In this document: in pieces, positions 1-64,000 of the stretch
How positions within the stretch are numbered: the first letter of the stretch is position 1
How the letters are laid out: each line of letters opens with the position of its first letter
DNA from: Macrostomum lignano
Lineage: Eukaryota
Assembly (NCBI GenBank): GCA_002269645.1
Contig: NIVC01000273.1
Location: forward strand, 1 to 64,000
Length of the DNA stretch: 64,000 bases
Direction of reading: 5' to 3'
The notes under the pieces: model-generated
Databases searched by the model: none
Told to the model about the DNA's origin: nothing
Seen by the model: only the letters and a program-made list of their open reading frames with translations
Program-made: the position numbers and the translations under genes

Positions 1-160
1 TTTTAGAGCAGGGGGGTTGTGTGCACACTGGCGCACTTTAAGCGACATAGGCACACAACCGGCGGGAGGCATTACTGCCCATTCCGACGACTCCCCTGAG
101 CAGGAACACAAGCGCGCGGATACGTACGCAGGCACACACTCAGGCACAGGCACAGACTCT
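1..160 (-). mobile_element. Partial copy of a dispersed tRNA-derived SINE-like repeat
   Basis: ACACAACCGGCGGGAGGCATTACTGCCCATTCCGACGACTCCCCTGAGCAGG...GGATACGTACGCAG matches 58221-58310 directly and the reverse complement of 35220-35350. Confidence 0.6.
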
Positions 161-720
161 GCTTGGGGCATGATCGGGAACTCTGGGCTCAATCTGGAGT
201 ATTTCTCAGCAGGGGATCCTTTGTGGCTGTGAGCGAGGCTGACTTGCGACTTTGATTACTAAGAGTAGTATGAGGCGAACATGTACTGTCTCTAGTTTAG
301 ATTGCTCAGGGCGAAGGGACGCGTCAGCATGGGGTTGCAACCTTCCTACTGCCATTCTGTGCCAAGACTCGCTAATCCCTCTACTGCACAAACACGCCGG
401 CCCCGCAGCACGCACTCACAGGCGGGCTTTGCACGGGAGAGGCCATTAGCTTACCCAACTTCCTTATGTTTTGCCACCCCGGGAGAAAGGCTTAGCAAGC
501 CATGAGTGAAATGATGGTGAAAGAGTGAATAATGATGAGGTTAGTTAATAGTTAATAATTAGGCCCTTAGGCAAGTAATCAGGCAGTTAGGCGGCTTCAC
601 TATTGAGTAAAAATACAGCAAAAGGTACGGTATTACAACTGGCTCAGCTCTCTAATCAGACAATGGAAAAATAGGCAAACTCCGGATAAGCAAAGGCAAT
701 TAGAGCACAAATCAGTAATA

Positions 721-1692
721 CTTCGGGTGTGTCATAAGTAATGTCACTGCAGGCCTCTGTCTAAAATATGTAGGCACATGGACTTGTGGGTAGCGTAGCT
801 GCAAAGTATACTTAGTGAAGCAATACCAGTGCATTTGAGACGTGCATAGGTTGTTTATGGCCCAAGCTATCGCAAGAATACGCCAAGCAGATTTAGCAAG
901 TGCAACGCGATGAAAAATCGTCTATGCAGCGAACAAAAATCACCATGAATCTCGACAAGACGCCTGCATCAAGCAGATCCGCAAGGTGTTCAGCAGGCGG
1001 GGCTTGAATGACATCCTAAACTGCCTGGTTGCTGAGGATGAAAGCTGGCTCCACCTGGATGGCAAGGGCAGCAAGGCAGACAATCGCTGCTGGCTGGGAG
1101 CTGGGGACTCCAGGGCGACTGTGACCAGGAAGTCCATCTTGGACAAGAAGACCATGCTGCTGGTAGCCTTCACGCCAAACAAACGAGTCTCCATCTGCAC
1201 AACTCCACCGAACACCAAAGTCGATGGCCAGTATTTTATCGACTTTATACGGCACACTGGAGACCTCTGGCGCAATCTCCGGTCAAATCCATGTCACCTG
1301 GACGAGGTTCTGTGGCAGATGGACACCGCACGGCCGCACACCTGTAAGGCTTTTTCGAATTTTCTGCTTGCACGGCGAGTGAATATGCTCTGACAGTCCC
1401 AACAGCTCAGACTTCAACTTTTGCAAGAGATTCCTGTTCAAATGGCTGAAGGCTGATTTTTCCAAGAAGAGTTTCGCAAACCATGAAGAGGTCAAACAGG
1501 CCGCGTTGCACTGGTTACGGCAGTTGGAGGAAAAACACCTGCAGGCTGAGGTGGACAAGCTGTATGAGCACTGCCAGAGGGTGATTGATATTGGGGGACT
1601 CTATGAATTGTTGAGTGATACAGTTTTTTTCATCTGCGATTGCAAGTTCGTCTGTTTTCACATCAGTGACATTACTTATGACACACCCGAAG
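721..1692 (+). mobile_element. Internally deleted Tc1/mariner DNA transposon (972 bp)
   Basis: Perfect 29-bp TIRs CTTCGGGTGTGTCATAAGTAATGTCACTG (721-749) and its reverse complement (1664-1692), flanked by TA on both sides (719-720, 1693-1694); encloses a transposase remnant. Confidence 0.92.
986..1610 (+). pseudogene. Mariner-type DDD transposase catalytic-domain remnant
   Basis: AEDESW (first D), MDTARPHT (second D, cf. HDNARPH), then a stop at 1391-1393 and a frameshift into FLFKWLK...KLYEHCQRVIDIGGLY (mariner C-terminus). The SPDLxPxD motif is degraded and no HTH region is seen. Confidence 0.85.
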
Positions 1693-2129
1693 TACGAAGT
1701 AGGAACTTACCGGCAGCTGCACAGAGAGAGAGAGAGGCGGAGTGACCGAGGGCGGCTGTAGGCTGCAGTCAGGCAGATGGTGAAGCGACGAGGCGCTGGT
1801 GTAGATCAGGCGAAGCTGATGATGCTGGGCGGTATCAGACCGCTGGCCAATAGGCGAGCTCACTCGGGGAGTTGAAGATAACTTGGCGGTAACAGACCGC
1901 GGACCGGCAGGGATTCGTCTTATAGACGAATGGGTCAGAACTCAGTCTGATGGCAAGTCTAAAGAAAGACTAGGAGCCCGAAGGTGGGCAAAAGTTGAGT
2001 CTTCTCATGCCGAAAACCGCCTCCTTTTATAGCCTTCCCAGCCGCCGCTCCAAGGTCGTTTCCATGGCTCCCTCTCTCTGATTGGCTGCCGGCCGAATGA
2101 CGTCAGAATGAGTCATGATGAGAAACATG

Positions 2130-2810
2130 AGACCGGCATAGCAACATGAGAAAAAGGGAAATTGCGCAATCCGGAGGTGGGGTGGGGGAGAATTGGCGCA
2201 GCGGGTGGTCGCGAAAGTGTTGCGCAAGCAAACATTGAGAACAATAGGGCTGGGGTCGAGAACAAAGGAATTGGAAATCGGGGATAATTGGGGAGAATCG
2301 AGGACAATGGAAAAGTAAACATTGGAGAAAAGGTGATAATTAGGTGCGAAAACGAGAACAAAAGAAAGAGAAAATCGGAGAAAATGTGATAATTGGTGGG
2401 GGTAAAGAGAACAAAAGAATCGAAAACGAGAACAATAGAAGCGGAGGTGGGGTGGGTGTCGCATGAGAAATTTGGGGAGGAGAACAATGGCATGAGAAAA
2501 GGTTGCGCAAGAGAGGGGGATGAGTCATCGATGAGTCATCGAGGGAAGAAGGGGTCACACGACTTGCGTCACCGTTTGGGAGTTTGGGAAGGGATGGGAG
2601 ATCGGTGAGCACACAAAATACTGTAAGTAAACGCAGGGAAAGGGGGGGACAGCGCAGGAAAATAGTGCAGAGAGACAAAAAGAGGGGGAATAGGGAGAGT
2701 ACAAGAAGAATAGGGTGGGGCGCAGGGGAGATAAGGTAGAGGGGAGGGTACAGAGAGGGACAGGGAGCTCCGGAAAGGCAGGTGTGGCGGCAGGGGAGAC
2801 GGAACCAAGG
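2130..2810. repeat. Purine-rich (GA) low-complexity tract with loose internal repeats
   Basis: Recurrent GAGAACAA/GAGAAAA/GGGGAG motifs; the overlapping ORFs are Leu/Ser/Pro low-complexity. Confidence 0.7.
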
Positions 2811-4272
2811 CAGCAGGGGGGTGCAGCAGAGCGGGAGTCTCCAGGCCTGGTCAGAGACCTGGCCGAGTCTCGACAGCTCTGTGCAGGGGGGTACGCGGGA
2901 TAGGAGGCACCTTCGAAAAAGTTCCCATGCCCTATCCCGCGACCAGAGCGTGGTTACATCACCTCTCTATAATTCTCTCATCTCATATCTCATTTCATCT
3001 CAACTGTCCCTCTATCTCTCATCTCCTCTTGTCACACGTATCTTCTCATCTAATCTCTACTCTATTTCCCTCCTTTCCTTTCACACCTGGCCGGCAGCCA
3101 AAAGCTAGAATATTTCTCTGTCCCTCAAGGTAAAAAAAGTTTTCCGGCCACCCGCATGGCGTAGCCTCATTTCGGCCTGAGCTTTAGCTAGCCGTTGAAT
3201 AATGGCCGAATTACGAGCGCGCGTGACAACTCCGCAACATGTTGAGGCTTCCACTCCAAAAAACAGTTTCAGGGTGAATGTCATTTCCCACACTTACACA
3301 TGTTATATATTAGCTTTCACCTTTGATTCTTTTTGTCATGCTTTTAGCTTCGGAACTTTATTTCATGTTTAGTCGTTTAATAGATATAAAATCGACTAGT
3401 TTTGATGATGAGCAGTGCTTTACTCTGGCTGCTGTCGGTGGTTCCTCTTGCTATTATTCGCTGCGCGCTTCCGCCGGTCGGGGCGTGCGCGCTTGTGCCA
3501 CAGTGTGCAAAAAATGCACAGGTGCGTACAATGGCTATGCGTACTTTCCCCGGCTGTTTTAGTTACCAAGCGCACGCAGTCTCGTCCGTAGTAAATGAAA
3601 GTGGCTGGATATGTGTACATTAACGAACGACGCCGAGGAAGGAAGGCAAAGGCACGGCACGGGCGAGGAAGACGAACTTGCAAACGCGAGACAGGGTAGC
3701 TGGGCCAGAGCAGCCCCGCGCGGCCTAAAAAACCCCCACGGGCCGGGGGGGGACTCAAGCACCCACCCCTCCCCCCGCCAGACAGAGCACGCACACCGGA
3801 GAGCCCACACAGGCCCGGGGCGGCCCCTCCCCGACGTGTTCGCTAACTCAGAGTAGCAACGCTACTCACCACTTAAGCAATACAAGCGGTAGGGCGCAAC
3901 AGCCGCAACACCCAACACCAGTCGAAAGCTGTCGTTCTTTCTGTCAACGCCTGTTTCACTGCGCTTTTCTCTTTTCTTTGCTCTGCAATATTCATAAATC
4001 TCGTACTGCAGCAGAGACGAAGCTAACTGTACAATTATTGCAGAAAAATCTATCCACATGACTGCACACAATGTACTCATACTGTACTCTGGAGGCAAAA
4101 TTTGGGCAGTAATAGTTGTAGACAATGTACTTCCGTTTAAGTCTCGTCTACCGCTGTAGTTTTCGTTTTTAAAATAGAATCTACGAGCTTTGGCCTAGCG
4201 ACTAGGGAGCAGCTTTCTACAAGCACTGTAAATCTGGTGCAGTATTTTGCAATCAATTCAATCTGCTTTAGC

Positions 4273-5188
4273 ATGCAGAACTTGGGGCCGCAACTCGGAG
4301 CGATAGGAGGCTCTCTGAGCAGCACCTGCCTTTGCGTCAAAGGCCTGAGTCCCGATAGCAGCGACCTCACTATTCGGCAACTGATGACTCAGGAAGCTGG
4401 AGTTCCCGATCACGCCATCGTGTATTCTCAGGCTATTTTAGACAAAACCACCGGCCATTGTAGAGGTTTGATTCCATTATATTATGTTTATGCTATTTTA
4501 TTGTTGAATGCATTTATGTTTACTCCTAAGACCATCCGCTAAACCCTAACCGACACCAGGCCTCGGCTTCGTTGAGTTTCAAAACGAGTCGCAGGCCAAC
4601 CAGGCTTTGGAGGCGATTCAGCGGCGGCCAGTGCAGGGCGATAGACGCTTGCAAATCGGATTCGCTCTTGTGAGTGCTAGTGTCATACGTCAGCAAACAT
4701 TTTCGTAGGGAAGTCCACAAAATATGAAAGTAAAGCTTATAGTTAAATCATTTTTAATGGCTATTCAATCTAAACAGGAGAACGAGAAGGATCTTACTAG
4801 CGTGTACTTGTGGAATTTGCCGGTGTCGTGCAGCGATTATTGGATTCGACAGGTCCTTGTCAATAGCCTCATCATGAACAGAAAGATTACTCAGCCGATT
4901 AAGTCCGTCAAGGCCCTTCCAGCCAATCCAAAGTACTCAATCGGATTCATTCGCTTCGGAGAAGAGAGCGATGCAGCAGCAGCGATTGAGTTCTTTATCA
5001 GAAACGGTCTCGAGTTCAGCTATCGGTTCGGATGCTCGGACCGGCTTGCGGCTAGACTGGCAGACAAAGCAAGCCCCAGAGCAAGGCTTGATCAGATCGC
5101 TCGGCTGTCTGCCAATCAGCGAGGGTCTATGAATGATGGCCGGTCAATGAGCTTTGAGGACATCGTAAAGCCGAATCCGGTTCTCTCT
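4273..5188 (+). CDS. Copy A: tandem RRM (RBMS/alan shepard-like) RNA-binding unit, exons 4273-4465, 4560-4669, 4778-5188
   Basis: GT-AG introns 4466-4559 (phase 1) and 4670-4777 (phase 0) join CLCVKGL...QAILDKTTGHCRG|LGFVEF (RNP2/RNP1) and VYLWNLP...SIGFIRF...RLAD. Donor GTGAGT at 5189. The same intron positions occur in copies B/B'. The 3' end is unresolved (a small exon may start at 5261). Confidence 0.8.
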
Positions 5189-5534
5189 GTGAGTCAACTC
5201 GATCTGCTGAATTTTAACTACAACTATAGAACGAATCGATTTAATCCTATTGTCTGACAGGGGAAGGCTTTGCAGAGCGATTCAAAAGCAGCAAAGTGCG
5301 TACATCATTGTGCTATGTGAAACACAGAAACAATCGCTTTAAAGCCCAGACAGGAAGTTAGAAAACAGATGCTGTGTTCCCTTATCCGTCGTACCAAGTA
5401 ACGTTGCTTTGTCACTAGGATACTCGAATGTACTCGTATATGATGCATTGTGCTTTTCTTTATCAATTCACCTATATGTACTTTATTCAACTTTATTTTA
5501 CCGATTATCCGAATTTAATTACTTTTTACATCAG

Positions 5535-8093
5535 GAAATCTCTGCGGAGCCACTCCAGCTAAAGGACGCTGAGAGCCCCTTCAAGTGGAATGCTCACGAA
5601 GGCTCACTAAGAACTCCAGAGGATGTAATTCGCAAACTGTCTGAAAAACTTAAGCTGGAGCCGATGCTATCCGCAGCGTATGGAGGTCTGCTTGCTGCTT
5701 ACCATTCTGCTGCTTCTCCAAGCCGCAAACTGATTGATTTTAGCAAGGCAAGAAAGCACCTGAAGGATGCAATAGAAGCTGCCAATAGTGCCCATCAACA
5801 TCACGTTAGGTGCGACTTTGTCCTGGAGGCCATCTCTCTTCATCTGGATCAACAACAAAAGAAAACGTCTCCTGAGTTCGATGAACGCGTAAAGGCTCTG
5901 GGTCAGGCTTGGAACGTTCCAGATAATGCACAGCGAATCGAAGTCAGAGCCAATGCATTTCACGTCAAGGCACTGGCACTGTTTAACCAAGGGATAGAGA
6001 AATACGTCCAGGCAGAGGAAGCTGTTAGGACCAGCTTGAGCTTGCGACCCGACAATTTCATGTGCGTCTACCTGCTGGCGTACATTTTAGCGCGCTTGCG
6101 CAGATACCGCAAAAACAGGGCTGCTGCGGGTCCAGAAGAGCTGCTCCTGTGGAAGCGGAGCGAGGAGCTCGCTAACTTGCAGAACCTGGACGATGCGCCC
6201 AAAGAAATTCGGCTGTATTACCAGCAGTTTTTAATTAACTATTCAGAGGCACTTTTGAATAACGCTGACCTAAAGGAAAAGTGCCAAAGCTTGGCTTCTG
6301 AAACGTTCCTGGCATTAAAGAACCTGAACGCAGAAGATTTAGAATGCCACTACCGAATCGCTCTCAAATGTGAAAAAGTGTTTCGAATTCTCAAATTGCA
6401 ATTGAATGACACTCAAACCCCACGAAGCATCTTACTCAGCCTAAAAGATGTAACAAAAAACTCTCAGTTATTTTTTTCATTGGCAAAACTGATGGAAAAC
6501 GAATCTGACTATGAAGAGTATGAGAGTTTGCTCGTCCGAGCTCAGCAGGTGGCGCCCGAGCCTGGACACATTTGGGTAGACGTGTGTTTGCAGGAATACC
6601 GAGAGGAAAGACCGAATGATTTCACTCACGAGTTTATTTTGGACGAGTTTGATACGATGATAGCCAAATACAAGGATAATTTTAGAAACAAGTCTGCAAT
6701 TCAGTATGCCAAGGGAGCCTACATGTGTCGGCGGCAGCTCGTTGACAGCGGCTTTGAGTCGATGGTCGAAGCAGTTCAAGTGTGTCCTGATGTCAGAGTT
6801 TACTTTCCTCCTTGGAAAAAAGAAAAAATATTGCAAATTCTATGCGAACGGACAGAAAGACCCGAACTGGAGGCTTGGTTCAGGCTGCACATCATGAACT
6901 GGGATTTTCAATCTACACAAATTATTTGCGAACGCTTTCAGAAGGCGCTGCAAAGTGAAAACTCGGATCACCAGCTGGTATATGAGCATCTTGGTCTGTT
7001 GTACTTTCGCCTTCGAGACTTTCAAGCTGCAGAAGAAAATTTCCGAAAACTTCAGTCTGAAAATCCTCGCAGAAACTCTCTGCTGTCGTCCGCTTTGCTC
7101 AAACGTGCCGAATCAAGAGATGAAGCTGAAAAGAGAGACTTGATTGTCGAGGCTCTCCGACTTGGAAACCCGGAGGCGTGCCAGCCCGCTCGACTCTTGC
7201 TGGACAACCGACTGGATCATCAGCTGCGGTTCCCTCTAGAAGCCATCAAGCAGAAGTACTGTCCTAAAGACCCCGAGAGTGAGATGCAGATCGTGCCGTG
7301 GCTGTTCAGCAAGGACTCGTACGAGCTGCTCGCTCTGATCAGCATCGCGTCAGAGAAGAACTATGAAAACTACTCAAAAACGTCGCCTCTGGTCCAGACG
7401 GATCTGCGGAAATCGAGACTGGCTCTGGAGCGTCTAGAGCAGCGCGGGAAACAGACTGAAAGCAAGTATTATAATGCCATCATGGAAACCCTGAAACTCG
7501 CAAAAAGTGCAATGGATGGATTAACTGCAAAACTGGATGGCTACGAAATGGAAAAGAAACTTGATTACTTCCCATACGGCTTCCGGTATATGACTGTAAA
7601 AAAGGATGAGAGCAAAAAGTTGATTTGCGGATTACAGAAACAAAGCCACGAAAATCGAAGAACGGAGATAAATAAGAAACTTTCAAATTTGCTCAAGTTG
7701 AAGGCATCCGCCACTGATGAAGCGAATCAGAGAGTAAATGCGCTCGTTGATTTGCTGAGCACTCGAGAATCAAAAGCGTTTCAGTTCCAGCAGCCATTTG
7801 CTTGGCTTGTGATCTGGCAGGAGTTGAGAAACAAAGCGGAGCACTCGAGCGCACAGAAGCCCATGAAGACTTTGATTCCAGAGTTATTGGAGGCCTGGAA
7901 CTGCGACCCAGATTGTGCTGGAAGCGTCGCGCACATGGCTGCGGAGTTCGCTGAGGAGACACGACTGATATTCGAGGCCGAGACTGAGGCGCTTCGAGCA
8001 GCCACTGGTAAGACCGGAGTACCAGTAGAAGATTTGAACTCAGCCCAGTCGAGACCCACCAAGAAGTTTTTGGCTTTGCATCTTTCTGACTGA
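5535..8093 (+). CDS. Copy A: single giant exon, IFIT-like TPR protein with C-terminal HEPN-like domain (852 aa)
   Basis: Uninterrupted ORF beginning at a polypyrimidine/CAG acceptor (AG|GAA ATC). TPR motifs include YEHLGLLYFRLRDFQAAEENFRKL and AEEAVRTSLSLRPDNFMCVYLLA. RNKAEH at 7827-7844; stop at 8091-8093. Confidence 0.8.
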   Translation, partial: EISAEPLQLKDAESPFKWNAHEGSLRTPEDVIRKLSEKLKLEPMLSAAYGGLLAAYHSAASPSRKLIDFSKARKHLKDAIEAANSAHQHHVRCDFVLEAISLHLDQQQKKTSPEFDERVKALGQAWNVPDNAQRIEVRANAFHVKALALFNQGIEKYVQAEEAVRTSLSLRPDNFMCVYLLAYILARLRRYRKNRAAAGPEELLLWKRSEELANLQNLDDAPKEIRLYYQQFLINYSEALLNNADLKEKCQSLASETFLALKNLNAEDLECHYRIALKCEKVFRILKLQLNDTQTPRSILLSLKDVTKNSQLFFSLAKLMENESDYEEYESLLVRAQQVAPEPGHIWVDVCLQEYREERPNDFTHEFILDEFDTMIAKYKDNFRNKSAIQYAKGAYMCRRQLVDSGFESMVEAVQVCPDVRVYFPPWKKEKILQILCERTERPELEAWFRLHIMNWDFQSTQIICERFQKALQSENSDHQLVYEHLGLLYFRLRDFQAAEENFRKLQSENPRRNSLLSSALLKRAESRDEAEKRDLIVEALRLGNPEACQPARLLLDNRLDHQLRFPLEAIKQKYCPKDPESEMQIVPWLFSKDSYELLALISIASEKNYENYSKTSPLVQTDLRKSRLALERLEQRGKQTESKYYNAIMETLKLAKSAMDGLTAKLDGYEMEKKLDYFPYGFRYMTVKKDESKKLICGLQKQSHENRRTEINKKLSNLLKLKASATDEANQRVNALVDLLSTRESKAFQFQQPFAWLVIWQELRNKAEHSSAQKPMKTLIPELLEAWNCDPDCAGSVAHMAAEFAEETRLIFEAETEALRAATGKTGVPVEDLNSAQSRPTKKFLALHLSD

Positions 8094-8984
8094 AAGCTTT
8101 GTTTATCTATTGACCATTTCTGTGTTTTCGCTTGAGGCTTTTCTGAATTATGTACCGACAATGTTGCATGTAGTGTCCTGAACGGCGCGTTCAGACCGGA
8201 TACTGACTGGAATATGACTAACTACTGACTAAAGTTGCTGCTGCCCGAACGCTTTTTTTATTTACATGTACTCCCGTACTCAGTCTCGGCACCCGCTGTA
8301 GATTTTTAAGGGTTTTTAGCGTTGACAGTTTCGTATTTGCTTTGCTTTTTAACTTCGACCTGTTTCGTTATTTTTTCTTACCTAACAAATTATGTAATTT
8401 TCCCTTTGACCAAGAAGTGCACTGTTGTGCAGCCTTCATGTACTTTTATTAATTTTGTCTTTTGCGAGTTTAAAATCACTTTCCAATTTTTTATTAATTT
8501 GCTCATTGAAGTTACTCTTAGCAGGTCCTGGTTTCTTCTGAGTTCGAGCAACTTCTCGCTTCATTCATTTGGCCTAATATATAAGGTGTGATAAAATTCC
8601 ATTGCCGTTTTTAATTGAAGCACGCAGCCACACACAACGCTGCTGAACCAACATGGACTTTTAGCTATAAGTACGAGCTATTAGATTCCTTGATTGACTT
8701 TTGTAAGCCCTCAAAATTTTTGTACGCTTATGTTTTTCATGTACTAGGCTTTTTGGCTCTCTTTAGGCCTTTCTAAATCCCACTGATATGCCACCAAAGC
8801 TGTCCAATGGGTTACTTCGGCCATCTAAGTCAATTCACAACGTCACCACAAAGTAACAGTGCTTTGCTTTTCTTATTAAATCCAACTGTTGATACCAAGT
8901 TGTGCTACTGCTGTTAACTGTTTCTTAGAATCAGTCTGTGAATTAGTCGCTTAGTACATTTTGAAAGTATTCAACGTATATAGT

Positions 8985-9716
8985 CTGGTAGCGTCTAATG
9001 TATTATTCTGGTAGCGTTCACTATATAAGTCTGGTAGCGTCTATTGTATTATTCTGGTAGCGTCTATTGTATTATTCTGGTAGCGTCTATTGTATTATTC
9101 TGGTAGCGTCTATTGTATTATTCTTGTAGCGTCTATTGTATTATTCTTGTAGCGTCTATTGTATTATTCTTGTAGCGTCTATTGTATTATTCTAGTAGCG
9201 TCTATTGTATTATTCTGGTAGCGTCTATTGTATTATTCTGGTAGCGTCTATTGTATTATTCTTGTAGCGTTTATTGTATTATTCTTGTAGCGTCTATTGT
9301 ATTATTCTGGTTGCGTCTATTGTATTATTCTGGTAGCGTCTATTGTATTATTCTGGTAGCGTCTATTGTATTATTCTGGTTGCGTCTATTGTATTATTCT
9401 TGTAGCGTCTATTGTATTATTCTGGTTGCGTCTATTGTATTATTCTGGTTGCGTCTATTGTATTATTCTAGTAGCGTCTATTGTATTATTCTTGTAGCGT
9501 CTATTGTATTATTCTGGTAGCGTCTATTGTATTATTCTTGTAGCGTCTATTGTATTATTCTGGTAGCGTCTATTGTATTATTCTGGTAGCGTCTATTGTA
9601 TTATTCTTGTAGCGTCTATTGTATTATTCTTGTAGCGTCTATTGTATTATTCTGGTAGCGTCTATTGTATTATTCTTGTAGCGTCTATTGTATTATTCTG
9701 GTAGCGTCTATTGTAT
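8985..9716. repeat. 23-bp minisatellite, ~32 copies
   Basis: Unit GGTAGCGTCTATTGTATTATTCT with few variants (CTTGTAG, CTAGTAG, GGTTGCG) and no spacers. Confidence 0.95.
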
Positions 9717-22589: not shown

Positions 22590-23249
22590 TGTAGAAAAAC
22601 TAACGATTGAATTACTGCTGATTTTGAATTGAATAGAAAAAGGAAAAGACCAGGCTTGAGAGCCAGCCCTCCATGCAGCGTATATTATTTATAAAACTAA
22701 CGTAGGGGGTTGAGTCGAGAATAATAAAGGGAGGGGTGGAATAGATAAGAAACCAATTTGGGGGGGGGGCTAGTCGATCGATAAATGGTGGAAGAGAGAA
22801 AACGCTAACAATGTACAAACAGCTGAGAGAGAGGGAGAAAATTAAACAAGGCTAGGCGATAGAGTGAATTATTCCAAGGGCAAAATATTGTGAAACAGAA
22901 TTTCGCGACAAGGATAAAGGCAAAGCACAAAAGAAAAAAAATTTTTTAGCCAAGTATGCCAACGCTGAGTGACAGAACAAGTAAGGGCCAGAGCGACCCC
23001 AACCCCAACCACCTCACACCACGCACACTGCAGAGGGCAGAGCACAGACCATACTCGTATAGAATATAGACTGCGAATCTGCGAGACTCAAGCAGACCAG
23101 TGCTTGAAATTTACTTATTACGTCATTATATAGACTTTTAAAACCTCAGGGAGGCAAAATGAATATTTCCTTGCAAAAATATCCCGCAAAAAACTCAAAC
23201 AAGCATTCTTATCAATACAATCAGCTTCTAGCGTATCGAAAAAAAGAGA

Positions 23250-23365
23250 AGAGCAGCTGCTCAAACAAGTCCTCGTTGACGACTGGAGTATCCTTTCACT
23301 CCTTTCCGAAGGACGATGACCTGAAGCAAAAATGGATCTCAGCAATCCGTCGAGAAGGCTTTTGT
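23250..23365 (+). pseudogene. THAP zinc-finger fragment (probable DNA transposon relic)
   Basis: CSNKSSLTTGVSFHSFPKDDDLKQKWISAIRR matches the THAP core (FHxFP...W...RR); truncated before the second Cys/His. Confidence 0.7.
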
Positions 23366-24005
23366 GACGTTGCCAGTTTAAGGTGGTCCCGAAAAGGGCC
23401 GTTGGACTGCTGTTTCTCTATAGTTTCAACCCTTCAGTTTCACCGTTTCAACTAAACTTTTCAATTTGTTTATTGCGACGTTTACTCGTACTTGTAGTAG
23501 TGCCCAACGATTTTTTGGCAATTTCTAATTCACTGTATATTTTGCTATCCTCTTTCACGACCGTATAAAATTGGCACGATCAATAATTTCAATTTCTCTC
23601 GCCAGCCAATGAAAACTCTCCGTGTTTTACGCTACCCCCCTTTTGCGCTCTTTATTAACCCTCGCCTGGCGGGCTGGGGGGGTTTCTCTCGTCCCTGTTC
23701 TTGTGTTCGGTGTTTTCTCTCCTTAGGCTTGTCCTCCGTTCCGTCTGGCTTGCCTAGCCTTGTCTAGCCTTGTTTTCCTTCTCTCTGTCTGGCTGCCTCG
23801 AGCCTCCTTATCTCACGCCACGGCTGACGCCAACCTCGCCACAGCTCATCTGCCTGCCTACTGCGCCTCACTGCCTTCACTGTGCTCATTGCCATTGCTC
23901 CTCACGTTACGTCGCCATTGCATCATTCGTCTGCCACGACTTCACATTCAATTTATCTTCAAAAACCATTGTTGCAGCCGCCAGTGCCCAGAAAGCTATA
24001 GTTTG

Positions 24006-25577
24006 TGTATTGACAGTAATAACCAAGCCTAATATTGATACTACCAATAAAAACAACCGTGTGTATTTCTCGCACGTTAGCGTCTAACTTAGCGAGCTGT
24101 CTCTCTTTTAATCCAGCTCAACTTCAGCTCGCAGGCTTGCCCATAGATATAGTTCGTACTAAAAGGCATACATATCATTCCTCCTTTTCTTTAAAAAAAA
24201 TTGTTCAGTCAAAACAGTTCAGTTCAGTTAATTCGCAACAAAAAAATCCGGTTTCTTCAGTTTTGACCGGTCACGCAAAACACGTTGGTTCGGATGCTGT
24301 TTCACATCTTGGCCGTCCTTTGGCTTGATATCGAAGCTTGATGACGCGGCTAACTTTCGAGTTTTGTCTATGGCCCGCGAAGACTTGCCAGTCTGACCAT
24401 GATGCTCTAGATTTGGTCCCGTCGATTCAGCTTCCTCTTTTGCATCCTTTTTCAACTTGTAGCTATTCTTGGCATTGTGTGCTTGCGTTAGTTCTGTGTC
24501 GAAATCACACTGTGGCTGGGGCACAACTTCGGTTTCAGATTTGATCAGATGATCCACGTGTCGTTTCCAGATTTGTCCGTTGACTTCCACGTGGTAGGAC
24601 AGCGGCCCAGTCTGTTTCAACACTTTGGCTTGAGCCCACTTGTTTTCTTTTTCCATCCTGAAATCAAAAACTAGCACTATATCTCCAGCCTGAAACTCTC
24701 GGTGAGGAATATGTTCCCGGCGCATCATCTGCTTACTTTGCGAATCCAGGACTCTCCCGTATGTGTCTGGCTTCAGGAAGTCCAGCCTTGTCCGTCTTGC
24801 ATACGCAAGCATCATCTCGGCAGGTGACTTGCCCGTTGTGCTATGAGGCGTGCTTCTATAGCGGAATAGGAAATTGTGCAGGCTCAGCATGGCATCACCG
24901 TGGCTCTTCATGCCTGCTCTGATCGCATTCTTGGCTGTTTGAACCATTCGCTCACTGAGCCCGTTGGTTCTTGGATGTCCTACAGCACTGAAGATGTGAT
25001 GGATGTTATTTCGCTTGGTGAATTCAGCAAACTCCTGTGATGCAAACTGGCTTCCATTGTCGGTCAGTATCTGTCGAGGTATTCCAAACCGAGCAAATGT
25101 CTCTCGAAAGCGTTGAATGGTGTTCGCGGCACTGGCAACTTTCATTGGAAAAACCTCTACCCATTTTGATGTGGCATCTACGATTACCAACCAATTGAAT
25201 CCGAAACACGGTCCGAAAAAATCTGCCTGAAGTCTCGTCCATGGCTTTTCTGGCCAACTCAACGGGTGAACAGCAGATTCTGGTGGTTTGCTTCGCTGCA
25301 GTTCGCATCCCTTGCATTGTTTCACAGCTCTTTCAATCTGTTGGTCGATTCCCGGAAACCAAACGTGCAGGCGAGCGATCGATTTCATCGATACAATCCC
25401 AGGGTGTCCTTCGTGCAGCAGGTCCAAAACTTGGTGTTGGAGGCTAGATGGAATGATGGCGCGTATACCCCAGAAGATGACTCCCTGCTCAAGACAGAGT
25501 TCGTTTCCTTTCTGACGGTATATCTCAAGCTCAAATTCACATTTCTCCGGCCAACCGTTCTGGCAGAACCTGATTAC
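24006..25577 (-). mobile_element. 5'-truncated Gypsy/Ty3 LTR retrotransposon (integrase, PPT, short 3' LTR)
   Basis: PPT AAAGAAAAGGAGGAA followed by TGATATG... (LTR ~24177-24006 ending ...CAATACA); pol is truncated at 25577 exactly where the B' duplication begins. Confidence 0.8.
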
Positions 25578-25607
25578 CTGCGGGGACAGACAGCATCGGC
25601 AGAGCAT
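24228..25607 (-). CDS. Gypsy (Mag/K02A2.6-like) integrase ORF, 459 aa; the first 10 codons come from the duplicated segment
   Basis: HHCC finger LHEGHPG...CKGC; catalytic ADFFGP, TDNGSQF, NGLSER; no internal stops. Confidence 0.88.
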   Translation of the reverse strand: MLCRCCLSPQVIRFCQNGWPEKCEFELEIYRQKGNELCLEQGVIFWGIRAIIPSSLQHQVLDLLHEGHPGIVSMKSIARLHVWFPGIDQQIERAVKQCKGCELQRSKPPESAVHPLSWPEKPWTRLQADFFGPCFGFNWLVIVDATSKWVEVFPMKVASAANTIQRFRETFARFGIPRQILTDNGSQFASQEFAEFTKRNNIHHIFSAVGHPRTNGLSERMVQTAKNAIRAGMKSHGDAMLSLHNFLFRYRSTPHSTTGKSPAEMMLAYARRTRLDFLKPDTYGRVLDSQSKQMMRREHIPHREFQAGDIVLVFDFRMEKENKWAQAKVLKQTGPLSYHVEVNGQIWKRHVDHLIKSETEVVPQPQCDFDTELTQAHNAKNSYKLKKDAKEEAESTGPNLEHHGQTGKSSRAIDKTRKLAASSSFDIKPKDGQDVKQHPNQRVLRDRSKLKKPDFFVAN

Positions 25608-25699
25608 TCAGTTCGGCAGCTTTATAATTTTTGATAGCTTGTGCAGGACAGGAGGTGTCGTCTGTGCAGTGTTGGGCAACTTCAATTGGTGCTTTGGCC

Positions 25700-28192
25700 T
25701 CACTTAGTGGTTGCTTTTTGAAGCTCCTCAGTCTCGGCCTCGAATATCAGTCGTGTCTCCTCAGCGAACTCCGCAGCCATGTGCGCAACGCTTCCAGCAC
25801 AATTTGGGTCGCAGTTCCAGGCCTCCAATAACTCTGGAATCAAAGTCTTCATGGGCTTCTGTCCGCTCGAGTGCTCCGCTTTGTTTCTCAACTCCTGCCA
25901 GATCACAAGCCAAGCAAATGGCTGCTGGAACTGAAACGCTTTTGATTCTCGAGTGCTCAGCAAATCAACGAGCGCATTTACTCTCTGATTCGCTTCGTCA
26001 GTGGCGGATGCCTTCAACTTGAGCAAATTTGAAAGTTTCTTATTAATCTCCGTTCTTCGATTTTCGTGGCTTTGTTTCTGTAATCCGCAAATCAACTTTT
26101 TGCTCTCATCCTTTTTTACAGTCATATACCGGAAGCCGTATGGGAAATAATCAAGCTTCTTTTCCATTTCGGAGCCATCCAGTTTTGCAGTTAATCCATC
26201 CATTGCACTTTTTGCGAGTTTCAGGGTTTCCATGATGGCATTATAATACTCGCTTTCAGTCTGTTTCCCGTCCTGCTCTAGTCGCTCCAGAGCCAGTCTC
26301 GATTTCCGCAGATCCGTCTGGACCAGAGGCGACGTTTTTGAGTAGTTTTCATAGTTCTTCTCTGACGCGATGCTGATCAGAGCGAGCAGCTCGTACGAGT
26401 CCTTGCTGAACAGCCACGGCACGATCTGCATCTCACTCTCGGGGTCTTCAGGACAGTACTTCTGCTTGATGGCTTCTAGAGGGAACCGCCGCTGATGATC
26501 CAGTCGATTGTCCAGCAAGTGTTGAGCGGGCTGGCACGCCTCCGGGTTTCCAAGTCGGAGAGCCTCGATAATCAAGTCTCTCTTTTCAGCCCCATCTCTC
26601 GATTCGGCTCTTTTGAGCAAAGCGGACGACAGCAGAGAGTTTCTGCGAGGATTTTCAGACTGAAGTTTTCGGAAATTTTCTTCTGCAGCTTTGAAGTCTT
26701 GAAGGCGAAGGTATAACAGACCAAGATGCTCGTACACCAGCTGGTGATCCGAGTTTTCACTATTCAATGCTTCGGTATAGAGCTGAACAATTCTCTGTGG
26801 TTCATCTGACTGCAAGTCAAGGTCCAGCATATGCTGCTGAAACCAAGCCTCGAATTCGCATCTGTCAGTCTTCTGGCTCAGATTTTTTAGCGTCTCATCT
26901 TTTTTCGATTTATGGATATGAAGTCGAACCTCAGGATAGACCTGCACCGCTTTGACCATTTCTTCAAAACCATCAGCAACGCTCTCTGTTTCAGAAAAGG
27001 TCATCATAAAGGCTCCCTTCGAGTATAGACAAACGGCTTCGTACCTGGGATAATCCTGATGATATCTTTCAGCGAGAGTGTCATACTCATTCAAAATATC
27101 GACGGCCGAAAACTTGTCGCTTCTTTTTTGTTTGAAGTTTTGATAATAAATATCAACCCAAATGTGTCCAGGCTCATAGGACAACTCTTGGGCTTTTATC
27201 AGCAGCTCTTCGCACCTTTCATCTTCTTTTTTCTCTTCAGCCAACATCGCTAATCTGAAAAGCAGATCAGAATTTTTAGTACCCTTCTCTAGGCGTTGCA
27301 ATATTTCCTGGAGTTCCTGCGTTTCTGGATGCTTGCGAATCTGAAAGATTTTTTCACACCTGAAGACAATTCGGTAATGTTCATCCAATACCTGAGTACT
27401 TATGTTTCTCAATGCTTGGTACGTGGCATTCGCGAGTTCCAGGCACTTGTCTTCTAAGCTCCGGTTGTTCAAAATAGCCTCCGCATAGTTTATTAAAAAC
27501 TGATAGAAGTACATTTTTGTTCCTTCATTCTTATACTGCCACCGGTGTTCATTTGCCAGATCATATGCACGATTCCACAGGAACAACTCCTCTGCATCAG
27601 CAGGCGTTCTGTTGTTGTGATGGCGACGCATCCGCGCACGAATATACGCCAGCAGGTAGATGCACATGAAGTTATCCGGTCGCAAGCTCAGACTTGCTTT
27701 CACAGCTTTCTCTGCTTCATCGTACTTTTTTATACCTTGGTGAAAAAAGTCCAGAGCTTTAACGTGAAAAACGTTGGCTCTGATCTCGATGCGCTTGGCC
27801 TCATCTTGAGTGTTCCAGATCTTGTTGAGGGCCTTGACGCGTTCAGTGAAGTTGAGTTGGTTCCGGCTCTGCTTAGCATCCAGGTTTAACTCAATGGCTT
27901 GCAAGACGAATTCGCATCTGACATGACCTTCATCTGCGTCTTTGCCATAGTCTACTGCGCTCTTCAAGTATTCCCTTGACTTTCTGAAGTCGATATGCTT
28001 ACGCCGATCGAATCTGGTTCCGTGATAAGCAGCCAGGAGGCCTTGATAAGCCGATGAGAGCATTGGCTCAAGTTTCAGTCGGTCCAAAATTGTGTCGATC
28101 ACATCCTCTATATTTTTGTCGGAGCCATCGTATGCGCACCATTTGAATGGGTTTTCGGCGTCTTTCAGTTCGAGTGGTTCCTTTGTGATTTC
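25700..28192 (-). CDS. Copy B': intact IFIT-like TPR-HEPN giant exon (830 aa)
   Basis: Acceptor AG|GAA ATC ACA at 28192; open to the TGA at 25700-25702; RNKAEH at 25871-25888. Confidence 0.82.
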   Translation of the reverse strand, partial: EITKEPLELKDAENPFKWCAYDGSDKNIEDVIDTILDRLKLEPMLSSAYQGLLAAYHGTRFDRRKHIDFRKSREYLKSAVDYGKDADEGHVRCEFVLQAIELNLDAKQSRNQLNFTERVKALNKIWNTQDEAKRIEIRANVFHVKALDFFHQGIKKYDEAEKAVKASLSLRPDNFMCIYLLAYIRARMRRHHNNRTPADAEELFLWNRAYDLANEHRWQYKNEGTKMYFYQFLINYAEAILNNRSLEDKCLELANATYQALRNISTQVLDEHYRIVFRCEKIFQIRKHPETQELQEILQRLEKGTKNSDLLFRLAMLAEEKKEDERCEELLIKAQELSYEPGHIWVDIYYQNFKQKRSDKFSAVDILNEYDTLAERYHQDYPRYEAVCLYSKGAFMMTFSETESVADGFEEMVKAVQVYPEVRLHIHKSKKDETLKNLSQKTDRCEFEAWFQQHMLDLDLQSDEPQRIVQLYTEALNSENSDHQLVYEHLGLLYLRLQDFKAAEENFRKLQSENPRRNSLLSSALLKRAESRDGAEKRDLIIEALRLGNPEACQPAQHLLDNRLDHQRRFPLEAIKQKYCPEDPESEMQIVPWLFSKDSYELLALISIASEKNYENYSKTSPLVQTDLRKSRLALERLEQDGKQTESEYYNAIMETLKLAKSAMDGLTAKLDGSEMEKKLDYFPYGFRYMTVKKDESKKLICGLQKQSHENRRTEINKKLSNLLKLKASATDEANQRVNALVDLLSTRESKAFQFQQPFAWLVIWQELRNKAEHSSGQKPMKTLIPELLEAWNCDPNCAGSVAHMAAEFAEETRLIFEAETEELQKATTK

Positions 28193-28803
28193 CTGAAATC
28201 AATTATTGGACAGTCAGTTAAGGTTTTGATTAATTATCCTTTTGAGAAATTCTCTTTAAGTAGAGTATGCTGTCTAATAGTAGGAGAAAGACGAATCGCT
28301 CCGGCCCTTTTAGCGTGACTTTAACAATATACATAGCAATAGTAATATGCTATAGTCTTCTCAATTGTCATATCAATGCATTAACGAGCTACTACTCAGC
28401 ATTATTCCCCTCAGTGCCACTCTGCATCATTCTCCTACTGTATTAACCTTCAGACTTTGCAAGTATCGAATGAGATAAGCGATAAGGATTCAAAGAACCA
28501 CAGCAGCATCTCAGCTGACAGCAGCTGCAAGTTGCATTAACATGTACTCGTATTTTGTAAGCTTGGTCAGTTCGTACTATTAGTATGAGGCTATATTAGA
28601 GCATTTATATCTTAATACGAGCTATCTAGCGCATATCACTAGTCTGGTGTAGGGTAAAACCGAGGCTTGCTTGACTTAGCCTGCAGAATAGGTTTGATGC
28701 AATCAAAAGGCTAAACGGTGTCCTTTTAGACTCGCTTTACTTAGGCAGCTACCCACCTCCAACCCTAATTACAATTGGGTAGTACAGCCATGAGGAAACT
28801 TAC

Positions 28804-30697
28804 AAGAAGATGCGCGCTCGGCTTCACAATATCTTCAAGGCAGACTGGTCGACCACCGACATCACGGGTCTTTTTTTCAGATTTTTTTTCTGAAAATTTA
28901 GCAGCAAGCCGCCCAGAGCATCCATATTTGTGGGAGAGCCTTAGCCCATTGTGATTGATGAGTTGGATAACACATGAAGCACTGTCCTCTGTTGTAAATT
29001 TCACAATGCCTGTTGAATAATATGGGTTAGCACGAAAAATCCTGAATGACAAGATCGTATCCTCGCAACAATTGCATTCGTATAGTAGAAACTGTCTAAT
29101 CCACTCTATCGTGCAGTTGACAGGCAAATTCCATACGAACATCTCTTTGCCGTCCTTTTCTGCCTCCTGTATTTTGTACACGGTGGGTGCTCGGCATTGC
29201 ATTTGAAATGCTGCGCTATCAGAAAGTTATGTCTAAAAAATATCGAAGACTCACCCGAGCGAATTCGACCTTCAATTTTTCCTGGCTGGCATGTTTCGTG
29301 TCTTGCAGCTGCTGAATATTTCTTACTGCCATCTTTGCCCGCTCTGTGTTTCGAAGTTCAGCGAAGCCGATCCCTAAATGTGAGTGAAAGTTCTCGTTCA
29401 CTTTTCTTGCTCTTCGACTACAGTTTCTTTGTTCTGAAGCCTTAATTTTTTTGGTTTGAAAGTGAGTACTAGTAGTTCACTATCATACGAGTATTATTTA
29501 TCATGATCTATTATAGTAGTTAGGTAGGTACTCACAATTAAATATTTTAAATTTGCATCGCTAATTTAGGGGTTGTAGACTAGTGGTCGACTGAAAGGTC
29601 GGGGCTTCGATTTTCTACTCACTTGGAACAATTTGTGTCCTTGAGCAAGACACTTGACTATGCATTGTTTCAGTTCACCCAGCTGTAAAATGGGTGCCAG
29701 CATTAGCTGGGGTAATTGAGGGTGCGTGGCGAGGTATCCAGTCAATCCGGCGACAGGACGATCCGGCGACAGCCAAAACAGCGACAGTCAATCCGGTGAC
29801 AATTCGTAGTAAAACCCTATTACATGTAAACCGGCTATTGTTACTTAAACAGATTAGAGAGAGCTCTGATTTTTATAATTATTACAATTGCTATTATTGT
29901 TATTAGTTATTATTATTTGATTTTTAATAGAATGTATGCAGGAATAGCTCCGATAATTGGAATTTAGCGGGTTCAAAATGCGCGGATTTCTGTCAACTAT
30001 TAACATATTGTTTTCTTATAATGATGATACATGTACATTTACATGTATTGCTTTAAAAATGGGAAACTGCATTAAATCATTTATTTTCACTAGGCCGCAC
30101 ACTAGTTTTTCATCTGCAGTTTGATGTGACACGGCCTAAACTGTCAGAAGTACGGACATAATGTACCATTTTTATTAGAAAATATACTGGTCGTCTAAAG
30201 TGAATTATTTACATGTAAAATTAAAATAGAGTTCATGTAAAGTTTTATTTGTATCTAAAATCCGTAAAATCTACTATACAAAATCTGTCGCCGATTTGAC
30301 TGTCGTCGGATCGTCTGGAAGCCCGTGGCGACCCCCCCCCCCTCAGTCCTTGGACTGAAAAACTGCTCAATAGCTGCGGCTATAAATTATACGAGTATAT
30401 ACGTCGCATATTATTACAATCGCAAACTAATGCACTTGGCATACTTTGCATGATAAAACAGACTACATAAGAAATTGAAATCGCACCTTTACACTGGCCA
30501 GATTGCGAATCCAAGATGGCTTGAGCAAACACTATGGAGTGATCAGGAACTCCGGCTTCGTGCGCAATGAGCTGCCGAATTTTCAGATCTGTTGTGCCGG
30601 GAGACAAACCCCGGATGAAGATTCGGGTGCTGGACATGCGACTGTTGCTGTTGGAGTCACTGGCGGGCGCACTGGCGGCGGACGATGAAGCTTGCAT
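28804..30697 (-). CDS. Copy B': tandem RRM unit, exons 30697-30487, 29373-29255, 29166-28804
   Basis: Same exons as copy B at offset 13978/13979. Confidence 0.8.
29568..30364 (+). mobile_element. CORE-SINE with nested MITE (29733-30323), duplicate of 15590-16385
   Basis: Same TSD CGTGGCGA and TIRs as in copy B. Confidence 0.7.
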
Positions 30698-33600
30698 CCT
30701 GAAGCTGTGTTGAGGAACACCTTAACTCTTGGAAGGATGTAGAGTAGAGCGAGCTTGTGTGCTTTGGGTTTGGGGTTAGCTCTACTCATAAGGCCCAGTC
30801 AAGGAGTTCTTAATTTAGCAAGTTTCAAATGGACACTCACGGGGGGGAAGAAACCGATAACAAATATGGCCGCTTGAAAAAGGCTCCTTTGCTTCCCATC
30901 CCTCAGTTCCGCCTTCCCTGCCGAGGCCCGCCTCCATCTCTGGGCCTGCCCAACTCTCCAAAATGTACAGGGGAAACCTAGACCCTAAGAGTTAAATGGG
31001 CTAGTTAGTACGAATTGAGGAACGGAGGAACCGAAAGCAAGCTGGTGTACGTCTCTGGTGTACAACCCCCGTGACCACAGCACTGGCCGTATTTATTGGG
31101 AAAGGGTTTCATTGGGGATTCACTATACTATAGGCCCATAGTGCATCAATGTAAACTCACTTGACTTATCACTGAACTTCTTGGCCAGGGAATACTTTAA
31201 ATATGTATGTAACTCTCCCCACTGCGGTCGGGGCAACCCTGCAACCCACGCCGAGTCACTCCCAAGAGCCAGCCAATTCCTTACTTAGCCCCAGGCCGAG
31301 AATTTATCCATATCCAAGTTTTGAAGCTTTAAAGGCGTCGTTTTACAAGGTCGAAATTTCATAAGGAGGAAAACTACTTCATCGTTCTTGTCAAATACAT
31401 TTTCGTACTGTCCTTGTGAAATTTGACCTTATGAAGTCCCTTTGCTAGAGTTTTCGATGTTGTGAAATTTCGACCTTATGAAGGAATGTGCTTTCGACGT
31501 TGTGAAACTTCGAGTTTGTGAAACCCCTCCAATTCAAATACTAGTGGACCCAAAATCAGGCAACAAAATTTACAATTAAAATAGCTAATTTGACAGAAAT
31601 ATATCGCATCCCACATACCGTAAAGATACTCTGTGATGGAGACGAATAGAAGTAAATTGCATGCAACACAGTAAATAAAAGGCTTCAAGATACTTCGAGG
31701 AGTTATTTAAACAGGATTTAATGAAATTATTTAAAATTTTATTTTCATTTACCTATAAGGTTTTAACGTAAGCTTGAAGGATTCAAATTGGCTGGCTTGC
31801 GAACACTTGCAGTCGTTTTATTTCGATCTGAGATGTGGACTTGCGCTTGCCAACGAGCAATGGCCGATTAGTCGTAATTAGCAAAGTGGCGTTCTTCTAA
31901 TAAATGAGTTCTAAGTTCCAATAGAAGATAAGGGAAAGAAAGAAGACATGAGCGTGCATGAATAACGGCCGAGAGAGCAGACACATGTGTACAGATTTTA
32001 CATTATACGACGACTTTTTAGGCCAGCGATATTTACCTTTCTATTCATTTTATGGCAACGCATGCTCTTCGCACTGTCACTGTCCTTTCTGTGCCTAATC
32101 TTTTCTGAAGAGTGAACACTAGACATTTTCATAAGTATTCTGGTCAAACCGAGTTTTACTCAGTTGGTCCCATAGATCTTATATTCCTATCATAGATCTG
32201 TTAAAAGGTAAAGGTGTACGAGACGTCGTATGGTTTTGGTTGGTCCTCAGTTTAAAGTCGAATTGAATTCTCCGTAGCTCTGTCAAAAAATCTTTTGACT
32301 CCGTATTTTGTTACCACTTGTGTTGGCGGTAAGGCGTTAAAACTGTGGGATGAGCTGGCTTGGGGTTGGTGTATTAGGAGGCGGGCTTCGGTGTTATGAA
32401 TTTTATGAAGTGTCGGTCTTGTGAAGGATCATGCAGTAGTTTTCGACGCTGTTAAATTTCGGTCTTGTGAAGGCAGGTGTCTTTCGGAGTTATAAACTTT
32501 GGTCTTATGAAATTGACCCTTTATTCCTGTCTCATTTTGTGACCCTAAGATGTCTTGTCTTCTCAGATTTTTTCTTTCGCTTTTCTTTATCTGACTGATA
32601 ATTGTTTCGCAACCATAAATTCGCTTGCAAGTGGCACTGAAAGCTAGCTTGTTTATTGTTCTTACGTGTATATTCTATAAGGACTGATTCAAGTGCCTGT
32701 GGGTTAACGCTCCACCAAGCTCAGTGAGCAAAAAATACGAGCGTAATTTCTTCCCGTGAATACAATGTGCCAGACCTGCTGAGTGAGTACCGCGATGAAA
32801 AAGCTGCTGTGCCAATATCAGACGGCTTAGACGATGCTACAGGTGGGAAACTCTGGTGCTCGACCTCGACGGGGTGCTGCTCTTCCCACCAATGATGACG
32901 GCTTTCGGTTGTCGGAGAGTCGGCTTAGCATGGTTGGCTGCGTCGAAAAGCTCTGCGCAGAAGACCTCTGTGCTCTGCGTTGCAGACGACATCAAAACTG
33001 ATATCATCTGCCGAGGCGCTGAGTTCAGCAGTTCTTCTACCTTGGCTGCCTGTTTCAGGGCCGTCGGTGGAAATCTGCGGCGTCGCCGCGGGCTTGCCTG
33101 GGCTCGCTTTCTTAAAGCGACGCCAATCCTGCAGTTCGAGACAGAGAGCGACGTTTGGTCAGGCGGTGGTCGAGGCCATGCTGTTTTAAACGTCGAAACC
33201 TGGACGCTGACGGGCTCGTTCGAACAGCATCTTGAAGGCACACGCACCGCCTATAGTATGCTCCTGTTATACTAGAACGTGCATACGAATAGCATTAGCA
33301 GTAGAACTACAATCCCCCTAACAATTGTTTTTGCTGCGCCGGAACGGAGCAACGTCGGCACACAAAATTCAAGAACACGGAGTAACTTCTTGTTCCGCAC
33401 TTTCTCAAACAAGAATAAATACTCGATACAGATATTCGACGATTCTGCCAAAAGGTCGGATTTTTTCATAAGTGCCAGTGTATTCAGTACACCCCTGCGT
33501 GCGCAAATCAGCACTGCGCCTCAGTGCAGCCTTGCCAAGCCTCCAAAATTCGTTTGCACATCGATCACATGTGTCTGCATCAGCTCTGACTTCGTTGATC

Positions 33601-35031
33601 ATTGGCTTTCACCCAGGCGGAGTTTCTAGATCTTCAACAGGTGGCACCAGGTGACTATGGACACGCTGTTACAAATTTCTCGAGTTTCGCTGATCAAGCC
33701 TTGACAGTGGGCAAACCTCAACTACTGGACATCCTCAGATAGTCTCTCAAGCATTCAGTTATCACCTGGACGCCGTCGAAAACTTCAACAGATGACACCA
33801 GACGACTATGGACATCCTGTTGCAACAATGTTCGACGGGCGGAAAAAATAGCTTGGTATTCCTACTGTTAGTAGGGGGGCATTGGGAGTTAGAATTAGTA
33901 GGGAACTTTTAATAAATTAATTTCTAGAAGGTCGGGTTGTTACAGGGTAAATATCGATATTACAAAAACACTAAAGGACACAATAGGAAAATTCCAACAA
34001 CAAATGCATCTTAAATGACGCTGTTGCATCCTGGTTGCATCTTGGTAGAACTTATTGACCTCCAATTCACTTTGGAGCAGCATTTTGCCAAAACGAAGAA
34101 GAAGCTCTCGAGTGAAATATGAATGTTCGCTTCCTTTGATTGGGTGAGAAGGCACTTTCAGCTTCTCCACCCAGCTTCAAAGTTTTAAAGTGTTTGTCGG
34201 TCTTTTCTGATCAAGCTTTTTAAGAGCTTTCTCAGCGGACACTGCTCCGATGATTTGAATACTGCGAAATTTCACGGATTGAATGGAGTTCCATGAAGTT
34301 AATTTTTTTGGCCACGTTGACAAAGCGGATGGTGAGTCAAGTGATCAGGAGGCAACTTCAGAAATTTAATGGCAGTGGGACCTAGGAGTTACTGCAAGCC
34401 TATTGTTTAATGAATGAAGCTGATGCTGACTCCTTTCGAGTGTTTTAAACGTCATTATAGACGCCTCACATGCTGGAGCTGCTTCGCAGCCAGTGGCAGC
34501 CGTTAAAATCACTTGTTAGACTGAACAGAGGAAATATTGAGAGCAAATTTTGCAGCGAGTACAGGAAAGTCAAGGACTCAGACTAAGCAGGTATCGAATC
34601 AACTTTGCGAATGTACAGATGAAAGTCATCTACAGATGAAGGGCATTGGAGTGTACAAATGACCACAAACTTTATTGAGCACTATCAATAAACTACTCGA
34701 TGCCTCCAACTCCAAACATCTAGTGAATGAAGGTGCTAAATAGGCTTTAAAAAGTGACAACCAGGCTGACTGGGTCAATTTTTTCACCGACCTGATCGTT
34801 ATACTCAAAAGTCTTGATTGAAACTTCTATCGGAAGCTAATTACGAGCTATTTTTAATAGAAATTTTAAATCGACGTTTAAACATTTTTCTGTACGAGTA
34901 TAAGTCACCTTCGAAAGCTTTAAATCAGTTTCCTGGCTTTCTTAATCGACTCGATTTTTTGTGCCTTATGATTACAAAACACATTAAACCTATTCTTTTT
35001 CGTAAATCTAACGTAGCATGAATCTTCGTAA

Positions 35032-35360
35032 ACCGAGTGGTCTAGCGCAGCGCTCTTCTGCTCGCATGCGCCAGCGGCCCAGGCTCGATTCCAAGTGCAG
35101 TCACATTAATTTGGGGCTAAATTGGAATATGGACCAACCCCAAAACACACTGAAGTGTACATGCCTAACGATAAATAAAGTCAGGGCCGCTGTGAACTCC
35201 TGTGTGAGTGCGTGGCTGTCCGTATGACTGCGTACGTATCCTTGCGCTTGTGTGCCTGCTCAGGGAAGTCGGCGGAATGAGCGGTAATGCCTCTCGCCGG
35301 TTGTGACAATGTCGCTTAAATTGCGTCAGGGTGCACGCAGCCCCCTGCCTCTGATTTAAA
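35032..35360 (+). mobile_element. tRNA-derived SINE-like element, most complete copy
   Basis: A-box-like TGGTCTAGCGC and B-box-like GGCTCGATTCC at the 5' end; the body is shared with 1-160 and 58219-58505. Confidence 0.65.
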
Positions 35361-35656
35361 ATCAATTTCCTAAGGGAAAAGTCCCTTAGGATAAAAATGG
35401 CAGATTTTACCGGAATTTACAAAGTGGTTTCTAGACTGCACTGCCTCTAAGATTAACTAGCCAACTAACTAAATAAACACGCACCCGGATTGGCTGGTTG
35501 AGCTGCCCAATAAAATCATTCAGAACATCAAAGAAGCATCTGCAGGGCAAATTCAATAAAAAGTTCAGAGCTGCATTCAAGCATCAGGCCAGCACAGACA
35601 AAGCTCTGGCATCCCATCAATTCTGAGAAACAGCAAGGCTTTGCAGAAAATAAATT

Positions 35657-36424
35657 ATGCGGTGCAACGAAGCGCTCCTGCTGCTGGTTTGTACGGCTTT
35701 GCCCTCTAGTCAAGCACTGCAGACTGTGTTCAGTTCCGCCAGATTGCACAGCGACTTGGCTCCCGTGGCCACGGAGACGGCACTGGGCAGCAGCAGGCTC
35801 AAGTGCTCTGAAGGCTGCAGTTTGAGGCCGTTCTGCTTCGGCTTCAGCTGGCTGCGGGGTTTGTGCCGCTTTTTCAACGTGTCGGCATTCTATAATGAGG
35901 CTGCCTGGAACAGCACAGAGCCCTGCCATATTTACACAATGAAGTTCAGTAAGTAGGAGTTTCATATCTGATTGTAGTACCTGTTTGTACCTGTGATTAC
36001 CCCCAGTGACTTCTCTTGTCTGACGAAAATTGCAGCCAAACTGAACTTTGTCACCTGCAATCAGAGCACCGTAGCTCAAGGCGGAGTTTGCGAGAGAGCC
36101 TTCGACGGAAATAAGAACCAGAACTGGTGGGGTGGCCTCGGGTGCATCCTGACCCAGGTTGGCGTGCCCGGCTGGTGGGAGGCCGAGCTGGCCACCGCCG
36201 CCCGCATCTCGCACGTCACCATCGTCAACAGGCTGGACTGCTGCAGCAGCCGGCACAACAAGATGTCGTTGCGCGTGGACGATGTGGAGTGCTGCCGAAT
36301 GAATCTTGCCGTGACATTCTCAACTGCCAACTTCAGCTGCAACGCCTTCGGCAGTAGGTTCGGCATGTACAACCTGCAGTCGCACGAGCTCTCCCTGTGC
36401 GAGGTGGAGATTTTCGGGCAGTAA
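35657..36424 (+). CDS. Secreted PAN/Apple + F-type lectin (fucolectin/FTP) domain protein; exons 35657-35952 and 36007-36424
   Basis: Hydrophobic signal peptide; CSEGCSLRPFCFGFSW..GLC (PAN); 54-nt phase-2 GT-AG intron; AFDGN, WWEAEL, NRLDCCSSR and LSLCEVEIFG are FTP motifs. Confidence 0.85.
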
Positions 36425-36489
36425 CGAGAATAACAAAATCAAAAACAGAAAACTGTCGAACTCGAATATTCTGTCGTCTTTTACTTTGC

Positions 36490-38310
36490 CTTAGAAAGCA
36501 GATTCTTATGTCCCACCAGATAGGCTAAAACACCGTCTCATAGCTGAATTTGAAAAGTTTATCTGTAAAGCTCAAGGATACGTTAAAAAGAGGAGCAATA
36601 GACTTGTGCACCAGGCTATGAACGGCCTTAAGAACAATGAAAATATCAAGATTGTTGGCTTTGATAAAGGCTATGGCGTTGCTGCTTTAGATAGTAAGGA
36701 TTATTTTGACAAACTTGAGAAAGTGATCCAGGACAAACTCAAGTTTCAATGCCTTGCTACCGATGATCAAGTCACTATGGCTCACCCGGTTTAAAAAATG
36801 AGAAATCTCTTCAGAATTTTTTGAGAACTTACGTTAAGCCACACGTGACCCCTGAGATCTTTAAGTTGATTGTCCCAAATGGTAGCCAACCTGGACAATT
36901 TTACGGTCTGTGCAAAGTTCATAAGGATGGTCACTCTTTAAGACCTATTGTTTCGATGATCAACACTTCGGAGTATGAGCTAGCTAAATTCCTTGACAAT
37001 TTAATTAAACCTGTTATCCCTTCTGAGCACTGTGTGAGTTCCAATCAACAGTTTATCGAGAGCCTCAGCAATACCACGATTAATCAAACTGACAGGCTTT
37101 ATAGTTTTGATGTTGTTTCACTGTTCACCAACATCCCTCTCGAATTCACCATTGAGCTGGCTGCTGATCTTGTGTATGAAAAAGCCAATCCACCTCCTTT
37201 CTCTAAAGCCACTTTTAAGAAGATGCTCGAATTCGCCACCTCCGGCATCTTTCTTTTTCGGGACAAATATTACAGACAGATTGATGGGTGTGCCATGGGC
37301 AGCCCTCTCGCCCCAACCCTCGCTAATTTGTGCATGGCCCACTGGGAAAAGGACTGGATGGCCCTCCCTTGTGCGCCTCACTTCTACAAACGCTACGTCT
37401 ATGACACGTTTGCGATCTTTGAGGACGAAGCTAAGAAGGACGAGTTTTTTAAGTTAATCAATTCTACTCATGACAATATCAAATTCACGGTGGAGGGGGG
37501 AGGCAGAAGACTTCCTTTCTTAGACATTGACGTTGACGCCACCGATGAAACTATTTCGACCAGCGTGTATAGGAAACCTAGCTTTACCGGGCTTATGCTT
37601 AGGTTTGACGCCTTGTGCCCTAGACAATGGAAAACCGGATTGATTCGTGGCTTTCTTCACCGGGCTTTTTCCACTTGCAGCCCTTGGAGACGTTTCCACA
37701 ACGAAGTTGAAATCCTCACCAATCTGCTCAGCTACAATGGCTATCCTAAGAACTTTGTGATGAAAATTGTCAACTCTTTTCTCAATGACAAACTGACTGA
37801 ACCTACTCGGATGAAAGTTCGTGATTCCACATCTGAATGTCCCTTGATCACTTTGCCTTACTTTGGTGTTTGTTCTGTAGAGTTTAAAAAGAAGTTAGAA
37901 AAGCTGCTCCGTAAAGACTTCAACACTCAAATCCGTGTTGTGTTTCGCACCGAAAAGATTGCTAAGTTCGTCTGCAAGTTGAAATCCAGTGTTCCACGTC
38001 CTCTCGCGGCTGGTGTCGTGTATAAATTTGTTTGCTCTGAGGACCAGAGCATCTCCTACATAGGAAAAACTAAACGACACTTATGCACGAGGGTCAGAGA
38101 GCACTGGCTAAAAACTCTGCTAATAACGAACACCTGCTAACCTGCAACTCTTGTTGTGAAACCACACGAAATGATAAAGGCTATTGATTTTTGTAATAGA
38201 GATCACATGCTCTGCCTATTAGAAGCCCTGTACATTAAGACCAAACAGCCCACGTTAAATAACCAACTTGCGATGGGTGGGGCCAGCCGTCAACTCAGAA
38301 TTTTTTAGCT
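36490..38310 (+). mobile_element. Penelope-like retroelement (RT + GIY-YIG endonuclease), decayed
   Basis: ORF 36821-38140: FYGLCKVHK, LRPIVS, SFDVVSLFTNIP, QIDGCAMGSPLAP, LPFLD, VYRKP, VVYKF..C..YIGKTKRHL.TRVREH; the catalytic YVDD reads YVYD (37394-37405). Confidence 0.92.
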
Positions 38311-39795
38311 GATTTGTCAATGACCGGACTGGCTTGAAACTGATATGCACTTTACCCAACCAATACTGTATCAAAAAATTGACTACTATGTACAAGTTTT
38401 AAATCATCAATTAAAAACTCAATTCAATTACTCTTGTTACTCTCAGCTATCTATATATACTGAATATTCGTTCAAATTGTTTCTTAAATAAAAAGACCCT
38501 GACGATGTCCTAATGCAAATAGACGAAATGCATCGGCAATAAAACTAAATAAATACAATTTATGTTGATTCTTACTTTTATAGATTCTTATGTTTATTCC
38601 GAACTGGAACTTCAAGTTACACATCAGACTGTCAAATCCTTTCTTGTATTTTTTGCTTTTTTGCTTCTTTTCGCTGATATATCGGCAAGAGTGGAGCTTT
38701 AAATTTTGCAATTTTCCAATAGTAAGCTTACGGAAAACATAAATAGCTTGCAGCAGAAGTTGCAGAAAAACCATTTGATTATTGATGCAGCGGAGTTCAG
38801 GCTCGATGAAATCGAAGGAAAAAGAGCCAGGCTTCTGACAATGCTTTGAAGGGGCTGCTTTGAACAGCCCCTTGTCATTGTTGAGATCCAGCAGCCCATG
38901 CTGCTTCCACTTTGCTTACTCATTTTCCATTCCCAGCCCAGCAACAGTTGGACAGAATGCGATTCAGGGTGGGTTCAAGCAAGAATGCCCTTGAGGTCGT
39001 GCGGAGACGTCTTGTTGAGCTTCTTTTTTCATTTTTTACCGCCTGAAGATTGAAAGAATAGGCTGAATGCCGCACTCTCTGATTCAAAGGAGACAAGTGT
39101 TCAGCAATCCAATCCCTATCGGCTCCTCTTGCTTTTTGCTTTTTTTAGTTAAATTTGACTGACTACTCTCGTACACATAAATAAAAGTTCTAGGGTTTTG
39201 GATTCTCAGGTATTTTTCTACTGTCTTTTCAAACTCCATAATTTGAAATATATATAGGCAAAAATCTACTTAAAAATTGTGGTAAACTGCATAAAAACCT
39301 TGAACTTCTAAAGCCTTTTTGATAGTTCAGTATCGTCTAATGCGCAAAATTAGCTTTGTTAAAGCACCTTCAAGTTAGAAAGATGAGATGCTGCGGTCGC
39401 CAGGTGGTTGCTAAGGAGAGCTCAATCTCAGCTCTGAATCAGCCAGTCCCCCACCCCCAAAAAAGCTCAAAGCCAACTCTTATAGAAGTTGGAGAAGACT
39501 CTCAGCCGAAGGGAAATCCTACCTGCTTATTTACTTATTCAGGTAGGAGTTTCTGCCGCTCTTCCAGCAGCACTTCAAACACAGCAAAATGCAGCCACGT
39601 ATAACAAAACTGAACGGCAGCTCTAGGATGCCTTCTATGAATGACTCTTTCGCTTCAGTAGTCTGCTTGCTGTTTGCTTTCACTTTGCAAGTCATTTTCC
39701 ATTCTGGAGTGCTAGCTGGGCTTCCTGCCGCTCATCTTTTGCAGAGAAAGTAAAAAAACCTAGTAGACAATGTAAAGTTGGTAGTTTAGGCGACG

Positions 39796-42700
39796 CTAGC
39801 CAATTCCAACCCCCGTTGGGGCTTTCCGTCAGAACTCCTACCAAAGTTTTCCCACGCAAAAGAAATTCACCCAACTGAACCCCCCATCCAAAGAATCTCT
39901 CATCCATAAAGTCCCTGATGCAAATAATCTCACATGCAAAAAACCCTCATCCAAAGAATCCCCAAACAAAGAACCCCCATCGACAGAATCCCCGAATCCG
40001 AAGAATTCCCTATTCAAGGAATCCTCCCATCTGAAGAATTCCCCGTCCAATGAATCCCTTATTCAAGAAATCCCCCATCCACAGAAACCCTCTATCCAAA
40101 GAATCCCCCCACCCATCCCTATCCAAAGAATCGCCCATCCATCCCTATCTAAAGAATCCCCCATCCATCCCTATCCCAAGAATCCTCCTATTCATCCCTA
40201 TCCAAAGAATTTCCCCATCCATTCCTATCTAAATAATCCCCTTAACCATCCATATCCAAAAAATTCCTTCTCCAAAAAATCCCCCCTCTAAAGAATTCAC
40301 ATCCTTTAATAATCCCCCATCAAAAGAATAATTGGCCAAAGAATCCAGAATCCCCTCATCTAAAGAACCCCCGTTCAAATAACCCCCATCTAAAGAATCA
40401 TTCATCTAAAGAACCCCCCATTCAAAAACCCTCCATCGAAACAATCCCCCACCGAAGAAATTGCCCAATGAATCACCTATCCAAATTTATCCATTAGAAG
40501 CATCCCTCATCCAAAGAATCATCAATCCATAGAATTCCCCCAAGACTTAACATCTCAGCAATTCCCCCAAGCCTCGACACCTCAGAAATTTTCCCTAAGC
40601 ATTGACATCTAAGCAATTCCGGCGCAAGCCTTGACATGTTACCAATTTCTCCCCGTCCAAAGCCTTGACATCTCAGTAATTCCCCTCCCCAAGCCTTGAC
40701 ATCTCAGTAATTCCCCTCCCCAAGCCTTGATATCTCAGTAATTCTCCCAGTAAGCCTTCATATCTCAGTAATTCCTCCAGTAAGTCTTGACATCTCAGAA
40801 ATTTCTCCCCGTCCAAAGCCTTGGCATCTTAGCGATTCCCCTCCCCGAGACTTAAGACCTCAGCAATTCCTTTTTAAGCCTTCACACCTCAGCAATTCCC
40901 CCCACAAGCCTTGACATCTCAGCGATTCCCCCACAAGCCTTGGCATCTCAGCAAGTCCCTCTTAAGCCTTCACATGTCATTAATTCCCCCAGGTAAGATT
41001 TTATACATGTATCTCAATAATTCCCCTTGTAAATCTTGACATCTTAAAATTCTCTTCCGAGCAAGCATCCCCCAAGACCAAGCGTCCTTCCGATAGCAAG
41101 CATCCCCTGATAGAAAGTACCCCCAGCAAGATTAGTGAAGCAATTTCCTCAGCTAGCCAATTCCAACTCCCGTTGGGGCTTTCCGTCCAAACTCCAGCCA
41201 CAGTTTTCCCACGCAATAAAATTTCACCCAACTGAATCTCCCATACAAAGAATCCCTCATCCAAAAAAGCACCACCCATAGAATCCACGATACAAAGAAT
41301 CTCACATGCAAAAAATCCGCCATCCAAAAAACCTCCCATCGATAGAATCACCGATCCCAAGAATTCCCCATTCAAGGAATTCTCCTATCTGAAGAATTGC
41401 CCATCCATAGAATCTTACATGCAGAGAATCCCTATCCAAAGAACCCCCATCGATAGAATCCCCGATCCGAAGAATCCCCCTATCCATCCCTATCCAAAAA
41501 ATCCCCGACCTCCATCCATATAGAAAAATCCCCCATCCAAAGAACCCCTATCAATAGAATCCCGGATCCAAAGAATTTCCCATTCAAGGAATTCTCCTAT
41601 CTGAAGAATTTCCCATCCAATGCATTGCCCATTCATAACATCTCACATGCAAAGAATCCCCTTCAAAAGAATCCCTATTTAAAGAATCCCTCATTCACAG
41701 AATCCCCATCGAAAGAATCCTCCACCCATCCATATCCAAAGAATCCCCCATCCATCCCCATCTATTCCTAACTAAAGAATCTCCCTCCAAAGAATCCCCA
41801 TGCAAATAATCCACGTCCAAATAATCCCCATCCACAGAATCTCCATCCACATTATCCATTGATTCTCTTATCAAAAGAATAATTGGCCAAAGAATACCCT
41901 CATCTAAAAAAACCCGTTAAAAAAATCCACGTCCAAATAATCCCAATCAACAGAATCCCCCATTCAAGGAATCCAAAGAATCTCCCATCCAAATAATCCG
42001 CCCATTAATAGAATTCTTGGCCAAAGAATCCCCTCATCTCCTCGAGATATCCATTAGAAGCATCTCTCGTTCAAAGATTCCCCAATCCATAGAATTCCTC
42101 CCCAAGACTTAACATCTCAGCAATTCCCACCAAGCCTTGACACCTCAGAAATTCCCTCCAAGTCTTGGACATCTCAGTAATTATCTCAGTAAGCCCTTAT
42201 ATCTCAGTAATTCCCCCAGTAAGTCTTGACATCTCAGCAATTCCCCTCACGTCTTGATATCTCAGCAATTCCCTCTTAGCCTTGGCATCTCAGTTTAATA
42301 AAAAATTTTGAATATACTACATGAATACTCGTAGCTTCTCTTTTACCTGATTTACCTGACGTTTTTTTTGTTTTCTTTAGCTAAAAGTTTAAAATTATTT
42401 TTTTAATAAAATACTTCTACAATTTAAAAATTCGAACCCACGTCGCTGCAATAGCAGGTTAGTCTGTTTACCTCTAGGCTATCTCTCATTGTTTTGATAA
42501 CATAAATTGTAGCACTTACATAATTCAACACTTTCAAAACTCTACGCGCAGAGTAAATCACACGAAGCAGTTATGACATAATTTCTCAGCCAGTCTGTAT
42601 CAGTTTCAAATAAAGTCACCAATATGGTTACGCAATCTACGAGCTAAATCTAAATTCAATGGCGCTGGCTTGAATTGTGGAGTTGCGATAAAGTAGGGGT

Positions 42701-43750
42701 TTGCGATATTGGAGAGCGTACAATGAGTATATAAAGTAAAATTCATAGGAATCTTTTTTTTAATGCTGTGCTTTTAATTTTTCGAACCTAAGCAAAGAAA
42801 TTATATTCCCGAACTCAGCGTTTCAAGCTCTTTCTAGCAATACAAGGCTCTCTTCTGAAAGTAAAAAACTCGAAGCACAAACAACGATTGAACATTCCTG
42901 CTATAAAGCATTCAAATTCATAAGGTGTACATTCAGCGCCAGCTACAGTGAGAGGCCTGCAAGTTGATGCATTGAAATTAACAACCAAGCCAGCCCATGA
43001 ATAATTGAATAGCGACACCCGCCCCTCAATTAAAATGTGTTGCGCAACCTTTCAACGCTTGTAGCTGTCCACGCGAGTGTAGAGAACCAATGCTAAAGTT
43101 GGCACTGAGTTATGATGCAATACAATTCCATCGTCAGTCAGACTGCTTCTCAATCGGAAAGAACTGTTTGAACTTTAAAAAACAGGGAGAAAATCAAGTT
43201 TTTCGAATATTTAAGCCCGAAAAAATGAAGCAATTTCTTAGCAAAATTTTGTGTACCAGCGCACCATCAATACGCATCGAATGCAGAAAACCCCACGAAA
43301 TTCCGACCATGTAGAGTTAAGTTAAGCGAAGGTTCCTATAGGTACATAGTTTTGATTTTTAGTATATTGGAAGCATCCAGAATTTTTATTATACCCCCCC
43401 CCTTAATTGGTTACGCAAGTTAAATAGAGTAATTATCTGGGCAGTGGGGCAAAGTGAATTTTCTTATCAGTTGGCTCTGGCGCAATCATTAAAATTGGCT
43501 GTGAAGTTTCTCGCTGCGCGCAGGCTGATAAAAAAATACACTAAAAAGGCCATTTAAAACAGTTTTTCGAATATTTAATCCCCTTAGCATTGAGCTAGAG
43601 CTTAATAAAATTACATGTACCGTCCCGGGCACATTTGACATCTTTTGGCGAAGAAACGGAGAAAATCGGTTGAGCCTTTTGGGAGATAACCTGTTACATA
43701 CCCACAGACAGACAGGGCCGGTGGAGGGGGGGTTGCTACTTTAGATATAT
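39796..43750 (-). mobile_element. Two older Helitron-like units (39796-41152, 41153-43750) filled with AAAGAATCCCC and AAGCCTTGACATCTCAG subrepeats
   Basis: Both left ends read CTAGCCAATTCCAAC(C/T)CCGTTGGGG, i.e. a minus-strand hairpin plus CTAG. Segment 42760-42900 is homologous to the internal conserved block of the downstream units. Confidence 0.5.
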
Positions 43751-46700
43751 TAGACGAGGCCAACTCCTCCGCTGGAGGAGAAAGGGGAAGAACTCCCATC
43801 ACAGGAATTCCATTCCCTGAAATCCACTAACTGAATCCCATCATCCAATTCCTCACCGCAAAACTGAACACCATCGAAATCCTCTCCGCGAAACAGAAAT
43901 CCTCTCCGGGAAACTGAACTCCAAGGAAATCCTCTGCGTGAAACTAAAATCCATCAAAATTGTCTTCGTAAAACAGAAATACATCAAAATTCTCTTCACG
44001 AAACAGAAATCCTCTCCGGGAAACTGAACTCCAAGGAAATCCTCTGCGTGAAACTAAAATCCATCAAAATTGTCTCCGTAAAACAGAAATACATCAAAAT
44101 TCTCTCCACGAAACAGAAATCCTCTCCGGGAAACTGAACTCCAAGGAAATCCTCTGCGTGAAACTAAAATCCATCAAAATTGTCTCCGTAAAACAGAAAT
44201 ACATCAAAATTCTCTCCACGAAACAGAAATCCTCTCCGGGAAACTGAACTCCAAGGAAATCCTCTGCGTGAAACTAAAATCCATCAAAATTGTCTCCGTA
44301 AAGCAGAAATACATCAAAATTCTCTCCACGAAACAGAAATCCTCTCCGTGAAACTGAAAAACATCGAAATCCTCTCCGCAAGACAGAAATCATCTCCAAG
44401 AAACTGAAAACCCTTGAAATTCTCTCCGTGAAACTGGACTCAATCGAAATTTTCTCCGTCAAAGGGAATAAACTCCCAGGATTCAATGGTTAGGGTTAGG
44501 GTTAGGGTTAGGGTTAGAGCTACACACAGCAGCGTGTTGAAAGGCGCCGATAAAAAAATTGAACCAATTGAATCAGTTGAATGCGCAACCAATTTCATAG
44601 TCATTCAGTATCAGTCTCGGTAAAATTAGGAAAAAAAGTTGCGCAATCTAAATCAACCCTCCAATACACAGCGACCGACCCCTTCCAATACGCAGTGAAG
44701 GTTAGAAATTCAACCCCCCCCCCCTAACTGTTGGGGTGTCGGTCGAACCCCCATTGAACCCGTAAAATGAGTACAATCTTTGCAGAGAGTTAAAAGTATT
44801 GAAATATCGTCTTTGCTTTTGCTTTGCTTTTTGCTTTCATATTTAAAGCAAACAACTTATATCCTCGAAGTCAGCATTGAAAGATCTTTCCAGCAATATA
44901 AGTCTCTTCTCTCAGAGTTCAAAACTCGAGGAACAGTTGGCGTTTGAAATATCCCAATTTAAAGCATTGAACTATCGAGTGTACGCATACGTGCACTGCC
45001 TGCTAAAAAGGCTTGCAAGTTTATTCATTGAATTCCACTGCCGCCCCAGCACCCTCAACTTAGGGGGGTTTGGTTAAGTTCTCAGTGCACACAGTTGTGG
45101 CGCAATCGCTAAAATTGATGTCAACCGGCCCAGCTTACACCCCTTCAGTTGAAAGAATACACTGCACAGATAGGCCGGCTGTTGTGGCGCAATAATTGTA
45201 AATTACGCAAGATGTTCATATTCCCCTATTGTTTTACTATTTCTGCTTTTTTAGGGATCTTAAGACGTGAAAATAAAAAATTGAAATAGCCCACTGCCAT
45301 CCTCGGAAAATTTGCAGTTTTCCCATATAAGTTTCAACGCTGACTTGCAAGTCGTCTAGGAGGAGATGTGTATCACACAAACAGACAAACAACGCACCAA
45401 CTTTAGTATTAAGACGAGTGGAACTCCTCCTTCGGAGGAGAAAGGGGAAGAACTCCCATCACCGGAATTCCATTCCCTGAAATATCCATCAACTGAAATT
45501 CCATGTCTTGAACCCTATCTTCCAGATCGTCTCCAAACTCTTTACAAAACCTTTCAAAGACCATAGCTCAAAGACTCTCACGTCTCTCATATCTCCTCTC
45601 TCTTCTATTCGCTATTATCGTGACTCTCTTCTCTCTCCTCTCTCTCTCATCTCATCTCTGCCCCTACTCCCTTATTAATCTCTCCACTCATTTCTACTCT
45701 GTTTTCTATCATCTCATCTCTCTTCTCTTTTCATTCTTCTCTTTACTCTCTTCTCTGACTGATTGAAGATGCCAAATCCATCAAGATCCTCTCCGCGAAG
45801 CAGAAATCCTGTCCGTGCAACTGAAAACCATCGAAATCCTCTCCGTGAAACTGGACTCCTTCGAAATCCTCTCCTTGAAGCTTAAACCCATCAAAATCAC
45901 AGAAATCGTCTCCATAAAACAGAAATCAATCATAAATTATCTCCGCGAAACAGAAATCCTCTCCGTGAAGCTGAACATCATCGAAATCCTCTCCGTGAAA
46001 CTGAACACCATCGAAATCCTCTCCACGAAACAGAAATCCTCTCCGTCAAAATTAAAACATTGAAATCGTCTCCGCTAAACTGGACTCAATCGAATTTTTT
46101 TGCCGTCAAACAACTCAACTCTCCGGATTCATTGGTTAGGGTTAGGGTTAGGGTTAGGGTTAGAACTGCGCACAGCTTCGTGTTAAAAGGCACTGATAAA
46201 AATATTGAACTAATTGAATCAATTCATTGCGCAACCGATTTCACAGTCAGTCAGTATCAGCCTCAGGTAAAGTTAAGAAAAACATTGCGCAGTCTAAATC
46301 AACCCTCCAATACACAGCAGCAGTGAGAAGTTGAACTCTCCCCCAACTTTATCTATTACGTCTCGCAAAACTGAGTACAATTTTTGCAGAAAGTTAAAAG
46401 TATGGAAATAGTTTTTTCAATGCTGTGCTTTTTCTTTTCATATTTAAAGCAAACAATTTATATCCCTGAAATCAGCTTTGCAAGTTCTTTCCAGCAATAT
46501 TAATTTTTTCTCTCAAAGTTAAAAACTCGAGCAACAGTTTGCGTTTGAAACTTTCTGATTTAAAGCATTGAAATATCAATTGTACGTTCACTGCCTGCTA
46601 AAGAGGCCCGCAAGTTTATGCATTGAATTTCAAGGTTCAACAAAATCACAGGGCTGCCTATTGAAAATTAGAACACAAATCTTTGCGCAACTGTCTATAC

Positions 46701-49700
46701 AGTCAGCCAGTGAGCCAGGGTCCGATTGTACACAGGCAGCCATTTAGAACGCCCCATCCCCCACTGGAGAGAAAATACACTGCAGAGATAGGGAAAAGTT
46801 GTGGCGCAATCACTTGAAATTCATGCAAATTTTCAGCTCCAAGCAGAAAGAGGGGACAATTAAGATTATCAAAGGTCAAGACCGCCGTTTTCTGCTTTTT
46901 TGAGGATCTTAGAAATTAAAATTTCAGAATTAAAATAGCCTATAGCCGACCTCGGATAATTTCCAATCTTCCCATATAAGTTTCAACGCTGAGTTGGCAC
47001 TATTCAAGGAGGAGTTGTCGAAATGACAGACACACAGACAGACAGACAGACAGACAAACAACGCGTCAACTTTAGTATATATAGAGAAGATCTTCCCATA
47101 TAAGTTTCAACGCTGAGTTGGCACTATTCAAAGAGGAGTTGTCGAAATGACAGACAGACAGACAAACAACGCGTCAACTTTAGTATATGTAGAGAGATAG
47201 ACAGATAGATAGATAGAAGTGGAACTCCTCCTTCGGAGGAGAAAGAGGAAGAACTCCCATCACCGGAATTCCATTCCCTGAAATATTCATCAACTGAAAT
47301 TCCACCTCTTGAACCCTATCTTCCAAATCGTCTCCAAATTCTTTACAAAACCTTTCAAAGACCATAGCTCAAAGACTCTCACGTCTCTTATATCTCCTCT
47401 CTCCTCTCTTCGCTATTATCGTGACTCTCTTCTCTCTCCTCTCTCATCTCATATCTACCCCTACTCCCTTATTTATCTCTTCTCCCTCGTCTTTCGTCTG
47501 TACCCCCTCCTGTCTCCTCTGTTCTCTGTTCTATCACATCTCTATTCTTCACTTCTGTCTCCTGTCTCCTCTCTTCTCTCTTATCTCTCCCTCTTCTCTC
47601 CTCTCTCATATGTCATCTCTACTCACTTATCTATCGTCTCTCTTAACCCTCTCTCTCTCTTCTCTTTTCTCTCCTCTCTGCTCTCATTTCTCATATCTCA
47701 TATACGCTCTCACACTCTACTTTCTTGTCTCCCATCTTTCTTTCCTCCTTTCCACTATCCCCTGTCTCTTCTCTTCTCTCTTTTCTATCCTCTCCATTCT
47801 CTCTTCTCTCCTCTCCTTTCTCCTTTCATCTTCTCCCCTCTCTTCTCTAATCTCTAATCTCTTCTCTCTTATGTTTTCACTCATCTCTTCTCATCGCATC
47901 TCTCATCTCTCTTCTCCTCACTACTTTCCTCTCTACACTCTCTATCTCTGATATTTCATCTCTCTCCTCTCTCCTCTCTCTCTTCTCCTTTTGCTTCTCT
48001 CTCCCTCTTCATTCCCGCCTTACTCTCCCATTCTCTCCCGTATGTCATCTCTAATCTCTCCTCTCTCATATCTATTCTCTTTTCTCTCCCATTGGAAGAA
48101 CTCCTATCACCAGAATTCAATTCCCTGAACTTCATTAGCTGAATTCCATGACCCGAGTTCCATCATCCAAGTCCTCTCCGAAGACAAAAAGTCCTCTCCG
48201 TGAAACTGGACTCAATCGAAATTTACTTCGTCAGACAGAACTCAACTCTCAGGATTCAGTGGCTAGGGTTAGGGTTAGGGTTAGAGTTACACACAGCTGC
48301 GTGTTGAAAGGCACCAATAAAAAAAAATTGAACTAATTGAAGCAACAGATTGAGCAATCGATTTCTCAGTCAGCCAGTATCAGTCTCAGTTCAAGTTAGC
48401 AAAATGATTGCGCAATTTAAATCAACCATCCAATACACAGCCACCGCCCCCTTCCAATACGCAGTGGCAAGTAGAAGTTGAACCCCCCCAACTTTATCTC
48501 TGACCTATCGCAAAAATAAGTACAATCTTTGCAAAAGTATGGAAATCGTTTTTGAATGCTGTGCTTTTAGTTTTCATATTTAAAGCAAAAAAACTATATC
48601 CCTGAACTCAACGCTACAAACTCTTTCCAGCAATATAAGTCTCTCCTCTCAAAGTTCAAAAATCGAGCAACAGTTAGCATTTGAAATTTTCTGATTTAAA
48701 GCATTGAAATATCGAGTGTACGTTCACTGCCTGCAGCAGTGGGAGGCTCGCAAGTTTATTCATTGAATTTCACTGTCCAAAACTACACAGGGCAGCCTAT
48801 TGAAAATCAGAACACATATCGTTGCGCAATTGTCTATACAATCAGCCAGTGAGCTAGGGTCCGATTGTACACACGCAGCCACTGAGAACGCGACCATCCC
48901 CCCACTGGAGAGAAAATACACTGCAGAGATAGGAGAAAGTTATGGCGCAATCGCTCAAAATTCATGCAAATTTTCAGCTCCAAGCAGAAAGAGGGTACAA
49001 TTAAGATTATCAAAGGTCAAAACCGCCGTTTTCTGCTTTTTTAGGGATCTTAAAATGTAAAAATGAAAGATTAAAAAGCCTAAAGCCATCCTCGGAAAAT
49101 TTGCAGTTTTCCAATATAAGTTTCAACGCTGAGTTGCAAGTATTCTAGGAGGAGTTATGCAACAGACAAACAAACACACAAACATCGCACCAACTTTAGT
49201 ATATACACGAGGCCAACTCCTCCTTCGGAGAAGAAAGGGGAAGAACTCCAATCAGCGGAATTCCATTCCCTGAACTCCATCAGCGGAATCCCATTTTCCA
49301 ACACCTCTCCGCGCAACAGAAATCGTCTCCGTGAAACTGAACACCATCGAAATATTCTCCGCGAAATAGAAATCCTCTCCGTGAAACTGGACTAAATCGA
49401 AATTTCTACGTCAAACAGCCCAGCTCTCAGAATTCATTGGTTAAGGTTAGGGTTAGGGTTAGAGCTACACACAGCTGCGTGTTGAAAGACGCCGTAAAAA
49501 CATTGAACCAATTAAATTGCGCAACTTATTTCTCAGGCAGTCAGTATCAGCCTCAGTTAAAGTTAACAAAAAGATTGCGCAATCTAAATCAACCCTCAAA
49601 TACACAGCAACCGACCCCCCTTCCAATACGCAGTGCAGCTAGAAATTGAACCCCCCCCACCAACTATTGGGGGGTCGGTCGAACCCCCATTGAACTCCAA

Positions 49701-52700
49701 AATGAGCACAATCTTTGCAGAAAGCTAAAAGTATGAAAATCTTTTCTTGAATGCTGTGAATTTAATTTTCATATTTAAAGCAAAAAAACTTATATCCCCG
49801 AACTCATTGCAGCAAGATCTTTCCAGCAATATAAGTCTCTCCTCTCTAAGTTCAAAACTCGAGCAACAGTTAGTGTTTGAAACTTTCTGATTTTAAGCAT
49901 TGAAATATCGAGTGTACGTTCACTGCCTGCTAAAGATGCTCGCAAGTTTATGCATTAAAATGCACTGAATTTCACTGTGCAAAAAATACACAGGGCTTCC
50001 TGTTAAAAAACAGAACACAAATAGTTGCGCAATTGTCTATAAAGTCAGTCAGTGAGCCAGGGTTCAAGTGTACACACGCAGCCACTGAGAACGCGACCAT
50101 CCCCCCACTTGAGAGAAAATACACTGCCAAGATAGAAAAATTTTATGGCGCAATCACTAAAATTTATGCAAATTTTCAGCTCCAAGCAGAAAGAGGGGAC
50201 AATTAAGATTATCAAAGGTCAAGACCGCCATTTTCTGCTTTTTTAGGGATCTTAAAAATTGAAAATGAAAGATTAAAAAAGCCTAAAGCCATCCTCGGAA
50301 AATTTGCAGTTTTCCCATATAAGTTTCAACGCTGACTTGCAAGTATTCTAGGAGGAGTTATCCAACAAACACACACACACACAGACAAACAACGCACCAA
50401 CTTTAGTATTAATGGAACTCCTCCTTCGGAGGAGAAAGGGGAAGAACTCCCATCACCGGAATTCTATTCCCTGAAATATCCATCAACTGAAATTCCATGT
50501 CTTTAACCCTATCTTCCAAATCGTCTCCAAATTCTTTACAAAATCTTTCAAAGACCATAGCTCAAAGACTCTCAAGTCTCTCATATCTCCTCTCTCCTCT
50601 CTTTCATCTCATCTCTACCCCTGTTCCCTTATTTATCTCTTCTCCCTCGTCTTTCGTCTGTACCTTCTCCTGTCTTCTGTCTCCTCTCTTCACTCTTATC
50701 TCTCCCTCTTCTCTCCTCTCTCATATGTCATCTCTACTCACTTATCTATCGTCTCTCTTAACCCTCTCTCTCTCTTCTCTTTTCTCTTCTCTCTGCTCTC
50801 ATTTCTCATATTTCATATACGCTCTGACACTACTTTCTTGTCTCCCATCTTTCTTCCTCCTTTTCACTATCCCCTGTCTCTTCTCTTCTCTCTTTTCTAT
50901 TCTCTCCATTCTCTCTTTTCTCCTTTCCTTGCTCCTTTCATCTCTCTCCTCTCTCCTCACTCTCTTCTCCTTTCGCTTCTCTCTCCTCTCTCTCCTCTCA
51001 TCTTTACTACCTTATTTATATCTTCTCCCTAGTCTTTCGTCTGTACTCTCTCCTGTCTCCTCTCTCCCCTGCTCTCTCATCCCTCATCTCCTCATCTCAC
51101 TCTTTCTTTCTCCTCTACTCTCCCCTCTCTTCTATTGCCTCTGTACGCTCTTATCCCTCATCTATTCTCTCTCCTATCATCTCCAATCGTCATGTCTAAT
51201 CTCTCCACTCAATTTACTCTGTTTTCTATCATCTCTTCTCTCTTCTCTTTTCAGTCTTCTCTTTACTCTCTTCTCTGACTGATTGAAGATGCCAAATCCA
51301 TCAAAATCCTCTCCGCGAAGCAAAAATCCTGTCTGTGCAACTAAAAACCATCGAAATCCTCTCAGTGAAACTGGACTCCTTCGAAATCCTCTCCTTGAAA
51401 CCTGAATCCATCAAAATTGTTTCCATAAAACAGAAATCAATCATAAATTATCTCAGCGAAACAGAAAGCCTCTCCGTGAAGCTGAACATGATCGAAATCC
51501 TCTCCGTGAAACTGAACACCATGGAAATCCTTTCGTGAAACTGAACATCATCGAAATCCTCTCCACGAAACAGAAATCTTCTCCGTCAGAATTTAAACAT
51601 TGAAATCGTCTCCGCTAAACTTGACTTAATCGAATTTTTTCCGTCAAACAACTCAACTCGCCAGATTCATTAGGGTTAGGGTTAGGGTTAGGGTTAGAAC
51701 TACGCACAGCTTCGTGTTAAAAGGCACAGATAAAAATATTGAACTAATTGAATCAATTCATTGCGCAACCGATTTCACAGTCAGTCAGTATCAGCCTCAG
51801 GTAAAGTTAACAAAAGATTGCGCAATCTAAATCAACCCTCCAATCCACAGCTGTAGTGAGAAGTTGAACCCTCCCCCCAACTTTATCTATTACGTCTTGC
51901 AAAACTGAGTACAATATTTGCAAAAAGTTAAAAGTATGGAAATAGTTTTCCAAATGCTGTGCTTTTTCTTTTCATAGTTAAAGCAAACAACTTATATCCC
52001 CGAACTCAGCGTTGCAAGATCTTGCCAGCAATATAAGTTTCTCCTCTCAAAGTTTAAAACTCGAGGAACAGTTAGCGTTTGAAACTGTCTGATTTATAGC
52101 ATTGAAGTATCGAGTGTACGTTCACTGCCTGCTTGCAAGTTGATGCATTGAATTTCAATGTCCAACAAATACACAGGACTGCCCATTGATAGGCAGGAAA
52201 ACTTATCAGTAGCCATATCATTGCGCAATTATCTATAAAGTCAGCCAGTGAGCCAGGGTCCAATTGTACACACGCCGCCAATGAGAACGCGCCCATTCCC
52301 CCACAGGAGAGAAAATGCACTGGCGACATAGGAAAAAGTTGTGGCGTAATCACTCAAAATTTATGCCAATTTTCAGCTCCGAGCAGAAAGAGGGGACAAT
52401 TAAGATTATCAAAGGTCAAGACCGCCGTTTTCTGCTTTTTTAGGGATCTTAAAAATTGAAAATGAAAGATTAAAATAGCCTAAAGCCATCCTCGGAAAAT
52501 TTGCAGTTTTCCCATATAAGTTTCAACGCTGAGTTGCAAGTATTCTAGGAGGAGTTATCGAACTGACATACAGACAGACAAACAACACGTGAACTTTAGT
52601 ATATGTAGACGAGTGGAACTCCTCCTTCGGAGGAGAAAGGGGAAGAACTCCCATCACCGGAATTCCATTTCCTGAAATATTCATCAACTGAAATTCCATC

Positions 52701-55700
52701 TCTTGAACCCTATCTTCCAAATCGTCTCCAAATTCTTTACAAAACCTTTCAAAGACCATTGCTCAAAGACTCTCACGTCTCTTATATCTCCTCTCTCCTC
52801 TCTTCGCTATTATCGTGACTCTCTTCTCTCTCCTCTCTCATCTCATATCTACCCCTACTCCCTTATTTATCTCTTCTCCCTCGTCTTTCGTCTGTACCCC
52901 CTCCTGTCTCCTCTGTTCTCTGTTCTATCACATCTCTATTCTTCACTTCTGTCTCCTGTCTCCTCTCTTCTCTCTTATCTCTCCTTCTTCTCTTCTCTCT
53001 CATATGTCATCTCTACTCACTTATCTATCGTCTCTCTTAACCCTCTCTCTCTCTCTCTCTCTCTTCTCTCCTCTCTGCTCTCATTTCTTATATCTCATAT
53101 ACGGTCTCAGACTCTACTTTCTTGTCTCCCATCTTTCTTTCCTCCTTTCCACTACCCCCGTCTCTTCTCTTCTCTCTTTTCTAATCTCTAATCTCTTTTC
53201 TCTTATGTTCTCACTCATCTCTTCTCCTCGCATCTCTCTTCTCTCCTCTCCTCACTACTTCCCTCTCTTAACTCTCTCATCTCTGATTTTTCACCTCTCT
53301 CCTCTCTCCTCTCGCTCTTTTCCTTTCGCTTCTCACTCCTCCCTCTCCTCTCATCTCTACTACTTTATTTATATCTTCTCCCTCGTCTTTCGTCTCTACT
53401 CTCGTCTGTCTCCTTTCTCCCCTTTTTTCTCCTCTTTTCTCTCTTCTCTCTCCGCTCCTCTCTCATCTCTCATCCCTCATCTCACTCTTTCTTTCTCCTC
53501 TACTCTCCCCTCTCTTCTATTTCCTCTGTACGCTCTTATCCTTCATCTATTCTCTCTCCTATTATCTCTCTTGTCTCCCTTTGCTATCTCATATATCCCC
53601 TCTCATCTCCTTTCTCCTCTTCGCTTTTCTGTCCTTCGTTCCCGCCTTAATCCCCTCTTCTCTCCCATCTGTCATGTCTAATCTCTCCACTCATTTCTAC
53701 TCTGTTTTCTACCATCTCATATCTCTTCTTTTTTCATTCTTCTTTTTATTCTCTTCTCTGACTGATTGAAGATGCCAAATCAATCAAGATCCTCTCCGCG
53801 AAGCAGTCTGTGCAACTGAAAACCATCAAAATCCTCTCCGTGAAACTGAAAACCATCGAAATCCTCTCCGCGAAACAGAAATCCTGTCCGTGAAACTGAA
53901 AACCATCGAAATTCTCTCTTTAAAACTGGACTCAATCGAAATTTTCTCCGTCAAAAAGAATAAAATATCATGATTCACTGGTTAGGGTTATTGTTAGGGT
54001 TAGGGTTAGGGTTAGAGCTACACACAGCTGCGTGTTCAAATAAAAAAATTGAAACAATTGAATCAATTGATTGCGCAACCGATTTCTCAGTCAGTCAGTA
54101 TCAGTCTCAGTTAAAGTTAACAAAAAGATTGCGCAATTTAAATCAACCCTCCAGTACACAGAGACCGACCCCTTTTCAATACGCAGTGGCAGTTAGAAAT
54201 TGGACCCGCAACTGTTGGGGGCATTGAACTAAAAATGAGTACAATCTTTGCAGAAAGCTAAAAGTATGGAAATAGTTTTTTTATGCTGTGCTTTTAGTCT
54301 TTATATTTAAAGCAAACAATTTATATCCTTGAACTCAGCGTTGCAAGATCTTTTCAGCAGTATAAGTCTCTTCTCTTAAAGTTTAGAACTCGAAGAGCAG
54401 TTAGCATTTGAAAGTTCCCGTTTTAAAGCATTGAAATATCGAGTGTACGTTCACTGCCTGCCAAAGAGGCTCGCAAGTTTATTTATTAATTACACCGGCC
54501 GGCTATTACACAGGGCAGCCTATTGAAAGGCACAGATAATAAAACAAATTGATGGCGCAACCGATTTGACAGTCAGTCAGTATCAGTCTCAGTTAAAGTT
54601 AACAAAAAACATTGCGCAATCTAAATCAACCCTCCAATACACAGCAGCTGTGAGAAGTTAAACCCTCCCCCAACTTTATCTATTACGTCTCGCAAAACTG
54701 AGTACAATCTTTGCAGCAAGTTAAAAGTATGGAAATAGTTTTTCAAATGCTGACATGCTGTGCTTTTTCTTTTCATATTTAAAGCAAACAACTTATATCC
54801 CCGAACTCAGCGTTGCAAGATCTTTCCAGCAATATAAGTTTCTCTTTTCAAAGTTTAAAACTCGAGGAACAGTTAGCGTTTGAAATTTACCGACTGCTTG
54901 CCTGACAGACTCGCAAGTTTGCTCATTGAATTTCACTGCCCAGCTAATACACAGGGCCGATAATAAAACCAATTGAATCTCGGCACAGTTTTATCTGTTC
55001 ACAACAGCTATGTACACTCAGCCCAAGCCCAACCCCCCGTTCCGGGGGAATCATTAAATTTAACCCAACCCCCCGACACGCGGGGGTTTTATTTGCATTG
55101 AACCCAGAACACGCGCACCCACCACCCCTCAATACACAGCGGCCCGCGGGCGGAGGTTGGGGTGGCTATTTTTGCAAACTGGCTGCAGCCCCAGCCAGAG
55201 TGGCAAAAGAAGGTTATTGGGGGTCAAAAAGGCAGTTTTCTGCTTTTTTGAGGATCTTAGAAATTAAAATTTCAGAATTAAAATAGCCTATAGCCGACCT
55301 CGGATAATTTCCAATCTTCCCATATAAGTTTCAACGCTGAGTTGCCACTATTCAAGGAGGAGTTGTCGAAATGACAGACAGACACACAGACAGACAGACA
55401 AACAACGCGTGAACTTTAGTATATACGAGTGGAACTCCTCCTTCGGAGGAGAAAGGGGAAGAACTCCCATCACCGGAATTCTATTCCCTGAAATATCCAT
55501 CAACTGAAATTCCATGTCTTTAACCCTATCTTCCAAATCGTCTCCAAATTCTTTACAAAATCTTTCAAAGACCATAGCTCAAAGACTCTTACGTCTCTCA
55601 TATCTACTCTCTCCTCTCTTCGCTATTATCGTGACTCGCTTCTCTCTCCTCTCTCTCATCTCATCTCTACCCCTACTCTCTTATTTATCTCTACTCCCTT

Positions 55701-58209
55701 ATTTATCTCTTCTCCCTCGTCTTTCGTCTGTACCCTATCCTGTCTACTCTCCTATCTTCTATCTTATCTCTCCCCTTTTCTCTCCTCTCTCATATCTAAT
55801 CTCTAATCACTTATCTATCGTCTCCGCTCTACTTTCTCTCTTCTTTTTTCTCTCTTCTCTCTGCTCTCATTTCTCGTATCTCTTATACACTCTCACCCTC
55901 TCCTTTCTTATCTCCCATCTTTCTTCCCTCCTTTCTACTGCATCACCTGTCTCCTCTCTTCTCTTTTCTCTCCTCTCCATTCTCTCTTCTCTACTCTCAT
56001 CTCCCCTCATCTCTTCTCTAATCTCTAATCTCTTCTCTCTCTTATTTTCTCACTCATCTCTTTTCTCATTGCATCTCTCATCTCTCCTCTCTCTCTCTCC
56101 TCTCATCTGTACTATCTTTTTTATCTCTTCTCCCAGGTCTTTCAAATTTACTCTCTCCTGTCTCCTCTCTCCCCTCGTCTTTCCTCTCTCATATCTCTTC
56201 TCTACTCACTTATATATTCTCTCTCCTCTGCTCCCCTTTTACACTTTCCTATATGCTCTCACTCTCACCCTCCCCTTTCTTATCTGCTGTTTTTACACTC
56301 CTTTCTACCACCTGTCTCCTCTCGTTTCTCTCCTCTCTGCACTCTCATCTTTACCCTCTTCTTTCTCCTCACTACTTTCTTCTCTTAAATCTCTGATCTC
56401 TGATCTTTCATCTCTCTCCTCTCACCTCTCACCTCTCTCCTCTCTTTCCTCTCTTCTATTGCCTCTGTACGCTCTTGTCCCTCCTTTCTTCTCCATCCTG
56501 TCTCCTCTCTGCAATCTCATATCTCCTCTCTCATATCCTCTCCCTTCATCTCCTCTCTCCTCTTCTCTTCTCTCTCCTTCGTTCCCGCCTTACTTTCCTC
56601 TTCTCTCCCATCTGTCATGTCTAATCTCTCCACTCATTTCTACTCTGTTTTCTATCATCTCATCTCTCTTCTCTTTTCATTCTTCTCTTTACTCTCTTCT
56701 CTGACTGATTGAAGATGCCAAATCCATCAAGATCCTCTCCGCGAAGCAGAAATCCTGTCCGTGCAACTGAAAACCATCGAAATCCTCTCCGTGAAACTGG
56801 ACTCCTTCGAAATCCTCTCCTTGAAACTTAAATCCATCAAAATCGTCTCCATAAAACAGAAATCAATCATAAATTATCTCCGCGAAACAGAAATCCTCTC
56901 CGTGAAGCTGAACATCATCGAAATCCTCTCCGTGAAACTGAACACCTTCGAAATCCTCTCCGTGAAACTGAACACCTTCGAAATCCTCTCCTTGAAACTT
57001 AAATCTATCAAAATCGTCTCCATAAAGCAGAAATCAATCATAAATTTAACTCCGCGAAACAGAAATCCTCTCCGTGAAGCTGAACATCATCAAAATCCTC
57101 TCCGTGAAACTGAGCACCATCGAAATCCTCTCCACGAAACAGAAATCCTCTTTGTCAAAATTAAAACATTGAAATCGTCTCCGCTAAACTGGACTCAATC
57201 AATTTTTTCCGTCAAACAACTCAACTCTCCGGATTCATTGGTTAGGGTTAGGGTTAGGGTTAGAACTACGCACAGCTTCGTGTTAAAAGGCACTGATAAA
57301 CTATTGAACTAATTGAATCAATTCATTGCGCAACCGATTTCACAGTCAGTCAGTATCAGTCTCAGTTAAAGTTAACAAAAACATTGCGCAATCTAAATCA
57401 ACCCTCCAATACAAAGCAACTGACCCCCTTCCTATACACAGCGCCAGTTGGAAGTCGAAACCCCCAACTTTATCTCTCACCTCTCGCCAAAATGAGTACA
57501 ATCTTTGCAGAAAGTTTAAAGTATGGAAATAGTTTTTGCAATGCAGAGCTTTTAGTTTTCATATTTGAAGCAAACAATTTATATCCCTGAAATCAGCTTT
57601 GCAAGTTCTTTCCAGCAATATAAATTTTTTCTCTCAAAGTTAAAAACTCGAGCAACAGTTTGCGTTTGAAACTTTCTGATTTAAAGCATTGAAATATCGA
57701 TTGTACGTTCACTGCCTGCTAAAGAGGCCCGCAAGTTTATGCATTGAATTTCAACGTTCAACAAAATCACAGGGCTGCCTATTGAAAATTAGAACACAAA
57801 TCTTTGCGCAATTGTCTATACAGTCAGCCAGTGAGCCAGGGTCCGATTGTACACAGGCAGCCATTTAGAACGCCCCATCCCCCCACTGGAGAGAAAATAC
57901 ACTGCAGAGATAGGGAAAAGTTGTGGCGCAATCACTTGAAATTCATGCAAATTTTCAGCTCCAAGCAGAAAGAGGGGACAATTAAGATTATCAAAGGTCA
58001 AGACCGCCGTTTTCTGCTTTTTTGAGGATTTTAGAAATTAAAATTTCAGAATTAAAATAGCCTATAGCCGACCTCGGATAATTTCCAATCTTCCCATATA
58101 AGTTTCAACGCTGAGTTGCCACTATTCAAGGAGGAGTTGTCGAAATGACAGACAGACACACAGACAGACAGACAAACAACGCGTCAACTTTAGTATATAT
58201 AGATAGAGA
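43750..58209 (-). mobile_element. Head-to-tail array of 7 non-autonomous Helitron-like units (composite satellite)
   Basis: Units at ~43750-45410, 45410-47085 (plus a terminal duplication to ~47205), 47215-49203, 49204-50410, 50411-52603, 52604-55420 and 55421-58209. The minus strand starts (TC)TATATACTAAAGTT, has a (GACA)n microsatellite near that end, and ends in a CTCCTCC-GAA-GGAGGAG hairpin ~13 nt before a CTA-like terminus. One (TTAGGG)3-5 tract per unit. Confidence 0.72.
43891..44345. repeat. 110-bp tandem repeat, ~4 copies, built from AAATCCTCTCC subunits
   Basis: AAACAGAAATCCTCTCCGGG recurs at 43891, 44001, 44111 and 44221. Confidence 0.92.
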
Positions 58210-58218
58210 TTAAGAGAA

Positions 58219-58505
58219 ATTGTCACACAACCGGCGAGAGGCATTACTGCCCATTCCGCCGACTCCCCTGAGCAGGCACACAAACGCAAGGATACGTACG
58301 CAGTCATACGCACAGGCACACACTCACACAGGAGTGTACAGCGGCCCTAACTTCATTTAATCGTTAGGCTTGTACACTTCGATCACTGTGCCTTGGGGGT
58401 TGGCTCAAGGGGGTTGGGCGTTAATTGCAGGAGCAGGGTCAAGCCGGTATTCTAATTTAGCTCCAAATTAATTTGACCGCACTTGAAATCGAGCCTGGGC
58501 CGCTA
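58219..58505 (-). mobile_element. Third copy of the tRNA-derived SINE-like element
   Basis: The reverse complement AGCGGCCCAGGCTCGATTTCAAGTGC...CTCTCGCCGGTTGTGTGACA aligns with 35065-35310. Confidence 0.7.
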
Positions 58506-59529
58506 GTACATGAGAGCCCCCTTTACCCATGGAGTTCGTAAGGTGATTAGTTAGACTGATTTCAGATTTATTCAGTCAAATTTAGAATTGAAAAAGTGCA
58601 AGTATATCGTCTAATTTACACATTTACACTAGGCGTGCTTCGTGGGCCTTAGTGTAAGGTGTGTTAACCACCCCCTTGCGCCCTCCTCTTCGGCCCCTCC
58701 GGAAATCAATTGTTTGATTTTTATTTGGCCTTGTGTGTGCAGTTGCTCTGACTTTTATTTGTCTGAGTCGCCTTCCCTTGCTCGTCGCTGCTTAGTGCTT
58801 GCTGCCATCCCGCCGCCTTTGCTTTCTGGTGGTGTGGTCGCGGGTCAAGTTTACACTCAGCCACAGCTAACTCTCCTGGCGCGGCGCGGCGAGGCTGTCG
58901 CTCAGCAGAGTTGCGCAACAGCCACTGCGCCTCAGCAGTAGGCTGCAGCAGTAAAGTGCATCGTATCACAAAAAGTACACATGTAGACAGTCTCTCACTC
59001 GATGTCAGTAGCGCGTGTACGCCCTAGCACAATAGCTAACCAGCCGCACATCCCATGCATGTACTGTTGTTAAGCGCCTGTAACAATGGACTAAAAACTG
59101 CTGTACAATTTGTCCTGTGTCAATGCGTAGATGCTGAATGCATGTATCAATCTGAAAAATGTCTTTATTTACATGTGTTGTACATGCGTTGATAAATAAG
59201 ATAAAATGCGTCTCTGTCCATACCTGTGTCACTTTCTGGCCTAAAGTCAGAGATCGTCTACTAAATAGTAGCAAGGAAATAATATGAAGTTAATCTATTG
59301 CAGAGAGTGTTTGATAGTTAAATAGAATTTCAAAAGTGTGTCCGGAGGTGAGGTCCCAGCTCAACGGTTTAAGACCAGCAGAGAAAAGACTCAGAAATAT
59401 CAAATGTACCAATAGCATTGCCTTTCTGCACGAAGAAGGTCTATGGTACGATATAGCTATTCCCATCCGATTTGCTCATGTCCGGGAGCTAAAGGTCCGT
59501 GGATTGCAATGTGAATCGGACACGAGATT

Positions 59530-59838
59530 ATTCCCCATTTATACCAGTGCTAGGGCAATAAATGCTTGAGTGACTTGTTTATTGACCGAGGCGAAGCCGA
59601 GCTAGGTCAATAAGCGAGGCACGAAAGCATTTTTGCCCTAGACACTTGATATTAATGGGGAATATGTGATGTATCCACCACTTGTCCTGGGCGAACGTCT
59701 ATGGTCTCAGTGTAAATTTCATTTATTGGCATCGAAAGAGCAGTTGCACAGTGAAATAAACCGTTTATTTGCACCGATGCAAATAAATGAAATTTACACT
59801 GAGACCATAGACGTTCGCCCGGGGCAAGTGGGGTATAC
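59530..59838. repeat. Two adjacent foldback (MITE-like) palindromes, 59530-59663 and 59671-59838
   Basis: Arms ATTCCCCATT...CTAGGGCAATAAATGCTT / AAGCATTTTTGCCCTAG...AATGGGGAAT surround TTATTGACC...GGTCAATAA. A second pair has ~60-bp near-perfect arms CACTTGTCCTGGGCGAACGTCTATGGTCTCAGTGTAAATTTCATTTATT. Confidence 0.8.
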
Positions 59839-60439
59839 GAGCGTACATGTTAGAATCTGTGGTCTAAGGAATCATTTTCGGAGTCTATGGTCAAGGTTTG
59901 AATTCCAAGAAACATCTTTAGGGCCGTGTTTTAATATTTTTATGCGTTTTTTACGCAAATTGTCATGCTTCTGCTCTACATAAATCCATACTTGGTGGTG
60001 ATATGCACGGCTTGCTTCTCGAAGAACTGGACTTTCTTTCTTTGTTGGCAAAGGCAGAATAATAGACCAATGGACTGGACTGGATTACCGGTTCTTGGCG
60101 TTGGATGCAGCTACATGTACGTATACGCTTTGGATTCAGAATTGCACAATTTGCTTGAAGATCTTGCCGATTTCGGACCTGAACTATCGACTGAACAGAA
60201 GTAACCGTCTTTTCCACCCTCCTGGTACCCATCGTGTCAGAAGCCACAGCAGGAGCCGTGACAGGCGAGCCTTAACAGCTGGTCGGGCCCTTTCACAACT
60301 GTTCCTTCAACTTCTACTTGAAGTGATAGACAAACTCGTCAAGAAGAGTTAGCTGAATTCAAGTGACAGGAGAGACAGAGGCATGTCTTTTTTTTAGCAC
60401 CATTATTATTCAGTGTTACCGCAGCTTGTTGCAATCTTC

Positions 60440-60800
60440 CTGTCGTCCAGTCTTCCAGTCTGCCGACCTTCTGATCTGCGTTCTTTCAGTCTTCCGATCT
60501 TCCGGTCCTTCAGTATTACCGGATTCTCTGGTCTTCCTGTCTACCACTCCTCCCATCTTCCAGTTTCAGAGTCTTCCCATCTTCCAGTCTTCCGAACTTC
60601 TAATCATCCGGCCGTCCGGTCTTCCAGTCCTCCGATCTTTTGGCTTTTCAGTCTTCCAGTCTTCCAGTCTGCCGACCTTCTGATCAGCGTTCTTCCAGTC
60701 TTCCGATCTTCCGGTCCTTCAGTATTCGGGATCCTCTGGTCTTCCTGTCTACCCCTCTTCTTACTTTCCAGTCTTCCAGTATTGCGATTTTAGTCTTCCA
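60440..60800. repeat. Low-complexity TCTTCCAG-based repeat with a ~200-bp higher-order duplication
   Basis: TCTTCCAGTCTGCCGACCTTCTGATC...CCGGTCCTTCAGTATT occurs at ~60450 and ~60660. Confidence 0.8.
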
Positions 60801-62022
60801 GGATTCCAGTTTTTCTCACTGTTTTCGTCTAATTCTAACAGTCGTTATAAAAAATTCTTGTTGCCTATGGTCCAATATACTGCTAATACCGAAGATTGAA
60901 AATTTCTATAACATTTCTGCCTGGTAAATCGGGTGGGATTTAAGTTTTCGCAAGTTTTTAAAAACTGGAATCGGATCAAAATTTAACGTGAAAGGGTGAA
61001 TAATTCAGGACGGGAAACTAAAATCATGGTGAAAAATGTACGACACTCGTTTCAAAGCATTACTCTCGTATCTATGGCTAAGCCTTATACAAATCAACAT
61101 GTTTTATTTTCTCATCATCTGCTTACATAACAGAAAGACTTTCAAACTCGCTGGCTTTTAAAGACCCGATTATAGGTGTGAGGCTCTCAAACTTGCAGTA
61201 CTGAATATATTATTCAAGGTAGTGTATCTTTTAATCAACAAGAACGCATAGGCACAATGCAAAGCAATGAATGGTTTGAGCGGGGTGGAGCTCACGCAGT
61301 TTCTCTCTGTGCCTCTGTTATTCAATCATCAACCCTGCAGGCTGCTGGCTTTTCTCTCAAACCTCAGCTTCGTTATTGTCATTTGGGCATTGAGGTTGGC
61401 TAATCTAAAGCTGGTCTGTTTGGATAGCTGAGTTCGACACAAGTAGAGGTTGTTGTTGTTCGTTCCAATGTTCCAGTGCTTTTCCAGTGCTTACACAAAT
61501 ATAAAGCCCTTTTGGGGTTTAACCTTTAACTGAACAGAACGCTACACACGCAGATGTAAATGAAGCGTCGTTGCGCACGAATGCCTAGAGAATGCAGCGC
61601 GTTTACGAGTAGTAAAAAGTCCTTGATCTACACTAAGTTTTTAAACCCCAACGACTCAGCCATTCGGATGAGACTGTTTTCAATTGGCATCTCCATGATA
61701 GTAACTCTGTGGGCGGCGTGGCTTATACATTGAATAAAAGGATTGTTGGGTGAAAATGGTATGTCAAAGCATAATAAGTAGTGAATAATGTGCTTAAATT
61801 ATCTATACTGCTACAGAATTCCTGCCCCGGTTAGTGTACTGGGCCCTCTTTATACCTTGACAGAAAACAGCACTGCAGATTGTTTTAGCCGAAACCGGAT
61901 GATATTGTTTTCATAATTTCATGGGCATAAACACCCGTCAGGTCAAAATTTTTATATAAAAAAGCTCTCCGCCAAGGTGGGTCCAGGATTTGCCCGTGAG
62001 TATCATCTAACAGTGAGGTGCA

Positions 62023-64000
62023 ATGGGTTGCTACCCAAGCCGATCGACGCCGCACAGTTCCAACGGCCTCGAAACTCCGAGAGTTCAGATTGTCATCAAT
62101 GTTGAAGCACAGAAAGAGCCGATAGGACCAGGATCATTAGGTCGCGAGAATTCATCTGTCAACATTTCTTGCTACGTTAATGAAGATCCTCAGAATGAGT
62201 ATCGACGACAACCGAGCTTCAGTCGGACAATCAAAGGAGGTACGAATTATGAAAATCATGAGCAGTCGACTCAACAAAACTATGGCGATACTTTCAAGTC
62301 TAGAGGTTTGAGAAAAAATAAAGTGCAACCTCTTCCACTGTCAGAAAAGGACTCTACATGTACAAGCTATTCTAGTGAAGAGGCGTGGAAATAAAAAACC
62401 CTCCAACATAAAAATAAACGAAAGCCTTGGAAATCAAAACAAAACAAGGTGCGACCTGTTGCCGATACGGATCAAGTGCATCCGAGTCCACCGACCACTG
62501 AAGAAAAGGCTTCAGATTCAGCTACGGATCAAGTGCATCCGAGTCCACCGACCACTGAAGAAAAGCCTTCTGATTCAGCTACGGATCAAGTGCATCCGAG
62601 TCCACCGACCACTGATGAAAAGCCCGCTCAATCAGCTACGGATCAAGTGCATCCGAGTCCACCGACCACTGATGAAAAGGCTTCAGATTCAGCTACGGAT
62701 CAAGTGCATCCGAGTCCGCCGACCACTGAAGAAAAGCCCTCTGATTCAGCTATGGATCAAGTGCATCCGAGTCCGCCGACCACTGAAGAAAAGCCCTCTG
62801 ATCCAGCTATGGAGCAAGTGCATCCGAGTCCGCCGACCACTGAAGAAAAGCCCTCTAATTCAGCTGAAACGACGACCAATCAGTTTGAAAACTCGGCCCA
62901 GTCAACTGACAAGAAAAAAATATCGATTGATTTTGAAGCTTTTCAAATAATCGACTCATGTTTTTGTGGTAACGTTTTGTTTTTTTGAATCATTTTCTAC
63001 CCAAATATGTTGTTTTTGCAAAAATTCTTTCCTCGTTTAACAGACTCCAGGACATGCCACAACGTCACTGGAGTCATTGGCTGCTCACCTGTGCGAAGTT
63101 GCAAAAACCGACATCGAAAAAGTTCGAGCTGCTTATAAATGGATTACAAGAAACATTTCGTAAGCTTTTTTATTTTATTTGTAATTAAAAAGACAACTCC
63201 ACTGCACAATCAGCAATATAGAATACACCCAAAACAATCAGATACGACGTAAAGTCTCTTTCGGACTTTGAACAGCGTCTTCCCAATGATCCTGAGTCAG
63301 TGCTGAAAAACCGAGTATGCGTCTGTGAGGGCTACGCACGCTTACTGCAAAAGCTTTGCGAGTGAGTTAAGATTTCATAACTTTTTACGTAAATATTTCT
63401 CAGCGCTTCAGGCAATGCCGAGCTTGTTTCCCACACCAAAAAGGCATCGATTGAAGTGAATGGAGAGGTGACCCTTAAATTCAGAGGAACGGGCTAGCCA
63501 CTCACAGTTTTTAAAGCCAAATTCGTAGATCCCAACACAGGAACCAGAATTAGTAGTGGAAAGTACATCGCGACTGTTTTAAACCGCGCAACGAACGAAG
63601 CCACGGTAACAGCGAGGCCACCGGACTGCGAAAACGAGTATGAGCTGCAGGTATTCGGGACCACCATCGAAAACGCCTCGAAAAGTGACTGCCTGGTGTC
63701 CTATAAGCTGCGCTCTCTTGCCTTCTCGCGCCGCTCCGACTTTCCAGACTTTGACGGCCACTATGGAATCGATCAGGATCCGCGGAATTTTGGATATCCA
63801 AGTGACTTCTGCTCGAATCAGAAATTTTGGATCCGAGTAGAGAGCAGCGAATACGAGCTCAAGATCCCACTGTCGATTCGAACTAGTGCATCAGCTACAA
63901 TTAAATTCGCAGGTGACTCGGAGCCTGATAAGAAGTTGTGTGTGCTTGAGATCACCAACGATTTTCTGACGGTGCACTTGCGACTCACCCGTGTTGGCTT
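62023..64000 (+). pseudogene. KY (kyphoscoliosis peptidase)/hillarin-like transglutaminase-fold gene, disrupted, running off the window
   Basis: MGCYPS N-terminus and 19-aa repeats. Exon ~63044-63169 encodes SLESLAAHL...DIEKVRAAYKWITRNI; exon 63242-63361 encodes YD...VLKNRVCVCEGYARLLQKLC; the exon from 63404 encodes the C-terminal beta region. In-frame stops at 62392-62394 and 63495-63497. Confidence 0.7.
62461..62870 (+). repeat. 57-bp coding tandem repeat, ~7 copies (ATDQVHPSPPTTEEKPSDS)
   Basis: Unit GCTACGGATCAAGTGCATCCGAGTCCACCGACCACTGAAGAAAAGCCTTCTGATTCA. Confidence 0.95.

What the first reader, a model, noticed from the sequence alone, without database searches (positions are those of the whole stretch)
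4273..30697. Candidate undescribed RNA-sensing nuclease system: three tandem-RRM + IFIT-like TPR-HEPN modules
Seen in sequence: three copies of the same two-part module, namely spliced tandem RRM exons followed within 0.35-0.6 kb by one giant exon with TPR repeats and a C-terminal RNKAEH motif. The RRM part and the TPR part are always duplicated together, despite deep divergence between A and B. Established: RRMs bind ssRNA, IFIT TPR scaffolds bind viral RNA 5' ends, and HEPN RNxxxH domains are RNases in many defence systems (Cas13, RNase L/Ire1 KEN, bacterial Abi/toxins). Inference: an invertebrate innate-immune sensor-effector that recognises foreign RNA and cleaves RNA. The paralogue expansion, sensor diversification and TE-rich setting resemble immune gene clusters.
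Basis: partly seen in the sequence, partly recalled or inferred. Interest (0 to 1): 0.9.

Follow-up and report, generated by a model that had tools for sequence, protein, structure and literature searches.

The report
Flatworm IFIT-like RNA-binding gene cluster
Three copies of a Macrostomum lignano (flatworm) gene encode one long protein each, made of two RNA-binding RRM domains, a repeat domain related to the vertebrate antiviral IFIT proteins, and a conserved tail of unknown fold; the proposed HEPN nuclease in that tail is not supported.

Summary
Three copies lie at 4273-8093 (+, A), 11723-16718 (-, B) and 25700-30697 (-, B'). The "two-part module" is one four-exon gene per copy, giving proteins of 1090 aa (A) and 1061 aa (B'). 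The organism is the flatworm Macrostomum lignano, and public models already fuse the parts as uncharacterised "RRM domain-containing protein".

B and B' differ at only 4 positions inside the gene. One is a 1-bp deletion in a G run that truncates B.

Supported:
- Two N-terminal RRMs.
- A ~560-aa all-helical TPR domain homologous to vertebrate IFITs. The family profile hits human IFIT5 first in the PDB (E 1.9e-7), a paralogue carries IFIT5's exact LECHFTW, and Foldseek gives IFIT5/IFIT1 the best target-normalised TM-scores (0.50-0.58).

Not supported: the HEPN RNase.
- The Arg of RNKAEH occurs only in the A/B clade. Relatives have V or D there, while N and H are invariant.
- No HEPN profile matches.
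- The C-terminal model is unusable (pLDDT 41).

A ~1-kb gene-conversion tract (97% versus ~60% DNA identity) homogenises the C-terminal part between A and B'.

Best reading: an IFIT-lineage RNA-binding protein family with RRM or RGG add-ons and an orphan C-terminal domain. An immune role is plausible but untested.

The parts
4273..4465 (+). Gene A exon 1: start codon and first half of RRM1 (RNP2 LCVKGL)
   Evidence: The splice junction reproduces UniProt/NCBI models P0002-P0004 exactly. Pfam RRM_1 on the spliced N-terminus gives E 1.1e-10.
4560..4669 (+). Gene A exon 2: second half of RRM1 (RNP1 RGLGFVEF)
4778..5188 (+). Gene A exon 3: degenerate RRM2 plus linker
   Evidence: A second RRM_1 stretch is reported.
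5535..8093 (+). Gene A exon 4 (giant exon, 852 aa plus stop): IFIT-like TPR domain (about 5535-7229) and C-terminal domain (about 7230-8093)
7827..7844 (+). RNKAEH hexapeptide in A (R1003-H1008 of the 1090-aa protein)
6954..7990 (+). Gene-conversion tract in A. It is 97% identical in DNA to B' 26761-25725, while the rest of the exon is about 60% identical. It covers the last TPRs and the C-terminal domain.
   Evidence: Sliding identity and the list of differences: 31 differences in 1037 bp.
11723..14214 (-). Gene B exon 4, with a 1-bp deletion in a G run at 12463/12464 that causes a frameshift and a stop at codon 836
14826..15188 (-). Gene B exon 3 (RRM2 plus linker)
   Evidence: GT/AG sites checked
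15277..15395 (-). Gene B exon 2 (RRM1 second half)
16508..16718 (-). Gene B exon 1 (start codon, RRM1 first half)
26513..28192 (-). Gene B' exon 4, IFIT-like TPR domain (exon residues 1-560). The N-terminal motif AENPFKW is a degenerate form of IFIT's ECHFTW.
   Evidence: AF2 pLDDT is about 80-95 over residues 21-550. Foldseek finds IFIT5/IFIT1. The family profile matches IFIT5.
25700..26512 (-). Gene B' exon 4, C-terminal domain of about 270 aa with unknown fold, plus the stop codon. Residues invariant across the family: R-E, W-x3-W, N-x3-H, A-H-x-A-x-E-F-x-E.
   Evidence: Alignments. No family, PDB or HEPN match. AF2 pLDDT below 50.
25871..25888 (-). RNKAEH hexapeptide in B' (R1000-H1005 of the 1061-aa protein). 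The B copy has it at 11894-11911.
28804..29166 (-). Gene B' exon 3 (degenerate RRM2 plus linker)
29255..29373 (-). Gene B' exon 2 (RRM1 second half, RNP1 KGIGFAEL spans the exon 1/2 junction)
30487..30697 (-). Gene B' exon 1 (start codon, RRM1 first half, RNP2 IFIRGL)
   Evidence: It is 100% identical to P0005.

Best explanation
The window carries three paralogous copies of one Macrostomum lignano gene: A, and the near-identical pair B/B'. Each copy encodes a protein of about 1060-1090 aa with three parts:
1. Two N-terminal RRMs. RRM1 is near-canonical and RRM2 is degenerate.
2. A TPR solenoid of about 560 aa that is a remote homologue of vertebrate IFIT proteins.
3. A helical C-terminal domain of about 270 aa that is specific to this small family.

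Shown here: the gene structure, the domain composition, the IFIT relationship, the restriction of the family to M. lignano plus two unidentified ENA assemblies, and gene conversion of the 3' kilobase between A and B'.

Inferred: the protein is an RNA-binding factor in which the RRMs (RGG repeats in paralogues) add single-strand RNA affinity to an IFIT-type TPR scaffold. Like IFITs, it would act by binding or sequestering RNA, or by recruiting partners, rather than by a demonstrated nuclease activity. The conserved C-terminal domain would be the constant output or assembly module, and the N-terminal two thirds would diversify. A role against RNA viruses or retroelements is the most likely biological context, by analogy with IFITs and with the duplication and conversion dynamics. 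It is untested.
For: Gene models:
- GT-AG in-frame junctions reproduce public fused models.

RRMs:
- Pfam RRM_1 gives E 1e-10 and 7e-8 with two stretches each.
- PDB hits include nucleolin, RBMS1, Sxl and Hu RRMs.

IFIT homology:
- Profile A3 versus the PDB has IFIT5 as top hit at E 5.4e-6.
- The richer profile A6 gives E 1.9e-7 and 33 bits, aligned from residue 13 of IFIT5 through TPR1-4.
- LECHFTW in P0006, LECHFNW in P0018 and LECHLNW in L003 match IFIT5's LECHFTW.
- The AF2 model is confident over the TPR part, with 10-residue block mean pLDDT 68-95 (mostly >=80) over residues 21-550.
- Foldseek gives IFIT5/IFIT1 TMt of about 0.46-0.58 over about 520-590 alignment columns, the best among all TPR hits.
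- The IFIT5 RNA-contact residues Y156 and R186 are conserved.

Link to RNA binding:
- Paralogues P0006 and P0011 replace the RRMs with C-terminal RGG repeats, an independent association with RNA-binding modules.

Family range:
- Only 10 hits at E<1e-3 appeared in 1.84 billion representative proteins. The real relatives are from M. lignano or two unnamed ENA assemblies.

Gene conversion:
- Identity is 97% over A 6954-7990 against about 60% elsewhere.
- This recalls the recurrent gene conversion reported for mammalian IFIT1/IFIT1B (PMC4887208, cited within PMC11789081).
Against: - The IFIT relationship is remote. It scores about 30 bits, driven largely by the N-terminal motif. Only IFIT5 passed in the PDB sequence search, not IFIT1, IFIT2 or IFIT3.
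- The A/B proteins in the window have a degenerate motif (AENPFKW).
- Three of five mapped IFIT5 5'-ppp pocket residues are replaced: T37 to V, Q41 to I/L/T, and K150 to H/N/C. IFIT-type 5'-end recognition may not be kept.
- There is no expression, induction or binding data.
- The many invariant polar residues in the C-terminal domain (R-E, N, H, H, E, E) look more like an active or ligand-binding site than a pure scaffold. A catalytic output is therefore not excluded.
Confidence: 0.5

Rival explanations
1. One reading: a sensor-effector protein. The RRMs and IFIT-like TPRs recognise foreign RNA, and the C-terminal domain is a HEPN-fold, metal-independent RNase that uses R-N-x3-H to cleave RNA, comparable to RNase L or Cas13.
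For: - RNKAEH fits Rx4H with the typical polar N after the R (HEPN definition in PMC3710099).
- It lies at the C-terminal end of a predicted helix followed by a loop in both AF2 runs. That is where the HEPN motif sits, at the end of helix 3.
- N and H are invariant in all 12 family sequences.
- The hexapeptide resembles IRE1's RNKKHH.
- HEPN-TPR fusions exist in animals (DZIP3 family, Table 1 of PMC3710099).
- P0024 and P0025 have R-x6-H (IRKDNEFKH).
- The domain is rich in invariant charged residues.
Against: - The Arg is not conserved. It is V in P0006, P0011 and P0019 and D in the ENA relatives.
- The E-x3-[KR] of helix 2 is present only in the paralogues that lack the Arg.
- No HEPN model matches at E<=10 in Pfam, PADLOC or NCBIfam, and there is no PDB profile hit.
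- hhalign against the IRE1 KEN domain gives 0.7% probability.
- RN...H is expected about 0.07-0.09 times per protein by chance.
- The fold was not testable: pLDDT 41 and best Foldseek E 0.39.
Confidence: 0.15
2. A lineage-specific housekeeping or germline post-transcriptional regulator, such as an mRNP or granule component, with no role in defence. The TPR domain would serve as a protein-protein scaffold. The similarity to IFIT would reflect shared ancestry without a shared function.
For: - RRM plus RGG plus TPR is a common make-up for mRNP proteins.
- The IFIT 5'-ppp pocket residues are mostly not kept.
- There is no interferon system in flatworms (general knowledge).
- By my recollection, not checked here, the M. 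lignano genome is highly repetitive and partly duplicated, so TEs and duplicates around a gene say little. This window holds at least three retroelement fragments.
Against: - The family is narrow and fast-evolving. A and B share only 37-58% identity in the RRM and TPR parts.
- It has variable accessory domains, tandem copies in two organisms, and gene conversion. These fit conflict-type genes better than core housekeeping genes.
- None of this is decisive.
Confidence: 0.3
3. The TPR domain is a generic TPR array, and the IFIT resemblance is convergent or due to chance. The locus would then be only an uncharacterised RRM-TPR gene duplicated in a repeat-rich region.
For: - Only one TPR passes Pfam thresholds.
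- Single sequences (the B' ORF, P0018) do not hit IFIT in the PDB.
- Foldseek E-values for Ctr9 and Ski3 are as good as those for IFIT5.
Against: - The exact heptapeptide LECHFTW at the same N-terminal position is expected about 2.5e-3 times in the whole PDB sequence set by composition (my calculation).
- The profile hit improves when more family members are added, from 5.4e-6 to 1.9e-7.
- The alignment is collinear from the N-terminus over about 170 residues.
- IFITs give two to four times higher target-normalised TM-scores than any other TPR protein.
Confidence: 0.05

Closest known systems
Vertebrate IFIT proteins (IFIT5, IFIT1; PDB 3ZGQ/4HOQ, 5UDI/6C6K)
   Same: - An all-TPR protein of similar length in the matching part, about 480-560 aa.
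- The N-terminal signature L-E-C-H-F-T-W is exact in paralogue P0006.
- It is the top PDB profile hit, with a collinear alignment.
- It gives the best global fold match.
- Y156 and R186 equivalents are conserved.
- The genes occur as tandem paralogues subject to gene conversion.
   Different: - Found in a flatworm, whereas IFITs are reported only from jawed vertebrates (PMC3688568).
- Fused to two N-terminal RRMs (or to C-terminal RGG repeats in paralogues).
- Carries an extra 270-aa C-terminal domain.
- The 5'-ppp contacts T37, Q41 and K150 are replaced.
- No interferon system exists to induce it.
- Sequence identity is about 12-15%.
RNase L / IRE1 (repeat or sensor domain plus KEN-type HEPN RNase)
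   Same: The hexapeptide RNKAEH resembles IRE1's RNKKHH.
   Different: - There is no detectable profile similarity (hhalign 0.7%).
- There is no kinase or pseudokinase domain.
- The Arg is not conserved in the family.
- The fold is unknown.
DZIP3/hRUL138-type HEPN proteins of animals (HEPN fused to TPR, RING, Death, NACHT; lineage-specific expansions)
   Same: A TPR plus putative-HEPN combination, with lineage-specific expansion in an invertebrate (PMC3710099 Table 1).
   Different: No Pfam HEPN model, including HEPN_DZIP3 if it is in this Pfam copy, matched at E<=10. The TPRs here are of IFIT type, and the putative HEPN is C-terminal.
RRM-helical-repeat RNA-binding pairs such as SLIRP-LRPPRC
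   Same: An RRM is combined with a long alpha-solenoid for RNA handling (PMC5001613, seen).
   Different: Those are two separate proteins with PPR repeats, not TPRs, and they act in mitochondria. No homology is claimed.

Membership tests
[quoted passage not shown] | N-terminal signature helix with L-x-C-H-F-T-W | tested here: met
   P0006 has LECHFTW, identical to IFIT5 residues 16-22. P0018 has LECHFNW and L003 has LECHLNW. The window genes A and B' have the degenerate AE[SN]PFKW, keeping E, F and W. That the motif is general to vertebrate IFITs is from my memory; only IFIT5 was seen in tool output.
[quoted passage not shown] | Significant sequence-profile similarity to IFITs above other TPR proteins | tested here: met
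   IFIT5 is the top PDB hit at E 5.4e-6 (A3) and 1.9e-7 (A6). The next hits are a designed consensus TPR at 3e-5 and Cdc27 at 1.3e-4. Caveat: IFIT1, IFIT2 and IFIT3 chains were not reported.
[quoted passage not shown] | Overall IFIT fold (TPR subdomains forming a clamp) | tested here: met
   Foldseek TMt is 0.50-0.58 for IFIT5 and about 0.46-0.53 for IFIT1 over about 520-590 alignment columns. Other TPR proteins give 0.13-0.43. The model's 10-residue block mean pLDDT is 68-95 (mostly >=80) over residues 21-550. RMSD of 8-10 A means similar topology, not a tight superposition.
[quoted passage not shown] | Conserved 5'-ppp/cap RNA pocket residues (IFIT5 E33, T37, Q41, K150, Y156, R186, Y250, R253...) | tested here: not met
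   Of the residues that can be mapped by the profile alignment, T37 becomes V, Q41 becomes I/L/T and K150 becomes H/N/C. Y156 stays Y and R186 stays R. Residues beyond 186 could not be mapped.
[quoted passage not shown] | Induction by interferon or virus; antiviral activity | not testable with these tools
   No expression data were found for these genes.
HEPN superfamily RNases | R-x4-6-H motif conserved across the family, with a polar residue after the R | tested here: not met
   R occurs only in the A/B clade. It is V in P0006, P0011 and P0019 and D in L001, P0023, P0024 and P0025. N and H are invariant. P0024 and P0025 have an alternative R-x6-H.
HEPN superfamily RNases | [quoted passage not shown] | tested here: inconclusive
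   The AF2 model of the domain has pLDDT 41 and pTM 0.28. Foldseek's best hit is E 0.39 with no HEPN. The predicted secondary structure does put RNKAEH at the end of a helix before a loop in both runs.
HEPN superfamily RNases | Match to a curated HEPN profile or to a solved HEPN protein | tested here: not met
   There were no HEPN hits at E<=10 in Pfam, PADLOC, NCBIfam or PDB profiles (37, 72). hhalign against the IRE1 KEN domain gives 0.7%.
HEPN superfamily RNases | Metal-independent RNase activity dependent on R and H | not testable with these tools
   This needs biochemistry.
RRM (RNA recognition motif) proteins | Pfam RRM_1 match with RNP2 and RNP1 motifs | tested here: met
   RRM_1 gives 41.7 bits for A and 32.7 bits for B' against a cut-off of 20.7, with two stretches each. 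RNP2 is LCVKGL or IFIRGL, and RNP1 is RGLGFVEF or KGIGFAEL. RRM2 is degenerate and matches weakly on its own. PDB RRM hits reach E 6e-13.

The most novel reading that the evidence does not exclude
IFITs are not a jawed-vertebrate invention. Under this reading, a flatworm lineage keeps bona fide IFIT homologues that have been built into sensor-effector proteins. RRM or RGG modules plus the IFIT clamp select RNA. The orphan C-terminal domain, with its invariant R-E, N-x3-H and H-x3-E-F-x-E residues, is a previously undescribed RNA-cleaving or RNA-modifying enzyme, either a highly derived HEPN or a new fold. It would be kept uniform between paralogues by gene conversion while the sensor parts diversify.
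Probability: 0.15. Interest if true: 0.85.

Novelty: new variant of a known kind. Interest (0 to 1): 0.58.

Why it matters
IFIT genes are described as arising with interferon in jawed vertebrates (PMC3688568). A flatworm family carrying the IFIT signature motif and fold would push the origin of the IFIT scaffold back to early bilaterians, or reveal an unexpected transfer. This would parallel recent findings for Mx (PMC11789081).

The fusions to RRMs or RGG repeats tie this scaffold to RNA independently of any vertebrate data. The conserved orphan C-terminal domain is a concrete candidate for a new effector or assembly module.

Macrostomum lignano is amenable to transgenesis (PMC5173321 abstract) and, to my knowledge, to RNAi, so binding, cleavage and infection phenotypes can be tested directly. 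If the C-terminal domain proves to be inert, this is simply an uncharacterised lineage-specific RNA-binding gene family.

Tried and rejected
1. Pfam, PADLOC, NCBIfam and PDB profile searches of the C-terminal domain, as a single sequence and as alignments A4 and A5. Only chance-level hits appeared: PhaP, Baculo_FP, MOLO1, and Csm2 at E 0.2.
2. AF2 on the C-terminal 266 aa with a 5-sequence alignment gave pLDDT 41. The Foldseek result is meaningless, with a best E of 0.39 to GPCRs and dynein.
3. hhalign of the C-terminal profile against the human IRE1 KEN domain (sequence verified) gave 0.7% probability. I could not assemble alignments of other HEPN families with these tools.
4. The second and third word-indexed homology searches with alignments returned only close relatives of the first sequence. 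The third did yield new ENA members, P0020-P0025.
5. The exhaustive HMMER hit P0007 (C. bovis, 5020 aa, 17 stretches) is an E/K/P/T-rich repeat protein, so the match is compositional. I rejected it. P0010, P0012 and P0013 are generic TPR hits.
6. Literature searches found nothing describing these genes or invertebrate IFITs. I searched for the Mlig gene identifiers, Macrostomum plus IFIT, IFIT-like annotations in invertebrates, and the ENA accessions.
7. I considered a two-gene operon-like 'module' and rejected it, because the parts are spliced into one ORF.
8. I considered TE richness as evidence for immunity and rejected it as non-specific.
9. I could not identify the organisms behind ENA assemblies ERZ25074608 and ERZ26859043.


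Full report
**What is there**

ORF listing shows three large ORFs with the same C-terminal sequence, each preceded by short RRM-like ORFs. They lie at 5409-8093 (+), at 12400-14124 plus 11723-12454 (-), and at 25700-28102 (-). A word-indexed search of 5.8 billion proteins returned only five hits. All are from the flatworm Macrostomum lignano and all are named "RRM domain-containing protein" or "hypothetical protein".

Those public models join the RRM part to the TPR part. I mapped them back with tBLASTn and searched GT/AG pairs that reproduce the protein sequence. This gave exact four-exon models:
- Gene A: 4273-4465, 4560-4669, 4778-5188, 5535-8093 (+), 1090 aa.
- Gene B': 30697-30487, 29373-29255, 29166-28804, 28192-25700 (-), 1061 aa.
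- Gene B has the same structure at 16718-16508, 15395-15277, 15188-14826 and 14214-11723, with canonical splice sites.

The giant exon has no in-frame ATG before codon 44. The "two-part module" is therefore one gene, and co-duplication of its parts needs no explanation.

**How independent are the copies?**

B (11601-16802) and B' (25578-30774) are 99.67% identical over 5.2 kb. Inside the gene they differ at four positions. One is a 1-bp deletion in a GGGG run (12463/12464 versus 26441). It shifts the frame and gives a stop at codon 836. B is therefore a very recent duplicate that is either just pseudogenised or carries a homopolymer error. A falsely duplicated haplotype cannot be excluded.

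A and B' are deeply diverged over the RRMs and most of the TPR region, with 37-58% protein identity and about 60% DNA identity. Identity jumps to 97% from A 6954 to 7990, matching B' 26761-25725, with 31 differences in 1037 bp. It falls again just before the stop. Synonymous sites are equally uniform, so this is a gene-conversion or recombination tract. It covers the last TPRs and the whole C-terminal domain.

**Domains**

The spliced N-termini hit Pfam RRM_1 above threshold with two stretches each. They also hit RRMs of nucleolin, RBMS1, Sex-lethal and Hu proteins in the PDB. RRM1 has near-canonical RNP2 and RNP1 motifs, and RRM2 is degenerate.

In the giant exon only one TPR passes Pfam thresholds. 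AF2, run with a six-sequence family alignment, models exon residues 1-560 as a confident all-helical repeat solenoid, with block pLDDT mostly 80-95. Residues 563-830 are below 50.

**The IFIT relationship**

- A profile of the family (A3) searched against all PDB sequences gives human IFIT5 as top hit (E 5.4e-6). The alignment is collinear from the N-terminus of both proteins through about 170 residues.
- Adding more diverse members (A6) improves this to E 1.9e-7 and 33 bits.
- The M. lignano paralogue P0006 carries LECHFTW, identical to IFIT5 residues 16-22. Relatives have LECHFNW or LECHLNW. The window genes have the degenerate AENPFKW or AESPFKW.
- By amino-acid composition, that heptapeptide is expected about 2.5e-3 times in the whole PDB sequence set (my calculation).
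- Foldseek of the 830-aa model against the PDB gives IFIT5 (4HOQ, 3ZGQ, 4HOR, 4J0U, 4HOT) and IFIT1 (6C6K, 5W5I, 5UDK) target-normalised TM-scores of about 0.46-0.58 over about 520-590 alignment columns. Other long TPR proteins with similar E-values (Ctr9, Ski3, Naa15) reach only 0.13-0.25.

I conclude that the TPR domain is a remote IFIT homologue, with probability about 0.75. The caveats are as follows:
- Single sequences do not reach IFIT.
- Only IFIT5 was reported by the sequence search.
- Of the IFIT5 RNA-pocket residues that can be mapped (list from PMC9677429), T37, Q41 and K150 are replaced, while Y156 and R186 are kept.

A survey of IFIT evolution found IFITs only in jawed vertebrates (PMC3688568). 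I found no paper describing invertebrate or Macrostomum IFITs.

**The family**

An exhaustive HMMER search of 1.84 billion representative proteins with the A/B' profile found ten hits at E<1e-3. The real relatives are further M. lignano genes: P0006 (Mlig030191g2), P0009/P0019, and P0011 (Mlig019237g1). There are also unnamed proteins from ENA assemblies.

Fetching those contigs showed tandem, intronless IFIT-like plus C-terminal-domain genes in ERZ25074608 (L001). Further members occur in ERZ26859043 (L002, L003). None has RRMs nearby, and GC content is 36-38%. The host organisms are unknown.

P0006 and P0011 lack RRMs but end in long RGG/RG repeats. The core of the family is therefore the IFIT-like TPR domain plus the C-terminal domain. 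Different RNA-binding modules were added in different members.

**The HEPN claim**

HEPN domains are four-helix bundles with R-x4-6-H at the end of helix 3 (PMC3710099). RNKAEH fits the pattern, and in both AF2 runs it sits at the end of a predicted helix before a loop. The rest of the evidence is against the claim or fails to support it:
- In alignments of 12 family sequences the residue before the invariant Asn is Arg only in the A/B clade. It is Val in three M. lignano paralogues and Asp in the ENA relatives. Asn and His are invariant.
- The E-x3-[KR] that many HEPNs have in helix 2 is seen only in paralogues that lack the Arg.
- No HEPN model or solved HEPN protein matches at E<=10.
- hhalign against the IRE1 KEN domain, whose motif RNKKHH was verified, gives 0.7%.
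- RN...H is expected 0.07-0.09 times per protein by chance.
- The domain-only AF2 model has pLDDT 41, and its Foldseek matches are noise.

The defining sequence feature was therefore tested and not met at family level, and the fold remains untested. The domain does have a striking set of invariant polar residues: R-E about 20 residues upstream, W-x3-W, N-x3-H and A-H-x-A-x-E-F-x-E. A catalytic or ligand-binding role, HEPN-derived or not, stays open at about 15%.

**Context**

The neighbourhood holds several retroelement pieces:
- A Pao/BEL-type LTR element with 98%-identical LTRs at 17143-17465 and 22590-22910, and internal ORFs at 17959-22023.
- A Ty3-type integrase ORF abutting the 3' end of B' (24228-25607).
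- A reverse-transcriptase ORF (36821-38140).

This is ordinary for a repeat-rich genome and is not evidence for an immune cluster.

**Verdict**

The most likely mechanism is RNA binding by RRMs plus an IFIT-type scaffold, with an orphan conserved C-terminal module whose function is unknown. I rate this a new variant of a known kind. It is of moderate to high interest, mainly because it suggests IFIT-type proteins outside vertebrates and offers a tractable new domain to test.

Noticed in passing
window 17143-17465 and 22590-22910; ORFs 17959-22023 (-): Two direct repeats, 98% identical and 5.4 kb apart, flank ORFs with Pao retrotransposon peptidase, integrase zinc-binding and Ty3-peptidase domains. 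This is a young BEL/Pao-type LTR retrotransposon about 340-430 bp upstream of gene B, and its coding region is split into several ORFs.
   Followed up: partly
window 24228-25607 (-): A 459-aa ORF with integrase core and H2C2 zinc-binding domains (Ty3/gypsy-like) begins about 90 bp beyond the stop codon of B'. It marks the left edge of the B/B' duplicated segment.
   Followed up: partly
window 36821-38140 (+): A 439-aa ORF with a reverse-transcriptase (RVT_1) domain, another retroelement fragment.
   Followed up: no
window 8976-9716: A 23-bp minisatellite (GTATTATTCTGGTAGCGTCTATT), 32 copies with 94% matches, lies in the AT-rich spacer between the convergent genes A and B.
   Followed up: no
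window 39877-57145: C-rich degenerate satellite arrays with periods of 16, 27-31, 110-111 and 171 nt produce a GC skew down to -0.57. The long ORFs there (for example 55514-56704) translate to Ser/Leu-rich low-complexity sequence and are probably not genes.
   Followed up: partly
window 62466-62865: A 57-bp tandem repeat, 7 copies with 93% matches, overlaps ORFs 62375-62988.
   Followed up: no
L001 7695-8510 and 8517-9338 (ENA ERZ25074608): In an unidentified organism's homologue the C-terminal domain is duplicated in tandem and in frame, with nearly identical copies. The whole IFIT-like gene is also present twice in tandem (L001 782-3721 and 6001-9395). It is unknown whether the duplication is real or an assembly artefact.
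   Followed up: partly
proteins P0006 and P0011 (M. lignano Mlig030191g2, Mlig019237g1): Paralogues of the family lack RRMs but carry long C-terminal RGG/RG-rich repeats (GRGGSEHFRGRGG..., GGAGGRGRGGSHF...). This is a second, independent fusion of the IFIT-like core to an RNA-binding module.
   Followed up: partly
protein P0016 (UniProt A0A1I8JIK7, 4203 aa, 'AMP deaminase'): It sits in the same 90% cluster as P0006. It is probably a merged gene model that joins an IFIT-like gene to a neighbouring AMP deaminase gene.
   Followed up: no
protein P0019 residues ~385-445: This paralogue model contains a long hydrophobic stretch (GVSLAVFHPGIISAMAVLAVAVAIV...) inside the TPR region, and a PQAVSDA repeat before the C-terminal domain. 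These could be a retained intron or mis-annotation, or a real membrane-anchored variant.
   Followed up: no

What the first reader, a model, noticed from the sequence alone, without database searches (positions are those of the whole stretch)
7460..7990. HEPN-like effector domain with an intact R-N-x3-H motif
All three copies encode ...IMETLKLAKSAMDGL...DYFPY...FQQPFAWLVIWQELRNKAEH (A 7827-7844; B 11894-11911; B' 25871-25888). RNxxxH preceded by an upstream Glu in a helical domain is the HEPN consensus. The LAKSAMD / YFP / QP..WL..L.N..H series also recalls, from memory and unverified, a bacterial HEPN-like family (LRSALD...YFP...QPY..WL..L.N.DKH). That raises possible deep homology or horizontal origin of the effector.
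Basis: partly seen in the sequence, partly recalled or inferred. Interest (0 to 1): 0.8.

Follow-up and report, generated by a model that had tools for sequence, protein, structure and literature searches.

The report
Flatworm RRM–TPR gene's unassigned C-terminal domain
The RNKAEH motif is real, but it is one recently copied sequence at the end of a gene family found only in the flatworm Macrostomum lignano, and no search or model run here could show that the domain is a HEPN RNase or has any bacterial relative.

Summary
RNKAEH is encoded at all three stated positions.

The three occurrences are not independent:
- B and B' are a 5.2 kb duplication, 99.67% identical.
- A shares only its last 1042 nt with them, at 97%. 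The rest of the gene has saturated synonymous sites, so the shared tract looks like gene conversion.

The window is Macrostomum lignano DNA. The genes have four exons with GT-AG introns. They encode two N-terminal RRM-type modules, about 550 aa of degenerate TPR-like helices and a helical C-terminal domain of about 240 aa.

Nothing places that domain in HEPN:
- There was no hit in Pfam, PADLOC, NCBIfam or PHROGs at E<=10, and none in PDB sequences.
- An exhaustive HMMER scan of 1.84 billion representatives found only the family itself.
- Both AlphaFold models are unreliable (pLDDT 42 and 50), and Foldseek found nothing significant.

No relative was found in bacterial or archaeal genomes, plasmids, metagenomes or viral contigs.

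Some weak evidence favours HEPN. The motif ends a predicted helix and precedes a loop. An Ex3R lies in the preceding helix. The ~100 aa core is under purifying selection.

A TPR-like hairpin with a capping helix fits equally well, and it is equally unproven.

Verdict: cannot tell. HEPN probability is about 0.25. A bacterial origin is unsupported.

The parts
4273..8093 (+). Gene A, intact. It has four exons (about 4273-4465, 4559-4669, 4778-5188, 5535-8093) encoding RRM modules, a TPR-like region and the C-terminal domain.
   Evidence: tblastn of M. lignano proteins P0002-P0004 gives 100% identity on exon 1. Intron borders are GT-AG. There is no stop in 5535-8090. Pfam RRM_1 scores 36.4 bits on P0004.
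5535..7283 (+). TPR-like helical region of gene A, within the last exon.
   Evidence: Pfam TPR_8/TPR_2/TPR_1 hits fall below the cutoff in A. The homologous unit of B/B' scores TPR_8 33.4 bits, above the 25.7 cutoff. PDB profile hits are generic TPR proteins only (TOM71, E 2.6e-4). This region is 58% identical to B'.
7284..8093 (+). C-terminal helical domain of gene A (243 aa shared with B/B' plus a 26-aa tail and the stop). It has no family assignment.
   Evidence: Searches gave no hit.
7683..7988 (+). Most constrained core of the C-terminal domain in copy A (residues 134-235 of the 243-aa domain). It contains the Ex3R (DEANQR) helix, the RNKAEH helix and the terminal helices.
   Evidence: Window A against the L001 B-like copy shows 6 synonymous and 1 non-synonymous differences, pN/pS 0.04.
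7827..7844 (+). RNKAEH hexapeptide, copy A.
6954..7995 (+). Tract of gene A that is 97% identical at nucleotide level to B (11743-12783) and B' (25720-26761). Inferred to be gene conversion.
   Evidence: Inside the tract dS is 0.065. Upstream of it dS is saturated and dN is 0.37.
11723..16718 (-). Gene B, with the same four-exon structure as B'. Its reading frame is broken once, by a single-base indel relative to B' that could be an assembly error.
   Evidence: In the last exon there is one indel event and one substitution against B'. Exons 1-3 are identical.
11894..11911 (-). RNKAEH hexapeptide, copy B.
25700..30697 (-). Gene B', intact. Exons are 30697-30485, 29374-29255, 29169-28804 and 28192-25700.
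   Evidence: P0005 is 100% identical over exons 1, 2 and 4 and 99% identical over exon 3. There is no stop in 25703-28192. Introns are GT-AG.
25703..26431 (-). C-terminal helical domain of B' (243 aa). This was the query for most searches.
25871..25888 (-). RNKAEH hexapeptide, copy B'.
11601..16802 (.). Segmental duplication unit, first copy. It is 99.67% identical to 25578-30774.
25578..30774 (.). Segmental duplication unit, second copy.

Best explanation
The finding lies in the last ~240 codons of a gene family known only from the flatworm Macrostomum lignano. Each gene has four exons and encodes one Pfam-recognised RRM, a second RRM-like module, about 550 aa of degenerate TPR-like helical hairpins, and an all-helical C-terminal domain.

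The identical RNKAEH in three places is one sequence copied. B and B' are a recent segmental duplication. The 3' kilobase of A has been homogenised with B, apparently by gene conversion.

My most likely reading is that the C-terminal ~110-125 aa is a selectively constrained helical extension of the TPR scaffold. It would be a helix, a loop, a short helix, an Asp-Pro-Asn turn and a long terminal capping helix. On this reading RNKAEH sits at the end of an 'A' helix by chance. The protein would then work as an RNA-binding adaptor: the RRMs hold RNA, and the TPR solenoid with its C-terminal helices holds partner proteins or mediates self-association. It would not itself cut RNA.

Shown here: the gene structure, the copy relationships, the restriction to M. 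lignano, the constraint on the core, and the absence of any family match.
Inferred: the TPR-like nature of the C-terminal hairpin, and the adaptor mechanism.
For: - Organism and family: the only database relatives are M. lignano 'RRM domain-containing' proteins. The exhaustive HMMER scan finds only their cluster.
- Gene models. RRM and TPR hits.
- Copy relationships.
- Constraint on the core: 6 synonymous against 1 non-synonymous difference.
- No HEPN hit in any library.
- Secondary structure of the core is H56-70, loop, H77-87, turn, H92-124.
- By eye, the segment W-Q-E-L-R-N-K-A-E-H-S-S-G matches the published TPR A-helix consensus AEAWYNLGNAYYKQG at W4, L7, N9 and G15. The helix after it ends in D-P-N, like the published P-N-N inter-repeat loop (PMC4871810).
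- The same protein has recurrent 'A-x-x-x-x-P' helix-B ends upstream, and another Rx4H (RANxFH) inside a TPR helix.
- The only weak PDB sequence hits to the motif region are designed helical-repeat or helical-bundle proteins.
Against: - The TPR-like reading is not statistically supported. hhalign of the core against the family's own TPR region gives E 0.16-0.23. Smith-Waterman against shuffles gives P 0.06-0.7. Pfam TPR models do not hit the C-terminal 104 aa even at E<=10.
- In either register a bulky residue (Arg or Trp) falls on TPR position 8, which is Gly in the published consensus.
- RNx3H is expected only 0.008 times in a domain of this size.
- The motif's position at a helix end, the Ex3R one helix upstream and the ~100-120 aa size all fit the HEPN description in PMC3710099.
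- The adaptor mechanism is inference from domain types alone.
Confidence: 0.5

Rival explanations
1. The C-terminal ~120 aa is a very divergent, lineage-specific HEPN domain. The helix with DEANQR would be helix 2, carrying the Ex3R acidic residue. The helix ending in RNKAEH would be helix 3, and the terminal kinked helix would be helix 4. Two copies would dimerise to form a composite, metal-independent RNase site. The RRMs would deliver RNA and the TPR region would regulate or oligomerise. The family would then be an RNA-targeting effector, possibly against transposon or viral RNA.
For: - The motif is Rx4H with Asn after Arg, the commonest HEPN form (PMC3710099; PMC9646362).
- The motif lies at the end of a predicted helix, followed by a Gly/Pro-containing loop. 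PMC3710099 places it there.
- An Ex3R lies in the preceding helix.
- The constrained core is about 100 aa, the typical HEPN size.
- RNx3H is expected 0.008 times per domain by chance.
- HEPN domains are fused to TPR repeats in animal DZIP3-like, C6orf70 and bacterial LA2681 families (PMC3710099, Table 1).
- RNA-binding domains, repeats and HEPN co-occur in lineage-specific invertebrate expansions (PMC8195603).
- The genes sit among retrotransposons and show copy turnover.
Against: - No match to any HEPN family model or HEPN structure sequence.
- Foldseek has no significant hit. A HEPN toxin appears only at E about 9-10, TM 0.29, on a model of pLDDT 50.
- R/H conservation cannot be tested because all known copies are at least 88% identical.
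- Ex3[KR] is common in this domain (7 occurrences).
- Rx4-6H occurs by chance elsewhere in the same protein.
- The D-P-N turn and the surrounding pattern fit a TPR-like hairpin equally well.
- DZIP3-like HEPN domains sit at N-termini in the described oyster architectures (PMC9646362), not at C-termini.
Confidence: 0.25
2. The domain derives from a bacterial HEPN-like family, either by deep homology that is still visible in sequence or by horizontal transfer.
For: Nothing found here supports it.
Against: - phmmer of the 243-aa domain against 1.84 billion representatives returned only the M. lignano cluster, plus two low-complexity repeat proteins that are spurious.
- No relative was found in 185,579 bacterial and archaeal genomes, plasmids, JGI metagenomes, viral contigs, PADLOC, NCBIfam or PHROGs.
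- The domain is part of a GT-AG-spliced eukaryotic gene, in the same exon as the TPR region. Its GC content matches its surroundings.
Confidence: 0.02
3. The family is decaying, and the C-terminal domain has no maintained function. The motif would be a neutral relic kept identical only by recent copying.
For: Several copies are broken or truncated:
- B has one frameshift.
- The A-like copy in L001 has one premature stop inside the domain.
- Database model P0001 leaves the frame inside the domain.
- pN/pS is above 1 in the first 100 codons of the domain when the stop-bearing L001 copy is compared.
Against: - A and B' are intact over about 830-850 codons.
- The TPR part shows dN far below a saturated dS.
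- The core shows 6 synonymous against 1 non-synonymous change. Under neutrality about 79% should be non-synonymous, giving a binomial P of about 5e-4 (my calculation).
- The single-base indel in B may be an assembly error.
Confidence: 0.1

Closest known systems
DZIP3/hRUL138-like HEPN proteins of animals (Pfam PF18738), which show lineage-specific expansions in oysters and cnidarians
   Same: - An animal protein in which a putative Rx4H (Arg-Asn) module is combined with TPR repeats.
- A lineage-specific multi-copy family with copy turnover.
- An RNA-related context (PMC3710099 Table 1; PMC9646362).
   Different: - No PF18738 hit even at E<=10.
- The module is C-terminal here, whereas the oyster architectures have it N-terminal.
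- There is no RING, NACHT or Death partner domain.
- RRMs are present instead, an architecture not listed in PMC3710099.
- PMC9646362 reports zero copies of this family in the flatworm Schistosoma mansoni.
KEN-domain RNases (Ire1, RNase L)
   Same: A eukaryotic HEPN-type helical domain at the C-terminus of a multidomain protein, with an Arg-Asn...His catalytic motif. In it the residue after Arg contributes to catalysis (PMC3710099).
   Different: - No kinase or pseudokinase domain lies upstream.
- No sequence match to any PDB chain, although Ire1 and RNase L structures are deposited (PMC3710099 cites 3lj2).
- No Pfam hit.
- The circular permutation typical of KEN could not be assessed.
TPR proteins with a C-terminal capping ('solvating') helix, including RNA-binding TPR proteins such as IFITs
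   Same: - A long array of degenerate TPR-like hairpins.
- The last hairpin is followed by a D-P-N turn and one long terminal helix, like the A-B-loop-cap layout of consensus TPR proteins (PMC4871810).
- The protein is RNA-associated through its RRMs. I cite IFITs from general knowledge as a functional analogue only.
   Different: - The C-terminal hairpin is not recognised by Pfam TPR models.
- It has no significant similarity to the family's own TPR units.
- It carries a bulky residue at TPR position 8 and about three extra turn residues.
- No PDB TPR or IFIT chain matches beyond a generic single repeat.

Membership tests
HEPN superfamily | Rx4-6H motif with a polar residue (N/D/H) immediately after Arg | tested here: met
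   R-N-K-A-E-H is present in all window copies and in both L001 copies. By itself it is only mildly above chance.
HEPN superfamily | The motif's Arg and His are conserved across divergent family members | tested here: inconclusive
   All known copies are 88-100% identical in this domain, and nearly every residue of the core is invariant. No homologue exists outside M. lignano.
HEPN superfamily | [quoted passage not shown] | tested here: inconclusive
   DSSP of the models puts the motif at the end of a helix followed by a loop. The models have pLDDT 42 and 50.5, so the tertiary fold is unknown. Foldseek gave no hit with E<1.
HEPN superfamily | Upstream conserved acidic residue, typically Ex3[KR], in helix 2 | tested here: inconclusive
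E146-x3-R150 lies in the helix preceding the motif helix. However, seven Ex3[KR] occur in the domain against 3.7 expected.
HEPN superfamily | Significant sequence or profile match to any described HEPN family | tested here: not met
   None in Pfam-A, PADLOC, NCBIfam or PHROGs at E<=10. None in PDB sequences by phmmer or hmmsearch. Power is limited, because the profile contains only near-identical sequences.
DZIP3/hRUL138-like HEPN (PF18738) | Match to the family profile | tested here: not met
   No PF18738 hit for the whole protein or for sub-segments.
KEN domain (Ire1/RNase L) | C-terminal extension of a protein-kinase or pseudokinase domain, with a match to the KEN profile or structures | tested here: not met
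   Pfam finds no kinase domain in the gene product. No PDB sequence match.
   Searches found none.
TPR repeat proteins | At least one repeat above the Pfam gathering score in the central region | tested here: met
   TPR_8 scores 33.4 bits against a 25.7 cutoff in the B/B' product. NCBIfam MamA (a TPR protein) matches at E 1.8e-7. PDB TOM71 TPR matches at E 2.6e-4.
TPR repeat proteins | The RNKAEH-bearing C-terminal hairpin is itself a TPR unit | tested here: inconclusive
   By eye it matches the published consensus at W4, L7, N9, G15 and the P-N loop (PMC4871810). There is no Pfam TPR hit. Internal-repeat tests are non-significant.
RRM proteins | RRM_1 profile match above the gathering score | tested here: met
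   P0004 (A-type) scores 36.4 bits and P0001 (B-type) 29.8 bits against a 20.7 cutoff. Their N-terminal exons map to the window at 100% and 94-98% identity. The second RRM-like module is not recognised by Pfam.

The most novel reading that the evidence does not exclude
The C-terminal ~120 aa is a new HEPN RNase family restricted to Macrostomum and invisible to current profiles. It would be joined to RRMs and a TPR array in an architecture not catalogued for HEPN. The family would be a flatworm-specific RNA-cleaving effector, possibly directed at transposon or viral RNA, that evolves by duplication and gene conversion.
Probability: 0.25. Interest if true: 0.55.

Novelty: new member of a known kind. 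Interest (0 to 1): 0.3.

Why it matters
If the domain were a HEPN RNase, it would add a new, taxonomically restricted HEPN family and a new RRM–TPR–HEPN architecture. It would also give a regenerating flatworm model a candidate RNA-targeting defence or regulatory nuclease.

As things stand, the finding is an uncharacterised orphan domain in a lineage-specific RNA-binding TPR protein family. It is of modest interest.

Two points are worth keeping. A short catalytic-looking motif repeated in paralogues is not independent evidence when the paralogues are being homogenised. And this locus shows a clear gene-conversion tract with a sharp boundary inside a coding exon.

Tried and rejected
1. Word-indexed protein searches with the C-terminal domain, as an alignment and as a single sequence, returned nothing at E<=10. 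They missed even the paralogues found. I treat them as uninformative and rely on the exhaustive HMMER scan.

2. The one search hits P0006 and P0007 are rejected as spurious. P0006 is 5020 aa with 17 weak stretches against a ~200-aa repeat. P0007 is a short-period repeat protein. The scores are summed low-complexity or repeat matches.

3. AlphaFold2 on the 243-aa domain (pLDDT 42) and on the 126-aa core with three near-identical rows (pLDDT 50.5) gave models too poor to interpret beyond helix positions. Foldseek on both gave only E>=1.1 hits to miscellaneous helical proteins. The HEPN-toxin hits at ranks 19 and 27 are noise, and I do not count them.

4. I tested whether the C-terminal domain is an internal duplicate of the preceding TPR units. 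Co-linear alignments recur, such as DYFPYGFRYM against the Pfam-positive TPR, and NKKLSNLLKLKASATDEANQR against NSLLSSALLKRAESRDGAEKR. They are not significant (E 0.16-0.23; shuffle P 0.06-0.35).

5. I considered an IFIT-like identity for the TPR part because of an F-K-W pattern near its start. No PDB IFIT chain is hit, so I dropped it.

6. The supplementary HEPN alignments of PMC3710099 are not held as text.

7. Weak Pfam hits (PhaP_Bmeg, Baculo_FP, MOLO1; E 0.03-0.1, all below cutoffs) are chance.
Full report
**What is at the coordinates**

The hexapeptide RNKAEH is encoded at 7827-7844 (+), 11894-11911 (-) and 25871-25888 (-), exactly as reported. The stated start, 7460, is one base out of frame.

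All three sites lie at the 3' end of long open reading frames:
- A: 5409-8093 (+).
- B: the 11723-14124 region (-).
- B': 25700-28102 (-).

**Organism and gene family**

The only relatives of the 800-aa B' product in a 5.8-billion-protein collection are five Macrostomum lignano entries named 'RRM domain-containing protein'. Mapping them back to the window gives four-exon genes with GT-AG introns:
- A: 4273-8093 (+).
- B: 11723-16718 (-).
- B': 25700-30697 (-).

The products have four parts:
- An N-terminal RRM, with Pfam RRM_1 above its cutoff.
- A second RRM-like module that Pfam does not recognise.
- About 550 aa of degenerate TPR-like helices. Only one unit passes a Pfam TPR cutoff, and PDB hits are generic TPR proteins.
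- An all-helical C-terminal domain of about 240 aa with no family assignment.

**The three copies are not independent**

B and B' are a 5.2 kb direct duplication, 99.67% identical. They are separated by an LTR retrotransposon and an integrase fragment. In the last exon they differ by one single-base indel, which breaks B's frame and could be an assembly error, and by one substitution.

A is an old paralogue. In the TPR part its synonymous sites against B' are saturated and dN is 0.37. From 6954 to 7995, however, A is 97% identical to B and B' at nucleotide level, with dS 0.065. This sharp switch inside a coding exon indicates gene conversion of the 3' kilobase. 'Present in all three copies' therefore counts as one observation.

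**Is the motif more than chance?**

Shuffling shows RNx3H is expected 0.06-0.07 times per last-exon product and about 0.008 times per 243-aa domain. The generic HEPN pattern Rx4-6H occurs 3-6 times in the same product, at chance level. One instance, RANxFH, sits in a TPR helix and is conserved between the old paralogues.

An Ex3R (E146-R150) does lie in the helix before the motif helix. But seven Ex3[KR] occur in the domain against 3.7 expected.

**Tests of the HEPN assignment**

No HEPN family, and no other family, matches the domain or its sub-segments:
- Pfam-A, PADLOC, NCBIfam and PHROGs gave nothing relevant at E<=10.
- No PDB chain matches by phmmer or by a profile. A 65-aa query centred on the motif weakly hits only designed helical-repeat or helical-bundle proteins.
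- An exhaustive phmmer scan of 1.84 billion representative proteins returns the family's own cluster and two repeat proteins whose scores are summed low-complexity matches.

AlphaFold2 models of the 243-aa domain and of the 126-aa core have mean pLDDT 42 and 50.5. Foldseek on them gives no hit better than E 1.1 and 2.6. A bacterial HEPN toxin appears only at ranks 19 and 27 with E about 9-10 and TM 0.29, which is noise.

The structural hits are non-HEPN, but the models are unreliable. There are also no homologues from other species.

**What does speak for HEPN**

PMC3710099 gives these HEPN features:
- A domain of about 100-120 aa.
- Rx4-6H with a polar residue after Arg.
- An Ex3[KR] acidic residue in helix 2.
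- A frequently kinked helix 4.

The predicted helices fit this pattern: 2-24, 28-41, 56-70 ending in RNKAEH, a loop, 77-87, a turn, and 92-124.

A second genomic sample was informative. It is L001, from M. lignano assembly GCA_002269645.1, and it holds an A-like and a B-like copy.
- RNKAEH is intact in both copies.
- Core residues 134-235 show 6 synonymous against 1 non-synonymous difference between window A and the L001 B-like copy. About 79% of changes would be non-synonymous under neutrality, so the core is under purifying selection.
- Residues 101-133 of the B-like copy are an old, diverged patch (pS 0.5). A more distant paralogue therefore exists or existed.

HEPN domains are fused to TPR repeats in several families (PMC3710099, Table 1). 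Lineage-specific invertebrate expansions combine RNA-binding domains, repeats and HEPN RNases (PMC8195603; PMC9646362).

**The rival structural reading**

The same segment can be read as the last TPR-like hairpin plus a capping helix.
- W-Q-E-L-R-N-K-A-E-H-S-S-G matches the published TPR A-helix consensus at W4, L7, N9 and G15.
- The next helix ends in A-x-x-x-D-P-N, like the consensus P-N-N loop (PMC4871810).
- About three extra turn residues are present, as tolerated in FIS1 (PMC10641528).
- Upstream units of the same protein end in similar A-x-x-x-x-P turns.

This is a resemblance seen by eye, not a test. hhalign against the family's own TPR region gives E 0.16-0.23. Smith-Waterman against shuffles gives P 0.06-0.7. 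Pfam TPR models do not hit the segment. A bulky residue also sits at TPR position 8.

**Bacterial or horizontal origin**

No relative was found in 185,579 prokaryotic genomes, plasmids, metagenomes, viral contigs or the 1.84-billion-protein library. The domain shares an exon and its base composition with the TPR part of a spliced eukaryotic gene.

**Weighing**

I combined the following by judgement:
- the rarity of HEPN among eukaryotic helical domains;
- the modest likelihood ratio from the motif and its helix-end position;
- the negative profile searches;
- the TPR context.

This gives about 0.25 for a divergent HEPN RNase, about 0.5 for a non-catalytic helical extension (TPR-like) in an RNA-binding adaptor, about 0.1 for a decaying family without maintained function, and 0.02 for a bacterial origin. 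The remainder goes to some other fold.

Some family members are broken:
- one frameshift in B;
- one premature stop in the L001 A-like copy;
- a database model that leaves the frame inside the domain.

A and B' are intact.

**Novelty and interest**

The gene family is already in databases as uncharacterised RRM proteins. The C-terminal domain is an orphan. Without orthologues or a reliable structure, the HEPN idea remains a plausible but unproven lead, so interest is modest (0.3). The decisive evidence is descriptive: orthologue sequences from other Macrostomum species, a profile-profile comparison built on them, and a confident or solved structure.

Noticed in passing
window 6954-7995 vs 11743-12783 and 25720-26761: There is a sharp gene-conversion tract. 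Paralogues A and B/B' are 97% identical over the last 1042 nt of the coding exon, but have saturated synonymous divergence immediately upstream (58% aa identity). The tract ends about 20 nt before the B/B' stop codon, after which A continues with a different 26-aa tail.
   Followed up: yes
window 17143-22910: A BEL/Pao-type LTR retrotransposon lies on the minus strand between the two duplicate units. Its 323-bp LTRs are 98% identical. Pfam finds Peptidase_A17, Integrase_H2C2 and DUF5641. The gag-pol reading frame is split into five consecutive ORF pieces in alternating frames, so at least four frame changes. No reverse-transcriptase domain was detected at E<=1e-3, which suggests an internal loss.
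   Followed up: partly
window 24228-25607 (-): A 459-aa open reading frame encodes only a retroelement integrase (Integrase_H2C2 plus rve). It starts 93 nt downstream of the B' stop codon and overlaps the edge of the 5.2 kb duplication by 30 nt. No matching LTRs or other pol domains were seen next to it.
   Followed up: partly
window 8976-9716: A 23-bp minisatellite lies in the A-B intergenic region, with 32 copies, 94% matches and strongly negative AT skew. A 40-bp repeat (3 copies) lies at 11293-11422.
   Followed up: no
window 39950-58210: An ~18 kb block of nested repeats has very strong negative GC skew (down to -0.57). Units of about 1-1.5 kb are 75-93% identical to each other, and contain 16-31-bp and 110-171-bp sub-repeats. 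Long + strand ORFs in it (for example 55514-56704 and 50497-51282) have no Pfam match.
   Followed up: partly
window 36821-38140 (+): A 439-aa ORF has a reverse-transcriptase domain (RVT_1, 34.7 bits). It probably belongs to a non-LTR or Penelope-like retroelement. Its boundaries were not examined.
   Followed up: no
window 62466-62865: A 57-bp tandem repeat (7 copies, 93% matches) lies inside overlapping + strand ORFs (62375-62988). It may be a coding repeat.
   Followed up: no
L001 13012-13818 (+) and 18552-19277 (-): A second M. lignano assembly (NIVC01004067.1) carries the same tail-to-tail A-like/B-like gene pair. The A-like copy has one premature stop inside the C-terminal domain. The B-like copy carries an old diverged patch (domain residues 101-133, pS about 0.5) inside otherwise near-identical sequence. 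This mosaic implies a more distant, unsampled paralogue.
   Followed up: partly
window 5946-5963 (+) in A; homologous position in B/B' (residues 138-143 of the last-exon product): A second Rx4H (R-A-N-x-F-H) is conserved between the old paralogues A and B. It lies in a helix of the TPR-like region. This shows that such motifs occur in this protein's repeat helices without any HEPN context.
   Followed up: partly
window 986-1393 (+): An ORF whose translation looks like a fragment of a mariner/Tc1-type DDE transposase, judged by eye. Pfam gave no hit at E<=1e-3.
   Followed up: no

What the first reader, a model, noticed from the sequence alone, without database searches (positions are those of the whole stretch)
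6954..7995. Sharp mosaic boundary: effector half homogenised, sensor half divergent
A versus B/B' are roughly 40-60% identical at protein level over the first ~470 aa. From SENSDHQ (A 6954; B 12783) to AETE (A ~7995; B ~11743) I count only ~14 substitutions in ~345 aa, and synonymous sites are also nearly identical. Purifying selection alone would not preserve silent sites, so this points to a ~1.04-kb gene-conversion or domain-swap tract covering the last TPR and the HEPN domain. A variable sensor with a constant effector is typical of immune receptor families. It would also keep HEPN dimer interfaces compatible for A/B heterodimers.
Basis: partly seen in the sequence, partly recalled or inferred. 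Interest (0 to 1): 0.75.

Follow-up and report, generated by a model that had tools for sequence, protein, structure and literature searches.

The report
Gene-conversion tract between flatworm paralogs
Two neighbouring, oppositely oriented copies of a flatworm (Macrostomum lignano) RNA-binding gene are old and diverged over most of their length, but their last 1 kb has been repeatedly copied from one to the other, which is a solid and fairly ordinary case of gene conversion in a gene family whose front half resembles vertebrate antiviral IFIT proteins.

Summary
A (6954-7995, +) and B (12783-11743, -) or B' (26761-25720, -) differ at 31 of 1042 bases (97% identical, dS 0.065). The 1.4 kb upstream in the same exon is about 60% identical, with 50% amino-acid identity and saturated synonymous sites. 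Maximum chi-square puts the breakpoints at 6956 and 7994.

The window is eukaryotic: Macrostomum lignano. The genes have four exons and encode RRM-RRM, a TPR-like half and a conserved C-terminal module.

A second copy of the locus (contig NIVC01004067.1) shows that gene conversion is recurrent:
- The two A copies are 99.6% identical in the 5' half but differ at 51 of 747 sites inside the tract.
- One B copy keeps an in-frame island of about 50% identity inside the tract.
- Eleven sites are shared crosswise between A and B.

The HEPN label is not supported. There is no profile hit, and the arginine of the RNKAEH motif is valine in every other subfamily.

The N-terminal half does match the N-terminal subdomain of IFIT proteins (hhalign 93%). 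Mammalian IFIT1/IFIT1B show the same kind of partial conversion.

B's frameshift is a one-base loss in a C4 run and may be an assembly error.

Verdict: real, well explained, a new example of a known process.

The parts
4273..5188 (+). Gene A, upstream coding exons (about 4273-4467, 4559-4669, 4778-5188) encoding two RRM-type domains
   Evidence: tblastn of M. lignano protein P0003/P0001 matches at 100% in three blocks. Pfam RRM_1 hits P0001.
5535..6953 (+). Gene A, diverged 5' part of the last exon (IFIT-like TPR half). About 60% nt and 50% aa identity to B/B', with synonymous sites saturated
   Evidence: IFIT5 is the top PDB hit of the family profile. hhalign probability is 93% against IFIT5+IFIT1 N-termini.
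6954..7995 (+). Conversion tract, A arm: 1042 bp, 97% identical to B and B'
6969..7067 (+). The only Pfam-detectable TPR motif (HQLVYEHLG...SENP), at the 5' edge of the tract. Homology of other family members (P0009, P0017) to the C-terminal module starts here as well
7563..7961 (+). Conserved C-terminal module motifs: YFPYGF (7563-7583), W..W (7803-7817), RNKAEH (7827-7844; only N and H are family-invariant), AHMAAEFAEET (7929-7961)
7996..8093 (+). A-specific C-terminal tail and stop codon, with no similarity to B
8094..11722 (.). Spacer of 3.6 kb at 36% GC between the convergent genes. It holds a 23-bp x 32 tandem array (8976-9716), an (AG)13 run and a 40-bp x 3 repeat (11293-11422)
11743..12783 (-). 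Conversion tract, B arm
12467..12468 (-). One C missing from a CCCC run, which splits B into ORFs 12400-14124 and 11723-12454. This is the only difference from B' within the tract
12784..14218 (-). Gene B, diverged 5' part of the last exon
14826..16718 (-). Gene B upstream exons (about 16506-16718, 15277-15396, 14826-15191), RRM region
   Evidence: tblastn of P0005/P0004.
25720..26761 (-). Conversion tract, B' arm (97.0% identical to A, no indel)
25578..30774 (-). B' gene: a direct segmental duplicate of 11601-16802 (99.67% identical), with an intact last-exon ORF at 25700-28102

Best explanation
The window is from the flatworm Macrostomum lignano. A (+) and B/B' (-) are old paralogs of a Macrostomum-restricted gene family. 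Each encodes two RRMs, an IFIT-like TPR half and a conserved C-terminal module. A and B converge, with 3.7 kb between their 3' ends.

The last 1.04 kb of coding sequence forms an inverted repeat. Non-allelic (interlocus) gene conversion has overwritten it repeatedly, in patches, and apparently in both directions. The rest of the genes, at 60% identity, is too diverged to take part.

Shown here:
- the step in divergence, including at silent sites;
- phylogenetic incongruence between the 5' half and the tract;
- at least three separate exchange events since the two available locus copies split.

Inferred:
- The sharp edges persist because heteroduplex formation needs near-identity, so a homogenised block perpetuates itself and stops where divergence begins.
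- The 5' edge sits at a module boundary used elsewhere in the family, so selection against hybrids in the N-terminal half may also contribute.

Functional reading (inferred, weaker): the diverged IFIT-like/RRM halves give different RNA-binding specificities, and both paralogs share one C-terminal module of unknown activity.
For: Organism and gene family:
- All homologues are M. lignano proteins, plus one unnamed ENA protein.

The step in divergence:
- Nucleotide identity is about 60% before the tract and 97% inside it.
- pS is 0.77 before the tract and dS is 0.065 inside it.
- Breakpoints fall at 6956 and 7994, p = 5e-115.

Second locus copy, L001 (NIVC01004067.1):
- In the 5' half the sequences group by gene. 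Aw/Al are 99.6-100% identical, B/Bl 96-100%, and A versus B about 58%.
- Inside the tract only 2 sites are fixed A-versus-B differences (7718, 7928).
- Thirty sites are private to Al (7031-7466, plus one at 7613), where the window's A equals all B copies.
- Eleven sites group Aw with Bl and Al with Bw/B'.
- Aw versus Al differ at 6/1419 sites in the 5' half, 51/747 in 6954-7700 and 0/390 beyond (p = 3e-18).
- dS between the A copies is 0.0066 in the 5' half and 0.072 in the tract.
- Bl retains an in-frame block of about 50% identity at 7584-7679. This looks like unconverted ancestral B sequence.

Independent data and context:
- UniProt models from another annotation also carry a B-type N-terminus joined to an A-like C-terminus (P0004). 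Further A haplotype mosaics occur in P0001 and P0002.
- GC3 is slightly higher in the tract, 0.56 against 0.50.
- P0009 and P0017 share the C-terminal module starting at the same TPR.
- Precedent: IFIT1/IFIT1B in cat are 97% identical in the 5' part and 63% in the 3' part (PMC4887208).
Against: - Only two locus copies were available, and both are assembly consensus sequences. No reads or population data were available, so fine-scale mosaicism could be partly a polishing artefact.
- The donor of the Al-type haplotype was not found.
- How a conversion tract first formed between sequences that were probably about 60% identical is unexplained.
- The GC3 excess is small.
- The functional part rests on a borderline remote homology (IFIT) and an uncharacterised C-terminal domain.
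Confidence: 0.85

Rival explanations
1. A single chimeric origin. One recent partial inverted duplication or domain swap placed the same 1-kb 3' module on two old paralogs, with no ongoing exchange afterwards.
For: One sharp block with clean, in-frame edges. The same module boundary is used in other family members such as P0009 and P0017.
Against: The two A copies are virtually identical in the 5' half yet 6.8% different in the tract. Crosswise shared variants exist, and Bl carries a private ancestral-looking island. Together these need at least three events after the locus copies split. The seamless collinear homology on both sides of the junction fits homologous exchange better than illegitimate fusion.
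Confidence: 0.07
2. Assembly or polishing artefact. Similar paralogous 3' ends were collapsed or cross-corrected during assembly, which created false near-identity.
For: M. lignano assemblies are repeat-rich and the genome holds many near-identical copies. B and B' are 99.67% identical. B carries a homopolymer indel typical of long-read errors.
Against: The 60%-to-97% step is present in three gene copies in this window and in two on an independent contig. It also appears in protein models from another annotation set (P0004). The tract is only 1 kb with unique flanks, so long reads span it easily. Cross-correction cannot turn 60% identity into 97%.
Confidence: 0.04
3. Extreme constraint on the nucleotide sequence itself, for example an RNA element, antisense pairing of the convergent transcripts or a small-RNA source, keeps the tract similar without recombination.
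For: The genes converge, so read-through transcripts could pair over the inverted repeat (anatomy).
Against: The tract is the most variable part of gene A between locus copies, not the least. The A-versus-B differences within the tract are 14 synonymous and 17-18 nonsynonymous, with no sign of nucleotide-level constraint. Bl tolerates a 96-bp block of about 50% identity.
Confidence: 0.02

Closest known systems
Recurrent partial gene conversion between mammalian IFIT1 and IFIT1B (Daugherty et al. 2016, eLife 5:e14228; PMC4887208)
   Same: Neighbouring paralogs of a TPR RNA-binding family. One part of the gene is about 97% identical and the rest about 60%, also at synonymous sites. The breakpoint recurs at a subdomain junction, and conversion scrambles the phylogeny of the converted part. 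The numbers here are almost the same: 97% and about 60%.
   Different: Here the 3' part is homogenised and the IFIT-like 5' part diverges; in mammals it is the reverse. The genes are convergent (inverted repeat), not tandem. The proteins carry extra RRM and C-terminal modules. The host is a flatworm with no interferon system known to me (own knowledge).
Vertebrate IFIT proteins (IFIT1/2/3/5), antiviral binders of non-self 5' RNA ends
   Same: The N-terminal approximately 160 residues of the family profile align with IFIT5 residues 13-182. This includes the LxCHFTW signature, which appears as LECHFTW in paralog P0006 and as SPFKW/NPFKW in A/B. PDB E-value is 6.7e-5 with the next hit at 0.28; hhalign probability is 93%, against 10.6% for a generic TPR control.
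   Different: Only the first subdomain is detectably similar. These proteins are about 950 aa, with two N-terminal RRMs and a C-terminal extension of about 300 aa that IFITs lack. The RNA-pocket residues were not checked. A 2013 survey reported IFITs only from jawed vertebrates (PMC3688568).
HEPN-domain RNases (Rx4-6H motif; for example the RNase L/Ire1 KEN domain, Cas13, toxin-antitoxin HEPNs)
   Same: The C-terminal region is predicted to be all alpha-helical, and A/B contain one RNKAEH (Rx4H) motif.
   Different: There is no profile match. The arginine is valine in all other subfamilies. The fold is unresolved.
Arm-to-arm gene conversion in inverted repeats and palindromes, for example on primate Y chromosomes (own knowledge)
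   Same: Inverted repeat arms a few kb apart are kept near-identical by intrachromosomal conversion. The spacer is not homogenised.
   Different: The arms here are only 1 kb and lie inside coding exons of otherwise diverged genes. No spacer inversion is seen between the two locus copies.

Membership tests
Interlocus (ectopic) gene-conversion tract | Abrupt, statistically supported change in divergence between paralogs, seen at synonymous sites too | tested here: met
   pS 0.77 against dS 0.065. Breakpoints at 6956 and 7994, p = 5e-115.
Interlocus (ectopic) gene-conversion tract | Phylogenetic incongruence: flanks group by gene, the tract does not | tested here: met
   Five-sequence comparison with the second locus copy. 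There are 2 fixed A/B sites in the tract against dense fixed differences outside it. Aw equals the B copies at 30 sites where Al differs.
Interlocus (ectopic) gene-conversion tract | Evidence of more than one event (mosaic or shared polymorphism) | tested here: met
   Eleven crosswise shared sites, the Al-private block, and the Bl-private island of about 50% identity.
Interlocus (ectopic) gene-conversion tract | GC-biased signature in the converted segment | tested here: inconclusive
   GC3 is 0.56-0.57 in the tract and 0.50 in the 5' half. The difference is small and has no polarity test.
Interlocus (ectopic) gene-conversion tract | Not an assembly artefact (read-level support) | not testable with these tools
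   No reads were available. Indirect support comes from two contigs and independent protein models.
HEPN domain | Significant match to a HEPN profile | tested here: not met
   Pfam scans of A, B and five subfamily C-termini up to E = 10 give no HEPN family. The PDB profile search returned 0 hits.
HEPN domain | Rx4-6H catalytic motif conserved across the family | tested here: not met
   RNKAEH occurs only in A/B. The R column is V in P0006, P0007, P0009 and P0017. N and H are invariant.
HEPN domain | Four-helix up-down bundle fold | tested here: inconclusive
   The AlphaFold2 models are all-helical but have pLDDT of 46.6 and 47.9, so no fold search was justified.
IFIT family | N-terminal subdomain with the LxCHFTW signature and following TPRs | tested here: met
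   PDB profile search gives IFIT5 as the sole clear hit (E 6.7e-5). hhalign probability is 93.3% over 151 columns, and the control TPR protein gives 10.6%. P0006 starts LEELECHFTW.
IFIT family | Similarity over the whole TPR superhelix, including the RNA 5'-end pocket | tested here: inconclusive
   Later segments align collinearly with IFIT5 but without significance, scoring 2.3 and -1.2 bits. Pocket residues were not examined.
IFIT family | TPR-only architecture of about 470-490 aa | tested here: not met
   Two RRMs sit upstream and a C-terminal module of about 300 aa sits downstream.
IFIT family | Induction by infection and antiviral activity | not testable with these tools
   No expression or functional data were available.
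NLR/STAND-type immune receptor (variable sensor plus constant effector) | Central NTPase (NACHT/NB-ARC) domain | tested here: not met
   Pfam finds only RRM and TPR.

The most novel reading that the evidence does not exclude
A, B and B' may belong to a genuine pre-vertebrate branch of the IFIT lineage. In Macrostomum this branch would have been fused to RRMs and to a new C-terminal module, with the conserved motifs W..W....N...H and AHxAAEFAEE and possibly enzymatic activity. Recurrent gene conversion would keep that shared output module uniform while the IFIT-like RNA-recognition halves diversify. That would make it an invertebrate antiviral RNA-sensor family evolving the way mammalian IFIT1/IFIT1B do.
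Probability: 0.2. Interest if true: 0.65.

Novelty: new member of a known kind. Interest (0 to 1): 0.35.

Why it matters
For annotation, the tract matters in three ways. Trees or orthology calls built on the 3' kilobase of these genes will be wrong. The 'frameshifted' B may be an intact gene. And the labels 'HEPN' and 'prokaryotic-style immune receptor' should not be propagated.

Biologically, it is a clean, datable example of patchy concerted evolution confined to one module of a lineage-restricted gene family in a polyploid flatworm.

The side finding is that the diverged half is IFIT-like. If it is confirmed, it would push IFIT-type proteins outside the vertebrates and provide a second, independent case of partial conversion in that kind of gene.

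Tried and rejected
- AlphaFold2 on the C-terminal 407 aa as a single sequence gave pLDDT 46.6. The 170-aa C-terminal domain with a 5-sequence alignment gave pLDDT 47.9. Both were too poor, so no fold search was run.
- The search for homologous proteins with the C-terminal alignment A1 returned nothing, not even the input family, so that search was wasted.
- A profile of the C-terminal domain against PDB gave 0 hits at E<=10.
- Pfam at E<=10 on five C-terminal domains gave only noise.
- The look-up of encoding contigs for P0004 and P0001 found no record, so only one extra locus copy could be fetched.
- Literature searches for the locus tag, and for gene conversion in M. lignano, found nothing relevant. 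A search for IFIT in lophotrochozoans was uninformative.
- Purifying selection as the cause was rejected on the dS values and the between-copy divergence.
- A prokaryotic reading of the ORFs was rejected. ORF density is low, and the window has introns, microsatellites and LTR retrotransposons.
Full report
WHAT IS THERE

The window is not prokaryotic. ORF density is low: 22 ORFs of at least 150 aa in 64 kb. It holds microsatellites, a 23-bp tandem array, and LTR-retrotransposon ORFs for Pao peptidase, integrase and reverse transcriptase. The only homologues of the long ORF are proteins of the flatworm Macrostomum lignano annotated as 'RRM domain-containing protein'.

Gene A (+) has four coding exons, at about 4273-4467, 4559-4669, 4778-5188 and 5535-8093. 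Gene B (-) runs from 16718 to 11723. B' (-) runs from 30697 to 25697 and is a direct segmental duplicate of B: 11601-16802 matches 25578-30774 at 99.67% identity. A Pao/BEL-type LTR element (17143-22910) lies between B and B'.

A and B converge. Their 3' ends are 3.6-3.7 kb apart, across a spacer of 36% GC.

THE OBSERVATION

- From A 5531 to 6953, A and B are about 60% identical in nucleotides and 50.1% in protein over 471 codons. The proportion of synonymous differences is 0.77, which is saturated.
- From 6954 to 7995 they differ at 31 of 1042 bases plus one 1-nt indel. Sixteen of 347 codons differ, dS is 0.065 and dN is 0.022.
- Beyond 8006 similarity is lost. B stops there, while A continues for 30 more codons.
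- A two-breakpoint maximum chi-square scan puts the edges at 6956 and 7994, and Fisher's test gives p = 5e-115.
- The repeat finder reports the same block as two inverted-repeat arms, split only by the indel.

B's two ORFs result from the loss of one C in a CCCC run (A 7271; B 12467/12468). That indel is the only difference between B and B' inside the tract. It could be a real, very recent pseudogenising mutation or a long-read homopolymer error.

WHY IT IS GENE CONVERSION, AND RECURRENT

A second copy of the whole locus was recovered from GenBank contig NIVC01004067.1 (assembly GCA_002269645.1), held as locus L001. It is collinear with the window: 98.7% identical on the A side and 95% on the B side, with no spacer inversion.

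I aligned five sequences: Aw, Al, Bw, B'w and Bl, where w marks the window copy and l the L001 copy. In the 5' half they sort strictly by gene. Aw/Al are 99.6-100% identical, B/Bl 96-100%, and A versus B about 58%.

Inside the tract that structure disappears.
- Only two sites (7718, 7928) are fixed A-versus-B differences.
- Thirty sites, 29 between 7031 and 7466 plus one at 7613, are private to Al. At these sites the window's A is identical to all three B copies.
- Eleven sites group Aw with Bl and Al with Bw/B'.
- Bl has a private block at 7584-7679.

Aw and Al differ at 6 of 1419 sites in the 5' half, at 51 of 747 sites in 6954-7700, and at 0 of 390 sites beyond (p = 3e-18). In dS terms this is 0.0066 against 0.072. 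Within the tract, the two copies of the same gene are therefore as different as the two paralogs are. That is the signature of sequence being moved between genes, not of constraint.

The Bl block is in frame and about 50% identical to everything else: SFIKGPDTDNKICALKKQLTHKKRREEIKKR against RYMTVKKDESKKLICGLQKQSHENRRTEINKK. It is most simply a remnant of the original, diverged B sequence that escaped conversion in that copy. If so, the ancestral 3' ends were as diverged as the 5' halves, and the window's B lineage was converted by A in that block.

At least three exchange events are needed after the two locus copies separated.

Protein models from a different annotation set show the same B-type N-terminus with an A-like C-terminus (P0004). 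They also show further A haplotype mosaics (P0001, P0002). Those models contain dubious predicted introns, so I weight them lightly.

GC3 is slightly higher in the tract, 0.56 against 0.50. This is compatible with biased conversion but not diagnostic.

WHY THE EDGES ARE SHARP (INFERENCE)

Conversion needs long stretches of near-identity. Once a block is homogenised it remains a substrate, whereas the flanking 60%-identical sequence cannot form stable heteroduplex. Sharp edges therefore need no selective explanation.

The 5' edge does coincide with a module boundary, however. It lies at the only Pfam-detectable TPR (6969-7067). In other family members the shared C-terminal module starts at exactly the homologous 'HQL..E.LG' motif:
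- the P0009 match to A begins at residue 474, which is nt 6954;
- the P0009/P0017 similarity begins at the same motif.

Selection against hybrids within the N-terminal half may therefore also contribute.

WHAT THE PROTEINS ARE

Pfam finds RRM_1 in the upstream exons and a single TPR. An exhaustive HMMER search of 1.8 billion representative proteins found only 10 hits. The real ones are all M. lignano hypothetical proteins, plus one unnamed ENA protein. The family is therefore lineage-restricted, with at least four diverged subfamilies.

C-terminal module. Its invariant residues form the pattern YFP.(A/G)F ... R(E/D) ... W...W....N...H ... The R of that motif is V in every other subfamily. No HEPN profile matches even at E = 10, and a PDB profile search is empty. 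Two AlphaFold2 runs gave all-helical models that cannot be used, with pLDDT of 47 and 48. HEPN is therefore unsupported, and the domain's activity is unknown.

N-terminal half. A family profile has one outstanding PDB hit, human IFIT5 residues 13-182. The E-value is 4e-4 with the full-length profile and 6.7e-5 with the N-terminal profile, and the next hit is at 0.28. Profile-profile comparison with IFIT5+IFIT1 N-termini gives 93.3% probability over 151 columns starting at the very N-terminus. A 29-repeat generic TPR protein gives 10.6% over 65 columns. The IFIT profile against paralog P0006 alone gives 80.5% and 32% identity. P0006 begins LEELECHFTW, the IFIT signature.

I regard an IFIT-like N-terminal subdomain as probable, about 0.7. 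Full IFIT membership is unproven: only the first subdomain is detectably similar, and the architecture differs, with RRMs in front and a module of about 300 aa behind. A 2013 survey found IFITs only in jawed vertebrates (PMC3688568).

COMPARISON WITH WHAT IS KNOWN

The closest precedent is the recurrent partial conversion between mammalian IFIT1 and IFIT1B. Cat IFIT1/IFIT1B are 97% identical over nucleotides 1-948 and 63% in the 3' end, also at synonymous sites, with a recurrent breakpoint at a subdomain pivot (PMC4887208). Here the polarity is reversed: the non-IFIT 3' module is homogenised and the IFIT-like half is diverged. The genes are also inverted rather than tandem. Mechanistically this is ordinary ectopic conversion, like arm-to-arm conversion in palindromes (own knowledge).

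VERDICT

The gene-conversion interpretation is confirmed and strengthened, because the conversion is recurrent, patchy and apparently bidirectional. The labels 'HEPN', 'effector' and 'heterodimer interface' are not supported. The 'immune-like family' idea gains indirect support through the IFIT-like half.

Caveats: there are no reads or population data, only two locus copies, and both are consensus assemblies. Fine-scale site patterns could be affected by polishing, although the main step cannot be.

Noticed in passing
window 5535-6050 (A), 14218-13700 (B), 28198-27700 (B'); paralog P0006 residues 7-173: The N-terminal part of the diverged half is specifically similar to the N-terminal subdomain of vertebrate IFIT proteins (LxCHFTW signature; IFIT5 is the top PDB hit; hhalign 93%). 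IFITs have been reported only from jawed vertebrates.
   Followed up: partly
window 12467/12468 (-): B differs from its intact twin B' by one missing C in a CCCC run, which splits the ORF. It is either a very recent pseudogenisation or a long-read homopolymer error.
   Followed up: partly
window 11601-16802 and 25578-30774: A 5.2-kb direct segmental duplication (99.67% identical) carries the whole B gene. The copies are about 14 kb apart, with retrotransposon sequence between them.
   Followed up: partly
L001 about 18900-19000 (Bl; aligned to A 7584-7679): In-frame 96-bp island of about 50% identity inside the otherwise homogenised tract of the second B copy. It is probably a relic of the pre-conversion B sequence.
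   Followed up: yes
window 17143-22910: Pao/BEL-type LTR retrotransposon with 98% identical LTRs of about 320 bp (17143-17465 and 22590-22910). Its ORFs are broken (Pao peptidase, integrase zinc-binding domain). The LTRs contain G10 runs.
   Followed up: partly
window 24228-25607 (-): A 459-aa integrase ORF (rve plus Integrase_H2C2) abuts the 3' end of the B' duplication.
   Followed up: no
window 8976-9716: Tandem array of 32 copies of a 23-bp unit (GTATTATTCTGGTAGCGTCTATT, 94% matches) in the AT-rich spacer between A and B.
   Followed up: no
window 11293-11422; L001 about 17200-18110: A 40-bp tandem repeat (3 copies in the window) lies where the second locus copy has about 0.9 kb of extra sequence, which suggests a variable minisatellite.
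   Followed up: no
window 43850-58200: Dense nest of direct repeats, with units of about 0.3-1.5 kb at 77-96% identity. Several ORFs of 180-400 aa have no Pfam match. This may be a tandemly amplified element or gene family.
   Followed up: no
window 36821-38140 (+): A 439-aa ORF with a reverse-transcriptase (RVT_1) domain, so another retroelement fragment.
   Followed up: no
proteins P0009, P0006 (other M. lignano loci): Other family members carry long C-terminal RGG/GGRGRGG-type repeats after the conserved module. P0009 lacks the IFIT-like half altogether. The C-terminal module therefore combines with different RNA-binding-type partners.
   Followed up: partly

Follow-up and report, generated by a model that had tools for sequence, protein, structure and literature searches.

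A predicted IFIT-like TPR clamp, closest to IFIT5, in a multi-copy protein family of the flatworm Macrostomum lignano

A gene in the window, i.e. the whole 64,000-nt stretch of Macrostomum lignano DNA analysed here, encodes a protein with a TPR region that is predicted to adopt the clamp fold of the IFIT proteins; the gene is hereafter called copy A. The interpretation that we favour, and hold to be somewhat better than an even chance, is that copy A belongs to a multi-copy family of remote IFIT-fold homologues, closest to IFIT5, and that it probably binds RNA. IFITs are textbook interferon effectors, and their fold is a non-superhelical clamp in which three TPR subdomains and a pivot enclose a channel. 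We know of no interferon system in flatworms. In a systematic survey published in 2013, IFITs were found in jawed vertebrates only, and earlier invertebrate candidates were rejected as generic TPR proteins (PMC3688568); that survey was all that our literature search brought up on IFITs of invertebrates or of Macrostomum.

Results

Gene structure and copies in the window

Copy A has four coding exons and a product of 1090 amino acids (Table 1). Amino acids 1-66 of the gene model P0001 matched exon 1 with 100 % identity (tblastn). The donor of exon 1 is a gt at 4466, and exon 2 has its acceptor ag at 4558-4559 and its donor gtgagt at 4670. The three upstream coding exons contribute approximately 238 amino acids and are separated by a phase 0 intron (5188|5535) from the large exon (5535-8093, + strand, acceptor cag at 5532-5534, stop codon at 8091-8093), which codes for 852 amino acids. 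This gives the junction PVLS|EISAEP, which the public M. lignano gene models P0001-P0003 also have. The product consists of a Pfam-supported RRM, an RRM-like module, an IFIT-type TPR clamp of approximately 560 amino acids and a helical C-terminal domain of approximately 290 amino acids. The RRM_1 domain identified with Pfam in P0001 (amino acids 21-91, E 6e-9, 36.1 bits vs a cutoff of 20.7) is encoded, with 100 % identity, by exons 1 and 2 of the window; the second module, in exon 3, was not detected with Pfam and was called RRM-like by eye.

Table 1 Features of the three family copies in the window
Feature	Position (nt)	Strand	Basis or remark
Coding exon 1, copy A (start codon and first part of RRM1)	4273..4465	+	tblastn of P0001
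Coding exon 2, copy A (remainder of RRM1, GFVEFQNES...LQIGFAL)	4560..4669	+	tblastn, splice sites
Coding exon 3, copy A (second RRM-like module VYLWNLP...IGFIRFGEE and linker, end PVLS)	4778..5188	+	
Predicted IFIT-like TPR clamp, copy A	5535..7214 (exon aa 1-560)	+	profile vs PDB, hhalign, AF2 model and Foldseek
Degenerate CHFTW loop SPFKW	5574-5588	+	in copy A clamp
LLAAY	5688-5702	+	in copy A clamp
LSLRPDN...ARL	6036-6098	+	in copy A clamp
Gene-conversion tract of copy A, common to copies B and C	6954..8056	+	95-97 % nucleotide identity (blastn)
All-helical C-terminal domain and stop codon, copy A	7215..8093	+	common to paralogues; without Pfam or PDB sequence match
Giant exon, paralogue copy B	11723..14214	-	99.7 % identical to copy C (blastn)
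Upstream RRM exons, copy B	14787..16829	-	tblastn of P0004
Giant exon, paralogue copy C, intact, 830 aa	25700..28192	-	
Upstream RRM exons, copy C	~28804-30697	-	equivalents of the copy B exons (tblastn of P0004)

A preliminary description of this DNA had proposed an IFIT-like single-exon architecture. One large exon does carry the whole clamp, but the gene as such is not of that type, having three upstream coding exons and the phase 0 intron. IFIT genes have two exons, the first of which carries just the ATG and 2 nt and the second the remainder (PMC3688568). A common origin of the intron position was rejected because the phase differs, the upstream exons of copy A are coding and the paralogue P0006, which has its ATG within the large exon, lacks a corresponding upstream intron.

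Three copies of the family are present in the window, copy A on the + strand and copies B and C on the - strand. B and C are duplicates and almost identical; the reading frame of copy B is shifted by the loss of 1 nt near 12466. The N-terminal half of copy C has approximately 50 % identity with copy A. The 3' half of copy A has been homogenised with B and C by gene conversion. Synonymous sites of copy A are nearly identical to those of B and C inside the tract given in Table 1 and saturated upstream of it. Gene conversion was preferred over purifying selection as the cause of the 97-99 % identity of the C-terminal halves because the synonymous sites are equally identical. The end coordinate of the feature in the preliminary description, 6950, coincides with the start of this tract.

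N-terminal motif

The three strings on which the resemblance to IFITs had originally been based were all located, at the place given for them, in one open frame of copy A: LQLKDAESPFKW (exon amino acids 7-18, nt 5553-5588), GGLLAAY (amino acids 50-56, nt 5682-5702), which begins 32 amino acids past W18, and SLSLRPDNFMCVYLLAYILARL (amino acids 167-188, nt 6033-6098). The version of the first string labelled B, LELKDAENPFKW, was found in copies B (~14161-14196) and C (~28139-28174). HMM-HMM alignment reproduced the pairings with IFIT motifs that had been made by eye, i.e. PFKW with HFTW, LLAAY with LLAYV and LSLRPDN...YILARL with LEVEPDN...ITVYRL.

According to PMC11462223, every IFIT has the invariant pentapeptide CHFTW in its N-terminal loop L1. 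At this position copy A has SPFKW and copies B and C have NPFKW, only the F and the W being kept. In P0006, which starts with MSNLEKLEELECHFTW, LEELECHFTW is found where copy A has SPFKW, and P0017 has LECHFNW at the same position; the motifs of P0006 and P0017 lie in an aligned column of the family. The clamp thus begins with a putative structural equivalent of the loop that is invariant in IFITs, degenerate in the window and literal (ECHFTW or ECHFNW) in paralogues.

Sequence comparison with IFITs and other TPR proteins

In BLASTP against human IFIT1 (sequence verified against 5W5H), the large exon of copy A gave a best E of 0.088, confined to one generic TPR helix and with the N-terminal motif unaligned. 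Comparison of this exon, or of copies A and C together, with an IFIT profile was not significant (hhalign, P 0.014-0.018). With Pfam, the exon had sub-threshold TPR matches only, amino acids 479-512 being weakly similar to TPR_1/2/8; the same segment had a weak phmmer match to Tom71, which was the only protein retrieved from the PDB sequences with phmmer or with a two-sequence profile. P0006 passed the Pfam threshold for TPR_2, and when it was used alone in phmmer against the PDB only designed consensus TPRs were found. No single family member was significant against the IFIT profile.

The similarity to IFITs became significant once distant paralogues, found with an exhaustive HMMER search (see below), were added to the profile. 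When a profile of five family members (A3) was searched against 177,635 PDB sequences, human IFIT5 was found at E 9e-9, profile positions 7-179 aligning with IFIT5 residues 13-187, and the next natural TPR proteins (BBS4, CDC27 and PRPF6) at E 2e-4 to 1e-3; IFIT1 and IFIT1B were not listed at E≤10. Comparison of the family profile with 105 IFIT1/5 sequences (hhalign) gave a probability of 95.3 % and P 2.3e-8 over 308 collinear columns. In control comparisons, P was 0.3-0.5 with reversed or column-shuffled alignments and 1e-4 to 5e-2 when IFIT was permuted in blocks of 34 columns. Deletion of the motif columns gave P 1.3e-5, and leave-one-out runs P 4e-9 to 1e-4, most of the signal coming from P0006, without which P was 1e-4. 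When the search was turned round, P0006 was retrieved with an IFIT HMM at E 1.6e-4 in three collinear segments. Scores with the family profile were 33-39 bits for mammalian IFIT5 vs 3-19 bits for IFIT1 and IFIT1B.

The refuting condition named in the preliminary description, a TPR region with no more affinity to IFIT than to TPR proteins in general, did not apply: IFIT was the nearer match with the family profile (E 9e-9 for IFIT5 vs at least 2e-4 for the others), and the hhalign comparison and the structural model described below agree with this. At the level of sequence the link to IFIT is transitive, running through the paralogues, and copy A by itself is not detectably IFIT-like.

Predicted structure of the clamp

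The clamp of copy A was modelled with AF2 without templates and without IFIT sequences in the alignment. The model had a pLDDT of 85.9 and a pTM of 0.75; AF2 was trained on IFIT structures, so that model and sequence signal are not wholly independent of each other. In a Foldseek search of the PDB, ranks 1-4 were IFIT5 (TM by target 0.61-0.64, rmsd 6-7 Å, approximately 550 columns), and the match spanned the whole of IFIT5 at 13-16 % sequence identity. Other TPR proteins in the PDB gave TM 0.10-0.48 with rmsd >13 Å. Matches in a library of viral structures were confined to generic TPR and Sel1 proteins of giant viruses, with TM ≤0.44 at comparable lengths, with the exception of one 285-residue fragment (TM 0.52 over 308 columns). 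AF2 prediction of the whole 852-amino-acid exon from a two-sequence alignment reached a pLDDT of 40 and was left out of the fold search. The model predicts an IFIT-type fold for the clamp of copy A.

RNA-binding residues

Residues T37, Q41, K150, R186, Y250, R253, Y254, R260 and Q288 have been listed for the 5'-ppp pocket of IFIT5, R186 being among the three energetically strongest contacts with RNA, and a T37V-type change kills RNA binding (PMC9677429). In the five family members, to which these positions were transferred through a remote alignment, R186 corresponds to an invariant R187, Y156 to Y157 and Y254 to Y236, which is kept, and Y250 is replaced by F. K150 is replaced by N/H/C/C/R, R260 by N/N/Y/H/S, Q41 by L/I/T/T/F and R253 by N (four of the five members); T37 corresponds to V in the family and to L in P0018, and H287 and Q288 are not conserved. 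By our own count, the invariant columns of the family overlap the IFIT5 RNA contacts no more than expected by chance. A conserved 5'-ppp/cap pocket like that of IFIT5 was not found in the family, its main cationic and polar residues being replaced.

C-terminal domain and extent of the family

The C-terminal domain of approximately 290 amino acids is also found in P0006, P0011 and P0018 and in genes on an ENA contig (assembly ERZ25074608). In copy A it contains the family signature VAHMAAEFAEETR and W..W..LRNKAEH, within which lies an Rx4H string. A profile search gave no PDB sequence match, and what Pfam listed at E≤10 was scattered and attributable to chance, with no HEPN/KEN or other nuclease family found by either route. 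The RNKAEH string is limited to the subfamily of the window, R being V in P0006, P0011 and P0018 (VNSEKH or VNEEKH). Neither Pfam nor the PDB sequences supported the nuclease domain implied in the preliminary description, and a HEPN or nuclease identity of the domain was rejected, the R of the Rx4H string not being conserved.

Close protein matches to the large exon in a word-indexed homologue search were M. lignano proteins only, with five RRM paralogues among the matches listed, and the family profile gave the same five, again among the matches listed. When 1.84 billion representatives were searched exhaustively with HMMER, nothing was found apart from M. lignano paralogues, one ENA contig and weak matches to generic TPRs. 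The family is multi-copy and has so far been found in M. lignano and on the ENA contig. P0007 (5020 amino acids), which had 17 weak matches to exon amino acids 613-668, was taken as a coiled-coil or low-complexity artefact. RGG repeats are present at the C-terminus of the paralogues P0006 and P0011.

Discussion

The profile comparisons and the model demonstrate a fold and a remote homology; from these we infer that the clamp may itself bind RNA and that the protein may have a role in RNA surveillance or defence. A family protein would bind RNA with the same core, clamp plus C-terminal domain, paired with differing RNA-binding modules, N-terminal RRMs in copy A and C-terminal RGG repeats in P0006 and P0011. 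The IFIT-like clamp would probably grip single-stranded RNA or an RNA end, and the conserved C-terminal domain could supply an effector or oligomerisation function.

Partner recruitment is common to many TPR proteins and is seen in the heteromers of IFIT2 and IFIT3, and it is possible, though not likely, that the clamp is a protein-protein scaffold which recruits partners while RNA is contacted by the RRM or RGG modules only. The loss of most IFIT5 pocket residues and the chance-level overlap of invariant columns with RNA contacts are in keeping with such a scaffold, and the occurrence of separate RNA-binding modules in different paralogues could mean that the core itself does not bind RNA. 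The invariant equivalent of R186 speaks against it, as does the closed clamp topology, which in the model is kept over the full length. That the protein is a generic, fast-evolving TPR protein, with even the ECHFTW of the paralogues due to convergence or chance, seems quite unlikely to us. TPR proteins cross-match readily, identity with IFIT5 is low, single members were not significant against the IFIT profile, P0006 alone led phmmer to designed TPRs only, and earlier invertebrate IFIT claims proved to concern generic TPR proteins (PMC3688568). Against this stand an eight-residue match, ELECHFTW, at the same N-terminal position, collinearity that is still significant without the motif, scores 4-6 orders of magnitude worse for block-permuted IFIT, in which TPR character is kept, and the fact that IFIT5 was the only PDB fold matched globally.

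Motifs of the Rx4H form are known from HEPN nucleases, among them RNase L and Ire1. If the protein were a true analogue of IFIT in function, its clamp would sense the 5' ends of non-self RNA and a HEPN-like RNase at the C-terminus would destroy the bound RNA. The IFIT-like fold would agree with such a reading, as would LRNKAEH in the window subfamily and a multi-copy family whose sensor halves diverge and whose C-terminal half is homogenised. We nevertheless consider it very unlikely: HEPN and nuclease families went undetected with Pfam at E≤10 and in the PDB sequences, the R is absent from the paralogues, the residues of the 5'-ppp pocket are not conserved and the near-identity of the C-terminal halves is accounted for by gene conversion. 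The remote IFIT-fold homologue with probable RNA binding remains our preferred interpretation. A wider hypothesis, which we regard as rather improbable, is that the IFIT clamp is older than vertebrates and interferon and that an ancient flatworm lineage, in some members of which the ECHFTW hallmark is intact, carries it in self-contained RNA-surveillance proteins. In these, RRM or RGG modules and an IFIT-like sensor of RNA ends would be combined with a novel effector at the C-terminus, which might be an RNase, and the family would have expanded and diversified under conflict with viruses or with the retroelements that are abundant in this genome.

If the homology is true, the flatworm ECHFTW family, with its profile-level similarity to IFIT5 and its IFIT5-like predicted clamp, would move the origin of the fold far beyond the vertebrates. 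Greater ages than originally supposed have been found for Mx, viperin, cGAS and STING in turn, and IFIT would then follow the same pattern. The clamp would also be seen in a context that is new for it, as one part of proteins that carry RRM or RGG modules and a conserved but uncharacterised domain. Should the similarity be convergent, it would be a useful example of a recurring N-terminal cap motif in TPR proteins. RNAi and transgenesis are both established in M. lignano, a laboratory model, and the function is therefore open to direct tests.

Among known systems, generic TPR scaffolds (OGT, SPINDLY, APC/C Cdc27, Ctr9, BBS4 and Tom71) share canonical TPR units with the large exon, but they match locally only, with profile E of at least 2e-4, and lack the N-terminal CHFTW-type loop. 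IFIT1 and IFIT1B, which bind cap0-RNA, are of the same fold class (Foldseek TM 0.46-0.57) and are included in the IFIT profile that gave the hhalign match, but their scores with the family profile are much lower than those of IFIT5. Human IFIT5 (PDB 3ZGQ, 4HOQ-4HOT), a monomeric TPR clamp that binds 5'-ppp ssRNA, is both the best PDB profile match and the sole full-length structural match. The family clamp is approximately 80 amino acids longer than that of IFIT5, and in the window it is fused to two RRMs (the second RRM-like) and a 290-amino-acid C-terminal domain, so that the product of copy A has 1090 amino acids vs approximately 470-490 in a stand-alone IFIT; the host is a flatworm, the motif of the window is degenerate (SPFKW) and there are four coding exons. 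With IFIT5 the family shares a probable counterpart of the L..L.CHFTW-type N-terminal loop at the same place, literal in paralogues, retained equivalents of R186, Y156 and Y254, and LLAY, a KGW..K.G.KYY-type helix and an LE.EPDN...Y..RL repeat that align collinearly.

Gene structure and duplication in the window

The window stems from a eukaryote, the flatworm Macrostomum lignano, and contains three copies (A, B and C) of one gene. The predicted protein of copy A, 1090 amino acids in length, consists of upstream modules, an IFIT-like TPR domain (the clamp, residues 1-560 of the giant exon) and a helical C-terminal domain of about 290 amino acids. Its first three exons code for one Pfam-supported RRM and a second RRM-like module, and the last is a single open frame of 2,559 nt (852 codons). 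The three strings quoted from this exon in the preliminary description, LQLKDAESPFKW, GGLLAAY and SLSLRPDNFMCVYLLAYILARL, were all found there. The likeness it drew to the single large exon of IFIT genes is weak, since three coding exons with 238 amino acids and a phase 0 intron precede the giant exon, whereas exon 1 of IFIT genes contributes only the ATG and two nucleotides (PMC3688568). In the M. lignano paralogue P0006, the ATG and residues 1-1036 lie within one exon; the junction intron would be more simply accounted for if RRM exons had been fused onto a P0006-type ancestor with one exon.

Copies B and C were 99.67 % identical across 5.2 kb (blastn) and are held entirely within a segmental duplication. 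The giant exon of copy C is intact, and the broken frame of copy B may reflect a pseudogene or an assembly error. Copy A shared about 50 % protein identity with copies B and C across the first approximately 470 codons, where synonymous sites were saturated and the 5' 1.4 kb was only about 60-67 % identical; from nt 6954 on, DNA identity was 95-99 %. This sharp boundary inside the giant exon indicates gene conversion rather than selection, because the high identity extends to synonymous sites, with saturated sites upstream. The end coordinate of the region as first delimited, 6950, coincides with the boundary.

Retroelements are interspersed with the family copies. An ORF with a galactose-binding domain probably belongs to a lectin-like gene as one of its exons. 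Degenerate satellites (periods 16, 27-31, 110-111 and 171 bp) in an 18-kb C-rich stretch give rise to long spurious Ser/Leu/Pro-rich ORFs. The 57-bp repeat encodes an in-frame Pro/Thr/Ser-rich unit of 19 amino acids (DQVHPSPPTTEEKPSDSAT), for which Pfam gave no match, and could be a mucin-like coding repeat.

Features of the window and their coordinates
Feature	Position (nt)	Strand	Remark
Copy A, four exons	4273-4465, 4560-4669, 4778-5188, 5535-8093	+	IFIT-like region in last exon
LQLKDAESPFKW	5553-5588	+	copy A giant exon
GGLLAAY	5682-5702	+	copy A giant exon
SLSLRPDNFMCVYLLAYILARL	6033-6098	+	copy A giant exon
Converted tract, 1.1 kb at 3' end of copy A	6954-8056		pairs with 11743-12783 and 25654-26761 (copies B and C), 95-97 % DNA identity
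WQELRNKAEHSS	7815-7850		exon residues 761-772
23-bp tandem repeat (GTATTATTCTGGTAGCGTCTATT)	8976-9716		32 copies, 94 % match, directly downstream of gene A 3' end
Segmental duplication	11601-16802, 25578-30774		holds copies B and C
Copy B giant exon	11723-14214	-	1-nt deletion near 12466 breaks frame
Pao/BEL peptidase_A17, aspartic protease, integrase zinc-binding ORFs	17959-22023	-	retroelement remains
Integrase ORF (rve + H2C2)	24228-25607	-	complete-looking, ends 93 bp from copy C stop codon
Copy C giant exon	25700-28192	-	intact
ORF with F5/8-type-C, NedA-like galactose-binding domain	35993-36424	+	Pfam PF22633, E 4e-7
Reverse-transcriptase ORF	36821-38140	+	retroelement remains
C-rich stretch	~40000-58000		plus strand strongly C-rich, GC skew down to -0.57
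57-bp repeat	62466-62865		7 copies, 93 % match

Paralogues and the CHFTW motif

The close protein matches to the giant exon were only M. lignano models annotated as RRM domain-containing protein (56-96 % identical). An HMMER search, run exhaustively over 1.84 billion representative proteins with a profile of copies A and C, gave only ten hits; those that were real comprised additional M. lignano proteins and a single ENA assembly protein. The M. lignano proteins included P0006 (PAA92423.1, E 8e-42, alignment starting at its residue 6), P0011 and P0009, which has the longer cluster-mate P0018 (PAA70671.1); the ENA protein was P0008, with the longer cluster-mate P0017. P0006 starts with MSNLEKLEELECHFTW and P0017 with MNPLECHFNW, in the same alignment columns as LQLKDAESPFKW of the window gene. 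CHFTW, a pentapeptide reported to be invariant across IFITs, forms part of loop L1, which connects helices alpha1 and alpha2 (PMC11462223). IFIT5 reads LLELECHFTW, and the 8-mer ELECHFTW is common to IFIT5 and P0006 at equal distance from the N-terminus.

The P0018 gene model has a hydrophobic Ala/Val/Ile-rich insertion (residues ~390-450) after the first half of the clamp and a run of PQAVSDA repeats (residues ~700-800) before the C-terminal domain, and may be mis-joined or a further architectural variant. The ENA contig (ERZ25074608, ctg185802; 732 kb, eukaryotic, GC 38 %) carries at positions 1-11395 at least three tandem family members with an ECHFNW-type clamp and an AHWAAEFAEQT C-terminal domain, without RRMs, which a prokaryote-style gene caller had cut into pieces.

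Sequence comparison with IFITs

Pfam matches of exon A to TPR models were all below threshold, mostly at residues 467-513, with weak ANAPC3 and TPR_17 matches at residues 139-194. Searches of all PDB sequences with phmmer and a two-sequence profile returned yeast Tom71 only and no IFIT. BLASTP against human IFIT1 (IFIT1 sequence identical to PDB 5W5H) reached no better than E 0.088, in a generic TPR helix, and left the N-terminal motif unaligned. An IFIT HMM scored exon A at E = 25, and hhalign comparison of the IFIT profile with exon A, alone or combined with C, gave P of about 0.014-0.018. Judged by these sequence comparisons, the resemblance seen by eye in the window protein alone is no better than chance.

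When five family members were combined into a profile of their N-terminal ~560 residues, a search of 177,635 distinct PDB sequences matched human IFIT5 at E = 9e-9; profile positions 7-179 ran collinear with residues 13-187 of IFIT5. The one better-ranked match was an engineered consensus TPR of 13 repeats, whose many weak repeat matches add up. Among natural TPR proteins, BBS4, CDC27 and PRPF6 came next (E 2e-4 to 1e-3). Against a 105-sequence amniote IFIT1/IFIT5 alignment, obtained by a search with IFIT5, hhalign aligned 308 columns at a probability of 95.3 % (P = 2.3e-8), pairing family positions 8-333 with IFIT5 residues 12-367. The control P was 0.53 for the reversed IFIT alignment, 0.3-0.5 after column shuffling and 1e-4 to 5e-2 after permutation of 34-column blocks, which keeps the TPR character and breaks the order. 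Removal of the motif columns from the family profile left P = 1.3e-5 and collinearity was kept. Leave-one-out values ranged from 4e-9 to 1e-4, weakest without P0006, and single members alone were not significant against the IFIT profile. In reverse, the IFIT HMM matched P0006 at E = 1.6e-4 (Z = 177,635) in three collinear segments. With the family profile, scores were best for mammalian IFIT5 (33-39 bits) and poorest for IFIT1B (about 3 bits). The HMM-HMM alignment paired PFKW with HFTW, LLAAY with LLAYV and LSLRPDNFMCVYLLAYILARL with LEVEPDNPEFNIGYAITVYRL, reproducing all three pairings first made by eye.

Predicted structure

The AF2 model of exon residues 1-560, built from the five-member alignment without IFIT sequences or templates, was all-helical and of good confidence (mean pLDDT 85.9, pTM 0.75). 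The top four Foldseek matches in PDB were the IFIT5 entries 4HOR, 4HOT, 3ZGQ and 4HOQ (E ~1e-6, target-normalised TM 0.61-0.64, rmsd 6-7 Å, about 550 columns covering all of IFIT5); AF2 training included IFIT structures, so that this structural evidence is not entirely independent of the sequence signal. IFIT1 entries gave TM 0.46-0.57. For SPINDLY, OGT, Ctr9, APC/C subunits, BBS4 and SKI3, local E-values were similar, but TM was 0.10-0.48 and rmsd exceeded 13 Å. Among viral TPR and Sel1 proteins aligned over similar lengths, TM was 0.44 at most; the sole higher value (0.52) came from a 285-residue fragment over 308 columns.

Pocket residues and the C-terminal domain

The IFIT5 residues tested by mutagenesis (PMC9677429, table 5) were mapped through the hhalign alignment, which is a remote one. 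R186 (R187 in the family, invariant), Y156 (Y157) and Y254 (Y236) are kept, and Y250 corresponds to an invariant F. Replacements are seen at K150 (N/H/C/C/R), R260, Q41, H287 and Q288, at R253 (N in all but one of the five members) and at T37 (L in P0018, V in the other four). IFIT5-type recognition of 5'-triphosphate is not predicted, because most mapped pocket residues are replaced, and on this remote mapping residue conservation does not support a parallel to the IFIT RNA tunnel.

The C-terminal domain (exon residues 561-852) is common to P0006, P0011, P0018 and the ENA genes, with the signature W..W...N...H ... AH.AAEF.EET. Neither Pfam nor the PDB sequences yielded a match to it, even at E ≤ 10. 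WQELRNKAEHSS (with the string LRNKAEH) has the Rx4H form of HEPN/KEN RNase motifs. A nuclease domain, implied in the preliminary description, is unsupported: the R is V in P0006, P0011 and P0018, although N and H are family-invariant, and no nuclease family was detected among Pfam or PDB sequence matches.

Function and relation to IFITs

The core of clamp and C-terminal domain is joined to varied RNA-binding modules, RRMs at the N-terminus here and long RGG repeats at the C-terminus in P0006 and P0011. These modules, the IFIT-type clamp and the invariance of R187 jointly point to a putative family of RNA-binding proteins. The clamp itself likely binds RNA. The closest alternative is that it is a protein scaffold, with RNA contacts made only by the appended modules. 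The reading in which RNA binding is included is somewhat favoured overall. The multiple copies (three in the window, a tandem array on the ENA contig and several further M. lignano loci), the divergent clamp halves and the nearby retroelements would fit a role that evolves fast and may be defensive.

Some invertebrate proteins carry the label IFIT-like from automated pipelines, and certain classifications place TTC22 together with IFITs. IFITs have been placed in jawed vertebrates, and earlier invertebrate candidates were rejected as generic TPR proteins, in the only systematic IFIT survey in the literature searched (PMC3688568); no report of flatworm IFIT relatives was found in the searchable literature. 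The likeness to IFITs holds at the level of family profile and predicted fold, and the two families are quite probably related by remote homology or share a fold. The M. lignano family is regarded as a remote homologue with the IFIT fold, in a phylum and a domain setting that are both new, and not as a member of the IFITs in the strict sense, because several defining features, namely the pocket residues, the gene structure and the size of a stand-alone protein, are not shared.
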